NCBI GenBank assembly: GCA_050859015.1 | Contig: CP139473.1 | Coordinates: 471,927-535,926 of the forward strand | Origin: Dehalogenimonas sp. | GTDB lineage: Bacteria > Chloroflexota > Dehalococcoidia > Dehalococcoidales > Dehalococcoidaceae | Reading direction: 5' to 3' | DNA length: 64,000 nucleotides | Shown here: positions 1 to 64,000 of the stretch, piece by piece | Layout: each line of letters begins with the position of its first letter | Numbering within the stretch: the first letter of the stretch is position 1 | Made by a program: the position numbers and the translations under genes | Notes under the pieces: model-generated | Database searches by the model: none | What the model saw: the letters and a program-made list of their open reading frames with translations, nothing else | What the model was told of the DNA's origin: nothing

Positions 1-833
1 GCCTTCAAGGCAAAAATATTGATTGCGCCGAGACCGAGCCCGATAAGCCAGGTCAAACGCAGCATGTCCCGCCATGTCAATCTGGCGGTGACGTTGTCGA
101 CCATCACGACAGCAAACCAGGCCGCCAGAGCCAGCAGAATGCCCCACCCCAGCCAGAACAGCGAGATCACTGCCAGCACCAGTACCAGTTCAAAGGTATG
201 GGCGATCTCGATTATCGCCAGTTCCCGGCCGCTGTATTCGGTCATCACCCCTTTGACGATCTCCTGGTGGCCGTGTTCGGATGCGGCGATATCGAACGGC
301 GATTTGCGCATAATGATGATTAGGGCGACGATGATGGCAAGAAAGACCGGCCATAACGCTGGCAGTAGTGCGCCATCAATTCCAGAGATCATGAAAGTAC
401 CGGTTTTAATATAGATCGCTATAGCGACAAGTAACAGGATCGGCTCGTAAGCCAGTATTTGCAACAGCTCGCGGTTGGCCCCGGCGTGGCTGTAAGGGGA
501 TTTAACGCTGAAGGCGCCGACGATCAGGAAAATATCAGCCACACCGAGGAGCAGGATGAGATACAACAAATCTTGCCTCCACGCGAACATGATCGTCGCT
601 GCAAGGATGAAACCCAGGTATCCCCACACCGCCATAACCTGGAAGCCACTGGCGGGAGCTGATTGCTTGCCCAACAGCTTGAGGATATCGTAAACCGGTT
701 GTAATAGCGGCGGTCCGACTCGTCCCTGCATCCTCGCAGAAATCCGGCGGTCGAAACCGCGCAAAAGACTTCCGACAATGGCGGGGATCAATATAGCCGC
801 GATTACGGCCAGGACGTTCTGCCAGAAGCTCAT
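1..833 (-). CDS. Membrane subunit of an energy-converting [NiFe] hydrogenase / complex-I-type module, NuoH/HyfC/EchB-like (3' end leaves the window)
   Basis: Absent from the ORF track because it runs off the edge. My minus-strand translation from the ATG at 833-831 gives MSFWQNVLAVIAAILIPAIVGSLLRGFDRRISARMQGRVGPPLLQPVYDILKLLGK..., which is polytopic and NuoH/HyfC-like. The start forms an ATGA overlap with the stop of the upstream gene (830-832). Confidence 0.75.
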   Translation of the reverse strand, partial: MSFWQNVLAVIAAILIPAIVGSLLRGFDRRISARMQGRVGPPLLQPVYDILKLLGKQSAPASGFQVMAVWGYLGFILAATIMFAWRQDLLYLILLLGVADIFLIVGAFSVKSPYSHAGANRELLQILAYEPILLLVAIAIYIKTGTFMISGIDGALLPALWPVFLAIIVALIIIMRKSPFDIAASEHGHQEIVKGVMTEYSGRELAIIEIAHTFELVLVLAVISLFWLGWGILLALAAWFAVVMVDNVTARLTWRDMLRLTWLIGLGLGAINIFALK

Positions 834-2764
834 AGCACCAGCACCGCCACGATACTTAGGACCAGGACCCCGAGGCCGATTTTTTGAAGATTACTTTCGA
901 ATCCTGTAGAAAAGACGCTGAGAAAATAGCTGCTGCCCAGTTTGAGTTCGGTTTCGCCGTCCGCCACTGCATTAAAGGCAGTTGTTGAGGATGAACAGTT
1001 TTCGCCGCACATATAGGCGGGTATGGTGCTTGTTTTGGTTTTTCTGGTTCTCAATACGATCAAACCGATGGCGATCAAAAGCAGGAAAATCGACCAGATG
1101 GCAAACACTCCGATACCTGTTTGGAAGTTAAAGCTTGAGGTGGTAAATGCAGCTGGGAACGCGGCGGAAAGGATCGGAGATATGAACCCGCTAAACAATT
1201 GGCTGAAAAACAGACTCAGAGTGACAGCTCCGGCAAGGAGCACCAATACCGGCAGGTGATACAACGTCGAGAAATGCTCGCGTGCCGGCACTGGTTGACC
1301 CGGCGTTTGGGTGAACATTCTGCCAAGCCATTTAGCCCAGAAAACGATGGTGAAACTGGAACCGATGACCAGGAGTACAACCGCAATCGGGAGGAGCAAT
1401 CCCGATGTTGCCCCGGCAGATTCGAGCGCCGCCCATTTGCCAATAACCATGCCGAACGGCGCAAAGACCATGGTCACGATGGCGGCAATGACGATGAAGC
1501 TGATCATCGGCCGGCGGTAGACCAGCCCCTGCATATCTTCGATATTCCGGCTGCCGATGCCGTGGTCGATAATGCCGACTCCAAGGAAGAGCAGTGCTTT
1601 TGAAACTGCGTGAAACACCGTTATCGCCAGGGCCGCCGTTATGGCTATCGGGGTGTTGATGCCGGCGCACATGATTATGAGACCGAGATTGGATATCGTC
1701 GAAAGGGCCAGGACTCGCTTGGATTCGCTCTGGCTGAGCGCCATTGCTGCCGCGGCGGTGAAAGTAAAACCGCCGAGGATGACCGCCGCCGACGACAACG
1801 CCGTGCCTTCGAAACCCGGCGCCATCCGCAGGATCAGGTAAACGCCTGCTTTGACCATGGTGCTGGAATGCAGTAACGCTGAAACGGGTACCGGAGCCAC
1901 CATGGCGCCCAACAGCCACGTGTGGAAAGGCACCTGGGCGGCTTTAATGAAGGAAGCCAGGAACAGACAAGCCATGGGGAACATCAGCACCGTTGCGCCG
2001 TTGTTGATCAGGCCTTGCAGGGAAACGCTATCCAACTGGCTGTTGGCGTAGATAATTCCGGCGATCAAGCCCAGCCCGCCGAGAAGGTTCATCCACAGGG
2101 CGCGGAAGGCGTTATTTACTGCCTCCGGTGTTTCTTCGTGGCGGATCAGGGCATAGCAGCAAAGGGTGGTAATCTCCCAGAAGAAGTACAACCAGCGCAT
2201 ATTATCGGCAAAAACGATGCCGTTCATAGCTCCCAGCAGAATGACCATGAAGAAGAAAAAGGTATTCTGCCGGGTGCGGCTCAGGCTTTTGTGGTTTTCG
2301 TGGTCTGCCATATAACGCAGCGCGTAGACGCAGATAAGACCGCCGATGATTGAGATTATCAGGCTCATCAGCACCGATAAATGATCGATGAAGAACACCG
2401 GCGCTGAAGACTCTGCCGTTTGGAACTGGAGGTACAATGCCAGGATGATCTGCGCCGATACCAGGCCGATGACCAACAGGTTCCGGGTCTGGCGTCCGTT
2501 TCTCCGGTAATCGTTGATACCGGCATACAGGAAATAGCCGAGTAGGATGAAATCGAAGATGGTGACAAGTGTTTCCCAGTAAGAGGCCGCATTAAGGTTC
2601 AAGGGAAAATCGCCGGAAATAGCGAGGCCGATTGAAGCAACTGCGACAACGAGGGAAACGCAGAAGACCAGGATGGCGAGGGCGGAACGGTTACGCCCGA
2701 TTGCAAGGCAAAGGGCGCCGGTGATAAAAGGGGCCAGGATTAACAGCCCGATGAGTAGTGGCAC
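830..2764 (-). CDS. Proton-pumping antiporter-like membrane subunit (NuoL/HyfB/EchA-like) of an energy-converting hydrogenase
   Basis: The 649-aa ORF is highly hydrophobic with many TM helices and typical NuoL/Mrp-type motifs (WLLGAMVAPVPVSALLHSSTMVKAGVYL). I prefer the GTG start at 2764, preceded by AGGAG, over the TTG at 2779. It is translationally coupled to the next gene. Confidence 0.8.
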   Translation of the reverse strand: MPLLIGLLILAPFITGALCLAIGRNRSALAILVFCVSLVVAVASIGLAISGDFPLNLNAASYWETLVTIFDFILLGYFLYAGINDYRRNGRQTRNLLVIGLVSAQIILALYLQFQTAESSAPVFFIDHLSVLMSLIISIIGGLICVYALRYMADHENHKSLSRTRQNTFFFFMVILLGAMNGIVFADNMRWLYFFWEITTLCCYALIRHEETPEAVNNAFRALWMNLLGGLGLIAGIIYANSQLDSVSLQGLINNGATVLMFPMACLFLASFIKAAQVPFHTWLLGAMVAPVPVSALLHSSTMVKAGVYLILRMAPGFEGTALSSAAVILGGFTFTAAAAMALSQSESKRVLALSTISNLGLIIMCAGINTPIAITAALAITVFHAVSKALLFLGVGIIDHGIGSRNIEDMQGLVYRRPMISFIVIAAIVTMVFAPFGMVIGKWAALESAGATSGLLLPIAVVLLVIGSSFTIVFWAKWLGRMFTQTPGQPVPAREHFSTLYHLPVLVLLAGAVTLSLFFSQLFSGFISPILSAAFPAAFTTSSFNFQTGIGVFAIWSIFLLLIAIGLIVLRTRKTKTSTIPAYMCGENCSSSTTAFNAVADGETELKLGSSYFLSVFSTGFESNLQKIGLGVLVLSIVAVLVL

Positions 2765-2880
2765 TCCCGCTCCTAACAAATGCCCAAATGGTGACCCTTG
2801 TAACTGAAATGTAAGAGATTATGGCCGTCAGAATAATTTTTGTCAACAATAAGTGAAAGAATGTAACTTTTATGAATTTT

Positions 2881-3903
2881 TCAGGCAATAGTATCCGGAA
2901 CAACTACAACCTTCAAAGATTTATCCGCCCCTGACACCAGCCCGAAGCCTTCGACGATTTTAGAGAGGGGCACCCGATGGCTGATCATCTTCTTTGCGTC
3001 GAATCGATTGGTCGCGATCAATTCGAGAGATTCCTTGATTTCGTCCGTTGCGGCTCCATAGGAGAAGAGCACGGAGATCTCCTCCCGCCAGAAACGCACC
3101 GATGGCAATTCCAGGGGCTTTTGAGGGACGGCGAAAAAGAGGATGGTACCGCGTTTATCCACCGAGGCAATGGCGTCGGCTACAGCTTTATCGGCGCCGG
3201 CACAGACTATGACCGTCTCCGCCAGCCGCCCGTTGTTGGCTTTCTTGAGTTCATCAGTCGAGTAGTGGGCGGCGTTGATAGTGACATCGGCGCCTAATTC
3301 TGCGGCTTTGCCCAGCCGGAAATCGTTGATGTCGGTGGCAATGATCCTTGCGCCCGCGGCCGTGGCTAGTTGTACATGACATAATCCTGAGATACCTGAA
3401 CCGACGATCAAAACGGTTTGCCCTTTGCGGATATTGAGCCGCTTCTGCCCGGATACCACGCAGGCCAGCGGCTCGATCATCGCCGCCTCTTCAAAACTCA
3501 CGCTGCCGGGCAGGTGGAACGTGCCGTATTTAACATTTATCTCCGGGATTCGAATGAATTCGGCAAAACCGCCGGGGTCATAATTGCCGGTGTGCAGCGT
3601 CTCGCAGGCGCTTTCCCGGCCGGTGGCACAATAGTGGCAGTCGAAGCAGGGGACATGGTGAGACACGAAAACTCGCTCGCCGATATGGTAACCGGTGACT
3701 CCCTCGCCGACTTGGACGATCTCCCCGGCCATCTCGTGACCCAGGACGCGGGGAGCCTTGGGCTTACGGTACCACTCCATGACATCGGTGCCGCAGATGC
3801 CGCAGGCTTTCATTTTGACGAGGATTTCACCTCGACCGATTTGAGGCACCGGCTTCTCTTCAATGCGGATATCCGTATTGGAGTAATAAACAGCGACTTT
3901 CAT
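2881..3903 (-). CDS. Zinc-dependent medium-chain alcohol/polyol dehydrogenase (threonine/sorbitol dehydrogenase family)
   Basis: CGICGTD and GHEMAGEIVQVGEGV zinc-ligand motifs, a structural-zinc Cys cluster (CFDCHYC) and a GSGISG Rossmann motif. Confidence 0.9.
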   Translation of the reverse strand: MKVAVYYSNTDIRIEEKPVPQIGRGEILVKMKACGICGTDVMEWYRKPKAPRVLGHEMAGEIVQVGEGVTGYHIGERVFVSHHVPCFDCHYCATGRESACETLHTGNYDPGGFAEFIRIPEINVKYGTFHLPGSVSFEEAAMIEPLACVVSGQKRLNIRKGQTVLIVGSGISGLCHVQLATAAGARIIATDINDFRLGKAAELGADVTINAAHYSTDELKKANNGRLAETVIVCAGADKAVADAIASVDKRGTILFFAVPQKPLELPSVRFWREEISVLFSYGAATDEIKESLELIATNRFDAKKMISHRVPLSKIVEGFGLVSGADKSLKVVVVPDTIA

Positions 3904-3921
3904 CTGTGTTTCGCCGTTACA

Positions 3922-4647
3922 TTATTTGAACTCGATCGCAGCATCAGCATCTTTGGGCAGAGTTATGTTCACCGGTTCGTTAATTCTGCTAAACGTAGAA
4001 TCTAAGTTTACTGTAATGGTTCCATACTTCTGGGCAAAAGCCACTTCAAAGTGATGACGTACTGGCGTATATTCCAATTTATCTACCCAAACAAAAATAT
4101 CAGTTTGTTTAATCGTTAGTTCGGGATTATTTAATCCTGTATCGTTTATTTCTTTAAATATACTTAAAAACTTTAGCAGATTGCATTTATTCGGTGTCAC
4201 TCTCACCTTGAGACACACTACACCCTGGGTTGATTCTTCTCCCAAGAGTTCCACAAGAGCGAGATCAAGATAAGTTTGAACCTGCTGATTAATATTTACG
4301 AATTTCGCAATTTCAAGTATGTTATCATTCGGTATTTTCCTCCAGTACCATGTTTTGCGATTCATTTCGCGATTGTTTGACTTGAAATAATTAAGTTCTC
4401 CGATGAAATAGTCTTGGGATGATTGCTTGAATTTCTGTGTACCAGTTGTCTTTAACTCTTCTTTTAGATGGATTTTGTTGTTTGGGATGTCGACCCATGC
4501 TTGAATTTCTCTTTCGAAAGTAGAAACACCAAGAACTGAAGAGTTAATGATGGTTATTTTTTGTTTGGATTCGTATGAATCGTTTGTTGGCGCAGCACCG
4601 ATTAAGTTTCGGATAGATTTGACCAATGGACTATTTGAATCGATCAT
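3922..4647 (-). CDS. Hypothetical protein, conspicuously AT-rich
   Basis: Uninterrupted 241-aa ORF lying 4 nt downstream of the aldolase gene and 18 nt upstream of the ADH gene. I recognise no motif. Composition is clearly lower in GC than both neighbours. Confidence 0.6.
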   Translation of the reverse strand: MIDSNSPLVKSIRNLIGAAPTNDSYESKQKITIINSSVLGVSTFEREIQAWVDIPNNKIHLKEELKTTGTQKFKQSSQDYFIGELNYFKSNNREMNRKTWYWRKIPNDNILEIAKFVNINQQVQTYLDLALVELLGEESTQGVVCLKVRVTPNKCNLLKFLSIFKEINDTGLNNPELTIKQTDIFVWVDKLEYTPVRHHFEVAFAQKYGTITVNLDSTFSRINEPVNITLPKDADAAIEFK

Positions 4648-4651
4648 GTTT

Positions 4652-5425
4652 CTATCCCTGATAAACTCTGAACGCTTCCTCTGCCGTCACCCCTCCGTGG
4701 ACGATTGCCTTTACTGCTTTAATCATTCCCGCCGGATTGGTTGACTGGAAGATGTTGCGGCCCATATCCACCCCCGCTGCCCCAGCCTTGATTGCATTTT
4801 CGGTCATCTGCAAAGCTTCCAGTTCCGGCATCTTCTTGCCGCCGGCAATGACGATGGGAACGGGACATCCTGCCACTACCTTCTGGAAGTCGTCGCAATA
4901 ATAGGTTTTGACAATGCGAGCCCCAGCTTCCGCGGCGATGCGACAGGCCAACCCTAAATAGCGCGCGTCGCGGCCCATTTCCTTACCTACAGCTGTCACA
5001 GCCATAACCGGTAAGCCGTACCTCTCAGCCTCGTTCACCAACTTGCCCAAAGCGGTAATAGTCAGGTTCTCATCGGGAGCGCCAACAAAGATGGACATGC
5101 CAACAGCGGAGACGTTCAACCGCAGTGCTTCTTCGACCGAAACGGTGACCTCCTCGCGGGAGAGTTCGCCGAGGATGCTCGTTCCGCCGGAAACCCGCAG
5201 GCAGGCTGAAGCGTTGATTGACGGGCTGATGCAGCTCCGCAGCATGCCCCGGGTGATGAAAACGCAGTCAGCCTCGCCGACAAGTGGCGGAATGCAGGCG
5301 CCAAACTCCGCCAACCCGGTCGTCGGTCCCTGGAAATATCCGTGGTCGACAGCCAGCATTACAGTTCGGCCGTCCTTTTGGAAAATGCGGGAAAGGCGGT
5401 TACCCATACCAAAATCCATATGCAC
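4652..5425 (-). CDS. Class I aldolase of the DhnA/FbaB/LsrF family (fructose-bisphosphate aldolase or ADH-synthase-like)
   Basis: MLAVDHGYFQGP..., VKTYY, IAGG and GRNIFQ motifs are typical of the DeoC/LacD-type TIM-barrel class I aldolases. Confidence 0.8.
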   Translation of the reverse strand: MHMDFGMGNRLSRIFQKDGRTVMLAVDHGYFQGPTTGLAEFGACIPPLVGEADCVFITRGMLRSCISPSINASACLRVSGGTSILGELSREEVTVSVEEALRLNVSAVGMSIFVGAPDENLTITALGKLVNEAERYGLPVMAVTAVGKEMGRDARYLGLACRIAAEAGARIVKTYYCDDFQKVVAGCPVPIVIAGGKKMPELEALQMTENAIKAGAAGVDMGRNIFQSTNPAGMIKAVKAIVHGGVTAEEAFRVYQG

Positions 5426-5573
5426 GCTCCTGGCGAAGTATCGAAGTAAGTATAGGTAAACGACAGTGAGGTGACAAGTGATTGTTAAGCGGGTTGCAAG
5501 AAATTTTGAGATACTTTATTGTGGCACAGAGAGGTACCTGAGATTGGAAGAACAGACCAAACCGAAAACGACG

Positions 5574-6089
5574 ATGATTCTTGGTGCGGGCAACATTGCC
5601 GCGGGAGACGAAGGTTTTGGCGTTCATGTGGCAAGACGCTTAGCCAAATCTGATTTGCCGGTTGATGTTCGTGTCCTGGAAGGCGGAGTAGGCGGATTTG
5701 ACCTATTGGGCCACCTGGAAGGAGTGGACCGACTTATAGTTGTCGACATTATGGCTTTGGAAAAACCAGCAGGAGAGTTGTTCTTTTTCAAACCAGGAGG
5801 GACTTCGATCGAACCAGGGAAAAAGGTGGTCTCCTTTCACCAGGTTGGAATCCTTGAGCTTATCCAGATCGCTTCGGTGATCGGCTATACTCCTAAGGTA
5901 TTTTTCCTGGTCACTCCCCCTGAAACATTGGAATGGAGCTTTGACCTATCGGCGCCCCTTTCCAAAGCAGCCAATGCAGCAGCGGATTTTTTGTTAAACA
6001 TGATTAAAGATAATTTCGCTGGTCTAAAGGAATACGTCACCCCTTTCCCGACGATCTATTCAATTAGTACTATGCAAACGGATCTCTAA
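5574..6089 (+). CDS. [NiFe] hydrogenase maturation endopeptidase (HycI/HybD/FrhD family)
   Basis: MILGAGNIAAGDEGFGVHVARRL..., VVD and SFHQ fit the Glu/Asp-Asp-His metal-ligand pattern of this family. The internal ATG at 5574 fits the family N-terminus better than the GTG at 5478. Confidence 0.8.
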   Translation: MILGAGNIAAGDEGFGVHVARRLAKSDLPVDVRVLEGGVGGFDLLGHLEGVDRLIVVDIMALEKPAGELFFFKPGGTSIEPGKKVVSFHQVGILELIQIASVIGYTPKVFFLVTPPETLEWSFDLSAPLSKAANAAADFLLNMIKDNFAGLKEYVTPFPTIYSISTMQTDL

Positions 6090-6095
6090 TAAAAG

Positions 6096-7148
6096 CTATA
6101 GCTTACTGACATTGTTGCTGCCGAAATTTACAACCCAGATATTGGCGCCATCGAAGCAGATTGACCTCGGGTTAGCTCCCACAATATAGATACCAACAGG
6201 GAGACCATCGCTTGCCCTGAATTGGTTGACGCTGTTATTAAGGTCATTTGCGACCCATATACTTTGACCGTCAAAACACACTGCCGTCGGATTACTGACG
6301 TTATAAGTTCCCACGACGCCACCGTCTATCGCCCGAACTTTAGATATGGTATTGCTTCCATAATTCCCGAGCCAAAGGTTCGTACCATCAAAACAGATCG
6401 AACGCGGATTAGTCCCTACACTATAGGTTCCCAGTATGGTACCGTCGCTCGCCCTGATTTTATTCACGTTGTTGCTGCCATCATTTGCAACCCAGATATT
6501 GGTTCCGTCAAAACAGATTGCCTTGGGATTGGTACCTACGTTATAGGTACCTAAGACCACTCCATTGTTGGCTTTGATTTTAGTCACATTGTTACTTGCG
6601 GCATTTGCCACCCAAATATTGGCTCCGTCGAAACAAACACCAGAGGGGCTTGAGCCAACTGTGAAAGTGTTCACAATGGAACCGTTATTGGCGGCAATCT
6701 TGCTCACGCTATTGTTGCCATGAGCTACCCAGATGTTAGCTCCATCAAAACACATCGCGATCGGAGAGGACCCGACAGCGTAATTACCTAAGTAGAGTCC
6801 ATCGTTGGCTCTGAATTTGGTCAAAGTGCCGGCAACGGAATTGGCTACCCAGATGTTTGCTCCATCGAAACATGCCGAAGTTGGGGAGGTACCAACGGAA
6901 TATGCGATGCCAGATTGGTTTGCCTCCCACCATCGCTGGAGCGCGATATCCGTCAGGTTCACAGAACCGCCGGCGGGCCCCTGTGGGCCGGTGGCTCCTG
7001 TATCGCCTTTTGGTCCCTGAGGACCCGTCTCTCCCTGGGCGCCTTGTGATCCTGCGCAACCTATAGAGCCGACAATCAGGAGGCTAAGCAGGCATAAAAT
7101 CCCAACTGCTCTCACAAATGATTTCGATAGGTGGGTATATTTAAACAT
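6096..7148 (-). CDS. Secreted lipoprotein with a collagen-like G-X-Y segment followed by seven ~41-aa beta-propeller-type repeats
   Basis: The signal peptide with lipobox (LLIVGSIGC) begins at the ATG at 7148. It is followed by GAQGETGPQGPKGDTGATGPQGPAGG, then seven copies of the CFDG(A/T)NIWVAN...G.Y.VG..P repeat. Confidence 0.75.
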   Translation of the reverse strand: MFKYTHLSKSFVRAVGILCLLSLLIVGSIGCAGSQGAQGETGPQGPKGDTGATGPQGPAGGSVNLTDIALQRWWEANQSGIAYSVGTSPTSACFDGANIWVANSVAGTLTKFRANDGLYLGNYAVGSSPIAMCFDGANIWVAHGNNSVSKIAANNGSIVNTFTVGSSPSGVCFDGANIWVANAASNNVTKIKANNGVVLGTYNVGTNPKAICFDGTNIWVANDGSNNVNKIRASDGTILGTYSVGTNPRSICFDGTNLWLGNYGSNTISKVRAIDGGVVGTYNVSNPTAVCFDGQSIWVANDLNNSVNQFRASDGLPVGIYIVGANPRSICFDGANIWVVNFGSNNVSKL

Positions 7149-7310
7149 GGTTATTCCGGTTTGCCTCCATTTGTACAATATTACACAGGGTATTATTAGA
7201 CGGGAGAAGCGAAAATTTGAATCACCAATAAGTCCCGTTTCGGGTGAACTTAAGTACCATCGGAATCGTTCAATCAATAAAGCGCAAGATTAGCAGGTGG
7301 TTCTCAAATC

Positions 7311-8165
7311 TTACTTCAAATTCAACGTTGGGATGCCTTGAAAAGGCAATCCCAGTTTCTTTATAAGATCTCCCGCATTTCTGGGCGCATACGCTTTCCA
7401 GTGATTGTTGAAAAACACAAAAGTCTGCTTGGCGGTAGCAGCCAACTTCCTTACCCGACCAGCCAATTCTTCGGCTTCTTCTGGCGAGTACAGATAGCGA
7501 TATCGCGTTTCGTTATTACCGGTCCACCAGTCCGTTGCGTTCCGGCCGTGGAACCTGAAATAGGCGAGCTTGGTGGAAGTAGCCGGCAATTCCCGGGCGA
7601 TAGAGGAGCTAAACTTAGGTTCATCAATCTGAACCCAGGCAGCATTATAGGTTGAAAGGAGGGTGGCTGTAGCCGGATCGTCGCTCCAGCTTTTGTGCCG
7701 CAACTCAATCGCTATCGGATAATCGCCGAATGTCTGGAGAACCGCCTCGAGGGTCTGGCGGCCGAATCCATCGTTCTCGAAGCTGGGTGGAAACTGCGCC
7801 AATACTGCTCCCAGCTTCCCCGCCCGTGAGATCGGCTCGATTCCTTTCAAATACAAGTCAACATCGTCTCGTGAGATGGCCGCTGTTTCGCCGGTAGCCG
7901 CTTCGAACATCTTCGGGTGGGTGAACTTCTGCCACAGCTTGGCAGTAAAAAGGAAATCATCAGGGGTTTTTCTGGCCCAGCTTTCCGCCCAGGCCGGATT
8001 GATCGGAGAATAAAACGACGAGTTGATCTCGACGCAGTTAAAAAACTGGCTGTAATAACCAAGCTCATTTTTAGTCCCGGGCGGGTAGAAGTAGCCGTTC
8101 CAGGTCCCTTCGCCCCGGGGATAGCTCCAACCCGAAGTGCCGATACAGTATTGAGCCATGCACAA
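7311..8165 (-). CDS. DUF72 (YecE/UPF0759) family protein
   Basis: The N-terminal IGTSGWSYPRGEGTWNGYFYP, plus FFNCVEINSSFY and YFRFHGRN, are hallmark DUF72 motifs. Confidence 0.85.
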   Translation of the reverse strand: MCMAQYCIGTSGWSYPRGEGTWNGYFYPPGTKNELGYYSQFFNCVEINSSFYSPINPAWAESWARKTPDDFLFTAKLWQKFTHPKMFEAATGETAAISRDDVDLYLKGIEPISRAGKLGAVLAQFPPSFENDGFGRQTLEAVLQTFGDYPIAIELRHKSWSDDPATATLLSTYNAAWVQIDEPKFSSSIARELPATSTKLAYFRFHGRNATDWWTGNNETRYRYLYSPEEAEELAGRVRKLAATAKQTFVFFNNHWKAYAPRNAGDLIKKLGLPFQGIPTLNLK

Positions 8166-8188
8166 ATTCTAACACTCCCAGCAAGAGG

Positions 8189-11100
8189 CTAATGCCAGTC
8201 CTTTGATGAAGGCGCTTTTTCCAAAGCGGAGAAGGGCCTCACCTCGTTCACCACCACATTGTGGGTGCCTTCACGGCGCGACAGCCTGCCTTTGACCACC
8301 AGGAACGGCGATTTGAACTTATGCTCTTGACGCCCGTAAACCTGGGGGAAGACCATCAGAGGCACGTGGCCGAACTCATCTTCAAGAGTAATAAAGACCA
8401 CTTTACCGCGCGGCCGCTGGCGGCGGATAACCATGCCGGCAGTGGTCACCTCATCGCCATCGCTCAGATGCTCGATATCTTTGCTGGAACTCACCCAGCG
8501 GCTGAACCGGGGTCTCAAAGAGGCCATAATATGACCTGCAGGGAACAGGCCGAGGACGTTGTATTCCTCCTGCATCTTTTCCCACGGGGTGAGCGATGAT
8601 AGTTTCGTCATATCCTGAGCCACAGGAAGAGGCAGGAAGAGTTGGGAGTTGACCGGGCGGTAGCGAAGGCCGATCTCCCATTTGACCTGTCGGCGGTTTG
8701 GCTCCAGTGAATCGAACGCGCCAGCCGCGGCCAATGCCAGAGCCGTCTCCTCGAGTACGCCGCTACGCTCCAAAAAATCACCGACATTTTTAAAAGGCCC
8801 GGATTCGTTTCTGCCCTTAAGGATAGCGCCGGCTGAGGCGGATCCCAGACCGCCGACGTGCAGGAATCCCAGTCGCAGTGCATTGCCTTCGATGACGCTA
8901 ACGTTGGAACTGCGGTTGATATCCGGATTGAGCACGGTCACGCCGTGGCGCCGGGCGTCTTCTTTGAGCGTTTCAAGGTTGTAAAAGCCCATCGGCTGTT
9001 GATTGAAAATGGCGACGAAGAACTCCAGCGGATAGTAGAGTTTCAGCCACGATGCCTGGTAGGCGGTCACGCCAAAGGCGAAGGCATGGGATTCCGGGAA
9101 CATGTACTGGCCGTTGAATTTATCCCAGATGGCCTCGGCGGCAGTCTCGCCGACACCTCGGGCGGCAGCGCCTTCCATGAACTGCTTATGATAGTGGCTG
9201 AGCAATGTCTCGTTATGATGGCGGCCGAAGGCGCGACGGAGCTGATCGGCGGCGAGTGGGGAAAAGCCGGCGACGTCGATGGCCAACTGGTTGACCTGAT
9301 CCTGGAAGAGAATGACGCCATGGGTACGCTCAAGGGAACGTCGTTCAAGATCATGGTCATATCTAATTTTGTTTTTCTTACTTCGCCTGGCGAGATACTC
9401 CTGGACGCCGCCGTTAACGCCGACGCCCGGGCGCACTGCCGCCACCTCGTGGGCCATATCCAGCAGATTCCGAGGACGCAGGCGGGTGATGGTCTGCATC
9501 TGGGCGGCTGATTCTACCTGGAAGATGCCGATGGTATCGCCTTTACCGAGTATGTCATAGACCCTCTGGTCGTCGAAGTCGATGCGGGACATGTCGATGC
9601 GTTGCCCAGTGCGTTTCTTGATCAGTTCGACCGCTTCCTGCATCTGAGACAGGGCGCCGAGGGCCAGGAAGTCGATCTTAACGAAGCCTGCGTCGTCGAT
9701 GCTGTCTTTGTCCCACTGGCAGACATAGCGGCCGTCGATGGCGCCGCGCTGAACTGGCACGATGTCGGTCAATGGATCGGTGGAGATGATCATGCCGCCG
9801 GGGTGCTGCCCCATGTACTTCGGGAAGCCGTCCAACTCAGCGGCAAGTTCGATGAGGTCGCGCCAAACCGGTGAATCTATTTTGTCCCGGAAATGGGGGC
9901 TCTTTTCCATCTGGGCTCCGAGCCGCCGGGCACTGCCCCAATTGACGTGCTTGGAAAGCTGGTCGACCTCCTCCAGCGGCAGTCCCAGTGCCTTGCCCAG
10001 GTCGCGGACAGCGCCCTTGATCTGGTAAGTAGCAATGGTTCCGGCCAGGGCGGCGTTACGCCAGCCCCACTTGCCGTGCGTCCGCAGAATGAGGTCTTCA
10101 CGGATGGAGCGTGGGAAGTCCAGGTCTATGTCCGGCACACAGCCCATGGCATCTTCCGGCAGAAAGCGTTCCAGGGACAGTTTGTACTTGAGCGGGTCGA
10201 TGTGCGACAGGCCGATGAGGTAGCCGATGAGGAGGGCCACAGAGGAGCCGCGGCCGCGGCCGGGCGGGTTCTCCTCAAGGGTCAGCGAAGGGTCGGACAA
10301 CCCCTGGTCGATCATAGCCTCACGCCCCAGGGTGATGACATCGCGGTAGAGGAGTAGGAAACCGGCCAGCTTATGCTTCCTAATCAGCCGGAACTCCTCG
10401 TCCAGGCGTGACTTAACCTCGAGGGTAATAGCGCCGTAGCGCCGCACCGCGGCATCAAGGCACAGTTTTTCCAGGAAGCTATCCGGGGTAAAACCATCCG
10501 GCACCGGGTAGTCCGGGAAGGTGTAGCCGGAATCCTGCGTCAGGTCGAAGCGGCAGCGCTCGGCGATCTTCACGGTGTTGGTCAAGGCGTCGGGGCAACC
10601 TTCGAATATGGCCTCGATCTCGGCTACCGAGCGCATGTAGAACTCGGAGTTGGGCCGCCGCTCCCGGTGACTCCCCTCCAGGCTCTGGCAGGCCTTCACC
10701 GCCACCAGGCAGTCCTGCAGGCGGTGGCGCTCCCGGACATGGTAATGGACGTTGCCGGTGGCGACGACCTGGACGCCGCATTCGCGGGCCAGGGCGACGA
10801 GCGCCTTGTTGCGGGCACGATCGCCGTAGACCTGATTGCTCTGTAACTCGATGAAATAGTTATCGCTGCCGAACCAGCCAAGGTACTGCCGGATGAGATG
10901 GCGAGCCTCTTCGAGCTTTCCACCCTCGACGAGTTGAGAAAGTTCGCCCTTGGGGCATCCGGATAAACAAATCAGCCCTGCCGCATGTTCGCCGATGATC
11001 TCCGGCGGCAGTTCGGGATTGAGCCGGTCGGGAGCTTCGTGGGCGGCGGTGATGAGGCGGCAGAGGTTGCGGTAGCCTTCCCGGTTCTCGGCCAGGAAGG

Positions 11101-11326
11101 TCAGGTGGTAGCCGCCCTTCAGGGTGATCTCGGCTCCAATGATGCCTGGGAATTCCAGCGATTTCGACAGGTGGGCGTAGCGCATGGCGCCGCAGAGATT
11201 GTCGTGGTCGGTGACGGCCAGTGCAGTGTACCCCAGTTCCTTCGAACTGGTAAGCAGTTCCTCCAGCGATGAAGCGCCGTCGTGGAAAGAGTAGTAGCTG
11301 TGGCAGTGAAGTTCAGCGTAAGGCAT
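8189..11326 (-). CDS. dnaE2: Error-prone DNA polymerase III alpha-type subunit DnaE2
   Basis: PHP domain start MPYAELHCHSYYSFHDGAS, a Pol III alpha core and an OB-fold C-terminus. At about 1045 aa it is shorter than a replicative DnaE, and it sits directly downstream of an imuB-like gene. I place the start at the ATG at 11326. The 42-codon extension in the ORF track overlaps the small upstream ORF. Confidence 0.9.
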   Translation of the reverse strand: MPYAELHCHSYYSFHDGASSLEELLTSSKELGYTALAVTDHDNLCGAMRYAHLSKSLEFPGIIGAEITLKGGYHLTFLAENREGYRNLCRLITAAHEAPDRLNPELPPEIIGEHAAGLICLSGCPKGELSQLVEGGKLEEARHLIRQYLGWFGSDNYFIELQSNQVYGDRARNKALVALARECGVQVVATGNVHYHVRERHRLQDCLVAVKACQSLEGSHRERRPNSEFYMRSVAEIEAIFEGCPDALTNTVKIAERCRFDLTQDSGYTFPDYPVPDGFTPDSFLEKLCLDAAVRRYGAITLEVKSRLDEEFRLIRKHKLAGFLLLYRDVITLGREAMIDQGLSDPSLTLEENPPGRGRGSSVALLIGYLIGLSHIDPLKYKLSLERFLPEDAMGCVPDIDLDFPRSIREDLILRTHGKWGWRNAALAGTIATYQIKGAVRDLGKALGLPLEEVDQLSKHVNWGSARRLGAQMEKSPHFRDKIDSPVWRDLIELAAELDGFPKYMGQHPGGMIISTDPLTDIVPVQRGAIDGRYVCQWDKDSIDDAGFVKIDFLALGALSQMQEAVELIKKRTGQRIDMSRIDFDDQRVYDILGKGDTIGIFQVESAAQMQTITRLRPRNLLDMAHEVAAVRPGVGVNGGVQEYLARRSKKNKIRYDHDLERRSLERTHGVILFQDQVNQLAIDVAGFSPLAADQLRRAFGRHHNETLLSHYHKQFMEGAAARGVGETAAEAIWDKFNGQYMFPESHAFAFGVTAYQASWLKLYYPLEFFVAIFNQQPMGFYNLETLKEDARRHGVTVLNPDINRSSNVSVIEGNALRLGFLHVGGLGSASAGAILKGRNESGPFKNVGDFLERSGVLEETALALAAAGAFDSLEPNRRQVKWEIGLRYRPVNSQLFLPLPVAQDMTKLSSLTPWEKMQEEYNVLGLFPAGHIMASLRPRFSRWVSSSKDIEHLSDGDEVTTAGMVIRRQRPRGKVVFITLEDEFGHVPLMVFPQVYGRQEHKFKSPFLVVKGRLSRREGTHNVVVNEVRPFSALEKAPSSKDWH

Positions 11327-11334
11327 TGAATAAC

Positions 11335-11619
11335 CTAATAGCTCTGGTGATACCATTTGCCGTCGACAAGGTCCTTGAAGAGAGTCAGCCGCCGACCGTT
11401 GCCCAGGATGACGGCGTAGTACATCCGCGACAGGGGGCGCGCCCGCCACCACTCATCGTCAAGGCGCCAGACGTCATCGATGACAGCTATAGAAAGACGT
11501 CGACCTAGGGTCACGACCGCCGGTCGGCCGGCGGCGTCTTCATCGACAGCAATGGGTTCGGGCAGGTTTACCGGTTTAAGGGTATCAGCGTGAAGCGTCT
11601 TTCCGGTATCCGTGACCAT
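11335..11619 (-). CDS. Small conserved-looking protein (94 aa) between imuB-like and dnaE2, function unknown
   Basis: The ORF ends 8 nt before the dnaE2 start and overlaps the imuB-like 3' end by 52 nt in another frame. The Trp/Arg-rich sequence (VIDDVWRLDDEWWRARPLSRMYYAVILGNGRRLTLFKDLVDGKWY) does not look like an antisense or frame artefact. Confidence 0.5.
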   Translation of the reverse strand: MVTDTGKTLHADTLKPVNLPEPIAVDEDAAGRPAVVTLGRRLSIAVIDDVWRLDDEWWRARPLSRMYYAVILGNGRRLTLFKDLVDGKWYHQSY

Positions 11620-12746
11620 GGCTCGACCTCTTTGATTTTGAATAATTGCGGCGCGCCCAGTTTTAGTTCCAATTGCTTGATATCGCCGGCCAGTTTCTCA
11701 CCCGATCTGACCTCGGTGAAGATGCTGCTCTGGCGTCCGTCCGGGTGGCCGATGCGGGTGATCTTCATGCCCAGTTCCTCCACGGGACCGGGCTGGGGGC
11801 AAAACTCCATGACCTGGCGGATGCGGGTGAGGGCGGCCTTGATGCTCATTGCGGGCTCTTTAAAGTGGACCGCCTTCTGCCAGTGCTCGGACAGGCTGGT
11901 GTGGCTCCAGAGTTCGACGCAGCGGATGCCGGCGCCGCGGTGGCCGAAGCGGGCGAAGGCGCGGGAAAGGAGCGATTCGATGGCCATGAGCATGATATCC
12001 AGCGACTCCGTGGCTGAGGGCAGGCTGGTACTCTCCTCGATGAGTTCCTCCGACATACGGGGGTAGAGCAGTGTATCGTCGTAACCGGCGGCCAGTTCGC
12101 CGATGCGCTTGCCCTCGGGGCCGAATTGGGCTTCCAGCTTAGAAATTTGAATTTCAGCGACCTTGCCAAGAGTGTGCAGGCCGAAATCGTGGAGTCTCAT
12201 CTTGCTCTTGAGCGACACCGGCAGCAGGTCGCAGGACAGGTCTTTGAAGTAGGCGGCGGCGTCGCCCTGAATTGTTTTATAACCATCTGATTTGCTGTCG
12301 AGGGCGGCAAGATAGGCGGGAAACTTGCCCCCGGCGATGCCCAGGCGGGCCTCGAAGCCATCGGGGAGGGACTTGCGCACCGCAGCAGCAAGGTCGTCAT
12401 CGTTAGGGTAGAGCATCTCCAGGCCGTCGCAGCCGATGTAGATGTCGCCGAGGGCGCTGCCCTCGACGAGGGGGCTGACCTTCTCCAGGGCGTCCAGCAC
12501 GCCGTTGAAAAGGCTCCAGTAGTGCGCCATGTCGGCGTGGAGGAGTTCCATCTCGCCGTGGCGCGAGAGGGCCTGCTGGAGGGGCATGTCTCGCTCGAGG
12601 CCTTTGAGATCAGGGGAGTAGTCCAGAAGCAGCTTCTGAGAGCCAACGGAGTAGGTGACCGCGGCGGGGCGGCCGGCCAGTTCGGGCTTCTTCAGTATCT
12701 CGCACCTCAGAGGGAAGTGCGGCAGGAGTACACACAACAGCTTCAC
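11568..12746 (-). CDS. imuB: ImuB-like catalytically inactive Y-family DNA polymerase
   Basis: Y-family (IMS) architecture whose N-terminus LLCVLLPHFPLRCE lacks the catalytic Asp/Glu found in DinB-type enzymes. Its position directly upstream of dnaE2 is typical of the imuB-dnaE2 mutasome. GTG start with an AGAGGA RBS. Confidence 0.8.
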   Translation of the reverse strand: MKLLCVLLPHFPLRCEILKKPELAGRPAAVTYSVGSQKLLLDYSPDLKGLERDMPLQQALSRHGEMELLHADMAHYWSLFNGVLDALEKVSPLVEGSALGDIYIGCDGLEMLYPNDDDLAAAVRKSLPDGFEARLGIAGGKFPAYLAALDSKSDGYKTIQGDAAAYFKDLSCDLLPVSLKSKMRLHDFGLHTLGKVAEIQISKLEAQFGPEGKRIGELAAGYDDTLLYPRMSEELIEESTSLPSATESLDIMLMAIESLLSRAFARFGHRGAGIRCVELWSHTSLSEHWQKAVHFKEPAMSIKAALTRIRQVMEFCPQPGPVEELGMKITRIGHPDGRQSSIFTEVRSGEKLAGDIKQLELKLGAPQLFKIKEVEPWSRIPERRFTLIPLNR

Positions 12747-12886
12747 ATCATCCTCTAATATTGTTTAATTGTTATTCATATGCATGAATCGACTGGAACG
12801 ACTCTATTTTGACGTTCATTTTTCGTCGAAAGGCAAAAACGAAAATGAAACAAATCCCGTTATAATCACTTTGAACCCTCCCCTGG

Positions 12887-12973
12887 CCCCTTCCCTCCGG
12901 CTCGTCCCTCGCCGCGGGAAGGGGAAAATGTTTTCAAGAGGTTTTGGCTCGCAGCCCGCTTGCCAAAACCTCT
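12887..12973. repeat. Two adjacent REP-like hairpins in the imuB leader
   Basis: CCCCTTCCC (12887-12895) pairs with GGGAAGGGG (12916-12924). AGAGGTTTTGGC (12937-12948) pairs with GCCAAAACCTCT (12962-12973) around a 13-nt loop. Confidence 0.5.
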
Positions 12974-13033
12974 GACCGGGGCACCACTCCACCGAAAAGG
13001 CTCTGTCCAAGTTTCCTTTGACCTTAACATTTT

Positions 13034-13096
13034 AGAACGAGGGTGTTCTAACTCAGGTGTTCTAATATTATAGTAGAACCATTGTTCATTTGTCAA
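13034..13096 (-). promoter_or_regulatory. Sigma-70-type promoter with a LexA (Cheo-type GAAC-N4-GTTC) box in its spacer, directed toward imuB-dnaE2
   Basis: On the minus strand: TTGACA (13096-13091), an 18-nt spacer, then TATAAT (13072-13067). The spacer contains GAACAATGGTTC (13087-13076). A second palindrome, AGAACACCCTCGTTCT (13049-13034, GAAC-N6-GTTC), lies just downstream of the predicted start site. Confidence 0.6.
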
Positions 13097-13208
13097 GGGG
13101 GGAGACGTTTGTGAGATAGTGAGAACCGTCGCATAATTATTCAAGGGTACGGTGCAACCGGGCACCTAGATTCTTCACTTCGTTCAGAATGACAAAAGAG
13201 GAGAATGC

Positions 13209-14033
13209 TTGAAAAATAAATATGAACTGATCGTCATCGACATGGACGGGACCATCGTCGATGCTCATGGCAATATCTCTAACGCTGATAAAATCTCCAT
13301 CGCCGAAGCTCGAACCCTGGGTATCAGGGTTGCCCTTTCCACGGGAAGGGTCGTCGATGCGTGTCACAAATACATCGCTGAGCTGGGGCTTGACGGAGTC
13401 CACATCTTTTTTGACGGCGCCCTGGTATATGATCCGAGCCGCAAGGACACGATCTACTCCCAACCGATAAAAACCGAAACCCTGAAAGAAGCCGTCGCCT
13501 TCGCTCGCCAGAACAACATCTATCTCGAGCTTTACGCCATCGACCGTTATTTTGTCGAAGAGATCAACTGGGCGGACAAAATACACCGGGAGTTTTTCGG
13601 GCTGCACAGCACGTTAGCCAATTTCGATGACATCGCCGGCAAGGAAACCATCATAAAATGTGAATTGATGGTTCACAACGACGGAGAGGAAGCCAAATAT
13701 CAACGTTTCATGGAGCATTTTCAGGGGCAATTACGAGGCTCGATTGCGCGGACGCCGGCATACCCAGATGTCCGTTTCGTGAACGTTGTCGATCCGAGAG
13801 TTTCCAAGGGGTCAGCCCTCGAAAAGCTGGCAGAGCATTTTGATATCGATCTGGACAAGGTGATGGCGATCGGGGACGGCACCAATGATATACCGCTCCT
13901 CGAAAAGGCAGGCCTAAAGATCGCTATGGGCAACGCCCGGGATGAACTGAAGAGCATCGCGGACTACGTTACCAAGCCGGTGGATGAGTCCGGCGTGGCG
14001 GCGGCGATAGATAAATTCATACTGGGCGGGTGA
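13209..14033 (+). CDS. Cof-type HAD-IIB phosphatase
   Basis: LIVIDMDGTIVD (motif I DxDGT), STGR, and the C-terminal GDGTNDIPLL motif. TTG start with an AGGAG RBS about 8 nt upstream. Confidence 0.9.
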   Translation: MKNKYELIVIDMDGTIVDAHGNISNADKISIAEARTLGIRVALSTGRVVDACHKYIAELGLDGVHIFFDGALVYDPSRKDTIYSQPIKTETLKEAVAFARQNNIYLELYAIDRYFVEEINWADKIHREFFGLHSTLANFDDIAGKETIIKCELMVHNDGEEAKYQRFMEHFQGQLRGSIARTPAYPDVRFVNVVDPRVSKGSALEKLAEHFDIDLDKVMAIGDGTNDIPLLEKAGLKIAMGNARDELKSIADYVTKPVDESGVAAAIDKFILGG

Positions 14034-14080
14034 AACCGGGCGAGGTCGCCTCGCCCTACGATGGAATAGACGGAGGGCAC

Positions 14081-14290
14081 ATGAAATTTCGGATAGTCGT
14101 CGAAAAGGACCCTGAAACGAAAGAATTTTCGGCCTACTGCCCCGAACTGCCTGGTTGCAACAGTTGCGGGATGACCGAAGAAGAGGCGGTCGCCAATGCC
14201 ACCGAGGCCATCAAGTTGTACCTTGAGCCATCGGATATCAGCAAGACATGCACCGGCAAAGTCTGCGAGGTCGAGGTGAACCTGGATTGA
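14081..14290 (+). CDS. hicB: HicB-family antitoxin (UPF0150 fold)
   Basis: MKFRIVVEKDPETKEFSAYCPELPGCNSCGMTEEEAVANATEAIKLYLE is a textbook HicB N-terminal domain. ATG at 14081 with a GGAGGG RBS. Confidence 0.85.
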   Translation: MKFRIVVEKDPETKEFSAYCPELPGCNSCGMTEEEAVANATEAIKLYLEPSDISKTCTGKVCEVEVNLD

Positions 14291-14517
14291 CTTCTCACAT
14301 CCCCCACGAGACGGCTGAAACGGTGGGCAGGGTCCTCGAGCATCACGGTTTTGTTCTTATTGCTCAACGCGGCAGCCATCAGAAGTGGCGATCCTGCGTG
14401 ATTTCCAAAGAATGCAGGCAGGTGATAGTGCCTTTTCACCAGGGCCATGATCTGCCCACGGGCACGATGAAAAGCATCATCGAAGGCAGCGGATTGCCGC
14501 CGGCAGTGTTTGGTTAA
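14287..14517 (+). CDS. hicA: HicA-family mRNA interferase toxin
   Basis: VLEHHGFVLIAQRGSHQKW...VPFHQGHDLPTGTMKSIIEGSGL matches the HicA dsRBD-like motif with its catalytic His. The TTG start at 14287 overlaps the hicB stop. Confidence 0.8.
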   Translation: MTSHIPHETAETVGRVLEHHGFVLIAQRGSHQKWRSCVISKECRQVIVPFHQGHDLPTGTMKSIIEGSGLPPAVFG

Positions 14518-14536
14518 TTGATCGTGCGGGCGGATA

Positions 14537-14746
14537 TCAGGAGTTGGCTTCCTCGAAAAGCTGCCAGGCTAAACGTTCGACGTCTTCTCTTTTGAATCTC
14601 CGGTCCCCCCGGTTAGAGATTCGCCAGTATTCGATTTTGCCCTGGTCGCCCCACCGCCTCAGCGTGCTTTTGGAAACGCTGAGGAGTTGACTGGCCGTGC
14701 GAACGTTGAGCAGGTGGCCTTCAGGGATTGTTTGTACAGCGCTCAT
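14537..14746 (-). CDS. MerR/excisionase-family helix-turn-helix DNA-binding protein
   Basis: LLNVRTASQLLSVSKSTLRRWGDQGKIEYWRISNRGDRRFKREDVERL is an HTH_17/Xis-type motif. Confidence 0.75.
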   Translation of the reverse strand: MSAVQTIPEGHLLNVRTASQLLSVSKSTLRRWGDQGKIEYWRISNRGDRRFKREDVERLAWQLFEEANS

Positions 14747-15245
14747 ACCCTTATTAACGGGAAATGAGGAAAAATGTCAGCGGAGGTTCGACGCTCATAC
14801 TCTGACGTCCCTTAATGAACAAAAACCGACAGAGACAGTCCAGTGAAAGCGCAAAAACGTTAAATGAGATGTAACCTTTGGGGGTAGAAAGATTGAGGTA
14901 CTTTGGAGAAGAATTGACTGAAAAAAAGGGGCCCCAGGTAACCTTTGCCCCCTAAGTAGAATCTACCGGACTCTCTGAACAGAACCTACGAAGTTTTCAA
15001 AAACACCAGCAAGGATCAACCCTGATTTTGTTTAGTTTACCTTCGAGATGTCCGGTCAGGTCATTGCCTAGCAGCCGTTCTCATTGCATTGGTTACCTGG
15101 GACAATTCAATAATCCCACGATTGTTGACCGGTGTCAAGGCCATTGGGGGATATTTAGAGGCGGATGATGGTCGTAATAACCTTGTCTATTCAGCACGGA
15201 AAAGCGTCGGAACGAACATCATGAGCTAACGCAAAACGGGATGCC

Positions 15246-15530
15246 TTATGGACAGTCAGGGCAAGGTATCCAACCTTCGCCATGGCATTGAGGACACGGA
15301 TAGGGCTCAAAGCCGCTGTTGATGGTGCCGCTCATGCACCTTCGGATTGGGACGGGGTTTTTGCTATTAGGGCACCTGACGCGCCGCTGGTTGTTACAGG
15401 TGGGACAAATACGACCACCGGACCCGGTGCGTGATGGCGGAGGAGCTAGGAACGCAATTTCACAGCCGCACCGGCGGCAAGTCCGGTCATTTTCTCCTAC
15501 ACTTGCGCGGCATTGTGGACAATAAGCCAT
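15246..15530 (-). CDS. Cys-rich zinc-ribbon / DnaJ-type zinc-finger protein, function unknown
   Basis: CPQC...CRRCG, CPTC...RCP and CPQCHGEGWIPCPDC (a CXXCXGXG-like pair). Confidence 0.55.
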   Translation of the reverse strand: MAYCPQCRASVGENDRTCRRCGCEIAFLAPPPSRTGSGGRICPTCNNQRRVRCPNSKNPVPIRRCMSGTINSGFEPYPCPQCHGEGWIPCPDCP

Positions 15531-15589
15531 CTCAATTCCTCTTGAACCGGTATCCGCCAGTATATCGATTTCTGTCTAAGGAATTCCAA

Positions 15590-16516
15590 TTACCTTAGGT
15601 TGGCGTCGAAAAAATCGGCGACCATTTTGTAAATTTCCGGCAGACTCGGCGAAATTGCGCCGCCGGCAGGCGCGAAACTGTGACCCGCATTTTTCACGAC
15701 GACCAGGGTGGCAGGGACTTTGGCGGCGATCAACCGGTCGTAAAAGCCTTGAGATTGAGCTGGTGGCACCACGATGTCTTGACCGCCCTGCATTATAAGG
15801 AACGGCGGATCGCCTGTAGCCACGTAGCTTACAGGACTATATTTATCCAGGGTCTTTGAATCCGAATCTCCGAAGATGGCGGCGGTGGCGAAAAACGGAG
15901 CTCCTGCAAAAAGGGCCTTCAGATCCTCCGGACCGTAGAGGTCAACGACTGCTCTCACTTTGCTGGACTGGTCCAGCCAGCCGCCGGTGCCTTCAAACTG
16001 GCTGACGCCGGTGGTGACTCCGAGCAATGACACCAGGTGCCCGCCGGCGCTTGCGCCCATTGCCCCAATCCGAGCCGGATCGATACCATAATCGGTAGCC
16101 TTTGCACGGAGGAATCGGACGGCGCATTTCACATCCTCTATTGGGGCCGGGAATTTGTAGGTCGGGGCCAAACGGTAGTTGATCGAGGCCACTAAATATC
16201 CGCGGGAGGTAAGTTCGCCGGTATAACCAGGGGGTATCTCATTTTTATCGCCGCCAACCCAACCGCCGCCATGAACATAGATAATCGCTGGTACGGGCCC
16301 GGTGGCTGCCTTGGGATAATAGACATCCATTCGTAAAGCAATGATGCCTCCGGTACCAAACACGACGTCCATGTCCACGGTTCCGAGTTTCTCGGGATTG
16401 ACAGTGGTCAATGCAGAATCCGTGGTCGAGGGTGAAACCTGGGATTGACCGTTGCAACCGGACAATATAAAGATGAGCTCCAGGACGAAGCTGACGTATT
16501 TGAATCGAGATATCAT
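15590..16516 (-). CDS. Secreted alpha/beta-hydrolase (esterase/lipase, HGGG class) lipoprotein
   Basis: Signal peptide with lipobox (ILSGC), HGGGW oxyanion motif, GASAGG nucleophile elbow and a C-terminal GHSF motif. Confidence 0.9.
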   Translation of the reverse strand: MISRFKYVSFVLELIFILSGCNGQSQVSPSTTDSALTTVNPEKLGTVDMDVVFGTGGIIALRMDVYYPKAATGPVPAIIYVHGGGWVGGDKNEIPPGYTGELTSRGYLVASINYRLAPTYKFPAPIEDVKCAVRFLRAKATDYGIDPARIGAMGASAGGHLVSLLGVTTGVSQFEGTGGWLDQSSKVRAVVDLYGPEDLKALFAGAPFFATAAIFGDSDSKTLDKYSPVSYVATGDPPFLIMQGGQDIVVPPAQSQGFYDRLIAAKVPATLVVVKNAGHSFAPAGGAISPSLPEIYKMVADFFDANLR

Positions 16517-16685
16517 GGTTTTCCAAGAACAAAGGCGAATATTAAAGAAGGCTCTGTAAAGTATATCATGTTCAATCTGAATTTCCGTTTCCGGATCACT
16601 TATAATAAATGGACAGGCTAAAATTTAGGCCCTTAATAACAGGCGTGGTATTCTAAGAATATAGGATCCGACGATACTCACCGGC

Positions 16686-17019
16686 ATACATTTTCTGTTG
16701 ACCTACCGCTGCACTTCGGCCTGCGAGCACTGCTTTCTGTTCGGCAGCCATGATGCCGAGGGCACGTTCACCCTTGCCCAGTTGCGGGTGGCGTTTGAAG
16801 ATCGCAAAGGTCAAATCAATCGACAATGCGTATTTCGAAGGCGGACCGGCGGGGCTGGTGACGCGGTACGGACTGGAATTAGCCTCCGGCCATGCCGATG
16901 CCTGCCACATGTGTTACGAGGCACGGAAACAACTGAGGGCAAGTTGCCAGAGTAACTGGGGCCAGCGGGGGTCTACGGGGCCAGCGATTCGGATTAAAAT
17001 TTTCGGGCAGCCGAGATGA
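16686..17019 (+). pseudogene. Decayed radical SAM gene remnant
   Basis: LTYRCTSACEHC (CX3CX2C) occurs in one frame (ORF 16698..16955). The continuation ...IDNAYFEGG... and the C-terminal CHMCYEARKQLR lie in another frame (ORF 16750..17019). The total length is far too short for an intact enzyme. Confidence 0.5.
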
Positions 17020-17140
17020 TATCGGCTGGTCGCGACACCCGGTAAGTCCTAGTCGTATCCCAACTATTATCCCATTTGGACGTAAGGTTCTCGTGATAAG
17101 GCCTACCCGGTGTGACACTGTCGGCATGGCTTTTGTCCGA

Positions 17141-17176
17141 TTACGTAACTCCACAACCATAATTACGTAAAATTAC
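17141..17176. promoter_or_regulatory. Repeated TTACGTAA palindromes, a candidate operator upstream of the DUF4418-ABC operon
   Basis: TTACGTAA occurs at 17141-17148 and 17163-17170, centres 22 bp apart. An ATTACG half-site follows at 17171-17176. The sites lie about 65-100 nt upstream of the GTG start at 17239. Confidence 0.35.
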
Positions 17177-17238
17177 GAATATTCATTGGCCTATATTCCT
17201 GATATCTTTGTAGGTAATTTAAGGAAGGAGCAAACAGA

Positions 17239-17661
17239 GTGAACAGATTCCTGGGTATCACGCTAATCGTACTCGCATTAGGTCTCGGTATCGCCCCTCA
17301 TTACACAGATTGCCTTTCCCAGGGCAATACGGTCACGTTGGCAAACGGCAAAACCCAACCGATGAAATGCCACTGGACAGCCCAGGCGGAAATTGCAGCC
17401 GCAGTGCCCATTGCCGGTTTGGGGATTATCCTGGCTACCAAAAGGCGCCAAACCAATCTGATGAGCCTCGGCGTCATGGGCGTGGCTTTGGGAATCGTTC
17501 CGATTGTACTGGCGACCAACCTCATAGGTACCTGCGCACTGGCGACTCATATATGTAACACAACGATGAAACCGATAATTATGTCTTTGGGCGGTTTGGT
17601 CGGTGTGGTGAGTCTCGGAGTTGTAATTAACGGTTGGCGAAACCGGAAATTGTTAGAATAA
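17239..17661 (+). CDS. Small integral membrane protein, DUF4418-like
   Basis: Four predicted TM helices with conserved-looking Cys/MKCHWT motifs. From memory this matches the DUF4418 family, which often precedes FtsX/ABC pairs. GGAAGGAG RBS before the GTG start. Confidence 0.65.
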   Translation: MNRFLGITLIVLALGLGIAPHYTDCLSQGNTVTLANGKTQPMKCHWTAQAEIAAAVPIAGLGIILATKRRQTNLMSLGVMGVALGIVPIVLATNLIGTCALATHICNTTMKPIIMSLGGLVGVVSLGVVINGWRNRKLLE

Positions 17662-17704
17662 GCCAGCTCTCGTAACTTCACTGTAAAAGCACAATCCTCC
17701 CTAA

Positions 17705-18910
17705 TTGGATGGAATGATGAAGCTGTTTAAATTAGCCCTTAAAAATATAACCGGAAGCGGGTTTAGAAGCGTAGCCATCTTCCTGTGCGTCATGGGAATC
17801 GCCGGGTTTCTACTGTCGACTACGCTCATCATCCGCGGCTCTCAGTACAGCCTGACTTCAGCTATCGAACGGTTGGGAGCCGATATCATCGTTGTGCCCC
17901 AGGGAGCCGAGGACAAGGTGGAATCCGCTTTACTCATGGGGAAACCGACCAACGTGTGGATGCCTGAAGAAAATCTGGCTAAAATCGCGGCGATTCCCGG
18001 GGTTGAGGTGGTATCGCCCCAGATATACCTGGGGTCAATGTTTGATGCCTCCTGCTGCGCCGTCCCCGAAATGTTCATGGTGGCATTTGATCCGAAAACG
18101 GATTTCACTATCACTCCATGGCTGATCAAGAATTTGGGCCGGGAATTGGGTAAGGGAGAATCGATCGGCGGGACGTACGTTTTCGTTCCCGAGGGCGATA
18201 CCGGAATAAAACTTTACGGTTATTACCTGACCCTGGACGGCAACCTGGAACCCACCGGCACGGGTATCGATCAGACGATGTTTCTGACCATCGAGACAGC
18301 CGAAGCAATGGCAGCCTCCTCCATTACCACTGCTGAGGAGCAGTTGTCAATTCCCGCAGACAGCATCTCAACGATAATGGTCAAAGTAGCTCCCGGAGTC
18401 AATGCGCATGAAGTTGCGCTGGATATCCTGAGCAAGACTACCGGAATGTATCCCATCGAAAGCCCCAACCTGTTCGGCGCTTTCCGTAACCAGATGAACG
18501 GGCTGCTGTGGGGCTTCTTCGCTCTCTCCGTCGTGATCTGGATCATTTCCGCAATGCTGATGGCGGTCAATTTTTCGATGGCGGCCAATGAACGCAAACG
18601 GGAGATGGCCGTGTTGAGGGCGGTCGGGGCTAGCCCCGGGTTCATTTTCAGGCTGGTTTTGACCGAAGCCGGGATCCTGGCGGTAACGGGTGCAGTACTG
18701 GGTATCACCTTCGCTTCAATCGCGTTCTTTCTCTTCAAAGATGCCATTGCGGCGTCACTGAAAATGCCGTTCCTGTTCCCGTCAATCTCTTCCTTCGCCG
18801 CATTGTTTGGCGTCGGCGTCGGGCTGGCGCTTGCCACGGTAGCCCTGGCGGCGCTGGTTCCTGCCATCCGCGTCAGCAAGCAGGAACTGGCAATAGCCAT
18901 GAGGGAATAG
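17705..18910 (+). CDS. FtsX/MacB-type ABC transporter permease
   Basis: N-terminal TM helix, a large periplasmic domain and a C-terminal FtsX-type 3-TM bundle (NERKREMAVLRAVGA). The start may be the ATG at 17714. Confidence 0.85.
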   Translation: MDGMMKLFKLALKNITGSGFRSVAIFLCVMGIAGFLLSTTLIIRGSQYSLTSAIERLGADIIVVPQGAEDKVESALLMGKPTNVWMPEENLAKIAAIPGVEVVSPQIYLGSMFDASCCAVPEMFMVAFDPKTDFTITPWLIKNLGRELGKGESIGGTYVFVPEGDTGIKLYGYYLTLDGNLEPTGTGIDQTMFLTIETAEAMAASSITTAEEQLSIPADSISTIMVKVAPGVNAHEVALDILSKTTGMYPIESPNLFGAFRNQMNGLLWGFFALSVVIWIISAMLMAVNFSMAANERKREMAVLRAVGASPGFIFRLVLTEAGILAVTGAVLGITFASIAFFLFKDAIAASLKMPFLFPSISSFAALFGVGVGLALATVALAALVPAIRVSKQELAIAMRE

Positions 18911-18940
18911 GCACAGTGGTTTTGAAAAAAGGATTGGTAA

Positions 18941-19951
18941 ATGGCCAGCTACACAACATTTGAAAACATCGCTTTGTGGACCGGATTAGTCCTGTTTTGG
19001 ATTGTTGCCGTCATCTTCATCCTCCGATATGTCAGGTTGAAAAATGCAGTCAACCGGCATATTTCACCCGCTGAAGAATCGATGCAGAAAGACAATATGT
19101 CAATCAATACGAAAATGGATGCAATTGCGGAACCAGCGAACGGGAACGCCATTGAAAAAACCGACAATCCCCAACCAACCCAAAAAAATCTTGAAGCCCC
19201 GAACTGGACTCTGAAGAAAGCCAGTTCCCCGGGGGCGGCCAATGCCATTGTTTTCGATGATGTGACGAAAAGTTTCCGGTTGGACGAGCGGACGACTATT
19301 ACCCCGGTATGCAAGGTTAAATTAGAAATTGCCAGGGGGGAGTTTGTGGTCATATTGGGCCGTTCCGGCACCGGCAAGACAACTCTTTTGAACCTTGCCG
19401 CCGGGCTGGTTAAGCCGTCATCGGGTGCCGTTTACCTGGACGGCGAGAACCTGAGCGAAATGAACCAGGAACAATTATCTGAAATGCGCAGCCGCAAATT
19501 GGGTTTTATCTTTCAATTTCCAAGCCTGATCCCGGCTTTGACCATTAAAGACAATATCAGTTTACCGGGCATGTTCGGCGGCGACGACGGAGACGGAGCT
19601 TCCGAAAGGGCGGGCGATCTCCTGAAGATGTTGGGATTGTCCGAGAAGACGGACGTTTTCCCGCGTCAATTGTCAGCCGGCGAGACCAAAAGAATCGTAG
19701 TCGCCCGGTCGTTGATCAACCAACCGCAGCTGATACTGGCGGATGAACCGACGAGCGATCTGGACAGCAAGACCGAGCAGGAAGTCCTCCACTTGCTACG
19801 TGATATAAATGCCACCGGAGTGACTTTTCTGATCGTTACCCACAGCATGCAACTCGTCCCCTTCGCCACCCGGGCGTTCGAGATGGATCACGGCGAATTG
19901 ACTGAGATCGATATCAACAAGTACAGCGGTGCGGCGGCTGAGCTGGCTTAG
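18941..19951 (+). CDS. ABC transporter ATP-binding protein with an N-terminal TM-helix extension
   Basis: Walker A GRSGTGKTTLLN, signature LSAGETKR and Walker B ILADEPTSDLD. They are preceded by about 100 aa containing one hydrophobic helix (IALWTGLVLFWIVAVIFIL). Confidence 0.85.
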   Translation: MASYTTFENIALWTGLVLFWIVAVIFILRYVRLKNAVNRHISPAEESMQKDNMSINTKMDAIAEPANGNAIEKTDNPQPTQKNLEAPNWTLKKASSPGAANAIVFDDVTKSFRLDERTTITPVCKVKLEIARGEFVVILGRSGTGKTTLLNLAAGLVKPSSGAVYLDGENLSEMNQEQLSEMRSRKLGFIFQFPSLIPALTIKDNISLPGMFGGDDGDGASERAGDLLKMLGLSEKTDVFPRQLSAGETKRIVVARSLINQPQLILADEPTSDLDSKTEQEVLHLLRDINATGVTFLIVTHSMQLVPFATRAFEMDHGELTEIDINKYSGAAAELA

Positions 19952-20004
19952 GTTAATATCACGATCCGACTGACTTAGCCAGGCTCCGATGTTGCGCCAC
20001 CGGC

Positions 20005-20421
20005 TTGAGGAATGAAGTGCGAAGAAAGATCAGACTCTATCTTCTGCTTGCGCTGGTTATGCCACTGACAATAATTTCATCTGGTTGTCAGAAACCGGTA
20101 ATTTCAATATTGACCGCTATGCCGTTGGACACGGCTCTTTCGAATGGCTATATGACACTTGCCGAGTTTAGCTCCAGCAGTTGCGATCCGTGCAGGGAAA
20201 TGATCCCGATTTTGGAAGACCTGGCGAACCTTTATACAGACAGGTTAAACGTCGTGATCGTCGACGTGTACGAACAAGAAAAGCTTGCCAGTAAGTACTC
20301 AATCATTGGAACCCCAACACAGGTAATATTTGACACCCAAGGTAAAGAAGTGGCACGTCATATAGGTGCCTGGTCTCTTAATTCGATGGTGGCGCAACTA
20401 AGAGCGTTGGGTTTACCCTGA
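20005..20421 (+). CDS. Thioredoxin-fold lipoprotein (TlpA/ResA-like)
   Basis: Lipobox (ISSGC), CDPC redox motif and a thioredoxin-like C-terminal GTPT...FD motif. Confidence 0.8.
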   Translation: MRNEVRRKIRLYLLLALVMPLTIISSGCQKPVISILTAMPLDTALSNGYMTLAEFSSSSCDPCREMIPILEDLANLYTDRLNVVIVDVYEQEKLASKYSIIGTPTQVIFDTQGKEVARHIGAWSLNSMVAQLRALGLP

Positions 20422-20525
20422 CGGATGCTCATGTGGAATATTAGCGATATTAGGGTTTTTGTGATTGGGGTACGCTTTACCCAAATCGGGAATGTTCAAC
20501 GAGGGTTCGAGGAACCCATCCCCAC

Positions 20526-21347
20526 CTAAAACTGAGCATCTTCAACCTTCAGCCTGATATATTCAAAATCGCCCTCAGGGGCGTTCCAAACGGCGTTGCC
20601 TTCGGTGGGGATACGGAAACCGTTGAATTCCCGGTAATTGGACCATGTGCCTGACCAGGGGGTCATTTTGCCGGTGTCATTGCGGAATCTGCCCGAAGAA
20701 ATGAAAGCGACAATTTCATCTTCGCTATTGAAGCGAAAAATTCCGGAGGCGGTTATGCCGCTATCAGATATGGTCGCTCCTGCGGTTTGGTCGTCAATCG
20801 CTTTCCAGGTGATATTACCCTCCAGGAAGGCCGTCGGCAGCCAGGGGAGTTCTGAAAGGTATCGCAACAGCGAGGCATGGTCCATCTCAGGACCGCGGAC
20901 ATCGAACAGAGGGAATGTTGAAAGGATGCTGATGAGCATATTGCCTTTGCCGTTGGAATAACGGTCGCGGGCGGCGACCCAGGCGGGACCGAGTTTCATC
21001 TTGGCGACCCAGGTGAAAGCAGGAGGACTGACCGAATAATATTGGTCGGCTTCGATTTTGATCCAACGCTGGTTGAATCGCATTTGGCCGGTTTGTTTGA
21101 GGTGAAGGCGGCGTATATATGAAGTGCCTTTTTTGATCGATTTTGTGAGGTAACGTTGGACAGGGGCGGGGAGGTGGGAGATGGCCGAGGTATCAAAGGT
21201 TTGATTAACTGGCTGGGCACCAGAGTTCACCCTCTCGATTTCGACTCGCCGGGATTCATTCCAGGTTTTCGAACCCCGGCCGATTAATAAAGCCATGAGA
21301 ATCCCGACGATGAGGTCGAAGGCGAGAAAAATAATAAGCCAAATCAT
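20526..21347 (-). CDS. Membrane-anchored hypothetical protein
   Basis: A 273-aa ORF with an N-terminal TM helix and motifs LPAPVQRYL and RYLSELPWLPTAFL. These resemble an uncharacterised DUF family, possibly DUF6544. That assignment is from memory and unverified. Confidence 0.6.
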   Translation of the reverse strand: MIWLIIFLAFDLIVGILMALLIGRGSKTWNESRRVEIERVNSGAQPVNQTFDTSAISHLPAPVQRYLTKSIKKGTSYIRRLHLKQTGQMRFNQRWIKIEADQYYSVSPPAFTWVAKMKLGPAWVAARDRYSNGKGNMLISILSTFPLFDVRGPEMDHASLLRYLSELPWLPTAFLEGNITWKAIDDQTAGATISDSGITASGIFRFNSEDEIVAFISSGRFRNDTGKMTPWSGTWSNYREFNGFRIPTEGNAVWNAPEGDFEYIRLKVEDAQF

Positions 21348-21359
21348 ACTAATAAATCC

Positions 21360-21816
21360 AAAGCACGAAATACGAAATCCGAAACAAATTCAAATAATAC
21401 AAATTCAAAATTCAGGTTTCAACCTTTTTCAATATCGCTGCAAAGATGTTCATCGATTCTGTGGCTTCTTGAACAAGATCATCGAAGTAAGTTTGAAATT
21501 CAGGATTAGATGTTTTGATAAGTCTCAACCAGTACCTGGATTCCTTGGTTTCTTTCCGACAGATCTTAATGCGGTTTGCGAAATCTTTCTTGCTTAAACC
21601 TTCGTTCGCCTCAATGTAATTAGCTCCAACCGAGCCCGCGGCGCGCACCATTTGTTTGACTAGTTCAATGTTTGCGACATCTTTGGGCAATCTTCTGGAC
21701 TCGCGGATAACGGCTGCGGCAAAAGCCTCAGTTCTGGGCTCAAGATCAAATACTTTTTCCATCATTATCGTTTCGCAGGTTTGTTTCGAATTTCGATATT
21801 CGGATTTCGTGCTTTT
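21360..21816. repeat. Imperfect inverted repeats bracketing the four-helix-bundle gene (IVS-like cassette)
   Basis: Left arm AAAGCACGAAATACGAAATCCGAAACAAA (21360-21388). The reverse complement of the right arm (21780-21816) reads AAAAGCACGAAATCCGAATATCGAAATTCGAAACAAA. Confidence 0.6.
21412..21765 (-). CDS. Four-helix-bundle protein of the 23S rRNA intervening-sequence (S23p) family
   Basis: GSVGANYIEANEGLSKKDFANRIKICRKETKESRYWLRLI is the diagnostic motif of this family. Confidence 0.9.
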   Translation of the reverse strand: MMEKVFDLEPRTEAFAAAVIRESRRLPKDVANIELVKQMVRAAGSVGANYIEANEGLSKKDFANRIKICRKETKESRYWLRLIKTSNPEFQTYFDDLVQEATESMNIFAAILKKVET

Positions 21817-21820
21817 GCAA

Positions 21821-23641
21821 TTATAGACTTTCTTTTATCAGACGCGCGAGCTGAGGAGTAATCCCTTTAACCGCTGCGATGTCTTCGAGGGAGGCAACGC
21901 GGATACCCGGCACTGAAGCGAAACGTTTGATCAGGGCGCGGCGGCGGGCGGGACCGATGCCGGGGATGGCGTCGAGCTTGGAGCCGACCGACTTTTTCTC
22001 CCTGATGTTGGTGTGGTAGCCCAGGGCGAATCGGTGAGCCTCGTCGCGGACGCGCTGGAGGAGGCGCCGGGCAGGAGAGCGTTCTTCCAGCACGATTGGT
22101 TGCGATTTGCCGGGGAGGAAGATCTCCTCGCGCTCCTTAGCGAGGCCGAGGATGGGGGTATTTTCGGTGTCCTTTTCTTTTAACGCCTCGACCGCGGCTG
22201 AAAGCTGGCCTTTGCCGCCGTCGATGAGCACCAGGTCGGGTAGAGCGGCCCACTTTTCTTCAGTATCGCCCTTGGCACGGGCGAAACGCCGCCCGACGAC
22301 CTCTTTCATCATGGCAAAATCGTCAGCGCCTTCCACGGTCTTGATGCGGAAACGGCGGTAGTTCCTGGAGTCCGGCCTGCCGCCGGTGAAAACCACCATC
22401 GAACCCACCGCCATCTTGCCCTGGATATTGGAGATGTCGTAGCCCTCGATGCGGTGGGGAGCCTCTTTGAGGTTGAGAACCCTGGCCAGGTCTTCCAGAG
22501 CGGCCTTCGAGTCCTCCGCGCCGGTCAGCATCTTCTTTAATTTGTACTGGTCGAGACCTTTCTTGGCGTTGTCGGCGACGGTAGCCATGAGTTCCACACG
22601 CGGTCCGCGGCGGGGGACTGAAATCTCAACTTTGGTACCGCGCTTGGAAGATAGCCAGCCTTCTAGCACTTCCTTGTCGTCGGGTTCGTGCTGAAGGAGG
22701 ATCAGCGGCGGCAGGTGAGCCGCGCCGCTGTAAAACTGGCCGACGAAGCTAGAAAGGACCTGAGACGGCGGCTGATCGAGAGTGCCTTTGAGGATGTAAT
22801 GTTCACGGCCGATGAGCTTGCCGCCTCGGACGAAGAAGACCATGACGAAGCTTTCGTCGCCGGTCTGAACGTAAGCAACGGCATCAAGCTCGCCCTTGAC
22901 TCGGGTGGCAATACGCTGGGCGCCGATGACGGTGTCGATGTCCCTGATCCGGTCGCGCAATGCGGCGGCCAGCTCGAAGTCCATTTTTTCGGCGGCGGCG
23001 GTCATGTCCGCCTTGAGCTGGCGGGAGACCCTGTCGAGTTTGCCCTCAAGTAAAAGGACGGCCTGGTCGATGTTCTTATGGTATTCTGCCGCCAGTATTT
23101 TCCCGGTGCACGGGGAAGGACAGCGGTGCATATCGTATTCGAGGCACGGCCGCTTGACCTTTTTCAGGTCCTGGGTGCAGGAACGGAACGGGAAAATGCG
23201 CCGGAGTAGGTCGAGGACGCCGTGGACGCTTCGGGCGTCGGTAAAGGGGCCGAAATAACGGCCGTTGCCCTCGACGTAGCGCCGGGTGACTTCCAGCTTG
23301 GGCCAATCGCCGGGGGTAATGTGGAGGTACGGCAAGCCCTTGTCGTCCTTGAGCATGATGTTGTAGTGGGGCCGATGGCGCTTTATGAGGTTAAGCTCCA
23401 GGATGAGGGCGTCCTGTTCCGATGGGACGACGAAATATTCCAGGTCGCGGATATCGGCGACGAGGAGGCGGGTCTTTTCATCGAGTTTTTCGGTGTTGCG
23501 GAAGTAGCAACGGACACGGTTTTTGAGGTTGATTGCCTTGCCGACGTAGATGATCCGGCCTTTTTCATCCTTGTAGATGTAAACGCCGGGGGCGTCCGGC
23601 AACTGCCGCACCTGTTCTTCAACGAATGGGGTGGTCATCAT
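21821..23641 (-). CDS. uvrC: Excinuclease ABC subunit C
   Basis: N-terminal GIY-YIG domain (GVYIYKDEKGRIIYVGKA), UVR domain, RNase H-like endonuclease domain and a C-terminal (HhH)2 domain. Confidence 0.95.
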   Translation of the reverse strand: MMTTPFVEEQVRQLPDAPGVYIYKDEKGRIIYVGKAINLKNRVRCYFRNTEKLDEKTRLLVADIRDLEYFVVPSEQDALILELNLIKRHRPHYNIMLKDDKGLPYLHITPGDWPKLEVTRRYVEGNGRYFGPFTDARSVHGVLDLLRRIFPFRSCTQDLKKVKRPCLEYDMHRCPSPCTGKILAAEYHKNIDQAVLLLEGKLDRVSRQLKADMTAAAEKMDFELAAALRDRIRDIDTVIGAQRIATRVKGELDAVAYVQTGDESFVMVFFVRGGKLIGREHYILKGTLDQPPSQVLSSFVGQFYSGAAHLPPLILLQHEPDDKEVLEGWLSSKRGTKVEISVPRRGPRVELMATVADNAKKGLDQYKLKKMLTGAEDSKAALEDLARVLNLKEAPHRIEGYDISNIQGKMAVGSMVVFTGGRPDSRNYRRFRIKTVEGADDFAMMKEVVGRRFARAKGDTEEKWAALPDLVLIDGGKGQLSAAVEALKEKDTENTPILGLAKEREEIFLPGKSQPIVLEERSPARRLLQRVRDEAHRFALGYHTNIREKKSVGSKLDAIPGIGPARRRALIKRFASVPGIRVASLEDIAAVKGITPQLARLIKESL

Positions 23642-23649
23642 GGGACTTT

Positions 23650-23679
23650 ATTTTAACATAATGTTGGGGAGGGGGGGTG
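23650..23679 (-). promoter_or_regulatory. Copy 1 of a C-rich plus extended -10 (TGTTAAAAT) promoter-like repeat, upstream of uvrC
   Basis: The minus strand reads CACCCCCCCTCCCCAACATTATGTTAAAAT. The TAAAAT ends 8 nt before the uvrC ATG. Confidence 0.45.
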
Positions 23680-23708
23680 AAAGCGATTATGCTATGTTAT
23701 TGGGGAAA

Positions 23709-24260
23709 CTAGGCGATTACCATTGATCGAATGATTTTTTCAGCAGAACTCTTGTTGAACCCCGCGACAAACACTTCAACGTAGATATCCTTAGTATCCC
23801 AAGCAAATTCAATACTCGTATCGGTAATTTTCTCTCTAATCTGAGTCCCGTTTATCGTGATAAAGATTGACCCAGATTCATTTTGAATTGCGCCAATTGT
23901 GTTACTGTACTCGAATATTTTTATTGAATTGGAACTGCCCTGAAATATCACAGAAACATCAGGCCCATAAATCACGCTTCCTCTCGTATATCCCTGGATG
24001 AGGTACGGATAAGGCTTTACTCCATCAGGAAAATATGTCGGCAAAACAATCGAGAATGTGTATTCGGCTTGAGCCCTATCGAAATCGTTAGTCTGGAAGA
24101 AACCGCTTTTCGAGTCCAATTCCCACCACGACGCTGGCTTTGTGTAATTTACATTGGTCCCGGAGCATCCAACGATACCTAGCAGGCAACTGCTTAAAAT
24201 TACTGAGAAAATGGCGGCAGCTAAGAATTGAGATTTATTGACTCTGATCTGCACGGTCAT
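23709..24260 (-). CDS. Hypothetical lipoprotein (AT-rich)
   Basis: A 183-aa ORF with a signal peptide and lipobox (LLGIVGCSG). No catalytic motif recognised. Confidence 0.65.
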   Translation of the reverse strand: MTVQIRVNKSQFLAAAIFSVILSSCLLGIVGCSGTNVNYTKPASWWELDSKSGFFQTNDFDRAQAEYTFSIVLPTYFPDGVKPYPYLIQGYTRGSVIYGPDVSVIFQGSSNSIKIFEYSNTIGAIQNESGSIFITINGTQIREKITDTSIEFAWDTKDIYVEVFVAGFNKSSAEKIIRSMVIA

Positions 24261-24292
24261 ATTTTAACATAAGGTGGGGAGGGGTGGGTGTG
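24261..24292 (-). promoter_or_regulatory. Copy 2 of the C-rich plus extended -10 repeat
   Basis: The minus strand reads ...CACCCACCCCTCCCCACCTTATGTTAAAAT and abuts the ATG at 24260. Confidence 0.4.
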
Positions 24293-24305
24293 GAGAGTAA
24301 TCTAA

Positions 24306-24641
24306 TTACGCAGCTTTAAGTTGGATAATTTTATCTTTCAAATCTGCCATTTGCTGCAATTGTTTAATTGCAAAAACGACCAAAGAAGAATGTTTTATGA
24401 TTTTTTCTGTTCCGGTTTTATCCATTCGAACTTCTGAAAAGAAGAACTGTATACCACCAGCGGTAAGGGAGGTCGGCTTCCTTATCTGAATTTCATCTAT
24501 TTGCGAAATGGGAATGGTTATTTCATTTCCTTGAAGAATTTTGTTAATGAACCCTGGACGATGAATGCACACAAAATCGGAAAACAGTTCAATCGATCCG
24601 GTCAAACCATCAACTTTCATAAATTGGTTTATCCATATCAT
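24306..24641 (-). CDS. Bacterial PH-domain-like (YokE/DUF4429-like) small protein
   Basis: GSIELFSDFVCIHRPGFINKILQGNEITIPISQIDEIQIRKPTSLTAGGIQFFF resembles the bacterial PH-like fold motif. I take the start at the ATG at 24641, because the longer ORF (to 24734) runs through the repeat element. Confidence 0.6.
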   Translation of the reverse strand: MIWINQFMKVDGLTGSIELFSDFVCIHRPGFINKILQGNEITIPISQIDEIQIRKPTSLTAGGIQFFFSEVRMDKTGTEKIIKHSSLVVFAIKQLQQMADLKDKIIQLKAA

Positions 24642-24660
24642 CGCTTTGCGCACAGAGGAT

Positions 24661-24697
24661 ATTTTAACATAAGGTGGGGAGGGGGTGGGGTGGGGTG
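24661..24697 (-). promoter_or_regulatory. Copy 3 of the C-rich plus extended -10 repeat
   Basis: The minus strand reads CACCCCACCCCACCCCCTCCCCACCTTATGTTAAAAT, ending 19 nt upstream of the ATG at 24641. Confidence 0.45.
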
Positions 24698-24735
24698 AAG
24701 CGGGGCGAGTCCATAAATACGGCGGCCATAACATT

Positions 24736-24770
24736 ATTTTAACATGAGGTGGGAAGGGGAGGGGGTGGGA
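24736..24770 (-). promoter_or_regulatory. Copy 4 of the C-rich plus extended -10 repeat (tandem with copy 3, just downstream of dcd)
   Basis: The minus strand reads TCCCACCCCCTCCCCTTCCCACCTCATGTTAAAAT. Confidence 0.4.
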
Positions 24771-24779
24771 GAACAGTAT

Positions 24780-25310
24780 CTACGTCCCTGCTGAAAGAAT
24801 GTAATTGTACTGATCGGCGGGGAAATCGTCCTGGTCCTGGAAAGGACCGCAATATCCCTGTTCGACTTCTTCATCCAGTTTGCTGAATTCGACTGAAAAG
24901 GCCCGGTACTCATTAAAGATAGGAACGGGGCTCGGACCAACGTTAACGAGGTTCATCATCAATCTACCGCGAAATCCAGGATCGAGTTGAAGTCCACCAA
25001 AGGCATTGAAACCTTTCCTTGCGAGTGAAGACCTGATCCCGAATCTGCCAACAATATTCAGCGGCAGGTTGATCCTTTCCAAAGAAAGAACAGCTATCAT
25101 TTGACCGGGAAGAACCTTGTAACCATCTGGAAAATCACGAAGATCGACAACTTTACCTGTTTGAGTCTCACCGACCGGGCTGGCGAGGACCTTGTGAAAC
25201 AACCTTAGGTCGCAGGTGGCCGGTTCGATAAGGCAGTCATCGAAAGGATCTATGAGGAATTGACCTGAGAATACCAGTTCCCTGATCTGACGCCCGGTTA
25301 GAATGCTCAT
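24780..25310 (-). CDS. dcd: dCTP deaminase (dUTPase-fold)
   Basis: MSILTGRQIRELV...IDPFDDCLIEPATCDLRL and the beta-barrel dUTPase-like remainder. GGAGG RBS. Confidence 0.85.
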   Translation of the reverse strand: MSILTGRQIRELVFSGQFLIDPFDDCLIEPATCDLRLFHKVLASPVGETQTGKVVDLRDFPDGYKVLPGQMIAVLSLERINLPLNIVGRFGIRSSLARKGFNAFGGLQLDPGFRGRLMMNLVNVGPSPVPIFNEYRAFSVEFSKLDEEVEQGYCGPFQDQDDFPADQYNYILSAGT

Positions 25311-25433
25311 TCATACCTCCAAAATTATGGCACTGGAGGGAAAACAGGCTTGGGCACAATTGTATCCCGAGAAACCTCTGAAAACAACGATTTTCTTTTA
25401 TCTGGGAGGATGAAGTAGGGGATGCTTCTTCAA

Positions 25434-25616
25434 TTCGTGGTGAGCTAGCCTGTCCTGAACGGAGCCGAAGGAAATCCATGAACGGAAGGCACCTTGGCTT
25501 GAAATCGCTTCACCCTTCGACAGGCTCAGGGCGAACGGATTGTTAAACACTATTGAATTACCGTTCGTGGTGAGCCTAAGCCTGTCCTGAGCTAAGTCGA
25601 AGGAAACCATGAACGG
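25434..25616. repeat. Cluster of REP/MITE-like palindromic elements (types A, B, A')
   Basis: Type A has termini (C)CGTTCGTGGTGAGC...CCATGAACGG, at 25434-25485 and 25561-25616. Type B, ...CTTCACCCTTCGACAGGCTCAGGGCGAACGG, is at 25486-25538. Confidence 0.7.
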
Positions 25617-25893
25617 ATTTGGCCAATCTTGTTACCTCAGCCCAATCGTCGTTAATCATGGCTTCTTTCTTTTTGCAGCTCCAACCTTTGATCTGTCGTT
25701 CAGCGGCGAGGGCTTCGTCACGTGACCCGAATTCCTGGCTAAATACCAATTCCAACGGGCGTCACTTGTAGGTGTAACAACTTTTGATCATTCAATTTTG
25801 GTGGGCGTAAATGCGGGATTCGAGGTTGTCTGTGTGGCCTGTATAGAAACTGCCGTCGGAGCATTTAACTATATAAACCCAAAAGTACGACAT
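25576..25893 (-). pseudogene. GIY-YIG (UPF0213/YhbQ-like) nuclease gene with two in-frame TGA stops
   Basis: My translation: MSYFWVYIVKCSDGSFYTGHTDNLESRIYAHQN*MIKSCYTYK*RPLELVFSQEFGSRDEALAAERQIKGWSCKKKEAMINDDW... The stops are at 25794-25792 and 25764-25762. The 3' end runs into a type A repeat. Confidence 0.7.
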
Positions 25894-25908
25894 TTGAAAT
25901 ATTCTAGT

Positions 25909-25995
25909 CCGTTCGTGGTGAGCTCGTCGAATCCATGAACGGAAGGCACCTTGGTTTGAAATCGCTTCACCCTTCGACAGGCTCAGGGCGAACGG
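25909..25995. repeat. Second A+B composite REP-like element
   Basis: 25909-25942 is a shortened type A element. 25943-25995 is nearly identical to 25486-25538. Confidence 0.7.
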
Positions 25996-26023
25996 AAACT
26001 TTGAACAATTAGTTTAAGTAGCT

Positions 26024-27172
26024 TTAATACCGCTTTTTGAGTTCATTGGCGATGATATTGCGAAGGATCTGGTTGGTGCCTTCGTAAAGCTGGGTGATCT
26101 TGGCATCGCGCATGAATTTCTCGACCGGGTAGTCACGCATGTAGCCGACGCCGCCCATGATCTGAACGGCATCCGTAGTGACGCGCATGGCGACGTCCGA
26201 GGCGTAAACCTTGCTCATGGCCGATTCCATGTTGGCGCTCTTCTGGAGGCCGGAATCGACGGTGCGGGCGGCGTTGTAGACCATGCAGCGGGCGGCCTCG
26301 ATGTCCATAGCCATATTGGCCAGCATGTGCTGGACGGCCTGGAAAGTGATGATAGCCTCGCCGAATTGGACGCGGTTTTTCGCGTGCTCCATGGCGGCCT
26401 CGAAGGCTCCCTGGGCGATGCCGACGGCCTGGGCGCCGATGCCGGGGCGGGACTTCTCGAAGAGCTTCATGGCGTAGAAAAAACCCATGCCTTCCTTGCC
26501 GATGAGGTTCTCCTTGGGGATCAGGCAGTCGTCAAAAAGGAGTTCACGGGTGGAAGACGTCCGGATACCCATCTTCTTTTCCTTGCGGCCGAAGGTGAAA
26601 CCGGGGGTGTCTTTCTCCACGATGAAGCAAGACAGACCGCGGGCGCCTTTGCCGGGCTCAGTGCGGGCGATGATGGTATAGATGGTGGCGTCACCGCCGT
26701 TGGTGATGAAGCGTTTGCTGCCGTTGATGAGGTAGCCGTCATCGGTTTTGACCGCAGTCGTTTTCAGGGCAGCGGCGTCGGAACCGGCGGTTTCCTCGGT
26801 GATGGCGAAAGCGCAGAGTTTTTTACCACTGGCGATATCCGGCAAGAAGCGTGCTTTTTGCTCGGCGGAACCGTTGTCGATAAGAATATCGGAGCCAAGG
26901 AAATTGGCGGCGTAGGTCACGGCGACTCCGCCGCAAACCCGGGCGAACTGCTCAGCTGCCAATACGAGTTCAAACGAACCGCCGCCGATGCCACCGTATT
27001 CCTCCGGGATGGCGATGCCGTAAAGGCCGGAAGCGGCGATCTCCTTGACGATTTCCCAGGGAAACTGTTCTTTTTCATCAAGTTCGGCGCGGACCGGCAA
27101 AACCTTTTCCTCGGCGATGCCGCGGGCGAGATCGCGGACGGTCGTTTGAAGCTCATTCAGGAAGTATTCCAC
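26024..27172 (-). CDS. Acyl-CoA dehydrogenase
   Basis: Full-length ACAD architecture (...CAFAITEETAGSDAAALKT..., ...YEGTNQI...). GTG start with an AAGGAG RBS. A TATAAT preceded by a C-rich tract lies upstream (27229-27224 on the minus strand). Confidence 0.9.
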   Translation of the reverse strand: MEYFLNELQTTVRDLARGIAEEKVLPVRAELDEKEQFPWEIVKEIAASGLYGIAIPEEYGGIGGGSFELVLAAEQFARVCGGVAVTYAANFLGSDILIDNGSAEQKARFLPDIASGKKLCAFAITEETAGSDAAALKTTAVKTDDGYLINGSKRFITNGGDATIYTIIARTEPGKGARGLSCFIVEKDTPGFTFGRKEKKMGIRTSSTRELLFDDCLIPKENLIGKEGMGFFYAMKLFEKSRPGIGAQAVGIAQGAFEAAMEHAKNRVQFGEAIITFQAVQHMLANMAMDIEAARCMVYNAARTVDSGLQKSANMESAMSKVYASDVAMRVTTDAVQIMGGVGYMRDYPVEKFMRDAKITQLYEGTNQILRNIIANELKKRY

Positions 27173-27308
27173 GGCGGCTCCTTATTAAGAAGATTATTGA
27201 GCGATAGTTCAACGAACGGCGCTATTATAGGGGGCGGAGAGGGGTTGTTCAAGTGGGCGGTGTCGACAAATATATTTTCCAACACCCACTAAAAACGTCA
27301 CGAAACGC

Positions 27309-27339
27309 TTGACACCCGAAGGAACGTCAGTGCTATAAT
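27309..27339 (+). promoter_or_regulatory. Near-consensus sigma-70 promoter with no obvious downstream gene
   Basis: TTGACA (27309-27314), a 19-nt spacer ending in TG, then TATAAT (27334-27339). Confidence 0.45.
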
Positions 27340-27449
27340 AACCCCGTGAAGATATTAGAACACATGTACATTCATCAGCAGAATCTAAATCTCCAACTCA
27401 ACCATACCTTATTTACTCAGAGCAGCGCCTGGTTTAGCCACCGAGAAAG

Positions 27450-27626
27450 ATGAATTGTTTCGCCGCTTTGGCAATCGTTTCTTTGATTTTGACGTTTCGT
27501 TTTGGAAAAAACGTTTTTCCCCGAGAATTCAAAACACAATTCAGGCTAAAGAGTTGGCCGCCGACGCTTGGACGACTTAACGGTGAATTGTTTCAACAGC
27601 CATCGAGTCGTTTCGGCCGAAAATGA
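27450..27626 (+). CDS. Possible 58-aa small protein with a hydrophobic N-terminus (speculative)
   Basis: My translation: MNCFAALAIVSLILTFRFGKNVFPREFKTQFRLKSWPPTLGRLNGELFQQPSSRFGRK. It is below the ORF-track cutoff, has only a weak RBS (GAGAAAG), and lies downstream of the orphan promoter. Confidence 0.2.
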   Translation: MNCFAALAIVSLILTFRFGKNVFPREFKTQFRLKSWPPTLGRLNGELFQQPSSRFGRK

Positions 27627-27777
27627 ACGTAAAATCCGAGTCGTTTTCCGAAAGTTATGTCAAAACTGCAAAAACAAAAGAACAATCCGGTAAACGGTTT
27701 TGCCTGTACTAAAGCAGACATCCCGCGGTCAGGAATTGTTACAATTGTTTTTCATGCAACTCGAGATGCGAAGAAGC

Positions 27778-29451
27778 CTACATACACTCCGGCGCGGACA
27801 TGCCCATGAGATGCAGGGTGCGTGCCAGGACGGTGCGGGCGGCCACGGCTAGCTTCAACCGGGCTTTAGACAGGCACAGGTCGGCGGAGACGACACGGCA
27901 GTCCTTGTAGAACAGGTGGAAGGCGTTAGCCAGCACCTGGGCGTAGTAGGCGAGGTGGTGGGGTGAGAATGAATCCGCCACCTGGGCGATAACCTCCGGC
28001 AGGAGGAGCATCTTGCGGAGGAGTTCGAGCTCGGCGGGTTCGACCAGCTTGGTGACGTCGCCGTCGGAGTAATCAATCTCCTTTTCGCGCGCCAGGCCGA
28101 TAATGGAACAAATCCGGGCGTGGGCGTACTGGACATAATAGACGGGATTTTCCGAGGACTGTTTCTTGGCCAGTTCGAGATCGAAATCCATCTGGGAGTC
28201 GGCGCTGCGTGAGAGGAAATTAAAGCGGCAGGCATCAGATCCAACCTCGTCGAGGACTTCCGAGAGGGTGATAATCTCGCCGGTGCGCTTGGACAGCCTG
28301 ACCAGCTCCTCGCCGCGGCGCAGGGTAACAAGCTGGGAGATGATGACGTCGAGGCGGGCGGGATCGACTCCCAGCGCCTGGAGCACGGCTTTCATGCGGG
28401 ACACATGGCCCTGGTGGTCGGCGCCCCAGATGTTGACGACCAGATCAAAGCCGCGCCGGACGAATTTATCGTAATGGTAGGCGATGTCAGATGCGAAATA
28501 GGTGGGCGTGCCGTCTGTCCTGATAATGACATTGTCCTTGCTTTCGCCGAGGGCGGTGGAGGTGAACCAGACGGCGCCCTCTTTTTCGGCAATGTAGCCG
28601 GCCTTTTTCAACATATCGAGGACGCCGGCGAATTCGCCGCTGTCATAGAGGCTGTGCTCCGAGAACCACCGGTCGAAAGTGACGCCAAGCCGGTTGAGGT
28701 CAGTGCGGATGAGGTCAAGCATTTTCCTCAGACCAACGATACCCAGCTGCTCAATGGCCTCTTCCTTGGGCATCTCGTGGAAGCGGTCGCCCTCTTCCTG
28801 AAGGATGTCCCGCGCCAGGTCGATCACGTAATGCCCGAAATAACCCTCGGCGGGCATTTCGGCGTCGATACCCAGTTGCTGCACGTAGCGGGCATACAGC
28901 GAACGCTTGAACGACATGACCTGGTTGCCGGCGTCGTTGACATAATATTCCTGCTGGACGTCAAAACCGGCAGCTTTAAGAGACAGAGCCAGGCTGCTAC
29001 CGAGCACCGCACCGCGGCCGTGGCCTACGTGGATGGGGCCGGTAGGGTTGGCCGAAACGTACTCTATTTGGACCTTTTTGCCGTTGCCCTGATCGATGTT
29101 GCCATAGCATTCGCCCGAAGCGATAACGTTCTCAACCTGCTCGGTAATCCAGGCATCGGAGAGGGTGAAGTTCAAGAAACCGGGAGGGGCGACTGTAACG
29201 GATTTTATCTCGGGCACAGCCGGGATAAAACCGGCGATTATTCCGGCAATGTCGAGAGGTTTCATCCCGGTGGCGCGTGCCATTTTTAGAGGCAGGCCTG
29301 AAGCGTAGTCGCCATGCTGCGAATTTTGGGGGTGCTCGATGAGAATCGGGGGGACCGAAACCGCCGGTAATTTGCCGGTTCCCTGGGCTTGAGCGACGGC
29401 TTCGGAAAGGAGAGAGATTATCGATTTCTTAACTGCTAATATTCCGTTCAA
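27778..29451 (-). CDS. argS: Arginine--tRNA ligase
   Basis: Class I aaRS with HVGH (PIHVGHGRG) and the typical ArgS N-terminal and anticodon-binding domains. 557 aa. Confidence 0.95.
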
Positions 29452-29536
29452 ATGGCTAACTCCGAGTTTTCGTTTTCAATAGGAAACGATTATAACACAG
29501 CCCGCTTAAGATGATGTCAACATTTGGGTAGGAATG

Positions 29537-30643
29537 TTAAGTGGATTCCACAAGGTTATTTGGAATGATCCTGATAACGCGGTCATCGCCGGTAAGTGGG
29601 ATGCCCCGGCCGTCGCGATTGTTGGTGATGATATAAAGGAGGTCGTCCGGTCCCGCCACGACGTCTCTAAGCCTGCCGAAGTTTCCGTTCAAGTACCGGG
29701 TGATACTGCCGGTGGCGATGTCATATTTGAAAAGGCTCTGGCTTCCGAGTCCCGCAAAGTACAATGATCCATTTAGAATGGTCAACCCGGAGGGAGCCCA
29801 GGTCACATTACCGCTGGCTAGAACGGGAGGAGTCATGCCGGAGGCGATTTCACTACCCCGGACTAAAGGCCAGCCGTAATTCTTTCCGGCCTCGATGAGA
29901 TTAATCTCATCCTGTGCGCTGGAACCATGTTCTGTCTCCCAGAGACGTCCCTGGTTATCCCAGACCAGCCCTTCTGGATTGCGATGCCCATAGGAATAAA
30001 TTGCAGAATTGGGGAAAGGATTGGTTGCCGGGATCGTGCCGTCGTCATTGAGACGGAGAATTTTTCCAGCGAGAGAGTTAAGGTCCTGGGCTAAATTTTC
30101 GTTGCCGGTTTCCCCGACGCAGATATACAGCAGCCCATCGGGCCCGAATTTTATGCGCCCGCCGTCATGGATATTGCCGCCGGGAATGCCTTCGATAATA
30201 ACGGTACGATCGGAGAACGAAGTCCCTTGCATGGTATAACGGACAACCCGGTTAGCCAGACCGGAACCGGATTGGTAGGTATAGTAGAAATAGACCCAAC
30301 CGTTAGTCGCAAACTGCGGATGAAGCGCCATACCGAGCAGGCCGCCTTCGCCCACCGCAGCTACATCGGTGAAGGTCAAAACAGGTTGGCTTTGAAGCGT
30401 CCCGCCGGGATCAATAATCCTCACCGTTCCGGGGCGTTCAGTGAGCAAGATGCTGTTGCCAGGCAAAAAGGCCAGTTCCCAGGGAATATCCAGGTTCTCT
30501 GCGATGGAGGAGGTGGGGGGCGGGGCAGTGCGCCGACCCAGGTAGTTCCAGTATAAGAAGCCGCCAAAAACTAGCGCGGCGACGATCAATAAAGCGATAA
30601 GGATGCGATTTCTGGACAAGATTATGATGCTCCTTCGATTCAT
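29537..30643 (-). CDS. PQQ-dependent sugar (glucose/sorbosone) dehydrogenase-family beta-propeller, membrane-anchored
   Basis: N-terminal TM helix. GLLGMALHP, YSYGHRNPEGLVWD and NYGWP motifs of the soluble GDH/sorbosone dehydrogenase family. Confidence 0.85.
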   Translation of the reverse strand: MNRRSIIILSRNRILIALLIVAALVFGGFLYWNYLGRRTAPPPTSSIAENLDIPWELAFLPGNSILLTERPGTVRIIDPGGTLQSQPVLTFTDVAAVGEGGLLGMALHPQFATNGWVYFYYTYQSGSGLANRVVRYTMQGTSFSDRTVIIEGIPGGNIHDGGRIKFGPDGLLYICVGETGNENLAQDLNSLAGKILRLNDDGTIPATNPFPNSAIYSYGHRNPEGLVWDNQGRLWETEHGSSAQDEINLIEAGKNYGWPLVRGSEIASGMTPPVLASGNVTWAPSGLTILNGSLYFAGLGSQSLFKYDIATGSITRYLNGNFGRLRDVVAGPDDLLYIITNNRDGRGIPLTGDDRVIRIIPNNLVEST

Positions 30644-30753
30644 TATATGGCGTTAGAGTGGAAGATGAAATCTAGCAAAGGTTAAAAACGAGGAAGGATT
30701 TCCGTTGGGTCGATTGGGATTCTTCGCTACACTCAGAAAGACAGGCTGGGGTT

Positions 30754-33246
30754 CTAGCTCCACTCACCAGTCTGGGGCCAGATTCGGATAAGCTCATCGT
30801 ATAGGGCGCGATGTTCAGGTTTTTTCAACCCTGGATCTTCCTGGAAGAGCCGGGTGGCTTCTTCACGCGCCATTTCCAGGATCGGGACATCGGAGAGCTT
30901 AGCCATTTTTAGGTCGGGCAAACCAGATTGGCGAGTGCCGAAGAATTCTCCAGGGCCTCGAAGCTTCAGATCTTCTTCAGCGAGAATGAAGCCATCCTGG
31001 GTTTTCTCGATCACTGAAAGGCGGGCGTTCGCGACCTCGGACGGATTTTCGGCCAAAAGCATGCAATAGCTTTGTTCCGTGCCCCGGCCGACGCGGCCGC
31101 GGAATTGGTGAAGCTGCGAAAGACCAAAACGGTCGGCGGACTCGATCAGCATCACGGTGGCATTGGGAACATCGATGCCGACTTCGATTACCGGTGTCGA
31201 AACCAGTATGTCCAGTTTTCCGGCGCCGAAGGCTCCCATGACCGAGTCTTTTTCAACGGCAGGCATCCGGCCGTGGAGCAGTCCAAGCCTGTAGTCCGGG
31301 AAGACGTCCTGTTTCAGGTTTTCATATTCGGCTGTTGCCGCTCTGGCTTGTATAGCCTCTGATTCTTCGACCAACGGGCAGATGATGAATGCCTGCTGTT
31401 TCAGATCTACCTGTTTCCTGATAAAGGCATAAGCGCTGGCGCGCTGTTCAGGTTTCAGCCACCTGGTTTTAATAGTCTGGCGGCCGGGCGGCAGTTCGTT
31501 GATGACCGAAAGGTCGAGATCCCCGTAAAGGGTCAGGGCGAGGGTGCGAGGAATCGGCGTCGCGGTCATGACAAGGATATGGGGGTTGGTACCTTTCTGG
31601 CGCAAGCTGAGTCTTTGCTCAACCCCAAACCGGTGCTGCTCGTCGATCACCGCGAGTCCCAGTTTCCTAAATTTCACATCCTTCTGAATCAGGGCGTGGG
31701 TGCCTACTACAAGATCGATGTCACCATTCTTGATCCTGCCGCGAATCGCGGTTTTTCCCGATTCCTTGGCATCACCGATGAGGAGAGCCACGGACAGGGG
31801 GCGGTCGGGTAAGATTCCGATATAGCTGGTGACTCCTTCCATTATCTGTTTTTCAGTCGACAGGCGCTCGAGCATCCTCGTCAGAGATCGGAAATGCTGC
31901 TCCGCAAGGATTTCCGTCGGCGCCATGAAGGCTGCCTGGAATCCAGCGGCAACCACCATCAGAATGGCAGCGGTAGCCACCACAGTCTTGCCAGAGCCGA
32001 CTTCACCCTGTAGCAGGCGGCTCATAGCCTCGGTGCGTTTCAGGTCTGCCAGGATCTCGTTGAGCGACTTCTGCTGAGCGGTGGTGAGGGTAAAAGACAG
32101 CGATTTAAGAAACCGGTCCAGTAATATTTTATCGGTGGGGATAGCCGCAGCCGGCTGTGAATGCTGCCAGGCACGTTTTCGAGCCAATACGCCCAATTGC
32201 AGAAAGAAGAGCTCATCGAAAGCAAGGCGAACCCGCGCGGCATTTTTTGAGAGTTCGTCCTCCGGAAAATGAGCTTGAGAAATCGCAGACGTAAGATCTG
32301 TAAGGCTACGACGGTGTCTGATTGCGGAAGGAAGATAATCCGATAAAGATCCAGAGAACCCGTCTACCACCTCTTTCATCATCTTCCGAACCGCACGAGG
32401 GAACAAGCCGGCGGTGAGTGGGTAGACGGGAACTAACCGCCCGGTATGGACCAACTCTTTTTCCTCGAGTTTTTCCCATTCGGGCGACTCGAAGACCAAT
32501 CTGCCCTTCCAATCACTGACCCGGCCGCTAATGACCACCCTGTCGCCGTTGTGGACCTGCTTAGCCAGATAGGGATTGTTGAACCATATCACCCGTATGT
32601 TACCCGAATCGTCACCAAGGATGGCTTCGGTGGAGCGACGGCCGCCGGGCATGGCGACCCTGATCTCCCAAACATTAGCGACGATAGTCTGATCAGGTCC
32701 GGGGAGAAGAGAAGAGATCTTCGCAGTCTGAGAGTAATCGACATGCCTGCCAGGGAAATGATAAAGAAGGTCACGGACAGTAGCGATGCCCAGCTTCTTG
32801 AACTTAGCGGCGGTGGCTTCGCTTATGCCTTTTAATGTGGTAACCGGCAGGGATAGGGAAGATGGAGGAGCGGCCGGCGCCTTCGATTTCGAGGGTTTTT
32901 TCTTGTAGATGGCGGGGAACTCGGCAATCTGAGGCGACTCCATGCCGACCGGTTTCAATAACCCCGATTTTACTCCAACCGAAGTAGGGGTTTGAAATTC
33001 TTTTATAAACGATAGGAGTTTTTCAATACTTAACCGACGGTCGGCGATCGCTTTTGAGATATAGTTGAACTCGCTGATATACCTGTTGAATTTGGCTAAA
33101 CGAGTCTTGTCAGAGATGGAGGTAGCGGCTTCAGCAGCCCAATTTGTCAGGAATTTATCAAATCCGCCGATGACAGCGGTATTCTGGAACCCTTTTTTCT
33201 TTTCTAAAGCAATTACAGCGTGGAGCCGCTCGATTGGTAAGGACAT
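30754..33246 (-). CDS. recG: ATP-dependent DNA helicase RecG
   Basis: Wedge/OB domain followed by an SF2 helicase core (GEVGSGKT, DEQHRFG, TATPIPRT, QLHQFRGRVGRG). Confidence 0.95.
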   Translation of the reverse strand: MSLPIERLHAVIALEKKKGFQNTAVIGGFDKFLTNWAAEAATSISDKTRLAKFNRYISEFNYISKAIADRRLSIEKLLSFIKEFQTPTSVGVKSGLLKPVGMESPQIAEFPAIYKKKPSKSKAPAAPPSSLSLPVTTLKGISEATAAKFKKLGIATVRDLLYHFPGRHVDYSQTAKISSLLPGPDQTIVANVWEIRVAMPGGRRSTEAILGDDSGNIRVIWFNNPYLAKQVHNGDRVVISGRVSDWKGRLVFESPEWEKLEEKELVHTGRLVPVYPLTAGLFPRAVRKMMKEVVDGFSGSLSDYLPSAIRHRRSLTDLTSAISQAHFPEDELSKNAARVRLAFDELFFLQLGVLARKRAWQHSQPAAAIPTDKILLDRFLKSLSFTLTTAQQKSLNEILADLKRTEAMSRLLQGEVGSGKTVVATAAILMVVAAGFQAAFMAPTEILAEQHFRSLTRMLERLSTEKQIMEGVTSYIGILPDRPLSVALLIGDAKESGKTAIRGRIKNGDIDLVVGTHALIQKDVKFRKLGLAVIDEQHRFGVEQRLSLRQKGTNPHILVMTATPIPRTLALTLYGDLDLSVINELPPGRQTIKTRWLKPEQRASAYAFIRKQVDLKQQAFIICPLVEESEAIQARAATAEYENLKQDVFPDYRLGLLHGRMPAVEKDSVMGAFGAGKLDILVSTPVIEVGIDVPNATVMLIESADRFGLSQLHQFRGRVGRGTEQSYCMLLAENPSEVANARLSVIEKTQDGFILAEEDLKLRGPGEFFGTRQSGLPDLKMAKLSDVPILEMAREEATRLFQEDPGLKKPEHRALYDELIRIWPQTGEWS

Positions 33247-33347
33247 TTGACCTATATTATAGCGGAAAAAGCGGAGCTAAGCACTAAAAACCAAACTGTC
33301 AATAATGCGAGGATAGAGTCCGATAATTAGGCTAGAACTCAATTCGG

Positions 33348-34187
33348 CTAAGCCTTGCCCATTACCGAGACCGAAATCACATTAGGCCCCATATAGCAGC
33401 CCAAGACCGGGCTGAACGTGGTCAGATAGATATTTTCCCTAGGATATATGGCTCCGAGTCTTTCGATTAAAGCATCCGCCATGTCGGGCGTAGTGGCATA
33501 TTCTACGGCCATCTCGTCAATTCGCTTATGGCTGGCGGCAAAATTGTATAGCACGTCGATCCCGGCTTTCATGGTCCGGACTTGGGTCAAAGGAGATACT
33601 TCGCCGTCTTTGGTGGTTAGAACCGGCTTTACAGAAAGCAACACTCCTAAAAAACCCTTGGCCTTGCCAATTCGCCCCCCGCGGGCAAGGTATTTAAGAG
33701 TATCGAACGCCACGACAGGTTTGATATCAGCGACGCGGCTTTGCACGGCTTTTTTGAGGTCTGCAAGAGACATCCCTGAGGAAGCCTGCTTGGAAGCCCA
33801 TATCGCCAAAATCCCCAGCGCTGCCGCGGTGGATTCCGAATCGATGACTTCAATGTTACATTCCGCTTTTACCATTTGTGTCGCTGATAGCGCAGAATCG
33901 TAAGTTCCGGAGAGCTTTTTGGAGATTGTGAGAACCATGATTTCATGAGTCTCGGCGCATAATTTTTTGTAGACGCTGGCAAAGGCGTTTGGGGAGGGCT
34001 GGGTGGTCTGGGGAAAGACTTCTTCGGTAGTCAACCGCCGGTAGAACTCATCGGTAGAAATTTCGACCCGGTCAAGAAAAGACTCGCGGCCAAACGACAC
34101 GGTAAGAGGGACGACACTGATGTCAAATTGCCTGGCCAGCGCCGGCGTGAGGTCAGATGTGGAATCGGTCACGATTTTGACAGTCAT
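33348..34187 (-). CDS. DegV-family fatty-acid-binding protein
   Basis: MTVKIVTDSTSDL... start and DegV-typical length and layout. Confidence 0.9.
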   Translation of the reverse strand: MTVKIVTDSTSDLTPALARQFDISVVPLTVSFGRESFLDRVEISTDEFYRRLTTEEVFPQTTQPSPNAFASVYKKLCAETHEIMVLTISKKLSGTYDSALSATQMVKAECNIEVIDSESTAAALGILAIWASKQASSGMSLADLKKAVQSRVADIKPVVAFDTLKYLARGGRIGKAKGFLGVLLSVKPVLTTKDGEVSPLTQVRTMKAGIDVLYNFAASHKRIDEMAVEYATTPDMADALIERLGAIYPRENIYLTTFSPVLGCYMGPNVISVSVMGKA

Positions 34188-34212
34188 ACGGCTAGCCTCC
34201 GAACTGAGAAGT

Positions 34213-35847
34213 TTATTCTAGTGACACAACATAGTCATAATGAGGTTGTCCACCACAGACCACTTCCACCTGCTTGCCTGGATATTTTGCCATAAGGCTT
34301 TCAGCCATAGCCCGGGCATTGGGCTCCGACGTGCCGGCTCCAAAATAAAGGGTCATTACTTCGATCTTGGAAAGATCGGTTTTCGCTAAAAGGTCCCCCA
34401 GAACCTTATCAGAAGCCTCGTCCACCGCAGCCAGGTGACCATCCAATAAGCCGATGGCCTGGCCTTTCCTGATAACCAGGCCGTTGAATTTGGTGTCGCG
34501 TACGGCATGGGTGATCTCCACGGTGCGAACGCTGGTCTTGGCTTCGTTCATACGCTGAACATTGGAATCAAAATCCGCTTCATAATCGAAAGCCAGAAGA
34601 GACGCCACGCCTTGCGGCAGGGTTTCAGTAGGGATCACGGCGATCGTTTTGTGGGTGAGCTGTTTGACCTGCTCCGCGGCGGGAACGATGTTCTTGTTGT
34701 TGGGCAGGATGATCACTTTTTCGGAGCCTGCGGCTTCGACAGCCTGCAAAATGTCTTTGGTCGACGGATTCATCGTCTGTCCGCCGGCTACGATGCCGGA
34801 GGCGCCCAACGAGGCAAACACATCGGCGAAACCGTCACCGGCGACGATCGCCACGATCGCTATTTCCACTGTCGGCTGGCGATCTTTTTGCAGGGCGAGA
34901 AAGTCTTCGTGTTGCTCATCCATATTACGGATGCTGACCTTGTGCACCGTGCCCATTTTGGTCACGTAATTGAGTACCCTACCGGGGGCGAGAGCGTGGA
35001 TGTGGACCCGGATGGTGCTGGGATCACCGACGACGATAAGAGACTGACCTTTACGTTTGAGTTGGGCCCGAATTTTGTTCAGGTCAAGGTTTTCACCTTT
35101 AAGGAGAAACTCGGTGCAATAACCGAAAGGTTCCTCATCATTTGGAGACAGGCGGGACGCCGGTTTGGCTGCTATTGGAATGGAACTGGCGATAACGCGA
35201 GACTTTTTGAACTGCATCTGTTCAGTTTCGCCGCGAAGGTAATGTAGCATGCCCTCGAGTTCCGTATATAAACCCTGGCCGCCGGCGTCAACAACACCGG
35301 CGTCGCGCAGGGCAGGCAGCAATTTGGGTGTCCGTGCAACGGATTCAGATGCGGTGTTCATCGCCGATTCGATGAGTTTGATGATGGAGTTGTCTTTTTC
35401 AGCAGACATCCGTGCGGCTTCAGCCACATCGGTTAGAACTGTCAGGATAGTGCCCTCGACCGGGTTAGACAAACCTTTATAGGCAGTTTCGACCGCCTTG
35501 GTCAAGGCTTCCGCCCAGTCGGCCGCCGTAACTGTCTCTTTGCCTTCGAAGACCGTCGCCACGCCGCGCCAGATCTGAGAGGAGATGACTCCGGAGTTGC
35601 CCCGGGCACCCATGAGGGCACCCTTAGCAACGGCTGCCGAGATTTCTCCGACGTTATCCGCCGTGACCTTTGAGGTCTCGTCCACTGCGGAACGGAGGGT
35701 AAGCAACATATTGGTGCCGCAATCGCCATCGGGCACGGGGAAAACATTCAAAGCGTCGATATCGGATGCGCTTTTTTCAAGCCAGGCGGCAGCGGCGGCC
35801 AGCATGTCGCGCATTTCCTGTCCGGTCATGATCGCTTGGGCTGACAT
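34213..35847 (-). CDS. DAK2-domain protein (YloV-like, DhaL fusion)
   Basis: VPDGDCGTNM and GARGNSGVI DhaL motifs with the C-terminal YloV extension. It shows the conserved pairing with degV and divergent rpmB. Confidence 0.9.
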   Translation of the reverse strand: MSAQAIMTGQEMRDMLAAAAAWLEKSASDIDALNVFPVPDGDCGTNMLLTLRSAVDETSKVTADNVGEISAAVAKGALMGARGNSGVISSQIWRGVATVFEGKETVTAADWAEALTKAVETAYKGLSNPVEGTILTVLTDVAEAARMSAEKDNSIIKLIESAMNTASESVARTPKLLPALRDAGVVDAGGQGLYTELEGMLHYLRGETEQMQFKKSRVIASSIPIAAKPASRLSPNDEEPFGYCTEFLLKGENLDLNKIRAQLKRKGQSLIVVGDPSTIRVHIHALAPGRVLNYVTKMGTVHKVSIRNMDEQHEDFLALQKDRQPTVEIAIVAIVAGDGFADVFASLGASGIVAGGQTMNPSTKDILQAVEAAGSEKVIILPNNKNIVPAAEQVKQLTHKTIAVIPTETLPQGVASLLAFDYEADFDSNVQRMNEAKTSVRTVEITHAVRDTKFNGLVIRKGQAIGLLDGHLAAVDEASDKVLGDLLAKTDLSKIEVMTLYFGAGTSEPNARAMAESLMAKYPGKQVEVVCGGQPHYDYVVSLE

Positions 35848-35986
35848 ACCTTACACCTCTAGTGGCGCCGTTTATAGCGCCGATCGTTTGTCAAGTTGTC
35901 ACCCGCAATGCGGGTATGCTATATTTATCGGACGGCATTGTATATTATCGCCAAATGAATAGTCAAAGGAGTCCATAACCCTGGCC

Positions 35987-36172
35987 ATGAAATGCGATTA
36001 TTGCGGAAAAACACCGATGTTCGGTCATAACGTTTCTCACTCCAAACGACGCACCAACCGCCGTTCCGAACCCAACTGCCATCCGGCTCGCGTCCTTTTA
36101 AACGGCAAGTCCACCCGTCTGTCTCTCTGCACCCGCTGCCTGCGAACCCTGTCCAAAATGGCGGCAGCCTAG
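35987..36172 (+). CDS. rpmB: 50S ribosomal protein L28
   Basis: MKCDYCGKTPMFGHNVSHSKRRTNRR... is a typical L28. Confidence 0.9.
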   Translation: MKCDYCGKTPMFGHNVSHSKRRTNRRSEPNCHPARVLLNGKSTRLSLCTRCLRTLSKMAAA

Positions 36173-36212
36173 CTTTAGAGAAATACCAAGCACCAAAATC
36201 CAATAACGTTAA

Positions 36213-36248
36213 GAACCACCGCCAAAAATAGGCGGTGGTTCTTTTTTT
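36213..36248 (+). terminator. Rho-independent terminator after rpmB
   Basis: GAACCACCGCC, loop AAAAATA, GGCGGTGGTTC, followed by TTTTTTT. Confidence 0.8.
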
Positions 36249-36275
36249 GGATTCATCGACTTTGTCGGTTCGGAC

Positions 36276-37649
36276 TTATGATCCAGAAAGTAATGCCTTG
36301 GCCTCAGCGAGCGCCTGTTCGACTCGATCTCGCGCCGTTCCCCCAGGATTGTTCTTTGAATCGACCGACGTTACAACGGTGATTCCGAAAACATCCTGGT
36401 CGAACAAGGGGGAGAATCGCCGGTATTTGTCAAGCGGTAACTCAGAGAAGGTTTTGCCTTCCTTGATGCAATAGCTGACCAGCCGCCCGACGATACCGTG
36501 GGCATTCCTGAAGGTTTCCCCTTTTTTAACAAGGTAGTCGGTGAGGTCCGTGGCAAGCAGGTAGCTGCGGTCAACAGATTTCAGCATCTTCTCCGGTCTG
36601 ATTTTGATAGTCTCAACCATGCCGCTAACCACTTTAAGAGACATCAATAAGGTATCCGTGGCGTCAAAGATAGCTTCTTTATCTTCCTGAAGATCCCGGT
36701 TGTAAGCCAGGGGCAATCCTTTTAAGGTAGTCAGGAGCCCCAAGAGGTGACCGTAAACGCGGCCTGTCTTACCGCGGCAAAGTTCGGCGACATCTGGATT
36801 TTTCTTCTGCGGCATAATAGATGAGCCTGTGGCGTAAGCATCGTCCATCTCTATGAACCCAAATTCAGCCCCGCTCCAGATGACCATTTCCTCAGAGAGC
36901 CGCGACAGGTGCATCATGGTCAGGGAGGCGGCGGCCAGGTATTCGACCACATAGTCCCTATCCGACACCGCATCAAGGCTGTTCCGGCTGATCGACGAGA
37001 AGCCAAGCTCTTTAGCTACAAAGGCGCGGTCGATATTGTAGGCGACGCCCGCCAAAGCTCCGCTGCCCAAAGGCAAAACATCGGTGCGCTTCAAGCAATC
37101 GGTGAAACGCTCTTTATCACGCTGCAGCATCTCGAAATAACCCAGAAAGTGATGCGCCAGGAGGACAGGTTGGGCGGGTTGAAGATGAGTATATCCGGGC
37201 ATAATAACATCGGGATTATTCTCAGCCAATCCAATGCATGCCGACTGCAAAGATTTGATCGATTCAAGTGTCCAAATGATGACGTCCTTCATGTACAAAC
37301 GTAGGTCAGTGGCAACCTGATCGTTTCGGCTCCGGGCGGTGTGAAGTCGTCCCGCTGCCTCCCCGATCTTTTCTTTGAGTCTCGCCTCGATAGCCATATG
37401 GATGTCTTCCATCTCAGGTTTGAACTCAAATGTGCCATCATTGATCTCAATTTCAACTTCCAGAAGTCCCCTGATAATCTCAAGAGCGTCGAACGGTGGA
37501 ATTATTTCCTGCTTGGCAAGCATCCTGGCATGGGCAATAGATTCTCGAACGTCCTCATGATATAGGCGCTTGTCGAATGGTAGTGATGTCGTGTACTTGA
37601 TCACCATTTCGTCTGCAGGCTTATCGAAGCGACTACGAACGTGACTCAT
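36276..37649 (-). CDS. argH: Argininosuccinate lyase
   Basis: Fumarase/aspartase superfamily with the GSSIMPQKKNPD signature. 457 aa. Confidence 0.95.
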   Translation of the reverse strand: MSHVRSRFDKPADEMVIKYTTSLPFDKRLYHEDVRESIAHARMLAKQEIIPPFDALEIIRGLLEVEIEINDGTFEFKPEMEDIHMAIEARLKEKIGEAAGRLHTARSRNDQVATDLRLYMKDVIIWTLESIKSLQSACIGLAENNPDVIMPGYTHLQPAQPVLLAHHFLGYFEMLQRDKERFTDCLKRTDVLPLGSGALAGVAYNIDRAFVAKELGFSSISRNSLDAVSDRDYVVEYLAAASLTMMHLSRLSEEMVIWSGAEFGFIEMDDAYATGSSIMPQKKNPDVAELCRGKTGRVYGHLLGLLTTLKGLPLAYNRDLQEDKEAIFDATDTLLMSLKVVSGMVETIKIRPEKMLKSVDRSYLLATDLTDYLVKKGETFRNAHGIVGRLVSYCIKEGKTFSELPLDKYRRFSPLFDQDVFGITVVTSVDSKNNPGGTARDRVEQALAEAKALLSGS

Positions 37650-37722
37650 CGTTTCCCCCCAATACCAGTGACCAAATAGTACGAAACAGTTCCAAAGTCA
37701 GACCGTCACCGACTTATTATTG

Positions 37723-38919
37723 CTATTTGAGCGTCTGCGCCCTGGCCTGGGTACGAACCGGCAAACCCCAGAGCTTGATGAAGCCGACAGCAGCAGAGGC
37801 ATCGAAGGTGTCGCCGGTTTCATAGGTCGCCAGGCCGTGGCTGTAGAGTGAATAGGGAGATTTGCGCCCTACGACGCGGAAGCCACCACGCTCCAGTTTC
37901 AATCGGACAGAGCCCGTGACGTACTTCTGGGTATTTTTAACATAGGCATCCAGGTCCGCCTTATGGGCAGAGAACCACAAGCCGTTGTAAACCAGGTCGG
38001 CATATTCCTGGGCGACTTTTGCCTTAAAACGAGCCTGATCTTTAGCCAGGGTCAGCGTCTCTAGGGCAGCGTGGGCTGCAAGTAACACTACCGCCGCGGG
38101 GGCTTCGTAAGTTTCACGGGATTTGATGCCCACCAGCCGGTTCTCAATATGGTCAATCCGTCCGATACCATGGGCCCCGGCGATCTCGTTCAATGTCGAG
38201 ACCAACGTTACACCGTCCATCCGCCGGTTGTTTAAGGTAACAGGTACTCCCTGTTTGAAACCTATGGTAACGTAAGCCGGCTTCTCAGGGGTGTCCTTTA
38301 CTTCACGCGTCCAGGCGAAGGCATCAACCGGGGGTTCCACCCAAGGATCTTCAAGAATGCCGCATTCGCACGATCTACCCCAAAGGTTTTCATCGACGGA
38401 GTAGGGGTTCTTGGCGCTAACAGGCAGCGGGATTTTGAATTTCTTGGCGTATTCGATGGTCTGCAGGCGAGTCATACCCCACTCGCGGGCGGGGGCAATG
38501 ACTTTCAATTGGGGTGCGAGGGCGGCGGTGGCTACATCGAATCTCACTTGGTCGTTGCCTTTGCCGGTGCAACCATGGGCTATAGCGGTGGCGCCCTCAG
38601 CCAGGGCGACGTCGACGAGAAGTTTGGCTATAAGCGGACGGCCGATAGCAGTGGCCAATGGGTACTCATTTTCATAGATGGCGCCGGCAGCCAGGGTTTT
38701 CCAGACATAATCCTCGATGAACTCTTTCCGGGCGTCAACGATAAGGGCTTTTATGGCTCCGACCTTGAGCGCCTTTTCACGTATCAAGGTGAAATCGCGT
38801 TCGTTTCCTACGTCGATGGTCAGGGTGATGACGTCCATGCCGTAATGTTCTTTGAGCCATGGGATTGCGGCAGAAGTGTCGAGACCGCCGGAATATGCCA
38901 AAACCACTTTTTCAACCAT
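37723..38919 (-). CDS. argG: Argininosuccinate synthase
   Basis: VVLAYSGGLDTS PP-loop and typical ArgG length. I prefer the ATG at 38919 with a GAAAGG RBS over the TTG at 38937. Confidence 0.95.
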   Translation of the reverse strand: MVEKVVLAYSGGLDTSAAIPWLKEHYGMDVITLTIDVGNERDFTLIREKALKVGAIKALIVDARKEFIEDYVWKTLAAGAIYENEYPLATAIGRPLIAKLLVDVALAEGATAIAHGCTGKGNDQVRFDVATAALAPQLKVIAPAREWGMTRLQTIEYAKKFKIPLPVSAKNPYSVDENLWGRSCECGILEDPWVEPPVDAFAWTREVKDTPEKPAYVTIGFKQGVPVTLNNRRMDGVTLVSTLNEIAGAHGIGRIDHIENRLVGIKSRETYEAPAAVVLLAAHAALETLTLAKDQARFKAKVAQEYADLVYNGLWFSAHKADLDAYVKNTQKYVTGSVRLKLERGGFRVVGRKSPYSLYSHGLATYETGDTFDASAAVGFIKLWGLPVRTQARAQTLK

Positions 38920-39366
38920 AAAAGACCTTTCTAACAATCGAGCGTAACGCTTATTATGCTACAAAAGAGGGCATTGATGCTAATAACTGCCGTTATCGCC
39001 GAGTGACCTGGTTCAATTTCCGATTATGCCGCAACCAATCTGAAGTCAACCTTATTCGGGTTCGATTGAAGCGAGAGGTTCGTCAATACAGCTACCGAGA
39101 TGGCTCCGTCAATGACAACTATGAAATGAAATCGCGGAAATCCCACAAAATCTCACACTCACTCCAAAGTAATTCCATATTTGAGGCTTATCATTCAAAT
39201 GGGTACGAAAGCACTATTTACACACAACACGGCGCGTGAAAGAATTTGAGAATCTGAAAGAAGCCGATACGATGGCTGCACTATTGGTTTTAGTGGCAAT
39301 GATTTTCGGGGTGTCGTTAGTGGGGGCTGCGAGATTGGAGAGCGGACGTTAATCAAAGCTGCGTGA

Positions 39367-40245
39367 TCAGTTGCAGCTGTTGAAGTGCTTGTTTAGGAAC
39401 TGCAGCACGTTTTCCCGAATTAACGGATAATCCTGCCAGTTATAATCATGACCGGGCGCCCCAATATACAGTAGCACGTTGCCCGGCGAGGCTGGGCTTT
39501 TCCCGCGAAGGGCATCCCAGTTGGCTCTGAAGGCCCGACCCCAATGACCGTAACTGAAAGCGTCGGGGACGACTCCATTAGAGCGCATATTTAGCACCCG
39601 GTCGCCTACGTAATTGTCGTACCAGAACGGCGGCCCGAATTCGATTGAAAAAAGCCTTTCTTCTTCAGGCAACATTTTTATTACCTGGTTGGACATCACC
39701 GTTCCATTGCTCTCGGCGCACATCAACACTTTGAGATCGGGCAAATGATGCCACAAGAATTTTAATCTTAATGCCAACTCTCTTGGTTTGGAGACCGACT
39801 TGGCCCCAGCGTTCAGAATTTCGCTGATATACCCCCGCAAACTGCGGTAAGCCCGCTGGTAATTGAGCACCAGAACCCGGCAATTTCGGGTGATGAACTC
39901 ATCTTCTATTGCGTTAACGATTGTGGCGTATCCGGAGGCTTTATCCAACGCGGTCCAGCCGTAACCTCCGGAGTTGAACAACACGAAGATGTCGGTATTT
40001 TTGAGGGCTTCATAGGTTGCCAGCAAGTCCGCGGCAAGCTTGATCCTCTTCGTCTTATCCCTGGGGTGAAGAGACTTCGCCATTTCCACAGCATCGTCCC
40101 GGACGGTACCTGGTACCTGAGATAAAACGGCCGGAGGGAGGGGGAGGGCGGTGAAGGCATGGCGCATTTTGCCGGGATCGGGCATTTGCCAGCTAAAAAC
40201 CACGATCAAGCCCAGGGCGATAACAACCGCGATGGCGATAATCAT
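39367..40245 (-). CDS. Membrane-anchored hypothetical protein embedded in the arg operon
   Basis: A 292-aa ORF with an N-terminal TM helix (MIIAIAVVIALGLIVVF). No motif recognised. It starts 12 nt after the argD stop. Confidence 0.6.
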   Translation of the reverse strand: MIIAIAVVIALGLIVVFSWQMPDPGKMRHAFTALPLPPAVLSQVPGTVRDDAVEMAKSLHPRDKTKRIKLAADLLATYEALKNTDIFVLFNSGGYGWTALDKASGYATIVNAIEDEFITRNCRVLVLNYQRAYRSLRGYISEILNAGAKSVSKPRELALRLKFLWHHLPDLKVLMCAESNGTVMSNQVIKMLPEEERLFSIEFGPPFWYDNYVGDRVLNMRSNGVVPDAFSYGHWGRAFRANWDALRGKSPASPGNVLLYIGAPGHDYNWQDYPLIRENVLQFLNKHFNSCN

Positions 40246-40257
40246 GCGGTCGTTATC

Positions 40258-41454
40258 TCAATGGAAAGTGCCCAAGCGGGTGATTGCTTTATCAAGAAGA
40301 TCAATAGCCTCGTCTATCTCACCGGCAGTGACGTTCAGAGCCGGCATCAACCTGAGCGCGTTGGGTTTTACGTCGTTAACTAGAAGGCCGGCCTCAAGAC
40401 ATTTCTGGGCGAGTGTTTTGGCGATGTCACTCGAAAATTGGATCGCCATCAACAAGCCCTTGCCACGGATATTAGTGATAAGACCCGGATGCTTTGCCGA
40501 AAGACCGTTGAGGCGTTCGGTGAGACGTTGGCCCATGTCATAGGCGTTTCGAGGTACATCGTTCTCGAGGATGAATTTCAAAGTCTCGAAGGCGGCGGCG
40601 CAGGTGACCGGGTTGCCGCCGAAGGTAGAGCCATGCTCACCGTAGGTGAAGACCGAAAATTTATCCTTAGCCATGATAGCGCCGATAGGCAAACCGCCTC
40701 CAAGGCCTTTAGCCAGAGACATAACGTCGGGCTCGATGCCGAAGGACTGGTGAGCGAAGAGGGTTCCAGTCCGTCCGATGCCGGTCTGGATCTCGTCAAG
40801 AATCAGGACGATACCTTTTTCATCGCACCAGCGGCGGACCTCTTTCAGGTAATCCGGCGATGGCACATTCACACCGCCCTCGCCTTGAACCGGTTCGAGC
40901 ATCACCGCGCAGACGGTTTTCGAAGTGGCTTTCTTGATCGCCTCGATGTTGTTGTAATCAACGTTAATGAAGCCGGCGGGGAGGGGGGTATAGGGCGTCT
41001 GGTGTTTGAGTTGACCTGAGGCAGAAACCATGGCCAGCGTGCGGCCGTGGAAGGAACCGGTGCCGGTAATAACCTCGTAAGCACCGTCCAAATGGAGCTT
41101 CCCATACCGGCGGGCTAACTTAACCGCGCCTTCAGTAGCCTCTGCCCCGGAGTTGCACAAAAAGATCTTATCGAGCGAGCTATTTTCAACAAGAAGCTGG
41201 GCTAGTTGAAGCTGCGGAATGGTGTAGTAATGGTTGGAGGTTTGGATGAGCTCGCCGACCTGGCGACGCACCGCTTCGACCACCGCCGGATGGCAATGGC
41301 CAAGAGAATTGACCGCCCATCCAGCAACAAAGTCGAGGTATTTGCGACCGGTTTCATCCCAGACATAGCTGCTCTCGCCTTTAACAATGGTTAGAGGCGC
41401 ACGTTCAACGGTTCGCATGAAATACTTTTTCTCGAGTTCCATCCAGTCAGGCAT
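40258..41454 (-). CDS. argD: Acetylornithine aminotransferase
   Basis: Class III PLP aminotransferase (LILDEIQTGIGRTG, SLAKGLGGG). Confidence 0.9.
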   Translation of the reverse strand: MPDWMELEKKYFMRTVERAPLTIVKGESSYVWDETGRKYLDFVAGWAVNSLGHCHPAVVEAVRRQVGELIQTSNHYYTIPQLQLAQLLVENSSLDKIFLCNSGAEATEGAVKLARRYGKLHLDGAYEVITGTGSFHGRTLAMVSASGQLKHQTPYTPLPAGFINVDYNNIEAIKKATSKTVCAVMLEPVQGEGGVNVPSPDYLKEVRRWCDEKGIVLILDEIQTGIGRTGTLFAHQSFGIEPDVMSLAKGLGGGLPIGAIMAKDKFSVFTYGEHGSTFGGNPVTCAAAFETLKFILENDVPRNAYDMGQRLTERLNGLSAKHPGLITNIRGKGLLMAIQFSSDIAKTLAQKCLEAGLLVNDVKPNALRLMPALNVTAGEIDEAIDLLDKAITRLGTFH

Positions 41455-41468
41455 ATGGTTCCTCTCGC

Positions 41469-42242
41469 TCAGGCGCCGATCGATGTACCTAATCCGCCAA
41501 CAATCACTTCATTATATATGATGTTGGGCTGCCTCCCATCAACGATGCTGGTGATCGTGCCTCCGGCAGCGGCGCGCACCGCGGCGCGGATCTTGGGCAC
41601 CATCCCGCCGGTGGCGATTTTCGATGTGACAAGAGCTCCGGCTTCAATGACGTTCACCGATTTAATTAACTCCCCGACTGCATTTTTAATGCCGAAGACA
41701 TCGGTAAGAAATATCAGCTTATCGGCTTCAAGTGAAGCTGCCAACTCTCCGGCTACTGGGTCGCCATTGATGTTGAGCAGGCGGACCGGATCTCCGGAGA
41801 CGTTGAGCGAAACCGGCGAGATAACCGGGACGAAGCCTTTCTCCAGAATTGTTTTCAAGAGAGCTAGGTCGACCTTTCGGACGTCCCCCATGTAGCCCCA
41901 GTCAGCGCCTCGGGGAGCTCCATGTATAAGTGCCCCGTCGACCCCGGATAAGCCGACAGCCTTGACACCCAAATCCAGAAGCATTGCCGTAGTTTCTTTG
42001 TTAACGAGGCCTGCGAGGACAGCGGTGACTACCTCGAGAGTCTCCTTATCGGTGACGCGCTCGCCTTGAACGACTAGCGGAGTGATATTCAGCCGCTTCA
42101 GCCAGGTATTGACCGTGGCGGCTCCGCCATGAACGACGACCGGGAAGTAGCCTTCTTTTTTAAGCCGGGCAATATCCTCGAGGGATGTATCTCGACTGCC
42201 TAGGACGGATCCGCCAAGTTTGATGACGATGATCTTGTTCAT
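41469..42242 (-). CDS. argB: Acetylglutamate kinase
   Basis: IVIKLGGS..., VVVHGGG-type motif (VVVHGGA) and the amino-acid kinase fold. Lies between argJ and argD. Confidence 0.9.
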   Translation of the reverse strand: MNKIIVIKLGGSVLGSRDTSLEDIARLKKEGYFPVVVHGGAATVNTWLKRLNITPLVVQGERVTDKETLEVVTAVLAGLVNKETTAMLLDLGVKAVGLSGVDGALIHGAPRGADWGYMGDVRKVDLALLKTILEKGFVPVISPVSLNVSGDPVRLLNINGDPVAGELAASLEADKLIFLTDVFGIKNAVGELIKSVNVIEAGALVTSKIATGGMVPKIRAAVRAAAGGTITSIVDGRQPNIIYNEVIVGGLGTSIGA

Positions 42243-42251
42243 AATTATTCG

Positions 42252-43460
42252 CTAAGTGGTGTAGTCGGCGTTGATGTGGATGTACTCGGCGCTCATGTCG
42301 CAGCCCCAACCGGTAACCGAGGCTTTTCCAAGCCCTAGATCGAGATGGATGAACACCTCTCTGCCTTCGAATTGGGCAGAGGCGAGTTTCCTGTCAACTT
42401 CCAGAGGTGTGCCCCGTTTTAAAACCTCAACATTTCCAATCCAGAGATCCACTTTGTCAAGGTCAAATCTAGCTCCACTCCGCCCAGCTGCTGCTACCAT
42501 ACGGCCCCAGTTGGGGTCCGCGCCGTGGATGGCGGTTTTTACAAGTGGCGAGGAAAGAACCGTCCTAGCAACTTTTCGGGCATCCGATGAAGTCGCCGCG
42601 CCCGTAACTTTCAGTTCAATCAGCTTGGTGGCGCCTTCCCCGTCACGGGCAACAGATTTAGCGAGGTGAACGCAAACGTGTTCAAGGCCTTCGGAAAATG
42701 CCGGGAAGGCGGCGGTGCCCGGAAGGATCTTCTGGCCAGAGGCACCGTTTGCCAGGACAAAAATAGAGTCATTGGTCGAGGTGTCGCCGTCGACGGAGAT
42801 AACATTGAAAGACTTGTTCACGGCGCGTTTGAGAAGCCATTGAAGGAGACCTGAATTAATGTCGGCATCGGTGGTGATGAAGCTAAGGAGAGTTGCCATG
42901 TCAGGATGGATCATGCCCGAGCCCTTGGCGCAACCGCCGATGGTAAAGCCAAAGTCTGGAGCCTTCACCGCGATCTCTTTGGGCACGGTGTCCGTCGTCA
43001 TGATAGCGCGGGAAAAATCATGCCCGGAATCGGCGGCCAGCTTGATACTATTTAAACCAGCCCGTACTTTCTCAACTGGGAGTTGAACACCGATGACTCC
43101 GGTGCTGGCGACAAGTACACTCGACGATTCGATGCCTAACCTTGCACCCGCCAACTCAGTCATGGCTTGCGCATTCCCATGACCTACCTCGCCTGTACCA
43201 GCGTTGGCGCAGCCGGCGTTCACGATTATTGCTTGAACGCTACCGGTAGTGGCAAGGTGCTTCAACGAGACTAAGACCGGTGCGGCTTTGAAACGGTTTT
43301 GCGTGAAAACAGCCGCGGCTGAACATGGTTTGGCAGACATAATTACTGCAAGATCAAGCGCACCGGCGGCTTTCTTGATGCCGGCTGCTACTGCCCCGGC
43401 AGAAAAACCAATGGCCGAGGTGATGCTTCCGTCGGGGATTAGGTCAGGTTTAGAACTCAT
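42252..43460 (-). CDS. argJ: Bifunctional ornithine acetyltransferase / N-acetylglutamate synthase
   Basis: Autoproteolytic site context ...MATLLSFITTDA... and full ArgJ length. Start taken at the ATG at 43460 (MSSKPDLIP...). Confidence 0.9.
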   Translation of the reverse strand: MSSKPDLIPDGSITSAIGFSAGAVAAGIKKAAGALDLAVIMSAKPCSAAAVFTQNRFKAAPVLVSLKHLATTGSVQAIIVNAGCANAGTGEVGHGNAQAMTELAGARLGIESSSVLVASTGVIGVQLPVEKVRAGLNSIKLAADSGHDFSRAIMTTDTVPKEIAVKAPDFGFTIGGCAKGSGMIHPDMATLLSFITTDADINSGLLQWLLKRAVNKSFNVISVDGDTSTNDSIFVLANGASGQKILPGTAAFPAFSEGLEHVCVHLAKSVARDGEGATKLIELKVTGAATSSDARKVARTVLSSPLVKTAIHGADPNWGRMVAAAGRSGARFDLDKVDLWIGNVEVLKRGTPLEVDRKLASAQFEGREVFIHLDLGLGKASVTGWGCDMSAEYIHINADYTT

Positions 43461-43703
43461 AAAATGATGATAGAATATAGCATAGCGTTTGTGACGGGGC
43501 AAAGAATTTTAAAAATAGCCTCTTGAGCTAATTTCTGATTCAACCCTCCCAGATAAAATTATTTAGCCACGGGCTTTAGATAAAGCCGGATGGTACTAGC
43601 CAAGTACTAATACTTATGATATACTCAACCAGTTTGCTTAATTCCTGACTGGTGACCACGCTCGATTCAACTCAAATTGGATAGCTGAAATAGGGGGTAG
43701 TTC

Positions 43704-46022
43704 ATGGCGGAAAACTCAGTACTAATCGTCGACAGCGACCCCAAATCCCGCGACACAGCGGCCTGGCTCAAGGGTGCCGGTTTCCGCGTCACCATGGCCT
43801 CCACCGGCGAAGAAGCCCTGAATCTAATCGACAACCAGGACTTCAGTGTCATGCTACTAGACATGCGACTGCCGGGCAAACACGGGCTTGGCGTTTTGAA
43901 AGAGGTCAAGGTTAAGCGCCCATGGATGCAGGCCATCGTCACCACCGACCATCCCTCGGTTGAATCAGCGACCGAGGCTCTGAAACAAGGCGCTGTTGAC
44001 TACCTGGTAAAGCCGTTTTCACCCGAGGAACTGGAAAAACTGGTCAAGGAAACTATTAAGTCGGGTTCCAAGCAAAAAACCGTTTCGGTTCAGATCAAAG
44101 CAAAAACCACGCCGGCTAAAATTACCTCCCAAGCGACTTTCGTCATCTCGACCGAGAGCCTTAAAAACCTAGTCAACAGTTTGATAAAAGAACGCGAGGC
44201 GATCGGGGTTAAGGCAAAACAGGGCAAGTTCTCCTTCGATAAGATAAGAAATTTCGATGAACTTGCCCTCGATTACGACGTCACGGTGAACCCCCCGACG
44301 GCGTTCTTCATTCCGGCTTGCGAGACCATCCTCCGCTACAAACGGGGCGATAATCCGGAGATTACCCCGGTGACCGATACCACGCCGCGTGTCCTTATCG
44401 GCGTCCACCCTGATGATATCAACGCCATCAATCTCCTCGATGAAGTCTTTATGGCCAATAACCCCGATCCAAATTACACCGCCCGACGGCAGAATACCCT
44501 TATCATCGGCGTGGATGTGCTCACACCGTTGACCACCTCTTTTGCCCCTAGCATGGGCACGTACACAGCCGACTCGGGCTTCGACCTGCTGCTGACCAAC
44601 ATTGGCAACTCATCGTATATGATCACCGTGGGTTCCGAAGCCGGGGCTCAGATTCTTGCAAAGTACGCTCAGGTTCGTGAGCCGACGGTAGCCGAAACCG
44701 CTCGCCAAAAGCAAGTCCGCGAAGAGGCGTTGTCCAAATACCGCCTGTTCCTCGACATGCCGCGTGAAAAGATACCTCATCTGCTCGATACGAATTACGA
44801 TAGTCCTTACTGGAAGTCGCGGAGCGAGGCATGCCTCAACTGCGGATCCTGTATCATGGTTTGCCCCACCTGCTTCTGCTTTGACGTACAGGACGACGTC
44901 AGCCTGAACATGGTCGACGGCGAGCGGGTCAGAAAGCCCGACGGCTGCATGCTGGTAGATTTCAGCAAGGTGGCCGCCGGCGCCAATTTCCGCGGCGACA
45001 AGCTCTCACGTTTCCGCCATCGGATGTACCACAAGGGCAAGTATATGCTCGACCGCTACGGCAAGTTTGGTTGCGTCGGCTGCGGCCGCTGCTCCGTCAC
45101 CTGCCTAGCCGAGATCGCGTCGCCGCTCGAGGCTTACAACGCGATAGCAGCCTCGGAGAAGGCTAAGGAAAAAGCTCGCCGCACCATCACCAATACCCGG
45201 CCGCAGCCTGAGCTTTACCTGCCGCACATGGCCAACATCACTAAGATTACCCAGCTTGGCGCCCGCGAGAAGCTATTCGAGTTCAAACTCAAAGACGGAC
45301 ACAAGCTCGGCCACCGGCCGGGCCAATTCGTCGAAGTCTATGTCTTCGGTATCGGCGAATCACCGATCTCCCTGACCTCGTCGCCAACCCGTGACCATAC
45401 CTTCGAGGTAGCGGTCAGGAACGTCGGCAACGTCACCGGCGCCCTGCACAACCTCGAAGTTGGGTCTCCCGTGGGCATCCGCGGACCGTTCGGCAACGGC
45501 TTCCCGCTGGAGCAAATGGAGGGCAAGGACCTGCTTCTGATCGCTGGAGGCATCGGAGTCTTCCCTCTAAGATCGCTTATCGAATACGTTCTCGACAGGC
45601 GCGAGTCTTACGGCCACATCAACCTCTTGTTCGGTTCCCGGTCGCCATCGGAACGGGTTTTTTCTGAGGAGATGGCTCAATGGGCACAAGCCCCCGACCT
45701 CACCTTTATGGAGACTGTCGACAAGGGCGATGAAACGTGGACAGGCAATGTCGGAGTGATCACTACCCTAATACCGAAAGTCCAGGTCGATCCCAAGAAG
45801 ACGGTGGCGGTGGTCGTGGGTCCGCCGATCATGTACCGCTTTGTCACAAACGAGCTTAAAAAGCGCGACCTGGCCGATGACAACATCATCCTGTCGCTTG
45901 AGCGCAAGATGAAATGCGGCGTCGGCAAGTGCGGCAACTGCCAGATCAACGGAGTCTATGTCTGCCAGGAAGGCCCGGTATTCAGCCTGACCCGGTTACG
46001 CACACTAAGGGAGGCCATCTAA
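43704..46022 (+). CDS. Fusion protein: response-regulator receiver domain + HydB/AsrA-like 4Fe-4S subunit + HydG/AsrB-like FAD/NAD(P)-binding 2Fe-2S subunit of a group-3b-type [NiFe] hydrogenase
   Basis: REC: VLIVDSD, phospho-acceptor context MLLDMRLPG, IVTTD, YLVKPF. Middle: CLNCGSCIMVCPTCFCFD and CVGCGRCSVTC. C-terminus: RPGQFVEV, GESPIS, LLLIAGGIGVFPL and CGVGKCGNCQ. Confidence 0.85.
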   Translation: MAENSVLIVDSDPKSRDTAAWLKGAGFRVTMASTGEEALNLIDNQDFSVMLLDMRLPGKHGLGVLKEVKVKRPWMQAIVTTDHPSVESATEALKQGAVDYLVKPFSPEELEKLVKETIKSGSKQKTVSVQIKAKTTPAKITSQATFVISTESLKNLVNSLIKEREAIGVKAKQGKFSFDKIRNFDELALDYDVTVNPPTAFFIPACETILRYKRGDNPEITPVTDTTPRVLIGVHPDDINAINLLDEVFMANNPDPNYTARRQNTLIIGVDVLTPLTTSFAPSMGTYTADSGFDLLLTNIGNSSYMITVGSEAGAQILAKYAQVREPTVAETARQKQVREEALSKYRLFLDMPREKIPHLLDTNYDSPYWKSRSEACLNCGSCIMVCPTCFCFDVQDDVSLNMVDGERVRKPDGCMLVDFSKVAAGANFRGDKLSRFRHRMYHKGKYMLDRYGKFGCVGCGRCSVTCLAEIASPLEAYNAIAASEKAKEKARRTITNTRPQPELYLPHMANITKITQLGAREKLFEFKLKDGHKLGHRPGQFVEVYVFGIGESPISLTSSPTRDHTFEVAVRNVGNVTGALHNLEVGSPVGIRGPFGNGFPLEQMEGKDLLLIAGGIGVFPLRSLIEYVLDRRESYGHINLLFGSRSPSERVFSEEMAQWAQAPDLTFMETVDKGDETWTGNVGVITTLIPKVQVDPKKTVAVVVGPPIMYRFVTNELKKRDLADDNIILSLERKMKCGVGKCGNCQINGVYVCQEGPVFSLTRLRTLREAI

Positions 46023-46771
46023 TGAAACCAAAAGTGGCATTTTTCGATTTCACTTCGTGCGAGGGTTGCCAGCTCGATGCCCTTAACCTTGATGTCGGCG
46101 AAGTCCTGGGACTGCTGGGAGCGGTAGATATCGTCAACTTCCGGGAAGTCAAGACCGATCGCTCCGATGATTACGACATCGCTTTCATTGAAGGCTCCAT
46201 CACCAAGGAATCCGAGATTCCGCGACTGCAGGCCATCCGAAATCAAGCCAAGGTGCTGGTGGCTCTCGGCGCCTGCGCCTGCACCGGCGGCGTCAACTGT
46301 CTCAAGAATGTTTACTCGTCAGAAGAACTCTTAAAGGGCGTTTATGGTGAATGCGCCTCTTTTTATAACACTATCCCAGCCCGTCCGGTCAACGCCGTGG
46401 TGCCGGTGGACTACTACATCCGCGGTTGTCCGCCCACTACCGCCGAGTTTGTCAAGGTGGTCAAGGCATTGCTACTTGGCAAGCGGCCGGACCTACCCAA
46501 CTATCCCGTTTGCACCGAGTGCCGGGTAGCAGGCAACGTCTGCGTCTTTCAACGGGGGGGCACCTGCATCGGCCCGGTGACTCGTGGCGGTTGCGACGCA
46601 ATGTGCGTCGGCGCCGGACGCTTTTGCTGGGGATGCCGGGGTTTGGTGGAAAATCCCAATACCGATTCAGCCAAGGATGTTCTGGCCCGCTACGGCCTGA
46701 CGATCGATCAAATTCTAGAACGGTTCAAGATTTACAACTCCTATTCGGAGGTATCGCAGTGCCAGAAGTAA
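46022..46771 (+). CDS. [NiFe] hydrogenase small (delta) subunit, group 3 type
   Basis: MKPKVAFFDFTSCEGCQL..., GACACTGG and YIRGCPP motifs. The ATG overlaps the upstream stop (TAATG). Confidence 0.9.
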   Translation: MKPKVAFFDFTSCEGCQLDALNLDVGEVLGLLGAVDIVNFREVKTDRSDDYDIAFIEGSITKESEIPRLQAIRNQAKVLVALGACACTGGVNCLKNVYSSEELLKGVYGECASFYNTIPARPVNAVVPVDYYIRGCPPTTAEFVKVVKALLLGKRPDLPNYPVCTECRVAGNVCVFQRGGTCIGPVTRGGCDAMCVGAGRFCWGCRGLVENPNTDSAKDVLARYGLTIDQILERFKIYNSYSEVSQCQK

Positions 46772-48030
46772 AGATCAAGGTCAACCAGTTAACCCGCGTC
46801 GAGGGTCACGGCAATATTCACCTGGAAGCCACCGACGGAAAACTCGATAAGGTCCTTTGGGAAGTCACCGAGAGCCCGCGCTTCTTCGAGTGGATGCTTA
46901 AAGGTCGCCACTTCGACGACGTCTCCACCATTTCCTCCCGCATCTGCGGCATCTGCTCGATTGCCCATACCACTGCCTCGCTTCAAGCGACCGAGGCCGC
47001 CTTCGGCATCAAGCTGACCGAACAAGCATGGCTGCTGCGGAAATTGCTTTTCGATGCCGAATTACTCGAGAGCCACGTCCTTCATGTTCTTTTCCTCATC
47101 GCACCGGATTTTTTGGGTGCCGATTCGGTCATCCCATTGGTAGCTACTCATGGCGATGTCATCGTTATGGCGGTCAGGATGAAGAAGCTGGCATACAATC
47201 TGGCCGAGGTCCTTGCCGGACGCAAGACTCATCCCATTACTCCCATCGTCGGCGGCTGGAGCAAGCTGCCGGATGTTGACGCCCTGAAGGCTGTCCGCGA
47301 GCGGCTGGTTTCCGCTCTCGATGACGCCGAGACCATGGTGGCGGTGGTCAAGTCGCTGGCGCCGATGATCCCCAATTTCAACCGTCCCACCGAGTATATC
47401 GCCCTCAAGGACTCCAAGGAATACGCCTTCATCACCGGCAAGATCGCCTCGTCGGATGGCGGAATCTACACGTTGGAAGACTATGCCAAGATCACCAACG
47501 AGTTTTGTGTTCCTCAGTCCTCCGCTAAGTACACCAAGCACGCGCGAGATTCATATATGGTCGGCGCGCTGTCCCGCTTCAACCTAAATTCGGAACAATT
47601 ATTACCCCGAGCTAAAAAAGCCGCCGCCTCACTGGGTATGAAGGCGCCGATCAACAATCCGTTCTTCATCTCTGTCGCCCAGACTGTTGAGACGGTCAAC
47701 TGCATCGAGGACGCTATCAACATCATCGACAAGCTTCTCGCCAGAGGTCTACATCCTGAGGAAGTTAAAGTCAAACCCAGGGCAGGTCGGGGGGTAGGCA
47801 TTGTAGAAGCTCCGCGAGGCATGCTCATCCACGATTATACATACAACGATGCTGGCGAGATCGTTTCCGCCAACTGCATCATCCCCACTGGCCAGAATCA
47901 CCTGTCCATCCAGAAGGATTTCGACGCCCTGGCGCCGACCATCCTGGAGAAGCCTGTCGACGAGATCCGGCATACCCTGGAAATGCTGGTCCGAGCCTAT
48001 GACCCATGCATTTCCTGCTCGGTTCACTAG
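46759..48030 (+). CDS. [NiFe] hydrogenase large (alpha) subunit, group 3 type
   Basis: RVEGHG, RICGICSIAH, EAPRGMLIH and a C-terminal DPCISCSVH followed directly by the stop codon. The GTG at 46759 has a GGAGG RBS 7 nt upstream and overlaps the small-subunit 3' end. Confidence 0.9.
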   Translation: MPEVKIKVNQLTRVEGHGNIHLEATDGKLDKVLWEVTESPRFFEWMLKGRHFDDVSTISSRICGICSIAHTTASLQATEAAFGIKLTEQAWLLRKLLFDAELLESHVLHVLFLIAPDFLGADSVIPLVATHGDVIVMAVRMKKLAYNLAEVLAGRKTHPITPIVGGWSKLPDVDALKAVRERLVSALDDAETMVAVVKSLAPMIPNFNRPTEYIALKDSKEYAFITGKIASSDGGIYTLEDYAKITNEFCVPQSSAKYTKHARDSYMVGALSRFNLNSEQLLPRAKKAAASLGMKAPINNPFFISVAQTVETVNCIEDAINIIDKLLARGLHPEEVKVKPRAGRGVGIVEAPRGMLIHDYTYNDAGEIVSANCIIPTGQNHLSIQKDFDALAPTILEKPVDEIRHTLEMLVRAYDPCISCSVH

Positions 48031-48047
48031 ACCAAATCGACGATCAC

Positions 48048-48082
48048 AAAAGAGGCGTCCCGGTCACCGGGACGCCTCTTTT
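48048..48082. terminator. Bidirectional rho-independent terminator between the convergent hydrogenase and rdh/radical-SAM operons
   Basis: AAAAGAGGCGTCCCGG, loop TCA, CCGGGACGCCTCTTTT. This is a perfect 16-bp stem with an A-tract on one side and a T-tract on the other. Confidence 0.85.
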
Positions 48083-48110
48083 CATTCCTCAATGAATTAG
48101 GTTCTATGTG

Positions 48111-49595
48111 TCAGGATGCCCGCGGTTTCGGCGCGATGCCGATCGGCAGAGTAGAATCTTTTGATCCCGTGAAGCCGGATAGTTTCTGCTGCGCCGTCTT
48201 GTAGAATTTATTGACCTGGCCGTGGAATTTAACCAGTTCACCGACTTCCCGCATAAACTTGACCGGGTTCTTGAATGCAGTCAGGAAATAGGCTGGGTTG
48301 TGCTTGAGGGTAAATCTGACCCTCTGGGCGGCATAAGTAGCCCGCCAATTAGCCGCGGCCTCGGTCATCATTTCTGTCGGCACGCTTGAAAGGTTGATCT
48401 TGTTGGCGTACTCGATAAGGTACTCCGGCCAGTCTTCCAACCTCTCCGGTGGCGTGATCAAGCCCTGTTTTACGCAGTAATCGTACAGGGCGCTGCCGGG
48501 GAAGGGTACGAAGCGGTTGTACATGTAATATGGATTGTCGAGCCGTTTCAACATTTCGTGGGTGGCCTTGAAATCCTCGATGGTCTCGGTGGGATAGCCG
48601 TAGATGATGTATACCGATGTGCGAATCTTGTGACGGACCAGGCTCCAGAAAGTCTCTTCCATCTGGGGCACAGTGATGTCTTTCTGCATGAAGTCGAGAC
48701 CCCGCTGGCTGCCACTCTCCAGTCCCAATCCGATAGCGACGCAGCCGGCCTTGGCCATCAGGGCTACATCAGCCTCGGAGAGATCAGCCCTTGAATCGCA
48801 GTTCCAGGCGATCTTGATCTTGCGTTCGATGAGTAAGTTGCAGAAGTCGCGCAGCCGCTTCCGGTTGAAGGTGAAGTTATCCTCGTCGAAGCGGATGTAT
48901 TTGGCATCATAGGTTTTCCGCAGGAATTCGATCTGGGAAATGATGCGCTCGGCCGAAAGGAAGGCATAATAGCCCTTGTTATAGGACTTGTTATAGCAGA
49001 AGGCGCAGCGGTGGGCGCAGCCGCGGGAGGTGTTGATGCCGATCATGGAGTATTTCTTGACGGGTACCAGGTGCCAGGCCGGGTCCGGCATGGCTTCCAG
49101 GTCATGGACAAAAGGCCGGGGTTCGTTGATGATCATTTCGCCGTTTCGTTTGAAGGCCAGACCCTTGATTTCCTCAATTCTTAGTTCGCCAGTTTCGAGA
49201 TGGTTGGCCAGTTCCAGCATGGTGTGTTCACCGGCACCGATGACGGCATAATCGACATAGGGCTCGGAGAGGGTCTGTTTGGGCAGGACGCTTACGTGAA
49301 CGTTACCCCAAACTATAGGCACATCAGGCAGCAGTTCGCGGAAACGCTTGGATTGGTAGATGGAACCTTCCAGGTTAGGGCCGGTGATGACCGAAAGGCC
49401 GATAAGCTGAGGCTGCCATCCGACGAAGTCCTCAAGCTTGCGATCATCCACGAACCCGTCGTAGACCTGGACCTCGTGGCCGTTCTGTTCAAGGAAAGAA
49501 GCAATGTACAAAAGCCCCTTCGGCAGGTTGGTGTAGGCTTTGGCGTAATAAGCGGAATAGTTGGGATTGGGGGCGGTGACCAGAAGGATTCTCAT
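48111..49595 (-). CDS. Class B (B12-binding domain) radical SAM enzyme
   Basis: N-terminal Rossmann-like B12-binding-type region (MRILLVTAP...LLYIASFLEQNGHEV...), then SRGCAHRCAFC (CX3CX2C) and the TIM-barrel remainder. The start overlaps the upstream stop (TAATG). Confidence 0.85.
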   Translation of the reverse strand: MRILLVTAPNPNYSAYYAKAYTNLPKGLLYIASFLEQNGHEVQVYDGFVDDRKLEDFVGWQPQLIGLSVITGPNLEGSIYQSKRFRELLPDVPIVWGNVHVSVLPKQTLSEPYVDYAVIGAGEHTMLELANHLETGELRIEEIKGLAFKRNGEMIINEPRPFVHDLEAMPDPAWHLVPVKKYSMIGINTSRGCAHRCAFCYNKSYNKGYYAFLSAERIISQIEFLRKTYDAKYIRFDEDNFTFNRKRLRDFCNLLIERKIKIAWNCDSRADLSEADVALMAKAGCVAIGLGLESGSQRGLDFMQKDITVPQMEETFWSLVRHKIRTSVYIIYGYPTETIEDFKATHEMLKRLDNPYYMYNRFVPFPGSALYDYCVKQGLITPPERLEDWPEYLIEYANKINLSSVPTEMMTEAAANWRATYAAQRVRFTLKHNPAYFLTAFKNPVKFMREVGELVKFHGQVNKFYKTAQQKLSGFTGSKDSTLPIGIAPKPRAS

Positions 49596-50458
49596 TAGAT
49601 CAGGACCTCCTCGGCGAAAATTTCATCAAGAATCGAACCAGGCCGGCGGTTAAGCCCGACCACCTGCGTCAACCATGTCCCGGACTCGGGATTATCCGGT
49701 TGGCAGGCTTCTTCGGGGAAGACGTTATAGATCGGGTATTTCAGGTTCTCGTCCCCGCGGAAATGAAATACCCGGTTCAGGTGTTTTTTCACTGATACAG
49801 CCGCTTCGTCCATCTCTGCTAGCGTTGGTCTCTGCCAGTGATTGCCGCCGCAGGGGAAGTAGGGTAGCAGGATGAAGGGGATGTTGGGGTCGCGCATGGC
49901 GACATAATCGGCGATCTGCTCGATCTCGTCGGCACCGATATAGCCGGGTATCAGGACTGAGTCGACCACTAGTTTTGTGCCGGATGCTACCAGGGCATCG
50001 AAGTTACTTAACGTTTTTCTGTTCGAGACGCCCGTATAGTCGATGTGAAGTTTTTCATTCAGGGCTTTGAGGCCGACCTCCAGAGTGTCGGTGCAACTAA
50101 GGTCAGGTAGCGTGTGGGCGTTGGTGACCAGCGTCACTCTGGCTCCGTACTTTTCATGGCACAGACGGGTGAATTCGGGATAAGCCGGGTCGAGGCCGGC
50201 TTCCTGTCCCTCGATAACCACGGAGTGAAAATCGAGTTCATCCAGGATCTTTTCGACTTCGCCGAGAGTCAGGAAACGGGTTGGCGGTTTCGCGGCTAAA
50301 GCCGGGCGTGCGTCCAGCATCTTCCAGAAGTCCAGCATCGGGCTGAAGATCTGGTTGACGCAGTAGCAACCGAGGCATCTGAAGTTGCAGCCCCAGAAAT
50401 GGACGCAGACATCCTTCTGCTCCGGGGTGTAAGTGATATGGTAAATATTTGTCCTCAC
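49595..50458 (-). CDS. Non-canonical CX3CX2C (radical-SAM-activase-like) protein, paralog 2
   Basis: GCNFRCLGCYC. It aligns end to end with the C-terminal 270 aa of the gene at 50654..51796. It has EGQEAGLDP where GGEP is usual. The GTG start overlaps the stop of the 60-aa ORF (GTGA). Confidence 0.75.
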   Translation of the reverse strand: MRTNIYHITYTPEQKDVCVHFWGCNFRCLGCYCVNQIFSPMLDFWKMLDARPALAAKPPTRFLTLGEVEKILDELDFHSVVIEGQEAGLDPAYPEFTRLCHEKYGARVTLVTNAHTLPDLSCTDTLEVGLKALNEKLHIDYTGVSNRKTLSNFDALVASGTKLVVDSVLIPGYIGADEIEQIADYVAMRDPNIPFILLPYFPCGGNHWQRPTLAEMDEAAVSVKKHLNRVFHFRGDENLKYPIYNVFPEEACQPDNPESGTWLTQVVGLNRRPGSILDEIFAEEVLI

Positions 50459-50637
50459 TTTGACCTTGCCAGTAATGAATTATCCCTGAGTCCAGCGATG
50501 TGCTCCCGCCCGTTACCGCAGCCGGCGTCTGCCCAGGGCGGCACTGTTTCGGACCATCGCCGCGCCCCGCGATCTGCGATAAGGAACATCGTGGACCCAA
50601 TCAGTGAAACAACAGTTATTATCAAGACGGTCAACAT
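50455..50637 (-). CDS. 60-aa single-pass membrane peptide inside the rdh accessory operon
   Basis: MLTVLIITVVSLIGSTMFLIADRGARRW... An AGGAG lies 8 nt upstream of the ATG. It starts 17 nt after the preceding stop and has a 4-nt overlap with the next gene. Confidence 0.55.
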   Translation of the reverse strand: MLTVLIITVVSLIGSTMFLIADRGARRWSETVPPWADAGCGNGREHIAGLRDNSLLARSK

Positions 50638-50653
50638 TTTCAGCGCTCCTGTA

Positions 50654-51796
50654 TCAAACGGCGACTTTGTCCAGTTCCTGGCTGGCCAGGAATGCTGGCG
50701 GGACAGCGCCTGTAACCTGGCCTATGCCTTCGGGGAAAGCGCTGGAGACGGCATATTTGAGTTCTTCATCGCCCCTGAAGAAAAAGACGCGCGGGAGGTG
50801 TTTCCGGGCGGCTTCGGCTGCTCGCTCCATTTCGGCGATAGTTGGTCTCCGCCATGGATTGTCGCCCGCCTTGAAGTAAGGCAGGATGACGAAGAGCATA
50901 TCCTTCTTTATTGATGCCACATGCTGGGCGATCCGCTCGATCTCCTCGATGTCGATATAGCCTGGGATATAGACCGATTCGACAAAGGTGTCTTTGCCGG
51001 AAGCCACCAGCCTCTTTAGATTCTCAAGAATGGGCGTGTTGGATACCCCGGTGTAATCGATGTTCAGGTGATCCGAAACGGCCTTGATGCCAATTTCTAC
51101 GCGATCGACATGGGTCAGGTCCGGCAGCTGCAGTCCATTTGAAAGAAGCAGGTTCTTGGAATGATATCTCTCGTGGAGCAGGCGGGCGATATTGGCGAAT
51201 TCCGGGTCAAGTCCCGCTTCCTGTCCTTCCAGCACGACCGAGGTGAATTCGTATTTATCGAGGATAGCCAGCAGTTCATCGATGGTCAGGAATTCCTCCG
51301 GGGCGGGCGCCGTGCCGGTCGGGTCTTGCCGGTGGGCACCGAGGAAGTCGGGCAGCATGGGGGAGTAGATACGCCGTTTGCAGTAACAGCCGCGGCATTC
51401 GATATTGCAACCCCAGAAGAACAGGCAGATCTCCTTGAGTTCCGGAGTGTAGGAAATGTGGTAGATGCGGGTCCTGGCGGAGCCATCATGATAGACGCCC
51501 AGCTTTTTGAACTCGTTGATGATCAGCTCGGCGTTCTCGCTGAAGGTGACCATAGGCTCGACCTTGAACTCGGATAGGCAATACATCGGGAAGTCGATCA
51601 GGTTCTTGATGAGTTCCTCATGCGATGGCACGTCGAAGATCAGGAAACCCCCGCCTGCGGCGAAGCTGTAAGCGCTCTCAAGAATGCCTTCAGCTTTCTT
51701 CTGTTTGATCCATTCTTCACTCTTTCTGAGGAACATCACCTTGGTGTTGTAATCCGGCGGGTAAACTGCCTGTTTTCCAGTGGCGTAGTATTTCAT
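50654..51796 (-). CDS. Fusion of a ~110-aa alpha+beta (muconolactone-isomerase-like?) domain with a non-canonical CX3CX2C radical-SAM-like domain, paralog 1
   Basis: Start at the ATG at 51796 (MKYYATGK...), with a GAGGAAA RBS. The N-terminal domain contains GGGFLIFDVPSHEELIKNLIDFPMY. It is followed by GCNIECRGCYC, EGQEAGLDP, IDYTGVSN and IPGYI. The extra 25 codons in the ORF track run through a hairpin. Confidence 0.75.
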   Translation of the reverse strand: MKYYATGKQAVYPPDYNTKVMFLRKSEEWIKQKKAEGILESAYSFAAGGGFLIFDVPSHEELIKNLIDFPMYCLSEFKVEPMVTFSENAELIINEFKKLGVYHDGSARTRIYHISYTPELKEICLFFWGCNIECRGCYCKRRIYSPMLPDFLGAHRQDPTGTAPAPEEFLTIDELLAILDKYEFTSVVLEGQEAGLDPEFANIARLLHERYHSKNLLLSNGLQLPDLTHVDRVEIGIKAVSDHLNIDYTGVSNTPILENLKRLVASGKDTFVESVYIPGYIDIEEIERIAQHVASIKKDMLFVILPYFKAGDNPWRRPTIAEMERAAEAARKHLPRVFFFRGDEELKYAVSSAFPEGIGQVTGAVPPAFLASQELDKVAV

Positions 51797-51840
51797 TATA
51801 TTTCCTCGAAACTGCGAACTTGATTGCTGCGAACCCGGGT

Positions 51841-51870
51841 TGAGGTGGAGGGGAAACTCCCTCCACCTCA
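51841..51870 (-). other. Strong hairpin between rdhB and the accessory genes (no U-tract)
   Basis: TGAGGTGGAGGG and CCCTCCACCTCA form a 12-bp perfect stem around a ~6-nt loop, starting 8 nt after the rdhB stop. Confidence 0.6.
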
Positions 51871-51878
51871 CTTAAATG

Positions 51879-52172
51879 CTAGGCGGCTGTCTTGCGCTTG
51901 GCGATCAGAACGCCGGCGACGGCGAACAGGATGAGAGCCGGGATGCCCATGAAGGTCAGGAACATGGTGGCAGCCTGATTCTCCCATTCTGAAACCGAAC
52001 CGAAGTAGTTCTGGAGAGCAAAGAGTCCGAGCAGCAGACCGACGGTGATTATCGCCCAGTCATACCACTTGGTGACTTTGCCCTTGCTGCGCAGGAAGAT
52101 ACCCAGGACCGCCAAAAGCCCGATGCTTACAGCGGAGATCAGGAACCAATAGGGAGCTTGATAGATCGTCAT
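51879..52172 (-). CDS. rdhB: Reductive dehalogenase membrane anchor
   Basis: A 97-aa protein with three TM helices, 26 nt downstream of rdhA, with an AGGAGAAAG RBS. Confidence 0.85.
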   Translation of the reverse strand: MTIYQAPYWFLISAVSIGLLAVLGIFLRSKGKVTKWYDWAIITVGLLLGLFALQNYFGSVSEWENQAATMFLTFMGIPALILFAVAGVLIAKRKTAA

Positions 52173-52198
52173 TTACTTTCTCCTGTTTTTGTTGTGTA

Positions 52199-53746
52199 TT
52201 ACCGGCCTTTCCAAGCCGAAGCAGCGGTGTCGATACCCATGGTCGGCAGGTTCATATCCCACCAATCTTCCGGGTTGTCCATGTTGCCGTAACCGAAGGA
52301 TTCGCCCATGGTGGCGAAGAAGCTGTTGAACAAAGATGTTTGGGAAATGGTTTGCTTGACCAGGGCATGGACCATGGCGGCGCTGTCGATTGAGAAGGTG
52401 CAGTAACCCCAGCACTGGCTGCAGCCTGAGGCTTCGGAACGGTATTCCTGGCAGCGGACGTAGTTGTTCCAAAGCATCTTGGCGCCCAGGGCATGGAAAG
52501 TGCGTGATTTGCCTTCGAAGGCCGGCGGTTCGTAGGTGGCCGCGTCGCTCCTGGTGGTCGTCTCGATACAACCGGCGGGGCAGTTCTTGGCGCAGAAACC
52601 GCAGGTCTGGCAGAATTTCCACATGCCGGCGTCGATTGGCTTGGTGGGCGCCAGATCCAGGTCGGTTACGAAAGCGGTCGGATACTGGGCTGGACCGAAT
52701 TCCGCGGTCAGACCATAGTTCTGCTGGCGGGAGGATTCTTCGCCGCCGACCATGACGCCGGCGCCGTTGACGTTGAAGATTTCAGTCTGATGCCCGGTGT
52801 TCGAGCAGCTCTGGTAGCCCAGGCTGCGGATGAAGCGGTGGAGACCGCCGTAGATGAAGTCCGAAAGCGTGCCGCCGGTGCCGTTGGGGCCCGGGAAGCT
52901 GGTGGTGTAGTAGCCCTTGGAGGCGTTCGGCGCCTTGAGGAACTGGCGGGCGACCGGGGGAGTAGCCCAGATGACCGACTTGAAGCCGGAAGGAATCACC
53001 ATCTTGCCTTCGATCGATTCCAGGTCAACCGGCGAGGGAACATCCTCGATGGTGTACTTCAGCGAGTTTTTCTCTGTCGGCAAGTTGCTCTCATACGTGC
53101 CGCCCTTGTACTCGGCGGTGGCGCCCTTGGTGGTGTAGGCCACCAGCATCTTTTCTCGCCAGAAGGAATCGAATTGAGCGTAGCCGGTGAGGGACGCGCC
53201 GTAATACCGCAGGGCAGCGTTCATCATCTTGGAGGCCTCTTCCGGGGAACCGGTCCATTTGGTGGTACCGAGATCCGCGGGGGTCTTGGAGGGGGTGTAG
53301 GTCGTAGCTGAGTTGAGAGCTGTCGGACCGGTCCAGCTTTTCCTCCAGTTGAGGCCCATGGCGGCGGCGCTGGACATGACCCTTGACCTGAGGGTGTAAC
53401 CGGGAGTTTCGAAGGTCCGGGCGTCGGTGATTGCTTTTCCTTTAGCTGCGGCTGCTTCGCGGCGAGCCCAGGTCTCGGTGTAGTATGATTTGCACAACGT
53501 GGTCTGGGATTGGTAGCGGCGGTCGTAGCGCTTCAAGAGAGACTGATCGATTTCGGTGGTGGGATTCAGGAAATCGCGCTCTTTAACGTACCAGGGCCGC
53601 TGTGGCGCGGCTCCGCTGGAGGCGGCGAGTTCATCGAGGTCGTGGAAGGTAGGTGCGACGAGAGCCGCAGCACCGATTCCAGCCCCGGCCAGGCCGAGAT
53701 TCTTCATGAAATCACGGCGTGATACGGTTCCGTGGAATATAGACAT
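52199..53746 (-). CDS. rdhA: Reductive dehalogenase catalytic subunit (corrinoid/Fe-S)
   Basis: TAT signal SRRDFMKNLGLAGAGIGAAALVAP. Two Fe-S motifs, CQTCGFCAKNCPAGC and GCSQCWGYC. 515 aa, followed by rdhB. Confidence 0.9.
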   Translation of the reverse strand: MSIFHGTVSRRDFMKNLGLAGAGIGAAALVAPTFHDLDELAASSGAAPQRPWYVKERDFLNPTTEIDQSLLKRYDRRYQSQTTLCKSYYTETWARREAAAAKGKAITDARTFETPGYTLRSRVMSSAAAMGLNWRKSWTGPTALNSATTYTPSKTPADLGTTKWTGSPEEASKMMNAALRYYGASLTGYAQFDSFWREKMLVAYTTKGATAEYKGGTYESNLPTEKNSLKYTIEDVPSPVDLESIEGKMVIPSGFKSVIWATPPVARQFLKAPNASKGYYTTSFPGPNGTGGTLSDFIYGGLHRFIRSLGYQSCSNTGHQTEIFNVNGAGVMVGGEESSRQQNYGLTAEFGPAQYPTAFVTDLDLAPTKPIDAGMWKFCQTCGFCAKNCPAGCIETTTRSDAATYEPPAFEGKSRTFHALGAKMLWNNYVRCQEYRSEASGCSQCWGYCTFSIDSAAMVHALVKQTISQTSLFNSFFATMGESFGYGNMDNPEDWWDMNLPTMGIDTAASAWKGR

Positions 53747-53774
53747 GTACTTCTCCTGTTTTTATTTTCCATCG

Positions 53775-53826
53775 GTCTGTCCCGATTGCCTTTCCGGTCT
53801 TTCCCGGTTGTCGCCCAGTCTCTCCC
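53775..53826 (-). promoter_or_regulatory. Three direct repeats GGGA-N-AGAC spaced ~2 helical turns apart in the rdhA upstream region
   Basis: On the plus strand: GTCTGTCCC at 53775-53783, GTCTTTCCC at 53797-53805 and GTCTCTCCC at 53818-53826. These lie about -30 to -80 relative to the rdhA ATG. Confidence 0.4.
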
Positions 53827-53889
53827 GGGCGTCAGGTTCATCCTGCCTCCAAATTACTCACATCAAAAACGTATACGCGGTTTGGCATT

Positions 53890-55668
53890 TCATTGCGCGG
53901 CAAACATCTGATCAACAAGCCGAGTTCCCTCGTCGCTGGTGCACAGGGGCTGGAGTTCACGGCTCTGGTCGCGGTAAACGGTGATGCCTTTGAGGCCCTG
54001 CTCGAAGGCCATCATGAACACCCGGGCGATGTCGTCTCGGGTAGCGTTCTTCGGGAAATTGACCGTTTTGCTGACGGCATTGTCGATGTGCCTCTGGAAT
54101 GCCGCCTGGATACGGACGTGCCAGTCAGGCGACACCCGGTGGGCAGTGACGAAGACCCTGCGGATGTCTTCCGGGATTTCTTTGCGGCTGTGGAGGTGGT
54201 TCGAGGTCACCAATTGTTCGATAAGGTCGCGGTTATAAAAACCCCGTTCGCGGGCGATCGTTTCGAAATAGGGATTGATTTCCAGCAGGTTTTCGCCGTC
54301 GAGAATGTTCCTGACGAACACGGCGGCGAAGATCGGTTCGATGCCGGAGGACACGCCGGCGATGATGGAGATGGTGCCCGTCGGGGCGATTGTGGTGCAG
54401 GCGGCATTTCTCATGGGCAAGTCCTGCTTTTCATAGACGCTGCCATGCCATGCGGGGAACACTCCCCGTTCCAGGGCGAGTTCATGGGAGGCTTGCCTGG
54501 CATGATGGGAGATAAACTCAATGATCTCTTCGGCGATAGCGATAGCCCTGGTGGAGTTATAAGGCACGCCCAGCTTAATAAGCATGTCGGCGAAACCCAT
54601 GACGCCCAGGCCGATTTTCCTGGTCCGCTTGGTGGTGTGTCCGATCAACGGGACCGGGAACCTGTTTACATCGATGACGTTGTCCAGGAACCGGACAGCA
54701 ATGGGTACCAATCGCCCAAGGCGTTCGTAATCGATGGAGAGAGAGTCGCCTTCATTTTTCAGCATCGCGGTCAGGTTGATCGAACCCAGGTTGCATGACT
54801 CGTATGGCAAAAGCGCCTGTTCGCCGCAGCCGGTGATCGTTTCCAGTCTACCGAGGGTTGGGGTCGGATTATCGCGGTTGATGCGGTCGATGAAGACAAG
54901 GCCGGGGTCGCCGGTGCTCCATGCCTGGTCGACGATGCGATTGAACACCGCGGCGGCGTTCAGTTTTCCTACAGCTTCACCGCTGTTTGGTTCAATAAGG
55001 GAGTAATCCTCGCCCATCCTCACTCTGGCCATAAAATCGTCGGTGACCGAAACGGAATTGTAGAAATTGGTCAGGGTGTTAGGGTTGCTCTTGGCGCTGA
55101 TGAAATGGAGGATGTCCGGGTGGGTGACATTCATCACCACCGAATTGCAGCCTCGCCGGACCCCGCCCTGCCGGACGTAATCAGCGGCTCCGGCAAATAC
55201 GTGGATCAGGGATACTGGACCGCCGGCGGCATCCAAGTGCTCGCCTACAGCGCTGCCGGTAGGCCTGATATGGGACACATTGAACCCGATACCGCCACCG
55301 CTTTTGTGGATCATAGCGGTGTATTTCACGGCATCGAAGGTCTCTTCCAACGAATCGGGCACCGGAAGGACGAAACAGGAAGACAACTGACCAGCCTCTG
55401 TGCCGGCGTTAAGTAGGGTTGGGGAGTTGGGCAAGAATTCAAGGGAAGCCATCGCCCGGTAAAACTCATCGGCGACACCGTCCACATCGGCTTCGGGGTT
55501 ATAGATATGCTCAGCCGAAGCGACAAAACCGGCGACCCGGCGGAACATTTCCTCGGGCGTCTCGATAATCCGACCGGTGCGGTCGCGTCTCAAATAGCGC
55601 TTTTCCAGGACCCGGAGGCCGATGGGGGTGAGAGCGAGTTCGGTTTCTCTATTAATCTCTAGCACCAT
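53890..55668 (-). CDS. nrdJ: Class II (adenosylcobalamin-dependent) ribonucleotide reductase
   Basis: LEFLPNSPTLLNAG, SCFVL, the active-site region CNLGSINL and the C-terminal redox Cys region. It is a compact 592-aa form. Confidence 0.9.
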   Translation of the reverse strand: MVLEINRETELALTPIGLRVLEKRYLRRDRTGRIIETPEEMFRRVAGFVASAEHIYNPEADVDGVADEFYRAMASLEFLPNSPTLLNAGTEAGQLSSCFVLPVPDSLEETFDAVKYTAMIHKSGGGIGFNVSHIRPTGSAVGEHLDAAGGPVSLIHVFAGAADYVRQGGVRRGCNSVVMNVTHPDILHFISAKSNPNTLTNFYNSVSVTDDFMARVRMGEDYSLIEPNSGEAVGKLNAAAVFNRIVDQAWSTGDPGLVFIDRINRDNPTPTLGRLETITGCGEQALLPYESCNLGSINLTAMLKNEGDSLSIDYERLGRLVPIAVRFLDNVIDVNRFPVPLIGHTTKRTRKIGLGVMGFADMLIKLGVPYNSTRAIAIAEEIIEFISHHARQASHELALERGVFPAWHGSVYEKQDLPMRNAACTTIAPTGTISIIAGVSSGIEPIFAAVFVRNILDGENLLEINPYFETIARERGFYNRDLIEQLVTSNHLHSRKEIPEDIRRVFVTAHRVSPDWHVRIQAAFQRHIDNAVSKTVNFPKNATRDDIARVFMMAFEQGLKGITVYRDQSRELQPLCTSDEGTRLVDQMFAAQ

Positions 55669-55850
55669 TGTCTCTCCTTCTGAGGGAGCGGGTTGTTTTT
55701 TAAAAGAGGCAAGCCCCGTGGTGAACCCCGATTACACCCAGGGAAGCCCACGGGAGGGGTTTTCACAGCACCATTAAGCCGGACTGGTCGCAACAATCCG
55801 GCAACCCCGGTTTCCCCCACCGAGAGACTTGCCTCGAAGGAATATTCTGT
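55669..55850 (-). ncRNA. Structured 5' leader of nrdJ (riboswitch-like multi-helix junction, class unassigned)
   Basis: The closing helix pairs GAGGCAAG (55835-55828) with CUUGCCUC (55713-55706). Inner helices are GGGG...CCCC, CCCGUGG...CCACGGG and CCCUG...CGGGG. A U/A tract and the AGGAGAG RBS follow. Confidence 0.35.
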
Positions 55851-55861
55851 TGTTATAATCC

Positions 55862-56068
55862 TCAATCCTGACCGAAGAAGTATGAACTGGCGAAAACGGT
55901 GAAACTAACGTCTCCAACAGATCGAAAAATCCGTACCGGTAAACGATTGATGAAGAAGGCCAAGATGTTTTCGGGCGCTCCGTTTATTGCAGCGGTGGCG
56001 ACAATATCATGCTTGCCGGCCGGAAAGCTTATCCCCACCAGGTAATGCTCCACCGCACCTAAGTCCAT
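55862..56068 (-). CDS. DUF2795-family small protein
   Basis: VEHYLVGISFPAGKHDIVATAAINGAPENILAFF matches the DUF2795 pattern (YL.G..FPA.K.DL...A...GA). Start at the ATG at 56068. Confidence 0.6.
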   Translation of the reverse strand: MDLGAVEHYLVGISFPAGKHDIVATAAINGAPENILAFFINRLPVRIFRSVGDVSFTVFASSYFFGQD

Positions 56069-56251
56069 GCCCACTCCGGCACAGGTTGCCGCGGGTCTGG
56101 TCTCCAGTCTCAGGATCGGTTTTTGCAGGGTAATCATTGCTAAATCCACCGTCTGATCGACTCATTCCTAATCCTGGCTGCAGTGACAATCGATACAGTG
56201 ACAATGAATGCGGTTAACGCCAGCAGGACTAACATATGAATCCCCTTCCGG

Positions 56252-56629
56252 TCATTTGGTCAACCTAATCCTGACAATAGCTTCCATATGAAAAATCATG
56301 TCAATAATCTCCACAGGTTTGAACAAGTAGTCCTCTGCCCCGCTTGCCAAAGCCCTGGCGGTAACGGTCTGATCGCTTTTGGGATCCGAGAGGACGAGAA
56401 TTGGGATATTGGCATCATGCTTAACCGATTGGATGAGGCTGCAAGGGTCGATGTGGCCTATACAAGTGTCGACAACGGCCAAATCGCAACCCCGGGCGCC
56501 GTCACCGGATTCTGGTGTGATTGAGTCTGGAGCGATCAACCTCCCGGAACTGGGCCAACGCATCCGTATGGCAGTGTTGAGTAGATTCAGGACTTCACTA
56601 TCATGGGTAGCCGCCCACACTTTCATCAC
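56252..56629 (-). CDS. Stand-alone receiver (CheY-like) domain protein with a degenerate acidic pocket
   Basis: DLAVVD, PILVLSD and DYLFKP match REC landmarks. The N-terminal DD pair is replaced (VWAATHDSE). Confidence 0.65.
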   Translation of the reverse strand: MMKVWAATHDSEVLNLLNTAIRMRWPSSGRLIAPDSITPESGDGARGCDLAVVDTCIGHIDPCSLIQSVKHDANIPILVLSDPKSDQTVTARALASGAEDYLFKPVEIIDMIFHMEAIVRIRLTK

Positions 56630-56874
56630 CGATAAGTGTAGCTAGCGGTGGTGAATTTCAGCTGGAATAATAGTGACTGGAAATTACTGAAAGCTTCCTG
56701 AACCGGTTACAGTGTTGTGATCAGCCGGTGAAAAATTGTTACAAAAACAACAAGGTAAATGGGTTTAATCCAGCTGGGTTGTTAAGAATTGGATTGATTC
56801 ACTAACAGACCTATGGGTTGGGATAGAGCGTCAGTCGATGGCTCGAGGATTGAAAAAGATCAGTTGATCCCAAC

Positions 56875-57540
56875 TCATCCTTCGTTGGGGGATCTGCTGC
56901 CGAGAGAGCGGCGGAATAAAACACGTTTTGGCGACAATATTCCCCAGGTGATGGTCATCTCAATAGCTTTAAGGAATGAGACATCGGTTTCGATGATTTG
57001 ATCCCTGGTGGCCAGAATCCACGTGCCGGTGTGTGGGAAGGGTGAGGTAGGGAGAAACACGGTCACGAAGGGGCTGCCTTCGCGGTCCTCGATTTTGTTG
57101 GTGACGAAACCTAGAGTGAATACGCCAGCACGCGGGTACTCCAGAATAATGACCTTTCTGAAACTGCCCTTGAAAGCCCCGGGGACAGAAAGAGCCTGCA
57201 TCGCCTGCTTGGCGCCGCTGTACACCTGCGCCAGGACCGGGAGCCGGGCTATTAAAAACTCTCCAAACCGGACGATGCTGTTGCCGACAACGTTCGAGGT
57301 CACGATCCCAACGATCAGGATGAGGAGCAGCGTTAAAAGGATGCCCAGACCGGGAATCGGGCGCCCGAAAAGGATATTGACCAGGGGTCTGAGTATGCCG
57401 TCCGCTAGGTCGAACAGCCAGATGATGCCAATGACGATCAAAGCGCCGGGCAAAACGACCACTAACCCGGCAACAAAAGTCCGCCAGATCTGCCGGAACA
57501 GACTGTTAAGCGCGGGTGTTTTCTGTTTCTTTTCGGTCAA
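56875..57540 (-). CDS. DUF502-family membrane protein
   Basis: Two N-terminal TM helices with an LVVVLPGALIVIGIIWLF...D...P pattern, plus the soluble C-terminal domain typical of DUF502. Confidence 0.7.
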   Translation of the reverse strand: MTEKKQKTPALNSLFRQIWRTFVAGLVVVLPGALIVIGIIWLFDLADGILRPLVNILFGRPIPGLGILLTLLLILIVGIVTSNVVGNSIVRFGEFLIARLPVLAQVYSGAKQAMQALSVPGAFKGSFRKVIILEYPRAGVFTLGFVTNKIEDREGSPFVTVFLPTSPFPHTGTWILATRDQIIETDVSFLKAIEMTITWGILSPKRVLFRRSLGSRSPNEG

Positions 57541-57749
57541 TGGCGCGATCCCTCAACCGGTTTCTTCCACCGAAACATTATAACCGCCGCGGCGACGGAG
57601 ATAAATGCCCGCCGTTTGGTATTCGCATCGCCGGTGCGATATATGCCTAAAGTACAATTGATACTACCTTTCCGGGCGTTGCTAATTACGGCCGCTGGGG
57701 GTACACTGGGTAGCATTTTCGATACAAAGATGTACTTGGAATTAATCAA

Positions 57750-59027
57750 TTGACAGATCCCGCAGATCCCCAATTCAACCTGCCAAAGAAGGGGCTGTTT
57801 GCGAACCCTATCTTCAGGCGTTTTCCGCTGGGCGTGTGGATGGTCACCATCATCGGTGTCTTGAACTCAGCCAGTTTTTCCCTGTCGCTACCGTTCCTTT
57901 CGCTTTACCTCAACACGCAGCGTGACGTATCAATGCTGATGGTGGGGCTAATTATCCTGGGCTCCGGTTTGATCGCTTCTGCGGCGCAGATGATGGCCGG
58001 CATGATTTCCGACAGGATCGGCCGGCGTCCGATCATCCTGGGCAGTATGGCCTTGGCGGGGGCACTGTTTGTGGTCATGGCTATTCTGATCAACGCGGTC
58101 GCCCCGGTGTGGGCTATCGTCGCCGTTTATTTCCTGGTCCGCTGCGGGCTTATGGCGGCCCGACCGGCGACCCAGGCGCTCATCGTCGACCTGATGCCTA
58201 AAGCCCGCCTGGCCGAGGGTTACGGGATTTTGCGCATGGGTCAGAACCTGGGGTTCGGCTTCGGTCCGGCGATCGGCGGCTACTTCTGGGCAGTCACGTC
58301 TTATGCCTGGCTGTTCGTCGGCGCGGCAGTGATCAGCAGTATCTGCCTGCTCGTCACCTTCACCCATCTCAAGGAAAGCCATGTTGGCGGCGGGACCGAA
58401 CAGGTCAGCTTTGCCGCCGCCCTGTCCACTGCTAAAGACAGGACTTTTTTAGTGTTCACCATCATCAGTGTCATCGCTTTCATGGGTCTTGGCCAGTTCA
58501 TCAGCACGATGTCAGTTTACACGGTAGAGCGAGTCGGCTTCACGACAGTCCAGTACGGATCCCTCTTGACGTTGAACGCGATTCTGGTCGTACTTCTTCA
58601 ATATCCGGCCACAAGATGGATCAGCAAAATAGACAAGGCCACGGCGCTGCTCCTGGGAATGTCCGTCTACACACTCGGATACCTGTCCATGGGTTTTGTG
58701 GGGCCATACGGCTTAGCCTTAGGGGCAATGGCCATTATAACCATGGGGGAGGTCCTGTTTTCACCGATGTCGATGGCGGTAGTGGGCGAGCTTTCGCCCA
58801 AGAGCTGGCGTGGCCGCTACCAGGGATTCTACGGTCTATCGGAGACTCTAGGAGTATCGTTAGGTCCAACACTCGGAGGGCTGTTACTCGATTCCACTGC
58901 GCCGGACGGGCGGCTTTCGGTCTGGCTGCCTATCGCTTCCGTGATCATGTTCGCCGGGCTGGCTTTCTACGTGTGGGGTAAGATGCTGCGACCGTCGGCG
59001 GCAAAGGCAGTGGAAAGTTCGGATTAA
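57750..59027 (+). CDS. MFS transporter
   Basis: About 12 TM helices and the GMISDRIGRRP motif between TM2 and TM3. TTG start, exact start uncertain. Confidence 0.85.
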   Translation: MTDPADPQFNLPKKGLFANPIFRRFPLGVWMVTIIGVLNSASFSLSLPFLSLYLNTQRDVSMLMVGLIILGSGLIASAAQMMAGMISDRIGRRPIILGSMALAGALFVVMAILINAVAPVWAIVAVYFLVRCGLMAARPATQALIVDLMPKARLAEGYGILRMGQNLGFGFGPAIGGYFWAVTSYAWLFVGAAVISSICLLVTFTHLKESHVGGGTEQVSFAAALSTAKDRTFLVFTIISVIAFMGLGQFISTMSVYTVERVGFTTVQYGSLLTLNAILVVLLQYPATRWISKIDKATALLLGMSVYTLGYLSMGFVGPYGLALGAMAIITMGEVLFSPMSMAVVGELSPKSWRGRYQGFYGLSETLGVSLGPTLGGLLLDSTAPDGRLSVWLPIASVIMFAGLAFYVWGKMLRPSAAKAVESSD

Positions 59028-59111
59028 AAAAAGTTGGGCTCGCCATGGCGAGCCCAACAATAAATGTGTTGGCTGAGATAATTCTGGTTCCTAAGCTTGG
59101 CCTGAAAACCG

Positions 59112-59786
59112 TTATTTCTTGATGAAATAGCCAGTGCCGGACTTGGTCATTATGGCGCCCTGCATACCGATGTCGCCAAGTTTCTGCCGCAGGTTGCGCA
59201 TATGCACCCGGATGGAGTTGGCGGCGTCCGCCGGGACCTCGCCCCAGATGGACATTGACAGGTCATTATGGGAAACCGGTTTGCCCATGTTCTGGGCCAG
59301 GCAGTAGAGCATCTTGCCTTCGGTGGTGGTTAACTTAGTGCTCTGTCCACCACATGTGACCAGGCGTCGGGAGGCGGAGAAATGGAACTGGCCGATTGAT
59401 ATTGGCGAGCCGCTGTCGCTAGCCCTCTGGCGACGAAGCAGTGCTTTAGCCCGGGAGACAAATTCCATCTGGCGGAATGGCTTGGTGATGTAATCATCGG
59501 CGCCCAATTCCAGTCCGCGGACGACATCAGATTCCTCATCCCGAACCGTCAGGATGATTACCGGTACATTGGAATGGGTACGGACCTCCTTGAGCAGTTC
59601 GAGGCCGCTCTTATCCGGCAGGCCGAGATCCAGAATGATCAGGTCGGGATTCTCTTTGTCCGCCAGTTCGATGCCTTCCTGGGCAAGCCCGGTAAAGACA
59701 ATCCGGGAATCTGGCCAGCTCACCCTCAGGCACAGGCTAACCAGTTCGACGATGGCGCTGTCGTCTTCCACGATCAAGATTTTCAT
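59112..59786 (-). CDS. OmpR/PhoB-family response regulator
   Basis: REC domain (KILIVEDD, LIILDLGLPD, YITKPF) plus a winged-helix output domain (...IRVHMRNLRQKL...GTGYF). Confidence 0.95.
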   Translation of the reverse strand: MKILIVEDDSAIVELVSLCLRVSWPDSRIVFTGLAQEGIELADKENPDLIILDLGLPDKSGLELLKEVRTHSNVPVIILTVRDEESDVVRGLELGADDYITKPFRQMEFVSRAKALLRRQRASDSGSPISIGQFHFSASRRLVTCGGQSTKLTTTEGKMLYCLAQNMGKPVSHNDLSMSIWGEVPADAANSIRVHMRNLRQKLGDIGMQGAIMTKSGTGYFIKK

Positions 59787-59800
59787 GCCAGTTTTCCTCC

Positions 59801-62293
59801 TTACGATTTACTATACGGTATCTTGAAATTAAAGGTGCTGCCTTTGCCATGGGCGCTTTTCAACCAAATTTGACCACCGTGCAACTCAACGAACATTTTA
59901 GACAGGGCTAAACCCAAACCGAGGCCGCCGAGACGCTTTTTGTCGGTATTTTGACCCCGGTGGTACGGTTCGAAAATATACGGCAAATCGGCAGTGGCGA
60001 TACCTATCCCGTTATCGGCCACCGATGTGACCGCCCCATCGGGATCTTGTCGCAGAGATATTTTAACGTGACCGCCCTTGCGACTGAATTTGAATGAGTT
60101 GGATACCAGGTTGGTTACGACCTGTCGCAGGCGGTCGGGATCGGCGCTGATAACGACCGGCGCCTGAGGCAGGTCAAGCTCGAGTTGAATTCCTCGTTGT
60201 ATGGCCTCCGGTCGGACGTATTCTGCGATCTTCTCCAGTAGAGCGGCAAGATCGAAAGAACGATAGCTGAGCCGAAGGGTCCCGACCTCGCCGCGAGCCA
60301 GGTCCAGTAGTTCGTTGATCCTCTTTTCCATATTTCTGGCACCGACTTTAATATTGTGGGCAAAGCTTCGGGCGGTATCGTCGGTCAGGCTGGCTTCAAG
60401 ATAATCAGACGCGGTCAAGAGGGGGGTTAGCGGCGTTTTAAGTTCGTGAACTAGAGCCCTGGTGTAAAGAGATCGCTCTTCGATCTGCTGCCTCAACGCG
60501 CTTGATAGAGTCTGCTCTCTGTCAAAAAGCAACCGCAATTCACTCTCGGCTTTCTGCCTCTGGGATATTTCCGATCCTAGGGCTTCGGTGCGCGCGGCAA
60601 CCATATCCTCAAGCCGGTGCTGGTAACCCTCGATCTCCTCCTGCGACTTCCGTTGTTCGGTGATGTCACGGACGATGGTAATGGTGGACATGGAACCATC
60701 GGGATGAGGCTGAAATGTCTGGATCAGTTCGCAGGGGAAAAGCTCTCCGCTTTTACGCCGCTGAAATGCCTCGGTACGAAAGCTTTCGGTGGCCTTCCCG
60801 CTGGATATGGCCTCGGAAAGCCGGCGCGATTGAGCCAGGTAGGAGGCTCGGTCAGGAAACAAAAACCCGTGAGTGCGCCCCAGGCATTCTTCCGGTGTAT
60901 AACCGTACAGTTCGACCATGCGGCGGTTAACGTATTCTATCCGCTTCCCTGGCCGGCGGACGACAACAATTGCGTCGGGCAGGGAATTGTTCAGCTTTTC
61001 AAGCCGGTCCCGGCTCTCCTTGAGTTCCCGCTCGGCCGATTTGCGGTGGGTGATATCAAGGCCATAGAGATTAAGGAAGCCGTTCGCTGTATCAGGGAAA
61101 AGGGTAAGAGCGTAGGTCGCGCCCGGGATTTCGAGCTCCGCTTCGAATTCCTCCCCGGTTTTCCAGGCCCTCCCAGCCTGTTCAGGCCATGGGGGCGGGA
61201 GGACGCCACCAGTGTCGATATGCCATTCCCGCAGAAGCGGCGAGGCGGCGGGGTTGGCGAACAAAACGCTTCCTTCCATCGAGACACGAAGTACCGGACT
61301 CGGGTTGGACAGCGGGAAAGCCGCCAGGCTGCGGATCTCAGCCTCCTGTTCCAGCCTTTTCCTGATGTCGCGGATCACCGACAGGATCACCGTTTTGCCA
61401 TTCAGTTCGAATCTATGGGCGGCAACCTCCGAGGGTATGGGTTGTCCCGATTTGGTGCGGTGAACGATCTGGACGGTCAGCTGCCCGGTTCGTTGGAACG
61501 CCTCGGAGCTGACGTTAACTTGAGCGTAACTTTCAGGCGTGTTGAGGTCGCGAGCTGACAGATGAAGCATCTCTTCATGGGTATAACCGTATCTGTCGCA
61601 GGCGATCTGATTGGCCTCGATAACCCGGGCTTCATTGCCGCTACCGGGCATCTCCCAAAGGATGATGGCATCGCCGGTGTTATCGAAAAGGGCGCGGAAG
61701 CGCTGTTCGCTATCGCGGAGCGATTGGGTAAGACGCACCCTCTGTATGGCATTGCCCAGCACCAGGCCGATCTTTTCAAGCTCGGCGACCAAACCGGCCG
61801 GGACCATGTTCTCATGCCGGTCCGCTACGTGGATCAAGCCGAGGACCGAATCCCCCGATCTTATTGGAATCAGAGCGACGGATTCATATCCGTGGGCGTT
61901 GCAGGCGTTACGCGTTCGACCCTTTTCATCTTCTGAAACCGTGGCGAGGAAATTGCTCGTCCGGTTCATAAAGAAAGAACCTATTTCAGTGTAGAACGGC
62001 TTTGACGGGTCGGTCGTTCCGGCGATGACGTTTATGCACATGCAGCGATCGGTGCCGATCACCAAAGGACTTTCGAGTTCGACGAAATCCCTGGAAAATC
62101 CTTCATAGACAGAATAGGGAATACTGCGATCCGCATCGAGCAATCGGATGCCGATCGCGGAGCATCCTGTGAGCGCTTTAAACTCTGCAAGAAATTCTAC
62201 CAGCAGTGGTTTGATCTCGACATGCCGATTAGCGATCTCAAGAAATTTGTAGGCGGTTTCCAGTGTCTGTCCTGACCGGAGCTTGGTTGTCAC
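59801..62293 (-). CDS. Multi-sensor (GAF + several PAS) histidine kinase
   Basis: N-terminal GAF-like region, repeated PAS modules, H-box HELKTPLTP and HATPase N/G boxes (DNGIGI, GGLGLGL). It ends 14 nt before the response regulator gene. Confidence 0.9.
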   Translation of the reverse strand: MTTKLRSGQTLETAYKFLEIANRHVEIKPLLVEFLAEFKALTGCSAIGIRLLDADRSIPYSVYEGFSRDFVELESPLVIGTDRCMCINVIAGTTDPSKPFYTEIGSFFMNRTSNFLATVSEDEKGRTRNACNAHGYESVALIPIRSGDSVLGLIHVADRHENMVPAGLVAELEKIGLVLGNAIQRVRLTQSLRDSEQRFRALFDNTGDAIILWEMPGSGNEARVIEANQIACDRYGYTHEEMLHLSARDLNTPESYAQVNVSSEAFQRTGQLTVQIVHRTKSGQPIPSEVAAHRFELNGKTVILSVIRDIRKRLEQEAEIRSLAAFPLSNPSPVLRVSMEGSVLFANPAASPLLREWHIDTGGVLPPPWPEQAGRAWKTGEEFEAELEIPGATYALTLFPDTANGFLNLYGLDITHRKSAERELKESRDRLEKLNNSLPDAIVVVRRPGKRIEYVNRRMVELYGYTPEECLGRTHGFLFPDRASYLAQSRRLSEAISSGKATESFRTEAFQRRKSGELFPCELIQTFQPHPDGSMSTITIVRDITEQRKSQEEIEGYQHRLEDMVAARTEALGSEISQRQKAESELRLLFDREQTLSSALRQQIEERSLYTRALVHELKTPLTPLLTASDYLEASLTDDTARSFAHNIKVGARNMEKRINELLDLARGEVGTLRLSYRSFDLAALLEKIAEYVRPEAIQRGIQLELDLPQAPVVISADPDRLRQVVTNLVSNSFKFSRKGGHVKISLRQDPDGAVTSVADNGIGIATADLPYIFEPYHRGQNTDKKRLGGLGLGLALSKMFVELHGGQIWLKSAHGKGSTFNFKIPYSKS

Positions 62294-62638
62294 GGGGGTG
62301 TGCCTTTTTTCTTAATGATTTAAAGCTATTGTAACGTTTTGGCGGCAGGTTGACAATGCTTTAAGGTAAAACAGGTGGCGTTTTTTAAAATATTTATTAG
62401 ACAATGGTTACAAAAAGCAAATAACGGTACGCTGGATAATTAACGTGGCATAGCCAAAACTATCATCATTAGTCGCTCAGGCTGGAATAATGATCGAAAA
62501 AGGGCCATTGAATGACTCTCTGATGCAACGTGGTCTTGAAAGACTGTGATTATACCGGCATGAGAAATTTTGCCCAATTGAGCGATGTGAATTAAAATCG
62601 GAAATGAACACTATTTAACCCACTTGGTGAATAAATAC

Positions 62639-64000
62639 ATGAATGAAAATAAGCGTTCGTTAGAGTTGCTCCTCAAACCCCGGTCCGTGGCGGTCATCGG
62701 CGCCTCCAGGCGTGAAGGGAGTCTCGGCAACAAAATTTTCAATAATTTATTGGAAAGTGACTTTAAAGGACCGGTATTCCCGATCAACCCGAATGCTGAT
62801 GAGATATCATCGGTCAAGGCGTATCCCTCGATTTTCGATGTTCCCGAACCCGTCGACCTGGCAGTGATCGCCGTGCCGGCTGAATTCGTTCTTGAGGCAG
62901 CCGAACAGTGCGGCCTGAAGGGCGTAAAGGCATTGGTAGTGATTTCGGCCGGATTTGCCGAGAACGGACGGGAGGGTGTGAATCGCCAGCGAGACCTGGC
63001 GTCAATCTGCCGTCACCATGGGATGAGACTGGTTGGGCCTAACTGCATGGGCGTTTTGAATACAGACCCGAATGTCTCTCTCAACGCGACCTTCAGCCAT
63101 GTTTTTCCGCCCCAGGGGGACATCGCGATGGCAACGCAGAGCGGAGCGCTGGGGCTGGTAATCCTCGAGTATACCAGGAATTTGAATATCGGATTATCGA
63201 CGTTCGTTAGCGTGGGTAATAAAGCTGATGTATCATCGAACGACCTGTTGGAGTATTGGTGCGACGATCCGAACACCTCGGTCATCATGCTGTACCTGGA
63301 ATCATTCGGTAATCCGAAAAAGTTCGCCCGGTTGGCGAGGTCAATTTCGCCCAGCAAGCCAATAGTCGCAGTAAAGAGCGGGAGATCGCCTCAGGGGTCG
63401 AAGGCGACTGCCTCGCATACCGGGGCGCTGGCAACCGCCGATGTAGCGGTCGACGCGCTGTTTGCCCAGACCGGGATAATCAGGGTCGATAGCCTAGAGC
63501 AGCTTTTCGACCTATCCGATTTCCTGTCCAAACAGCCGCTCCCCAGGGGAAACCGGGTTGCCATTTTGACCAACGGCGGAGGGCCGGGAGCCTTGGCCGC
63601 CGACGCCTGTTCCGCGGCCGGACTGGAGTTGACGCCACTTTCAGACGAGACACTGACCGGGCTAAAAGCATTATTGCCGGTACGGGCATCACTGGCTAAT
63701 CCGATAGACATCACCGACGTCGGAGCCTCCGAGTACCGCGGCGCTCTGTCGTTGTTAGCCTCGGACGATAATATCGACGCAGTCATAGTTATTTTTATCC
63801 CCCCGGTGTTCGCATGTCCCGAGGAAGTGGCGGTGGTGATCAAAGACCTAGCTCCGGAATTCCGGCGCCGCGGCAAACCCATGGTCGCCTCGTTCATGGG
63901 GCAACGGGGGTGCGTGCCCGGAACGACGCTTCCGGCAGGGGCCGCCGGAGTACCTTCATTCGCTTTCCCAGAAGCGGCGGTGTATGTCCTCGCGAGAGCG
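62639..64000 (+). CDS. ADP-forming acetyl-CoA synthetase / CoA-binding succinyl-CoA-synthetase-like protein (3' end leaves the window)
   Basis: Not in the ORF track. My translation from the ATG at 62639 gives MNENKRSLELLLKPRSVAVIGASRREGSLGNKIFNNLL...PINP...VDLAVIAVPA...GPNCMGV...SQSGALG.... This is typical of the NDP-forming acyl-CoA synthetase alpha domain. The frame stays open to position 64000. Confidence 0.85.
   Translation, partial: MNENKRSLELLLKPRSVAVIGASRREGSLGNKIFNNLLESDFKGPVFPINPNADEISSVKAYPSIFDVPEPVDLAVIAVPAEFVLEAAEQCGLKGVKALVVISAGFAENGREGVNRQRDLASICRHHGMRLVGPNCMGVLNTDPNVSLNATFSHVFPPQGDIAMATQSGALGLVILEYTRNLNIGLSTFVSVGNKADVSSNDLLEYWCDDPNTSVIMLYLESFGNPKKFARLARSISPSKPIVAVKSGRSPQGSKATASHTGALATADVAVDALFAQTGIIRVDSLEQLFDLSDFLSKQPLPRGNRVAILTNGGGPGALAADACSAAGLELTPLSDETLTGLKALLPVRASLANPIDITDVGASEYRGALSLLASDDNIDAVIVIFIPPVFACPEEVAVVIKDLAPEFRRRGKPMVASFMGQRGCVPGTTLPAGAAGVPSFAFPEAAVYVLARA

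Follow-up and report, generated by a model that had tools for sequence, protein, structure and literature searches.

A 94-codon gene between imuY and dnaE2 of Dehalogenimonas probably encodes the free-standing C-terminal domain of a split ImuB

What is the small open reading frame (ORF) that lies between a Y-family polymerase gene and dnaE2 in the genome of Dehalogenimonas sp.? The question was raised by an earlier note on a stretch of 64,000 nucleotides of contig CP139473.1 (the window hereafter), which described a mutasome cassette composed of a short imuB-like gene, a 94-codon ORF and dnaE2, and suggested that the ORF could be either a detached ImuB C-terminal interaction module or a new accessory subunit of the translesion complex. 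The geometry given there was confirmed: the ORF encodes 94 aa, overlaps the end of the Y-family gene by 52 nt in another frame, and stops 8 nt ahead of the dnaE2 ATG at position 11326, both genes being on the same strand. The motif cited in that note, DDVWRLDDEWWRARPLSRMYYAVILGNGRRLTLFKDLVDGKWY, was found in the 94-aa ORF. The three genes of the cassette, under the names that we use below, are as follows.

11335..11619, minus strand: imuB-C, the ORF under study, 94 aa, with its ATG at 11619 and its TAG at 11337-11335.
11568..12746, minus strand: imuY (iPolY), a 392-aa Y-family polymerase homologue, the N-terminal "half" of the split ImuB (Pfam IMS, impB/mucB/samB, E 1.2e-9).
8189..11326, minus strand: dnaE2, a 1045-aa error-prone C-family polymerase (Pfam PHP, pol III alpha, fingers, HhH and OB domains).

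The 94-aa protein belongs to a large family. A database search recovered 50 near-full-length homologues, nearly all of them 91-100 aa long and sharing 44-94% identity with the query, and they included proteins from D. etheniformans (89%), D. formicexedens (87%) and Dehalogenimonas sp. 4OHTPN (79%). A profile search against 1.84 billion representative proteins yielded 1,656 clusters at E<=1e-3, 670 of them at E<=1e-10, and the best 150 of these 1,656 clusters were mostly stand-alone proteins of about 95 aa (90-100 aa). A genome scan added 593 confirmed genomic relatives. Because of these 50 homologues, 1,656 clusters and 593 genomic relatives, the ORF is a real conserved gene, far beyond what chance would produce. 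The search proposed in the earlier note, which left open whether homologues would be C-terminal domains of long ImuB proteins or separate genes, thus uncovered a conserved family of chiefly separate genes, located beside dnaE2 in the related loci. The description of the ORF as unannotated was right for its function, since the orthologues in the three genomes named above are labelled "hypothetical protein" in GenBank and since the 94-aa protein and 26 relatives had no match in Pfam or NCBIfam, even at E<=10, but gene callers do predict the gene.

The identity of the domain came from the comparison with ImuB itself. The ImuB-C superfamily was defined by Aravind et al. (Aravind, Anand & Iyer, 2013; PMC3765255). 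We aligned into a profile the C-terminal tails of 16 ImuB1/ImuB2 proteins taken from Table S4 of PMC6511836 and compared it with the profile of the imuB-C family using hhalign, which aligned 78 columns (residues 15-93) with a probability of 96.9% and an E-value of 1.7e-10. Both profiles exhibited the same pattern, with (R/K)P..L..P.P at the start, ERI/WRLD followed by EWW(R/D), then R.YY.V, G.R and a C-terminal W, and an imuB-C tryptophan was aligned with the conserved tryptophan of the canonical ImuB tails. The invariant core of imuB-C consisted of W51-R-x-D-D-E-W-W-R59 together with N18, P20, P33, R65, Y67, G75 and W89; across alignments of 26-49 homologues, W89 was invariant and R52, R59 and R65 were invariant or nearly so. 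Because of this profile-profile match to canonical ImuB tails, the 94-aa protein is best read as a stand-alone ImuB-C, i.e., the detached C-terminal domain of ImuB, and the first of the two suggestions of the earlier note is borne out as far as the identity of the domain is concerned.

The Pfam family DUF6504 (PF20114) matched the tail of the Agrobacterium ImuB (E 1.4e-6), missed the other three of the four canonical tails tested, and was undetected at E<=10 in imuB-C and its 26 close relatives. DUF6504 thus models the same domain superfamily as ImuB-C while being too narrow for the imuB-C clade, and because it misses imuB-C, the membership of the latter in the superfamily rests on the profile-profile comparison. 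A 1,611-aa protein (P0169) with 14 apparent "ImuB-C" stretches was discarded as a spurious match, being a secreted Cys-rich repeat protein whose W/K-rich repeats drive the similarity.

The AlphaFold2 model of imuB-C, built with 49 homologues, was all-beta (mean pLDDT 84.7), with six strands in residues 24-92 and no long helix; the N-terminal arm (residues 1-20) was predicted with low confidence, yet it is conserved in sequence. A Foldseek search of the PDB with this model retrieved nothing at E<=0.001 (best TM-score about 0.35), and a sequence search of the PDB with the family profile only gave chance matches (Hcp1, E 1.3; dynein, E 3.5). The SH3-like fold proposed by Aravind et al. was thus unsupported by the Foldseek search, whereas an all-beta model devoid of a fold match in the PDB agrees with the description of ImuB-C as a beta-barrel of novel fold (PMC12926913).

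We next considered the gene upstream. The 392-aa product of imuY is short for an ImuB, and what it lacks in comparison with ImuB is the portion represented by imuB-C. Two segments close to its C-terminus are needed for what follows.

11631..11714, minus strand: putative RecA-N-terminus-like (RecA-NT) motif of ImuY, residues 345-372, EVRSGEKLAGDIKQLELKLGAPQLFKIK, orthologous to a published D. lykanthroporepellens string.
11595..11624, minus strand: invariant ImuY tail EPWSRIPERR, residues 375-384, each position being conserved in 66-67 of 67 sequences.

In a phmmer alignment of ImuY with E. coli Pol IV, the S-L-D-E catalytic motif faced A-L-G-D, and the catalytic residues D8, D103 and E104 of Pol IV corresponded to L7, G100 and D101 of ImuY, L7 being assigned via ungapped extension. 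At the positions of D103 and E104, the ImuY family displayed G in 63 of 67 sequences, followed by C, T, D or Q (Cys in most of them), the consensus over the three catalytic positions being L / G / C. Because the catalytic carboxylates are replaced, we read ImuY as an inactive Y-family homologue. It is 63% identical to the Y-family protein of D. lykanthroporepellens BL-DC-9, whose organism and C-terminal sequence match an "other_inactive" iPolY entry in Table S4 of PMC6511836. Residues 345-372 of ImuY are orthologous to the RecA-NT-like string given there for D. lykanthroporepellens, EVRSSDKLESDIQQLELRMGTPPLFRVE, and are conserved in 67 relatives; the motif would thereby be expected to bind RecA. 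A "PER" motif related to that of the ImuY tail was seen in canonical ImuB tails in the same table.

We then considered the surroundings of imuB-C, using the 80 best related loci as a synteny sample. A Y-family homologue was located upstream of imuB-C in 78/80 loci, and the order imuY, imuB-C, dnaE2 was recovered in 73/80; in most of the seven remaining loci, imuB-C lies at the very end of the contig. The earlier note had named the loss of the ORF beside conserved flanking genes as a result that would speak against it, and the ORF turned out to be conserved together with its flanking genes across these loci. The dnaE2 product scored 870.7 bits against the NCBIfam model of error-prone DNA polymerases (PRK05672), under its cut-off of 939, a score that would fit a divergent DnaE2 group. 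A DUF72 gene is a recurrent neighbour of the cassette, which we did not find described in the accessible parts of the literature on this cassette.

No imuA-like gene was present in the operon, the flanks of which are, upstream of imuY, the promoter region and a divergent HAD hydrolase gene and, downstream, the DUF72 gene. The claim of the earlier note that the cassette contains neither imuA nor imuA' therefore holds for the operon, whereas its remark that the ORF occupies the slot normally taken by ImuA-type partners does not, since the gene strings with ImuA in Table S4 of PMC6511836 place ImuA upstream of ImuB. The lack of imuA in the operon and the lack of Pfam and NCBIfam matches would both be expected if the 94-aa protein had no relation to ImuB and were a new accessory subunit taking over the function of ImuA or ImuA'. 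We give this reading almost no credence: the profile-profile homology to ImuB-C is significant, nothing in the all-beta model resembles RecA, and the putative RecA-NT motif of ImuY points to RecA itself as the substitute for ImuA (PMC6511836). ImuA-less variants in which a Y-family polymerase lacking activity is accompanied by a stand-alone ImuB-C and by DnaE2, and in which RecA presumably takes the place of ImuA, were indeed described by Timinskas & Venclovas (2019; PMC6511836), according to whom imuA is missing genome-wide in systems of this type. The second suggestion of the earlier note, a new accessory subunit, is thus superseded, both the stand-alone ImuB-C and the same type of operon having already been published (PMC3765255; Table S4 of PMC6511836; PMC12926913).

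Is the separation of imuY and imuB-C genuine? The C-terminal domain that ImuY lacks is encoded by the small ORF in another frame, which is what a 1-nt indel would yield, so that a full-length imuB could have been split by a frameshift introduced in sequencing or assembly, or by a recent mutation turning it into a pseudogene. We examined the junction in the 77 loci (of the 80) in which both gene ends are visible. The main elements of this junction in the window are the following.

11568..11619, minus strand: dual-coding overlap of 52 nt, made up of the last 17 imuY codons and the first 17 imuB-C codons, imuB-C being in the -1 frame.
11626..11633, minus strand: Shine-Dalgarno sequence AAAGAGGT of imuB-C, located inside the coding region of imuY, with 6 nt separating it from the ATG.

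The overlap was 52 nt long in 75/77 loci and 49 nt long in the two others, and the relative frame was identical in all 77. The same split, with the 52-nt overlap and the same frame, was thus present in 75/77 independent assemblies, including complete genomes, and overlap and frame were kept even in relatives in which ImuY identity is just 32-38%. The lengths of both products, 392 and 94 aa, are also conserved, and the ImuY tail beyond the imuB-C start is invariant, unlike a dead frame. Because the overlap and the frame are conserved across these loci, the assembly frameshift that the earlier note had kept in reserve as a trivial explanation is excluded, and an artefactual or degenerative origin of the split is in our opinion extremely improbable. 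The single-chain architecture of canonical ImuB is absent here: in 77/77 loci the two parts are separate ORFs that do not share a frame and that have a stop or start of their own.

The junction itself seems to be organised for the independent translation of imuB-C. The start codon of imuB-C is at the same position in every one of the 77 loci (ATG, GTG and, once, TTG) and is supplied by the Pro-Trp codons of the ImuY tail (CC[A/G/T]-TGG, i.e., CCN-TGG). In these 77 loci, AAGGAGGT is conserved 6-8 nt before the start (consensus aaGGAgGT). The conservation of third codon positions of imuY was 0.72 within the overlap versus 0.59 outside, and that of imuB-C was 0.89 within versus 0.60 outside; such a raised wobble conservation in both frames is what genuine dual coding predicts. 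The two halves could also be joined by programmed -1 frameshifting within the 52-nt overlap, producing an ImuY-ImuB-C fusion (a full-length ImuB-like protein) instead of, or besides, a free 94-aa protein. Such a fusion would restore the domain arrangement of canonical ImuB, and imuB-C does lie in the -1 frame of imuY, with a frame fixed in 77/77 loci and a conserved overlap length. Against it, a canonical X_XXY_YYZ slippery heptamer was present in just one of the 77 loci, the start codon with its upstream AAGGAGGT is conserved in all of them, and many loci exhibit an in-frame stop 6-21 nt upstream of the imuB-C start, so that a shift site could hardly be accommodated outside the overlap. Since the Shine-Dalgarno sequence and the start codon are conserved and slippery heptamers are nearly absent, we favour an independent translation of imuB-C that uses a ribosome-binding site of its own, with both signals embedded in the codons of the imuY tail, and we regard the fusion as highly unlikely.

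The tail of ImuY (EVEPWSRIPERR) accordingly has several roles at the nucleotide level: its codons also contain the Shine-Dalgarno sequence and the CCN-TGG start of imuB-C, and they specify the conserved N-terminal arm of that protein, MVxDTGKTL. We speculate that the conserved 52-nt junction may have a function of its own instead of being a chance result of the split. It could couple the translation of the two halves in cis, setting the stoichiometry of the two proteins or promoting their co-translational assembly, and the two co-encoded peptides could also form a non-covalent tether replacing the ImuB linker; this proposal is tentative, and we consider it less likely than not. A junction of this kind, coding in two frames and containing the Shine-Dalgarno sequence and the start codon of imuB-C, was not found described in those parts of the literature on this cassette that were accessible.

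The control of the cassette was deduced from the region upstream of imuY, which contains the following elements.

13067..13096, minus strand: sigma-70-type promoter, TTGACA-18 nt-TATAAT (12/12 matches), driving the cassette.
13076..13087, no strand assigned: predicted LexA operator, a Cheo-type SOS box GAACAATGGTTC = GAAC-N4-GTTC, within the promoter spacer.
12747..13066, minus strand: 5' leader of about 320 nt from the SOS promoter to the imuY start, partly conserved with D. etheniformans (L081).

We take the GAAC-N4-GTTC box to be the Gram-positive-type LexA operator used by Dehalococcoides, as reportedly described by Fernandez de Henestrosa et al. (2002, J Bacteriol). No GAAC-N4-GTTC other than the box at 13076..13087 occurs in the 64-kb window, and the same box was recovered at <=450 nt upstream of imuY in 54/59 related loci, to be compared with a background of 0.05 sites per 460 nt. 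The TTGACA...TATAAT architecture was also observed upstream of imuY in most related loci. The position of the LexA box within the promoter predicts induction by DNA damage, i.e., that the cassette is under SOS (LexA) control. A tblastn search with the LexA of Dehalogenimonas sp. TCA1 for lexA or a remnant of it, in the 64-kb window and in the 320-nt leader, gave nothing better than E 2.9; in TCA1, a 211-aa ORF directly precedes the cassette, which we read as a putative lexA. The distance from the box to the imuY start is 27-70 nt in most relatives, and the leader of about 320 nt is thus atypical for the family. A 54-codon ORF within it had no Pfam match, and the leader also contains additional GAAC half-sites. 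A long leader in this species group was not found described in the literature on the cassette, as far as its accessible sections go. An Rfam scan of positions 11300-13300 yielded one hit on the opposite strand, ar7, which was taken as a chance match because its 31.6 bits fall short of the gathering score of 60.

Taken together, these data make it very probable that the ORF is imuB-C, encoding the free-standing C-terminal beta-barrel of ImuB, which together with ImuY (dead, with a putative RecA-NT-like motif) and DnaE2 forms the published "split ImuB" mutasome without ImuA. The way in which this module may work can be sketched from the literature on the canonical ImuA'-ImuB-DnaE2 system, i.e., AlphaFold models (PMC12926913) and genetics in mycobacteria and Deinococcus. 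Cleavage of LexA would lead to the co-expression of the three proteins. The ImuB-C barrel would dock on the PHP domain of DnaE2, while ImuY would contact DnaE2 via its thumb and recruit RecA via the RecA-NT motif, in place of ImuA; the resulting complex would let DnaE2 perform error-prone lesion bypass. We ourselves would add that the N-terminal arm of ImuB-C (residues 1-20) and/or the ImuY tail EPWSRIPERR may re-join the two halves non-covalently.

The role of the barrel in this scheme follows the AlphaFold models of the M. tuberculosis mutasome, in which ImuB-C is set against the PHP domain of DnaE2 (the main contact) and against ImuA (PMC12926913). Aravind et al. (2013) had on the contrary viewed ImuB-C as primarily a DNA-damage sensor or DNA-binding module guiding repair enzymes to lesions, rather than a DnaE2 adaptor, and stand-alone imuB-C genes do also occur beside those for Pol IV, UmuC, Ku/ligase and the SplB photolyase without dnaE2 (PMC3765255). 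The conserved Arg and Trp residues of the protein studied here (W51, R52, W57, W58, R59, R65 and W89) could likewise contact nucleic acid. Besides the M. tuberculosis models, what argues against this role as the primary one is the tight linkage of imuB-C to dnaE2 in this clade, the conserved acidic DDE patch beside the Trp residues and the lack of fold similarity to known DNA-binding barrels; we thus consider it unlikely, though less so than the frameshift fusion, the artefactual split or the unrelated subunit, and the two roles are not mutually exclusive.

The reading of the ORF as part of a split ImuB mutasome has direct consequences for annotation. The name imuB-C can be given with confidence to this gene and to some 1,650 related clusters that are labelled "hypothetical protein" and missed by Pfam and NCBIfam, and the "DNA polymerase IV" label of the neighbouring gene can be changed to imuY/iPolY (inactive). 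It also means that organohalide-respiring Dehalogenimonas carry an error-prone polymerase module that is predicted to be SOS-controlled. A naturally separate ImuB-C finally offers a convenient handle for dissecting the role of this domain.

The feature itself is already known and has been published for the same genus: the locus of Dehalogenimonas lykanthroporepellens BL-DC-9 is given as "LexA->iPolY->ImuB-C->DnaE2" (ADJ25742-ADJ25745) in Table S4 of PMC6511836. The 52-nt dual-coding junction, the long leader and the recurrent DUF72 neighbour are minor details that the accessible parts of the cassette literature were not found to contain. The closest known system is accordingly the iPolY-ImuB-C-DnaE2 cassette of Kyrpidia tusciae, Deinococcus deserti/ficus and D. 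lykanthroporepellens (PMC6511836; PMC8072749; PMC12926913), which has the same gene order as the window. In both, an inactive Y-family protein with a RecA-NT motif (putative in our case) is accompanied by dnaE2 and by an ImuB-C of about 80-95 aa, with no imuA in the operon and with LexA control (predicted in our case), and the ImuY tail motifs match the strings published for D. lykanthroporepellens (Table S4 of PMC6511836). In Deinococcus, the operon was named lexA-imuY-imuB-C-dnaE2, its induction is under the control of RecA and LexA, and UV-induced mutagenesis requires imuY and dnaE2 (PMC8072749). The cassette studied here differs from the published one in that the operon does not begin with lexA, which is common but not universal in operons of this type (PMC6511836), and in that a leader of about 320 nt separates the SOS promoter from imuY.

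A second system sharing a stand-alone ImuB-C beside a Y-family gene under SOS control comprises the lexA-imuB-C-polY operons of the Geobacter type and the ImuB-C associated with YqjH-type polymerases (PMC6511836). In the Geobacter-type operons the Y-family polymerase is active and dnaE2 is absent (PMC6511836), whereas the Y-family protein is dead here and dnaE2 would supply the catalysis.

The canonical ImuA(ImuA')-ImuB-DnaE2 mutasome of Caulobacter, Pseudomonas, Mycobacterium and Myxococcus has in common with the Dehalogenimonas cassette a dead Y-family scaffold, the RecA-NT motif (putative here), the ImuB-C barrel, DnaE2 and damage-inducible expression (predicted here). It differs in that ImuB is one polypeptide of about 450-550 aa there and is encoded by two genes here, and in that ImuA is present there and absent from the operon here, with RecA as its presumed substitute; the DnaE2 studied here moreover scores under the NCBIfam cut-off. 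iPolY and ImuB-C have been grouped as a "split ImuB" associated with the DnaE2X group (NAR 2026; PMC12926913), and in the same work this split form is regarded as the closest variant of the canonical mutasome and as a possible evolutionary precursor of ImuA-ImuB-DnaE2.

The boundary between the iPolY gene imuY and imuB-C in the window was found to be a strictly conserved dual-coding junction, which was also recovered in the 80 best related genomic loci (L001-L080). The features of the cassette and its surroundings considered here are the following:

11568-11633, minus strand: dual-coding imuY/imuB-C junction
7311-8165, minus strand: DUF72 (PF01904) gene, 23 nt downstream of dnaE2 and on the same strand
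12747-13066, minus strand: leader of about 320 nt, from the SOS promoter to the imuY start
13209-14033, plus strand: Cof-type HAD hydrolase gene, adjoining the cassette and divergent from it

When the related loci were compared, the imuY/imuB-C overlap measured 52 nt in nearly all cases (75 of 77). The ImuY tail has an invariant Pro-Trp pair whose codons supply the imuB-C start codon; AAGGAGGT precedes this start at 6-8 nt. Within the overlap, wobble conservation was higher in the imuY and imuB-C frames alike. We found no mention of this junction in the publications consulted on this cassette type.

The ImuB-C family is effectively unannotated in databases, although it has been described since 2013 (PMC3765255). 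Of four canonical ImuB tails examined, the Pfam model of the ImuB-C domain, PF20114 (DUF6504), matched only one, and it recognised none of 26 proteins from the stand-alone ImuB-C clade. Fourteen stretches of P0169, a secreted Cys-rich repeat protein of 1611 aa, matched the ImuB-C profile with an overall E-value of 4.6e-21. As its repeats (GDKIWKRAANMWKT.DG..TYCSVKC) look unrelated, we regard the match as compositional or spurious; it stands as a warning for profile searches using the W-rich ImuB-C motif. In some ImuB-C homologues, namely P0189 (304 aa), P0056 (192 aa) and P0049 (156 aa), long insertions separate the N-terminal arm (PVNLP motif) from the beta-barrel, and that of P0189, of about 170 residues, looks like a separate globular domain.

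The usual gap of about 9 nt between imuB-C and dnaE2 widens to 1.2-2.6 kb in L012, L037, L048, L065, L067 and L069, where at least one extra gene thus appears to have been inserted in the cassette. Against NCBIfam PRK05672 ("error-prone DNA polymerase"), whose curated cut-off is 939 bits, the DnaE2 of the window (8189-11326, minus strand) scored lower, at 870.7 bits. This low score fits the divergent "DnaE2X" group tied to split-ImuB systems (2026 NAR paper, PMC12926913). Automatic annotation may therefore give the protein no more specific name than "DNA polymerase III subunit alpha".

In D. etheniformans (L081), the DUF72 gene likewise follows dnaE2 on the same strand, again after 23 nt. Twelve related loci (L002, L005, L013, L015, L032, L045, L052, L054, L061, L069, L070 and L075) have a DUF72 gene (59-71% identical) on the other strand, upstream of imuY; it is near the upstream region of the cassette in the two whose coordinates were checked (L013 and L015). 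Its product may be an unrecognised SOS-linked partner.

Small ORFs were also observed beyond the HAD hydrolase gene (region 13209-14746); their counterparts among the syntenic gene calls of D. etheniformans are a HicB-like antitoxin, a HicA toxin and a MerR/HTH_17 protein.

The imuY leader contains additional AGAAC half-sites (TAGAACACCTGAGTTAGAACACCCTCGTTCTA), a 9-bp hairpin with arms GGTTTTGGC...GCCAAAACC and a 54-codon ORF that gave no Pfam match. An Rfam ar7 match on the opposite strand (12869-12977) was sub-threshold (31.6 bits versus 60). Conservation of the leader with D. etheniformans was partial, that of the window being about 100 nt longer. The promoter lies about 320 nt from imuY in the window, in contrast to 27-70 nt in most relatives.

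Follow-up and report, generated by a model that had tools for sequence, protein, structure and literature searches.

One gene of Dehalogenimonas encodes, as a continuous polypeptide, a CheY-like phospho-receiver domain (REC) and both diaphorase modules (beta and gamma) of a [NiFe] hydrogenase. It lies at 43704..46022 on the plus strand of the window, by which we mean the whole 64-kb stretch of DNA that was analysed, and it is followed by the genes for the small (delta) and large (alpha) hydrogenase subunits. The enzyme is predicted to be soluble, cytoplasmic, NAD(P)-linked and of the group-3b type, and of this identification of protein and enzyme, with activity predicted, we are very nearly certain. 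The fusion of a receiver to an NAD(P)-linked subunit is, on comparative evidence, a real and conserved arrangement that has gone unstudied, and it hints that the enzyme itself is the direct target of a signalling pathway. To the complete explanation, in which the receiver would still work as a phospho-switch in Dehalogenimonas, we give a probability of roughly 0.55.

A receiver and two diaphorase modules in one polypeptide

The reading frame is intact, begins with ATG and has zero internal stops. Pfam and NCBIfam searches returned the order REC-beta-gamma in a protein of 772 amino acids, just as the original prediction had read it. The features that we discuss are these.

43597..43625, plus strand: sigma-70-like promoter candidate (TAGCCA-17-TATACT, with upstream TG); weak, from a consensus match alone
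43704..46022, plus strand: REC-beta-gamma gene, fused diaphorase subunit with N-terminal receiver (intact ORF, Pfam and NCBIfam domains, orthologous clusters)
43704..44066, plus strand: receiver (REC), aa 1-121 (Pfam Response_reg, AlphaFold2, residue mapping)
44067..44147, plus strand: linker, aa 122-148, flexible and little conserved (pLDDT, family conservation, dN/dS)
44148..45143, plus strand: beta module (HydB/ShyB/AsrA-like), aa 149-480 (NCBIfam, PDB 9nez_B)
45213..46019, plus strand: gamma module (HydG/ShyC/AsrB/PyrK-like), aa 504-772 (NCBIfam, PDB 9nez_C)
46022..46771, plus strand: delta, small [NiFe]-hydrogenase subunit, 249 aa (Pfam Oxidored_q6 4e-23; NCBIfam HydD 1.2e-59)
46759..48030, plus strand: alpha, large catalytic subunit, 423 aa (Pfam NiFeSe_Hases; NCBIfam ShyA 7.5e-81)

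Response_reg (Pfam PF00072) matches residues 6-114 of the 772 (E = 4.8e-23, 81.9 bits against a cut-off of 30.2). Residues 149-471 are recognised as beta by the NCBIfam models ShyB (5.9e-66) and HydB (2e-52) and match the beta subunit of P. furiosus SHI (PDB 9nez_B) at 2.7e-44; Pfam Fer4_22 covers residues 377-471 (7e-30), and the cysteines of the two [4Fe-4S] motifs, C377-C392 and C457-C467, are all invariant among 66 sequences. The HydG/ShyC/AsrB-like gamma match spans about residues 500-768 (NCBIfam PRK08345 7.5e-78, HydG 2e-61; SHI gamma, PDB 9nez_C, 3.3e-59) and includes the Pfam domains FAD_binding_6 (511-598), NAD_binding_1 (612-714) and DHODB_Fe-S_bind (733-765). Its NAD(P)-binding GGIG motif (615-618), its FAD-binding domain and its C-terminal [2Fe-2S] motif (C738/C743/C746/C754) are all present, with cofactor motifs that are invariant across the aligned family.

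Some 27 flexible residues tether the receiver to the N-terminal end of beta. This linker is the least conserved part of the protein (0.29 identity to the query family-wide, dN/dS 0.31), and its residues 122-138 have a pLDDT of about 33 in the AlphaFold2 model. The domains of the AlphaFold2 monomer are well folded and no REC-beta interface is seen in it; with a pTM of 0.47 and a disordered linker, the model carries no information about docking.

A distant bacterial relative of the Pyrococcus hydrogenases

The TAA stop codon of REC-beta-gamma (46020-46022) shares one base with the ATG of delta (46022), and the GTG start of alpha (46759) lies 13 nt upstream of the delta stop codon (46769-46771), so that these genes overlap too. 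This layout couples the translation of REC-beta-gamma to that of both [NiFe] subunits, small and large, and the predicted enzyme is composed of three polypeptides: REC-beta-gamma, delta and alpha. The alpha subunit, which is 97% identical to a D. formicexedens protein, has the nickel-iron ligand motifs RICGIC (N-terminal) and DPCISCSVH (C-terminal), and it ends at the histidine of the latter, with no extension.

The scores of the large subunit bear out the earlier group-3b-like assignment. Among NCBIfam models ShyA (272 bits) and HydA (252) stand well above VhuA (154) and FrhA (142), and among structures 5yxy (224 bits) and SHI (216) stand above MvhA (193) and HoxH (116); of the solved structures, those that match best are the cytosolic hydrogenase of T. 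kodakarensis (5yxy, 2e-65) and P. furiosus SHI (9nez_D, 7e-63). The 3b set of partner subunits, delta, beta and gamma, is complete, with beta and gamma fused. The NCBIfam equivalog cut-offs are missed by far (ShyA 272 against 700, HydG 208 against 650), and the enzyme is therefore a distant bacterial relative, not an orthologue, of the Pyrococcus enzymes. Electrons would be expected to pass between NAD(P)(H), FAD, the [2Fe-2S] cluster of gamma, the two [4Fe-4S] clusters of beta, the delta clusters and the NiFe site.

Other hydrogenase classes were considered and rejected. A Vhu-type (group 3c) enzyme is disfavoured by the VhuA score, which is lower than that of ShyA, and by an operon with no MvhD or Hdr gene; we dropped the label because Table S1 of PMC13390414 places Vhu-Hdr in Dehalogenimonas at a separate locus of eight genes. 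The Vhu-Hdr cluster is a separate locus in one of the compared relatives (L085) also. The same table lists the window operon as 'F420-reducing hydrogenase homolog' (PMC13390414), but the operon has no FrhB-like gene and its scores fall short of the group 3a (Frh) models (FrhA 142 bits against 392, FrhG 51 against 245). A regulatory, H2-sensing enzyme of group 2b shares a single trait with this one, an alpha subunit that lacks a C-terminal extension; the best matches are to 3b and the operon contains no kinase. The enzyme is present in every sequenced Dehalogenimonas strain (PMC13390414).

Distribution of the fusion

The REC-beta-gamma fusion recurs in at least 120 protein clusters whose members cover the full protein (100%) with identities of 59-92%. 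Among them are proteins from the complete genomes of D. lykanthroporepellens, D. formicexedens, D. etheniformans, WBC-2 and 4OHTPN. A missed stop codon or a frameshift is therefore excluded, and the proposal that the same fusion be sought elsewhere was answered by these clusters, independently finished Dehalogenimonas genomes among them. We consider it extremely improbable that the protein is a product of sequencing or assembly error, or that it is really part of a sulfite reductase of the AsrAB type or of an F420-reducing hydrogenase. Database names do point that way ('sulfite reductase subunit B', 'Coenzyme F420-reducing hydrogenase', 'heterodisulfide reductase cytochrome reductase subunit'), but several genomes finished independently of one another, and more than 100 metagenomic clusters, have the identical 772-aa frame, the gene is coupled to those for the two [NiFe] subunits, the operon has no AsrC-like or FrhB-like gene, and the FrhA and FrhG scores trail those of ShyA and HydD by a wide margin.

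The original prediction had set the fusion against characterised sulfhydrogenase-type enzymes, in which beta and gamma are separate and carry no receiver, and this contrast holds in part. We found no characterised enzyme that has the fusion; the fusion of beta to gamma without a receiver is widespread among uncultured bacteria and archaea, being common in Bathyarchaeia, Thermoplasmatota, Theionarchaea and some bacteria, and it is the addition of REC alone that is restricted, almost entirely, to Dehalococcoidia-type Chloroflexota. The receiver-less subunits of Bathyarchaeia, Thermoplasmatota, Theionarchaea and some Chloroflexota and Planctomycetota have the gene order beta-gamma-delta-alpha, like the window operon, and are 43-62% identical to the window protein over residues 147-772, but unlike it they have no receiver. 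One close protein of this kind (L012, 62% identity) shows that the core of the enzyme can do without REC. No Dehalococcoides mccartyi orthologue was found among the best 120 matches for REC-beta-gamma or for alpha, and a search of the literature and its supplements found nothing on cbdbA595 or DET0613-0616.

A receiver with an altered acidic pocket

The receiver was originally described as having all its landmark residues. D10, the phospho-acceptor D53, T81, the switch residue Y100 and K103 are indeed present; the description was overstated because Ser11 replaces the second metal-binding aspartate, leaving the 'VDSD' pocket incomplete. D53 lies at the end of beta3, aligns with NtrC D54, CheY D57 and Spo0F D54, and is found in all 121 family sequences, which settles in its favour the question of whether the acceptor would survive alignment. 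D10, P57-G58, T81, Y100 and P104 are likewise invariant in the family alignment and K103 is present in 119 of the 121. The acidic Mg2+-binding pair (D12/D13 in CheY) is reduced to D10. An HMMER alignment to a solved structure sets Ser11 at the position of NtrC D11, and MAFFT alignments with reference sequences set it at what we take to be CheY D13, Spo0F D11 and PhoB D10. Most family members (111/121) read D-D-E here; Ser or Ala at the metal-binding aspartate is confined to 10 sequences of the Dehalogenimonas clade, with Ala in BL-DC-9. Work by Bourret and colleagues on CheY mutants reportedly found D13 to be required for Mg2+ binding and normal phosphorylation. Beside Ser11, Glu12 has become Asp in the Dehalogenimonas receiver, a change that looks compensatory in that two carboxylates are retained in the pocket. 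Given Ser11, the competence of this receiver for phosphorylation is uncertain from its sequence.

Helix alpha1, the usual docking site for kinases in receivers, carries a one-residue deletion and several substitutions in Dehalogenimonas. A second group of residues, P84, S85, E87, E91, A92, D99, Y100, P107, L110, E111, L113 and T117, is invariant or nearly so and clusters on the alpha4-beta5-alpha5 face. The nearest solved relatives of the domain are NtrC-family receivers (1zy2, for example, at 1e-19), and AlphaFold2 gives it a clean (beta-alpha)5 fold with five E-H repeats at pLDDT 79-91. With a dN/dS of 0.12 between the window and BL-DC-9, the receiver is evidently under purifying selection; it is also the most diverged folded module in comparison with sister lineages (52-54% identity, where the full-length protein has 62-65%).

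Two-component genes around the hydrogenase operons

The operon was said to encode no kinase of its own, and the window agrees: within its 64 kb there is neither a free REC nor a dedicated kinase, and the sole kinase has its own regulator. That kinase (59801-62293), which had been pointed out as the nearest one, lies 14 nt from an OmpR-type regulator (59112-59786); by gene order the two are a self-contained pair and not an obvious partner of the hydrogenase. In BL-DC-9 an orphan PAS kinase lies 4.7 kb upstream.

The loci of relatives are richer in such genes. A free REC is encoded directly upstream in six of them (L004, L006, L007, L010, L085 and L086) and shares 74% identity with the REC that is fused to the diaphorase next to it; in L015 the two are joined with the diaphorase as a single REC-REC-beta-gamma ORF. 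A histidine kinase adjoins the operon in L006, L007, L010, L015, L085 and L086, and a kinase with an [FeFe]-hydrogenase-like domain lies with a sigma54 regulator directly upstream in L009 and L011. The earlier statement that control would be phosphorylation-based rather than transcriptional is thus too strong, for relatives combine a fused REC with an adjoining sigma54-type regulator. Independent fusions occur elsewhere: REC-beta makes up seven clusters at 50% identity and REC-HisKA-HATPase-beta two, all of them within complete hydrogenase operons. Some Anaerolineae have REC and kinase fused to beta, and REC fused to the HycI protease; one HycI-REC fusion lies in L083, and an operon of the type beta-gamma-delta-alpha-HycI-REC(-kinase) was found at loci of Chloroflexota, Planctomycetota and Calditrichota. 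The free RECs 3' of HycI are divergent; they were found by a profile scan and missed by single-sequence phmmer. Within 4 kb of the archaeal REC-less loci there is no kinase or REC, save one free REC in L029.

A proposed switch and the readings that compete with it

We infer that REC was a lineage-specific addition to a pre-existing beta-gamma fusion, and that it is a paralogue of the free single-domain regulator encoded with a histidine kinase in the operons of sister lineages. By the usual reasoning, proteins that are fused in one lineage interact where another lineage encodes them apart, and the receiver would therefore act on beta. The loci of relatives lend indirect support to the idea that a two-component system controls 3b-type hydrogenases by acting on the enzyme; at the Dehalogenimonas locus neither the free REC nor the kinase is left. 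Neighbourhood and fusion together imply a functional link, whatever its direction or mechanism. In the mechanism that we propose, a kinase would phosphorylate Asp53, and the Thr81/Tyr100 switch and the alpha4-beta5-alpha5 face would then alter the contact of REC with beta or with a second REC. The altered contacts may regulate the passage of electrons from the pyridine-nucleotide module to the hydrogenase dimer and back, or may change the oligomeric state, and the outcome would be fast post-translational control beside any transcriptional control. The phosphodonor in Dehalogenimonas could be an orphan kinase or acetyl phosphate. Several observations weigh against the switch: Ser11 in the pocket, the lack of a free REC or dedicated kinase in the 64 kb, a model that shows REC and beta apart, and the receiver-less L012.

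The receiver of the Dehalogenimonas clade may instead no longer take phosphate, having been retained for a constitutive role in structure, dimerisation or docking, a relic of a two-component link lost in genome streamlining. The clade-specific Ser or Ala in the pocket, the altered helix alpha1, the loss of the adjacent free REC and kinase, and the divergence of REC beyond that of the protein as a whole all favour such a relic, and an alpha subunit without a protease-dependent C-terminal extension fits a locus that has been streamlined. D53, T81, Y100 and K103 are all kept, however, and dN/dS is low, and a domain with a structural role only would have no use for the phospho-acceptor and the switch residues; the apparently compensatory aspartate at position 12 and the orphan kinase of BL-DC-9 also tell against a relic, and we think it unlikely. 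Another possibility is that the complex mainly senses H2 or NAD(P)H redox, with the redox state of the beta and gamma clusters setting the phosphorylation of REC (or of the Anaerolineae kinase) for relay to other regulators, as a 3b-derived analogue of the regulatory hydrogenase/HoxJ system. The REC-HisKA-HATPase-beta fusions put a kinase physically within the hydrogenase complex, free single-domain RECs and sigma54 regulators occur in the same clusters, and the window alpha lacks a C-terminal extension, as do the large subunits of regulatory hydrogenases. Against this, the full FAD/NAD(P) module with its invariant cofactor motifs answers no obvious need in a sensor, the large subunit is nearest to catalytic 3b enzymes, and an N-terminal REC is normally an input, not an output. 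The genome-reduced Dehalogenimonas, moreover, keep the enzyme in all sequenced strains, with the signalling partners gone from the locus (PMC13390414). We rate a sensory role as quite improbable.

The phospho-switch on a catalytic enzyme, our preferred reading, can be extended beyond the window. It is a tentative idea, to which we give somewhat less than even odds, that the 3b-type [NiFe] hydrogenases of Chloroflexota, and probably those of Planctomycetota and Calditrichota, form an unrecognised class wired directly to two-component phosphorelays. A dedicated kinase, H2-sensing and [FeFe]-like in some lineages, would phosphorylate a receiver docked on or fused to beta, and sometimes HycI, so that electron flow and maturation would be switched post-translationally; the REC-beta-gamma protein of the window would be a streamlined end-point in cultured organohalide respirers. 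If true, this would be the first phospho-receiver to gate a [NiFe] hydrogenase.

Relation to other enzymes and significance

To our knowledge, hydrogenases are controlled almost wholly at the level of transcription or by way of their maturation. The recognised signalling-linked hydrogenases in HydDB are sensor enzymes only ([NiFe] group 2b and [FeFe] group C), the kinase-linked classes there are [NiFe] group 2b and [FeFe] group C1 alone, and the database has no entry for a 3b subclass that carries signalling domains; nor did we find, in the open-access full-text literature, any description of a receiver- or kinase-fused 3b hydrogenase. Like group 2b with HoxJ/HupT-HoxA/HupR, and like [FeFe] group C1, the window enzyme couples a hydrogenase to two-component signalling. 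There the hydrogenase does the sensing and the signal ends in transcription, whereas here the receiver (and in relatives the kinase too) belongs to a 3b enzyme of the catalytic type, and the hydrogenase therefore appears to be the target. A receiver within the diaphorase subunit points to quick, reversible adjustment of how H2 is coupled to NAD(P)H, a redox valve that is central to anaerobes, and the recurrent REC, kinase and HycI-REC fusions of relatives point to the same adjustment. Dehalogenimonas matters for bioremediation and its hydrogenase inventory has been mislabelled; the correct assignment of 'F420-reducing hydrogenase homolog' alters models of NAD(P)H production from H2 in these bacteria.

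P. furiosus SHI (HydBGDA) and SHII (ShyBCDA) and the T. kodakarensis cytosolic hydrogenase have the same alpha, delta, beta and gamma modules and the same predicted cofactors, but in the window a single polypeptide comprises beta, gamma and, at its N-terminus, the receiver, and alpha ends at the histidine. An N-terminal REC, a flexible linker and an enzyme domain gated by phosphorylation are found in the CheB methylesterase, the PleD/WspR diguanylate cyclases and the RpfG phosphodiesterase. The window protein has their REC-linker-enzyme layout; unlike them, its output is an iron-sulfur/flavin electron-transfer subunit of a multi-subunit metalloenzyme, and its acidic pocket lacks the second Asp. 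The beta module resembles AsrA (7e-36), and gamma resembles AsrB (5e-66) and PyrK (5e-47; PDB 1ep3_B, 7e-19), but the partner genes in the window are those of hydrogenase small and large subunits and not AsrC or PyrD. The weak promoter candidate upstream lies in the 200-bp gap between the divergent argJ and the hydrogenase operon; the promoter and terminator scan that yielded it gave a site count no higher than in shuffled sequence, and the candidate lies on the same strand as the operon.

Results

The original prediction described one 772-aa polypeptide in which a CheY-like receiver (REC) precedes the beta and gamma subunits of a hydrogenase, and that architecture is confirmed by an uninterrupted ORF, which starts at an ATG behind a GGGGG ribosome-binding site, and by its Pfam and NCBIfam domains. 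Residues 149-471 match the sulfhydrogenase beta subunit (ShyB 5.9e-66, HydB 2e-52; NCBIfam) and residues from about 500 to 768 match the gamma subunit (PRK08345 7.5e-78, AsrB 5e-66, HydG 2e-61; NCBIfam). The junctions with the two genes downstream, assigned by Pfam and NCBIfam, overlap (TAATG at 46020-46024 between beta-gamma and delta; alpha GTG at 46759, 13 nt ahead of the small-subunit stop), so the three genes form one tightly coupled operon, divergent from argJ-argB-argD.

The hydrogenase operon and the Pfam domains of its fused subunit
43704-46022, +, REC-beta-gamma gene, 772 aa
residues 6-114, Response_reg (E 4.8e-23, 81.9 bits against a cut-off of 30.2)
residues 377-471, Fer4_22
residues 511-598, FAD_binding_6
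residues 612-714, NAD_binding_1
residues 733-765, DHODB_Fe-S_bind
46022-46771, +, HydD-like small subunit (delta)
46759-48030, +, ShyA/HydA-like large subunit (alpha)

The fusion is not peculiar to this genome. Among 5.8 billion proteins at least 120 clusters match it at 59-92% identity with 100% query coverage and an identical Pfam domain set. Among the carriers are complete genomes: D. lykanthroporepellens BL-DC-9, D. formicexedens, D. etheniformans, WBC-2 and 4OHTPN. The BL-DC-9 locus has the same three genes with the same arg genes upstream, and the large subunit of the window is 97% identical to its D. formicexedens counterpart, which places the window's source close to that species. A missed stop or a frameshift as the source of the fusion is thereby excluded.

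The large subunit carries the ligand motifs RICGIC and DPCISCSVH, and its scores, with those of group 3b ahead of all others, uphold the earlier group-3b-like classification.

Scores of the large subunit by hydrogenase group
Group 3b: NCBIfam ShyA 272 bits, HydA 252 bits; structures, T. kodakarensis 5yxy 224 bits (2e-65), P. furiosus sulfhydrogenase I (SHI) 216 bits (7e-63)
Group 3c: NCBIfam VhuA 154 bits; structure, MvhA 193 bits
Group 3a: NCBIfam FrhA 142 bits
Group 3d: structure, HoxH 116 bits

The beta and gamma portions match the SHI subunits of structure 9nez at 2.7e-44 and 3.3e-59, respectively. All scores of the enzyme lie far under the NCBIfam equivalog cut-offs, so it belongs to the 3b kind as a distant bacterial enzyme and is not an orthologue of the Pyrococcus enzymes, with a core that probably works as in the Pyrococcus and Thermococcus sulfhydrogenases. 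A comparative-genomics paper of 2026 (PMC13390414) labels the operon enzyme an 'F420-reducing hydrogenase homolog', the 'Vhu-type' enzyme being a separate 8-gene Vhu-Hdr cluster (Table S1). The F420-reducing label is unfit: the operon has no FrhB, and its FrhA and FrhG scores are low. In public annotation the operon is Dehly_0927-0929, Dform_00600-00602 and DGWBC_1202-1204, and the fused subunit bears generic or wrong names ('4Fe-4S dicluster domain-containing protein', 'NAD(P)H-flavin reductase', 'heterodisulfide reductase cytochrome reductase subunit', 'response regulator receiver protein'). The gene has been public under the last of these since BL-DC-9 was sequenced and appears to have gone unstudied so far.

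At its C-terminus (48001-48030) the large subunit stops with the DPCISCSVH motif, whose His is the final residue; it offers a HycI-type maturation protease no extension to cleave, and hycI is missing from the operon. The large subunits of BL-DC-9 and of locus L089 also lack the extension; most relatives have 5-6 extra residues.

The contrast originally drawn with the characterised sulfhydrogenases is correct, but a beta-gamma fusion is by itself ordinary among uncultured lineages. In 80 hydrogenase loci, found by scanning a single genome for each GTDB species and annotated by profile searches, Bathyarchaeia, Thermoplasmatota and Theionarchaea commonly have REC-less beta-gamma fusions (about 640 aa, 43-50% identity), which are present also in some Chloroflexota, Planctomycetota and other bacteria; beta and gamma are separate genes in many Anaerolineae and Phycisphaerae. 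Within the same set the full REC-beta-gamma form is confined to MAGs labelled Dehalococcoidia, Dehalococcoidales or Chloroflexota and to one labelled Thermotogae (L003-L011, L015). It makes up a single cluster (P0121) of a library clustered at 50% identity, and L012 encodes a close relative (62% identity) without the receiver. This distribution points to the receiver, rather than the beta-gamma fusion, as the real novelty.

The closest solved relatives of the receiver are those of the NtrC family (NtrC1 1zy2, 1e-19; NtrC, 4e-18). In the AlphaFold2 model it is a clean (beta-alpha)5 fold (pLDDT 79-91), and a disordered stretch at residues 122-138 (pLDDT about 33) tethers it to beta and gamma cores that are well folded; with a pTM of 0.47, the model carries no information on how the domains pack. 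Across 121 family members D10, D53, P57-G58, T81, Y100 and P104 are invariant and K103 is kept in 119. Most of the remaining invariant or near-invariant positions fall on alpha4-beta5-alpha5 and at W21-L22 in alpha1; receivers generally use these surfaces for output and for docking the kinase. The phospho-acceptor Asp of the original prediction is present as D53, while its statement that all landmark residues are in place holds for four of the five canonical ones. The acidic pocket reads D10-D11-E12 in 111 of the 121 sequences and D10-S/A11-D12 in the remaining 10, all of the Dehalogenimonas clade, which also has a one-residue deletion in alpha1. Ser11 aligns with D11 of NtrC (HMMER) and with D13 of CheY, D11 of Spo0F and D10 of PhoB (MAFFT), and so by alignment it takes the position of the metal-binding Asp. 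Between the window and BL-DC-9 the dN/dS is 0.12 for the receiver (dS about 1.2) and 0.31 for the linker, and within-clade identity of the receiver (0.83) is similar to that of the N-terminal part of beta (0.82); despite the substitution in its pocket, the receiver is under purifying selection.

Dehalococcoidia other than Dehalogenimonas usually have a gene for a free single-domain receiver ahead of the operon; this receiver is 74% identical to the fused one of its own locus, and in L015 the two are joined in one REC-REC-beta-gamma ORF. That ORF (894 aa, within 7239-13454) has a second beta-gamma pair just upstream; the Thermotogae label of L015 is odd, the protein being 57% identical to Dehalococcoidia proteins, and mis-binning is possible. 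A histidine kinase of 366-511 aa is encoded on the opposite strand just past the large subunit in L007, L010, L015 and L085, one gene further away in L086, and directly upstream of the operon in L006. In the L085 kinase a strongly hydrophobic N-terminal third, which we read as about four membrane helices, precedes HisKA and HATPase domains. Two MAGs of Dehalococcoidales or Dehalococcoidia (L009 6132-9417, L011 6166-9445) encode, directly upstream of the REC-beta-gamma operon, a 649-aa kinase and then a sigma54 NtrC-type regulator; the kinase combines HisKA and HATPase with an FeS domain and an [FeFe]-hydrogenase H-domain (Fe_hyd_lg_C). HydDB lists the combination of H-domain, HisKA and HATPase as group C1, a putative H2 sensor; these would be putative H2-sensing kinases adjoining a receiver-bearing [NiFe] hydrogenase.

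Similar wiring is found outside the Dehalococcoidia. The 50%-identity library contains seven REC-beta clusters with a separate gamma and two REC-HisKA-HATPase-beta clusters, the latter belonging to a family of about 28 clusters, one labelled Anaerolineae. Two Anaerolineae-type contigs (L083 3169-14174, L084 3121-14175) have the order REC, Cache-HAMP kinase, Cache-HAMP kinase, REC, REC-kinase-beta, gamma, delta, alpha, HycI, REC, with HycI and a receiver forming one fused protein in L083; NuoE/NuoF-like and formate-dehydrogenase-like genes follow both clusters. In L089, a locus of the REC-beta kind, a Cache kinase is encoded divergently along with a sigma54 regulator, and there is a further receiver. 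At a fixed offset, about 4.1-4.6 kb past the beta start, five Chloroflexota and two Planctomycetota loci have the order beta-gamma-delta-alpha-HycI-REC-kinase (L039, L046, L052, L068, L070, L071, L077), and five more, including a Calditrichota MAG, have a receiver there without a kinase (L047, L055, L057, L074, L081). Receivers outside the clade retain an acidic pair (D-D; E-D in P0203) together with the phospho-acceptor Asp, the Thr, the Lys and an aromatic switch residue, except for P0134, with an E-S pair and Ser at the Thr position. The profile scan found no REC, kinase or HycI-REC wiring in archaeal loci with fused beta-gamma, save one free receiver in a Bathyarchaeota MAG (L029 9980-10372, 130 aa, Pfam 5.5e-29), 0.9 kb upstream of a REC-less beta-gamma gene with an unannotated 200-aa ORF between.

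Discussion

Lacking an output domain, free single-domain receivers work through binding to a target. At least three arrangements join a receiver of the type described here to beta (REC-beta-gamma, REC-beta and REC-kinase-beta), and elsewhere the same operon encodes it free, a pattern which, as classic fusion-based evidence, points to the beta subunit as its target. In the most economical model a dedicated kinase would phosphorylate the receiver, which would then alter electron transfer through, or assembly of, the beta/gamma module. Direct two-component control is a plausible reading, supported by the relatives.

For the protein of the window itself the case is less clear-cut. Its operon locus lacks the free receiver and the dedicated kinase, the metal-binding Asp is replaced, and the nearest kinase, to which the original prediction pointed, is indeed the only other one in the 64 kb but already has a partner of its own:

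59112-59786, -, OmpR-type regulator, 14 nt from the kinase
59801-62293, -, PAS-HisKA-HATPase kinase, 830 aa

The window copy may be a degenerate end-point of the REC/kinase system. We nevertheless lean slightly towards a working phospho-switch in this protein (probability about 0.55). A pseudo-receiver that acts independently of phosphorylation would sit well with Ser11 and with the missing partners; set beside the invariant D53 and the near-invariant K103, we consider it rather unlikely. Lower still, as improbable, we place a hydrogenase that serves as the sensor, a role akin to that in the regulatory hydrogenase-HoxJ system, which the phospho-switch resembles in reverse. As a regulatory idea the phospho-switch is like CheB and PleD, response regulators with enzymatic outputs.

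In HydDB the kinase-linked classes are limited to [NiFe] group 2b and [FeFe] group C1, and a survey of [NiFe] hydrogenase neighbourhoods, which reports kinases and regulators as frequent neighbours in general, has nothing on 3b enzymes or fusions. Searches of the open-access full-text literature yielded no account of a 3b hydrogenase that carries a receiver or a kinase. The recurrent wiring of 3b enzymes with receivers, kinases and HycI-REC should be both surprising to, and testable by, specialists in hydrogenases and two-component systems.

Near the operon, 39367-40245 (-) encodes a 292-aa protein with no Pfam match, and BL-DC-9 has a 294-aa counterpart, likewise without a match, in the same place beside argD. 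Between the operon and an rdhB-like (51879-52172) and rdhA (52199-53746) pair lie three radical-SAM genes in a row (48111-51871, -): one product is of the B12-binding type (494 aa), and the other two (287 and 405 aa) are paralogues with a common N-terminal motif, YHI(T/S)YTPE...FWGCN..C.GCYC.

Follow-up and report, generated by a model that had tools for sequence, protein, structure and literature searches.

The reductive dehalogenase genes rdhA and rdhB of a Dehalogenimonas genome are followed on the same strand by four genes (i to iv), and the question arises as to what these genes do. The window considered here is the whole stretch of 64,000 nucleotides that was analysed (GCA_050859015.1 CP139473.1:471927-535926). 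An earlier note on this DNA had read the four genes as a tightly coupled, uncharacterised module, acting either as a maturation or corrinoid-remodelling machine dedicated to the dehalogenase or, in a RiPP-like manner, on a small peptide. All six minus-strand ORFs that it described, from rdhA to gene iv, were recovered, as were two overlaps, GTGA between the gene ii stop and the gene iii start, and TAATG between the gene iii stop and the gene iv start. The features of the locus are the following.

53890..55668, minus strand: nrdJ, 592 aa, adenosylcobalamin-dependent class II ribonucleotide reductase (TIGR02504, 654 bits against a cut-off of 400)
52199..53746, minus strand: rdhA, 515 aa, reductive dehalogenase catalytic subunit (TIGR02486, 235 bits against a cut-off of 160; PF13486; TAT signal)
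51879..52172, minus strand: rdhB, ORF of 97 aa, membrane anchor
51841..51870, minus strand: stem-loop directly 3' of the rdhB stop, 12-bp stem without a U tract
50654..51796, minus strand: gene i, 380 aa, N-terminal domain fused to a radical SAM core (GCNIECRGCYC; PF04055, 1.2e-11)
51473..51796, minus strand: gene i N-terminal domain, about 108 aa, muconolactone-isomerase-like beta-alpha-beta-beta-alpha-beta-alpha fold
50654..51472, minus strand: gene i radical SAM domain (CNIECRGC; PF04055), small activase-like partial TIM barrel of a cobamide-operon-linked family
50455..50637, minus strand: gene ii, 60-aa single-TM peptide with an AGGAG ribosome-binding site
49595..50458, minus strand: gene iii, 287 aa, radical SAM paralog of gene i (GCNFRCLGCYC)
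48111..49595, minus strand: gene iv, 494 aa, class-B (B12-binding) radical SAM enzyme (GCAHRCAFC; PF02310, 69.7 bits; PF04055, 78.4 bits)

Gene i starts with an ATG common to its orthologues, and the AGGAG of gene ii lies 9 nt upstream of it. A gap of 143 bp separates nrdJ from rdhA, and a similar spacing (92 to 143 bp) is found in four of the loci taken for comparison (L073, L076, L039 and L045). Together with L074 and the window, these loci combine nrdJ-rdhA-rdhB with radical SAM genes, and nrdJ is thus a recurrent partner of the cluster. The rdhB orthologues of L073, L074 and L076 match PF27193 (VcrB).

Conservation of the module

Synteny of the operon extends to D. formicexedens and Dehalogenimonas sp. 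4OHTPN, with 87 to 92% protein identity in the cultured strain D. formicexedens NSZ-14. Eleven module loci were compared (the window, L001, L004, L007, L073, L074, L076, L077, L078, L079 and L080), and this survey of synteny bears out the view of a conserved, uncharacterised module. Two Dehalogenimonas-type sets have no intact rdhA within 8 kb: L078, with a small radical SAM enzyme, a B12-radical SAM enzyme and, nearby on the opposite strand, an isomerase-fold protein, and L077 (D. etheniformans), which retains only a C-terminal remnant of RdhA and in which a small radical SAM enzyme occurs with the peptide and three genes of the B12-radical SAM type. The D. mccartyi version (rdhB-CxxCxxCC-rSAM-rSAM) differs in that it lacks the peptide, the isomerase-fold domain and any gene of the B12-radical SAM type. 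On the best explanation, the module is an elaboration, specific to Dehalogenimonas, of a small radical SAM family that has no name so far; genes for B12-radical SAM enzymes, for the isomerase-fold protein and for the peptide would have been added to it.

Genes i and iii belong to a family linked to cobamide genes

The radical SAM part of gene i and gene iii share 53% identity over 253 aa (E 3e-97), and the sequence blocks that the earlier note had seen in both are near-invariant in 71 family members. The family is rare: 1.84 billion representatives contain about 97 clusters that match at E<=1e-30. In its tree, the rdh-linked i-type and iii-type proteins form sister clades nested within btuF/cbiZ-linked clades.

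In the AlphaFold model of gene i, residues 110-360 have a pLDDT above 90, and the best PDB match of the radical SAM domain is PFL-AE (3c8f, E 2e-14, TM 0.73, 21% identity). Like the activases of glycyl-radical enzymes (PflA, NrdG, YjjW-type), these proteins have a small partial TIM-barrel radical SAM fold of about 245 aa, an N-terminal CX3CX2C motif and collinear motifs (GQEA here against GGEA in activases, GVSN, IPGY, LPY...W). They differ from them by a Gly instead of an aromatic residue ahead of the third Cys (CxxxCxGC), by an N-terminal IYHIxYTPE motif of their own, near-invariant in the family, and by their genomic partners: genes for the transport and salvage of B12, as well as NrdJ and RdhA. 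Scores of 25 to 67 bits against curated cut-offs of 126 to 500 show that no characterised activase family counts them among its ordinary members. No glycyl-radical fingerprint was present in any ORF above 500 aa in about 80 loci searched, and identity as a glycyl-radical activase was rejected, since the scores fall below every curated threshold and no glycyl-radical enzyme is nearby.

What, then, are the usual neighbours of the family? Among 69 loci from species-representative genomes, with neighbour identities verified against Pfam, cobamide transport or salvage genes lie within 5 kb in 57 (btuF/C/D in 54), nrdJ in 7, rdhA in 6 and nothing B12-related in 4; these proportions are approximate, because the scan used one peptide pattern and its returns held no named D. 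mccartyi or Dehalogenimonas species. The typical arrangement is btuF-rSAM-btuC-btuD, and across many phyla the family sits in riboswitch-controlled btuFCD, DUF71, cbiZ, cbiB or cobUTSC operons, cobalamin riboswitches (RF00174/RF01482) heading 7 of the 8 such operons tested. In Dehalogenimonas 4OHTPN, a third family member, on the same contig as the module, heads a cbiZ-cbiB-cobO operon.

In Dehalococcoidia, the family has moved beside NrdJ and RdhA, which both depend on B12 but are unrelated to each other. In seven species of this class, the gene for the small radical SAM enzyme is translationally coupled to nrdJ, its stop codon overlapping the nrdJ start or being 2-3 nt away from it; these nrdJ-coupled members form a sister clade. 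The corrinoid part of the machine proposed earlier is strongly and independently supported, because the same family sits in riboswitch-controlled B12 operons. Its dedication to RdhA is not: the rdhA count above and the nrdJ-coupled clade do not fit a tie to rdhA, as far as the core radical SAM family is concerned, and neither do the two sets with no intact rdhA.

The other components

The resemblance of the gene i N-terminal domain to muconolactone isomerase holds at the level of the predicted fold. Its AlphaFold model (pLDDT 77.5) best matches 5-chloromuconolactone dehalogenase (ClcF) and muconolactone isomerase in Foldseek (E 4e-6, TM 0.65-0.75), the modelled ferredoxin-like beta-alpha-beta-beta-alpha-beta and helix being common to all. 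Sequence matches are sub-threshold: about 20% identity, Pfam MIase at E 0.004 with 17.7 and 23.4 bits under a cut-off of 26.7, and, by profile against the PDB, ClcF at E 0.003 with a weak collinear match over residues 49-83. Unlike those enzymes, the domain is fused to a radical SAM enzyme or encoded directly upstream of one, and no aromatic-degradation genes were found near it. Stand-alone versions of 100-130 aa occur in L076, L078, L079 and L080. The domain may serve as a small accessory subunit of alpha+beta type, which is part of gene i in the window and a separate protein in other loci.

Gene iv joins an N-terminal B12-binding domain to a radical SAM core, as do class-B cobalamin-dependent enzymes (BchE, BzaD/BzaE, ApyD, CysS, TsrM, OxsB), and its best sequence relatives in the PDB are AprD4, CysS, OxsB and TsrM. 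It falls under the cut-off of every named subfamily (BchE, the best, 172 against 481; ApyD 149 against 750; BzaD 107 against 450). In contrast to the named enzymes, its family is expanded in Dehalogenimonas, where one to three such genes accompany the small radical SAM family, and is always paired with a small radical SAM enzyme, as seen in each of the nine Dehalogenimonas-type module loci where it occurs (the window, L073, L074, L004, L007, L077, L078, L079 and L080). Some members of the gene iv family are fused to a histidine kinase.

The 60-aa ORF (gene ii) is a real, conserved gene. Homologues in five of the eleven module loci (the window, L073, L074, L007 and L077) begin with a TM helix and share a (V/I)PPW(A/T/P)(D/E) motif, which in gene ii is a conserved VPPWxD in the tail that follows the helix; none was detected in L001, L004, L076, L078, L079 and L080. 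Synonymous change far exceeds non-synonymous change (pN 0.10 against pS 0.75, and 0.38 against 0.85), indicating purifying selection.

Proposed function

We lean, at slightly better than even, towards the view that the small radical SAM enzymes are cobamide-directed and prepare the cofactor for the B12 enzymes encoded beside them, a substrate suggested purely by gene neighbourhood. The ancestral task of the family would be cobamide (vitamin B12) handling. Proteins i and iii, probably as a heteromer, would bind SAM at the [4Fe-4S] cluster and generate a 5'-deoxyadenosyl radical, aimed at the incoming cobamide and not at a glycyl-radical protein. The small open PFL-AE-like partial barrel of the model would suit such a bulky substrate. 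The most likely target would be the upper axial position of cobalt, where a Co-C bond would be made or broken, such that each client receives its own ligand state: adenosyl for NrdJ, unliganded for RdhA and methyl-cycling for gene iv. A parallel in eukaryotes would be processing by CblC. Simple adenosyl transfer would be redundant, because the ATP:corrinoid adenosyltransferase CobO is also encoded in many of the salvage operons that hold the radical SAM gene. As a second option, the enzymes may attack the nucleotide loop jointly with the DUF71-B12 protein. Gene iv may carry out a second step of tailoring, specific to Dehalogenimonas, whose substrate would be either the cobamide or a protein or peptide, and the TM peptide probably serves as a tether to the membrane or as a small subunit. 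The conserved hairpin behind rdhB probably lets rdhAB mRNA build up above the level of the accessory genes. Against cobamide processing, no cobalamin riboswitch was found in the window or in the other rdh/nrdJ-linked loci, and no further cobamide gene was found in the window.

DUF71-B12 (PF01902) and CbiZ, from enzyme superfamilies other than radical SAM, share operons with the family and are often adjacent to it (DUF71-rSAM-btuF; rSAM-cbiZ-cbiB). The assignment of DUF71-B12 to B12 salvage was likewise made from gene clustering alone (PMC3541065); a radical SAM partner is not discussed there, a search for the term 'radical' finding it once, in the reference list.

A comparable set is rdhF-I of Dehalococcoides, named by Kube et al. 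2005 as cited in PMC5574268 and PMC2764846. The genes adjoin rdhAB, have presumed roles in assembly, maturation or corrinoid modification, and include rdhI, glossed as 'corrinoid-modifying protein'. The earlier note had taken rdhF-I for radical-SAM/B12-binding accessory genes; rdhF, however, is described as CbiZ-like (PMC12961961) and is not a radical SAM gene, and, unlike that set, the window has no CbiZ homologue.

Alternative explanations

Genes i, iii and iv may instead act on the 60-aa peptide or on a loop in RdhA, RdhB or NrdJ, yielding a modified peptide or a matured enzyme and leaving the cofactor unmodified. The closest solved structure, PFL-AE, acts on a protein loop and not on a cofactor, which favours this and counts against cobamide processing. 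The second-best named match of gene iv is the RiPP enzyme ApyD, and the D. etheniformans cluster runs on into a radical SAM protein bearing a PqqD/RRE domain. Moreover, peptide chemistry has a precedent in B12 operons, because cobamide operons of other phyla encode CbpB (TIGR04163, 677 bits), a genuine radical SAM modifier of peptides, and short peptides are encoded upstream of it. The selection on gene ii points the same way. However, the peptide is found in less than half of the module loci and opens with a TM helix, not a leader; the btuF-linked members, which are most of the family, have no conserved peptide with them; none of the four window proteins carries an RRE/PqqD domain; and every match of gene iv to RiPP models is far under cut-off. 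The RiPP-like option of the earlier note thus gains from the conservation of the peptide and is weakened by its distribution and TM helix, and we regard peptide or protein modification as unlikely.

Slightly less likely still, the small radical SAM enzyme may dock on NrdJ, and perhaps on other clients, its SAM-derived 5'-deoxyadenosyl radical replacing adenosylcobalamin or re-forming it on enzyme-bound cob(II)amide. In that case its family would activate or reactivate B12 enzymes rather than work in salvage. The coupling to nrdJ in seven species and the NrdG/PflA-like fold, with weak sequence likeness (NrdG2, 60 bits for L049), fit this idea, as does riboswitch control, since expression under B12 scarcity is the pattern of B12-independent back-up enzymes. 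However, most family members lie between btuF and btuC or among cobUTSC/cbiB with no client enzyme adjoining, the window NrdJ scores as a normal adenosylcobalamin-dependent enzyme, and RdhA works without an adenosyl radical.

Finally, that genes i to iv are chance neighbours, an independent operon in the same plastic region with transcription stopping at the post-rdhB hairpin, is the least probable reading: D. mccartyi CBDB1 has bicistronic rdhAB transcripts with terminators (PMC12961961), rdh regions are rearrangement hot spots (PMC2764846) and the hairpin is strong and conserved, but at least nine loci of Dehalococcoides and Dehalogenimonas, with varied gene order, keep rdhAB and the module adjacent, the window RdhA clusters in a small NJ tree with RdhAs encoded beside other modules, the hairpin lacks a U tract and gave no intrinsic terminator call, and no promoter-like site was found on the coding (minus) strand of the 82-bp gap between rdhB and gene i. 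The hairpin noticed earlier at 51841-51870 is indeed a perfect 12-bp stem (dG -32 kcal/mol, z -3.7). Stems of 12-16 bp occur at the same site in L073, L074 and L076, with compensatory base changes.

Gene organization of the dehalogenase region

The dehalogenase genes belong to a compact gene row on the minus strand of the window (48111-55668), with the following features:

55668..53890, minus strand: nrdJ (TIGR02504, 654 bits against a cut-off of 400)
53746..52199, minus strand: rdhA, 515 aa, with a TAT signal (TIGR02486, 235 bits against 160)
52172..51879, minus strand: rdhB, small membrane anchor after rdhA (PF27193 in rdhB orthologues)
51841-51870, minus strand: conserved stem-loop, found also in comparison loci L073 (about 9930-9965), L074 and L076
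51796..50654, minus strand: gene i, 380 aa (Pfam Radical_SAM)
50637..50455, minus strand: gene ii, 60 aa, AGGAG ahead of the start
50458..49595, minus strand: gene iii, 287 aa (Pfam Radical_SAM)
49595..48111, minus strand: gene iv, 494 aa (Pfam B12-binding and Radical_SAM)

RdhA carries a TAT domain and weak Fer4 matches and is followed by a small membrane anchor, as expected of an rdhAB operon. The details that the earlier note had read from the sequence were all found, namely three CX3CX2C motifs, the AGGAG and the GTGA and TAATG overlaps. Genes i and iii, the two small radical SAM (rSAM) paralogs, are 53% identical across 253 residues. At Rfam gathering thresholds, the whole 64-kb window contains no RNA family, tRNA or riboswitch.

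Gene order is identical in the operon of D. formicexedens NSZ-14 (nrdJ-rdhA-rdhB-rSAM380-55 aa-rSAM294-B12rSAM494, B12rSAM being a radical SAM gene of the gene iv type), with 87-92% protein identity to the window and the same hydrogenase and arg genes in its flanks; it is also carried by Dehalogenimonas sp. 4OHTPN. The context of gene i was read from such orthologues. Divergent to the rdh operon, NiFe hydrogenase small and large subunits (45914-48030, plus strand) come after a 772-aa protein (43704-46022, plus strand) in which an N-terminal response-regulator receiver is fused to Fe-S/FAD sulfhydrogenase-like modules, an arrangement also kept in D. formicexedens.

The hairpin reported at 51841-51870 is real, with a perfect 12-bp stem (dG -32 kcal/mol, z -3.7). 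Comparison of four Dehalogenimonas operons showed, in each of them, a 12-16 bp stem-loop after the rdhB stop, with compensatory base changes. Since a U tract is absent, we reject a canonical intrinsic terminator, and an mRNA-stabilising or attenuating element is more likely than a full terminator. Such a role is consistent with the abundant bicistronic rdhAB transcripts reported from strain CBDB1 (PMC12961961). The hairpin is thus a candidate for setting the ratio of rdhAB to accessory genes, via mRNA stability or attenuation.

Relationship of genes i and iii to known activases

Genes i and iii match PF04055 with 45-46 bits (cut-off 29.5), and the model of the radical SAM domain has pLDDT values above 90. 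In the PDB it is matched best by the pyruvate formate-lyase activase 3c8f (Foldseek E 2e-14, TM 0.73, 21% identity), and both genes resemble PflA/NrdG activases in the CX3CX2C-containing radical SAM core and in the small barrel of the PFL-AE type. However, they miss all curated activase thresholds (TIGR02493, TIGR02494, TIGR02495, TIGR04041 and others): gene i reaches 37 bits at best and gene iii 33 bits, where the cut-offs are 174-430, and the family overall scores 25-67 bits against 126-500, relatives reaching at most 67. NCBIfam holds no model specific for the family. Moreover, the C-terminal glycyl-radical fingerprint R[IVT][CSA]G[YFW] was not found in any ORF above 500 aa in about 80 loci. 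An ordinary PflA/NrdG activase with its partner elsewhere, which the earlier note had set in advance against its own reading, is therefore rejected on the sub-threshold scores and on the lack of a glycyl-radical enzyme in these roughly 80 loci.

The family is rare, with 97 representative clusters at E<=1e-30 among 1.84 billion. In neighbour-joining trees, the only kind built, the rdh-linked i-type and iii-type sequences are sister clades that adjoin cbiZ-linked and nrdJ-linked clades, all of them nested among btuF-linked clades.

Genomic neighbours of the small radical SAM family

Scanning one genome per GTDB species with a single peptide pattern gave 69 loci, from Dehalococcoidia, Omnitrophota, Planctomycetia, Nitrospirota, Aquificota, Deltaproteobacteria/Thermodesulfobacteriota and several archaea. 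Neighbours were clustered and representatives checked against Pfam.

Neighbours within 5 kb of small radical SAM genes (proportions are approximate, because the single-pattern scan missed named Dehalococcoides and Dehalogenimonas species)
At least one cobamide transport or salvage gene: 57 of 69 loci
btuF/C/D: 54 of 69 loci
nrdJ: 7 of 69 loci
rdhA: 6 of 69 loci
No B12-related neighbour: 4 of 69 loci

The typical order in Dehalococcoidales is btuF-rSAM-btuC-btuD; another is cobC-cobU-cobT-cobS-cbiB-cobD-asnB-DUF71-(cbiZ)-rSAM-btuF-btuC-btuD-cobO-TonB receptor. Pairs of a long and a short radical SAM gene also occur in such cobamide operons (L049, L050, L060). A cobalamin riboswitch (RF00174/RF01482) heads seven of the eight btuF-linked operons tested, and this aptamer was found neither in the window nor in eight rdh- or nrdJ-linked loci. 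Besides its rdh module, Dehalogenimonas sp. 4OHTPN has a third family member (262 aa) as the first gene of a cbiZ-cbiB-cobO operon 5 kb further downstream (L074, 18069-21086), so that one genome holds salvage-linked and rdh-linked forms.

The peptide-modifying radical SAM/SPASM enzyme CbpB (TIGR04163, 677 bits) is encoded within cobamide salvage operons of Omnitrophota and Nitrospirota (L063, 7945-9318; L056, L060, L066, L072, L047, L048). Short ORFs with a common motif, ..SYRLKCA(K/R)TANGLSHFVMYGDV..., precede it in L066 and L072, and AsnB-like and DUF71-B12 genes stand alongside. B12 operons therefore hold a second puzzling system.

Coupling to nrdJ is close. In seven Dehalococcoidia species the stop codon of the radical SAM gene and the start of nrdJ are 2-3 nt apart or overlap, and in L039 and L045 rdhA-rdhB follow nrdJ at 92-142 bp; nrdJ-rdhA spacing is 143 bp in the window, L073 and L076 being alike (92-143 bp overall). 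A SAM-driven initiator or reactivase for NrdJ is a rival reading that this coupling would suit. Against it may be set the window NrdJ, which by its family score is a normal adenosylcobalamin-dependent class II ribonucleotide reductase, and the small share of family loci with nrdJ nearby. The gene for this B12-dependent reductase stands upstream of rdhA in the window (53890-55668, minus strand) and in L039, L045, L073, L076 and L082, and D. formicexedens has two nrdJ-rdhA-rdhB-rSAM loci, with nrdJ present in duplicate like the dehalogenase operons.

Possible functions of genes i and iii

The genes found around family members encode the B12 importer, functions of salvage and loop assembly, NrdJ, RdhA and radical SAM enzymes with a B12-binding domain. 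What they share is the cobamide cofactor. On that basis we conclude that genes i and iii probably work on the cobamide itself or help to deliver it to client enzymes, rather than acting on a glycyl-radical protein. The earlier note had proposed a maturation or corrinoid-remodelling machine dedicated to the dehalogenase: the cobamide link is supported, whereas the dedication is not, given how few family loci have rdhA nearby. What lies beside nrdJ-rdhAB is a lineage-specific extension of a cobamide-linked, uncharacterised family of radical SAM enzymes.

As to the chemistry, we favour upper-ligand processing, since the clients differ in upper-ligand state and an adenosyl radical lends itself to Co-C chemistry. 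Genes i and iii would then process the upper ligand in a CblC-like way, a likeness proposed for function and not for membership, the family itself being outside the CblC family. A more specific proposal, which we regard as unlikely, is that the family provides the missing radical-based step of anaerobic B12 trafficking, as a prokaryotic CblC analogue making or breaking the Co-C bond via the SAM-derived adenosyl radical, in Dehalococcoidia directly on the clients (adenosylcobamide being re-formed or replaced on NrdJ, and RdhA loaded). If true, it would explain the resistance of Dehalococcoidia dehalogenases to functional heterologous expression. Nucleotide-loop chemistry is kept as an option because the radical SAM gene is closely paired with DUF71-B12, predicted for pseudo-B12 salvage on the sole basis of gene clustering (PMC3541065). 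Plain SAM-dependent replacement of the CobO adenosyltransferase is disfavoured, as many operons with the radical SAM gene include cobO as well.

In the bioremediation of chlorinated solvents, the key catalysts are the reductive dehalogenases of Dehalococcoides and Dehalogenimonas. To our knowledge, how they acquire their cobamide has not been established, and the active form is hard to obtain from other hosts. The rdh-adjacent radical SAM genes are now tied to a family present in at least eight phyla, whose genes hold a central place in B12 import and salvage operons under riboswitch control and also stand beside nrdJ. This makes the family a testable candidate for an undescribed anaerobic B12 processing step, of mechanistic interest for both B12 trafficking and dehalogenase maturation, and makes genes i-iv defined helper genes for RdhA co-expression; D. 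formicexedens NSZ-14, which carries the same operon, is cultured.

In the searchable literature we found no description of the small radical SAM genes, of their btuFCD link or of the nrdJ coupling, and a 2026 Dehalogenimonas pangenome paper lists salvage genes without the term 'radical SAM'. PMC5574268 and PMC2764846 describe rdhF-I in brief as genes for assembly or maturation or as related to corrinoids. As rdhF is CbiZ-like according to PMC12961961, it corresponds to none of genes i-iv. In the searchable literature, glosses on rdhF-I come from these three papers alone, and those on rdhG, H and I are one line long.

Modular variants of the operon

Mere adjacency of the module and rdhAB is another rival. 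Against it, RdhAs directly adjoining the module cluster together (small neighbour-joining tree, 18 sequences).

Variant gene orders show that the parts can be combined as modules. D. formicexedens has, at a second locus, nrdJ-rdhA-rdhB-130 aa-rSAM278-rSAM283, in which the 130-aa protein is a free form of the gene i N-terminal domain (86% identity). A D. lykanthroporepellens-like contig (L078) has DUF71-rSAM-B12rSAM and no rdhA within 8 kb. The order is rdhA-105 aa-rSAM-B12rSAM in L079 and B12rSAM-105 aa-rSAM-rdhA in strain WBC-2 (L080), and in the MAG loci L004 and L007 a small radical SAM gene precedes two or three B12-radical SAM genes and then rdhA. In D. etheniformans GP (L077) a radical SAM gene is accompanied by three B12-radical SAM genes and the peptide, after which just a C-terminal remnant of RdhA is left. 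The remnant is a 95-aa ORF (11167-11454) matching the RdhA C-terminal end (..FGYG....EDWWDM.LP..), apparently left by a decayed dehalogenase gene; two more radical SAM genes follow, one with a PqqD domain. D. mccartyi has rdhA-rdhB-CxxCxxCC-rSAM247-rSAM285, without N-domain, peptide or B12-radical SAM gene. Its CxxCxxCC protein (PF03692, putative Fe/Zn-binding, 190-206 aa) follows rdhB in two operons (L001, 6644-7216 and 13940-14560), in one of them with the radical SAM pair immediately after it. In L039, rSAM-nrdJ-rdhAB is flanked by two proteins whose size is similar and which sequence clustering alone put into one group.

The small peptide and the N-terminal domain of gene i

Gene ii homologues occur in five loci, each with an N-terminal TM helix and a (V/I)PPW(A/T/P)(D/E) motif, and non-synonymous change is far below synonymous (pN 0.10 against pS 0.75; 0.38 against 0.85). 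Gene ii is therefore a real gene, as the earlier reading implied, and a chance ORF is ruled out. A RiPP or protein-modification system is a further rival reading. However, the peptide is present in only 5 of 11 module loci, being undetected in the six others, and no window protein matches PqqD, which appears only in the further L077 gene.

The N-domain family is tiny, with eight homologues, mostly free-standing and of 105-130 aa. The PF02426 gathering score of 26.7 is reached neither by the gene i N-domain (17.7 bits) nor by a stand-alone paralog in L076 (23.4), a muconolactone isomerase signal that is sub-threshold, yet consistent. Modelled alone with AlphaFold, the domain has pLDDT 77.5, and its best Foldseek matches are ClcF and muconolactone isomerase (E 4e-6, TM 0.65-0.75; ClcF 3zo7, E 3.8e-6, TM 0.73; 1mli, E 3.9e-5). 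The model is superposable on their ferredoxin-like beta-alpha-beta-beta-alpha-beta fold with C-terminal helix.

Gene iv

With PF02310 at 69.7 bits (cut-off 32.1) and PF04055 at 78.4 bits (cut-off 29.5), gene iv has the N-terminal B12-binding domain followed by the CX3CX2C core of class-B enzymes, and judged on these domains it is a predicted class-B cobalamin-type radical SAM enzyme, without a characterised close relative. It falls below all cut-offs of the named subfamilies (BchE, BzaD, ApyD, HpnJ, PhpK and others), with BchE best at 172 against 481, ApyD at 149 against 750 and BzaD at 107 against 450; BzaD/BzaE and BchE are accordingly rejected. The best PDB sequence match is AprD4 (55 bits). 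In Dehalogenimonas the family is enlarged, D. etheniformans alone having at least four paralogs, and no D. mccartyi protein is among the best 120 matches. Relatives of gene iv pair with a small radical SAM gene in all nine Dehalogenimonas-type module loci that carry them.

Other relatives, of about 780 aa, are fused to HisKA/HATPase histidine-kinase domains with CX3CX2C kept (L082, 698-3043; P0158, P0178), which suggests a sensor-input role for the B12-binding radical SAM domain. L082 has nrdJ first, then the fusion kinase, a response regulator and two rdhAB pairs.
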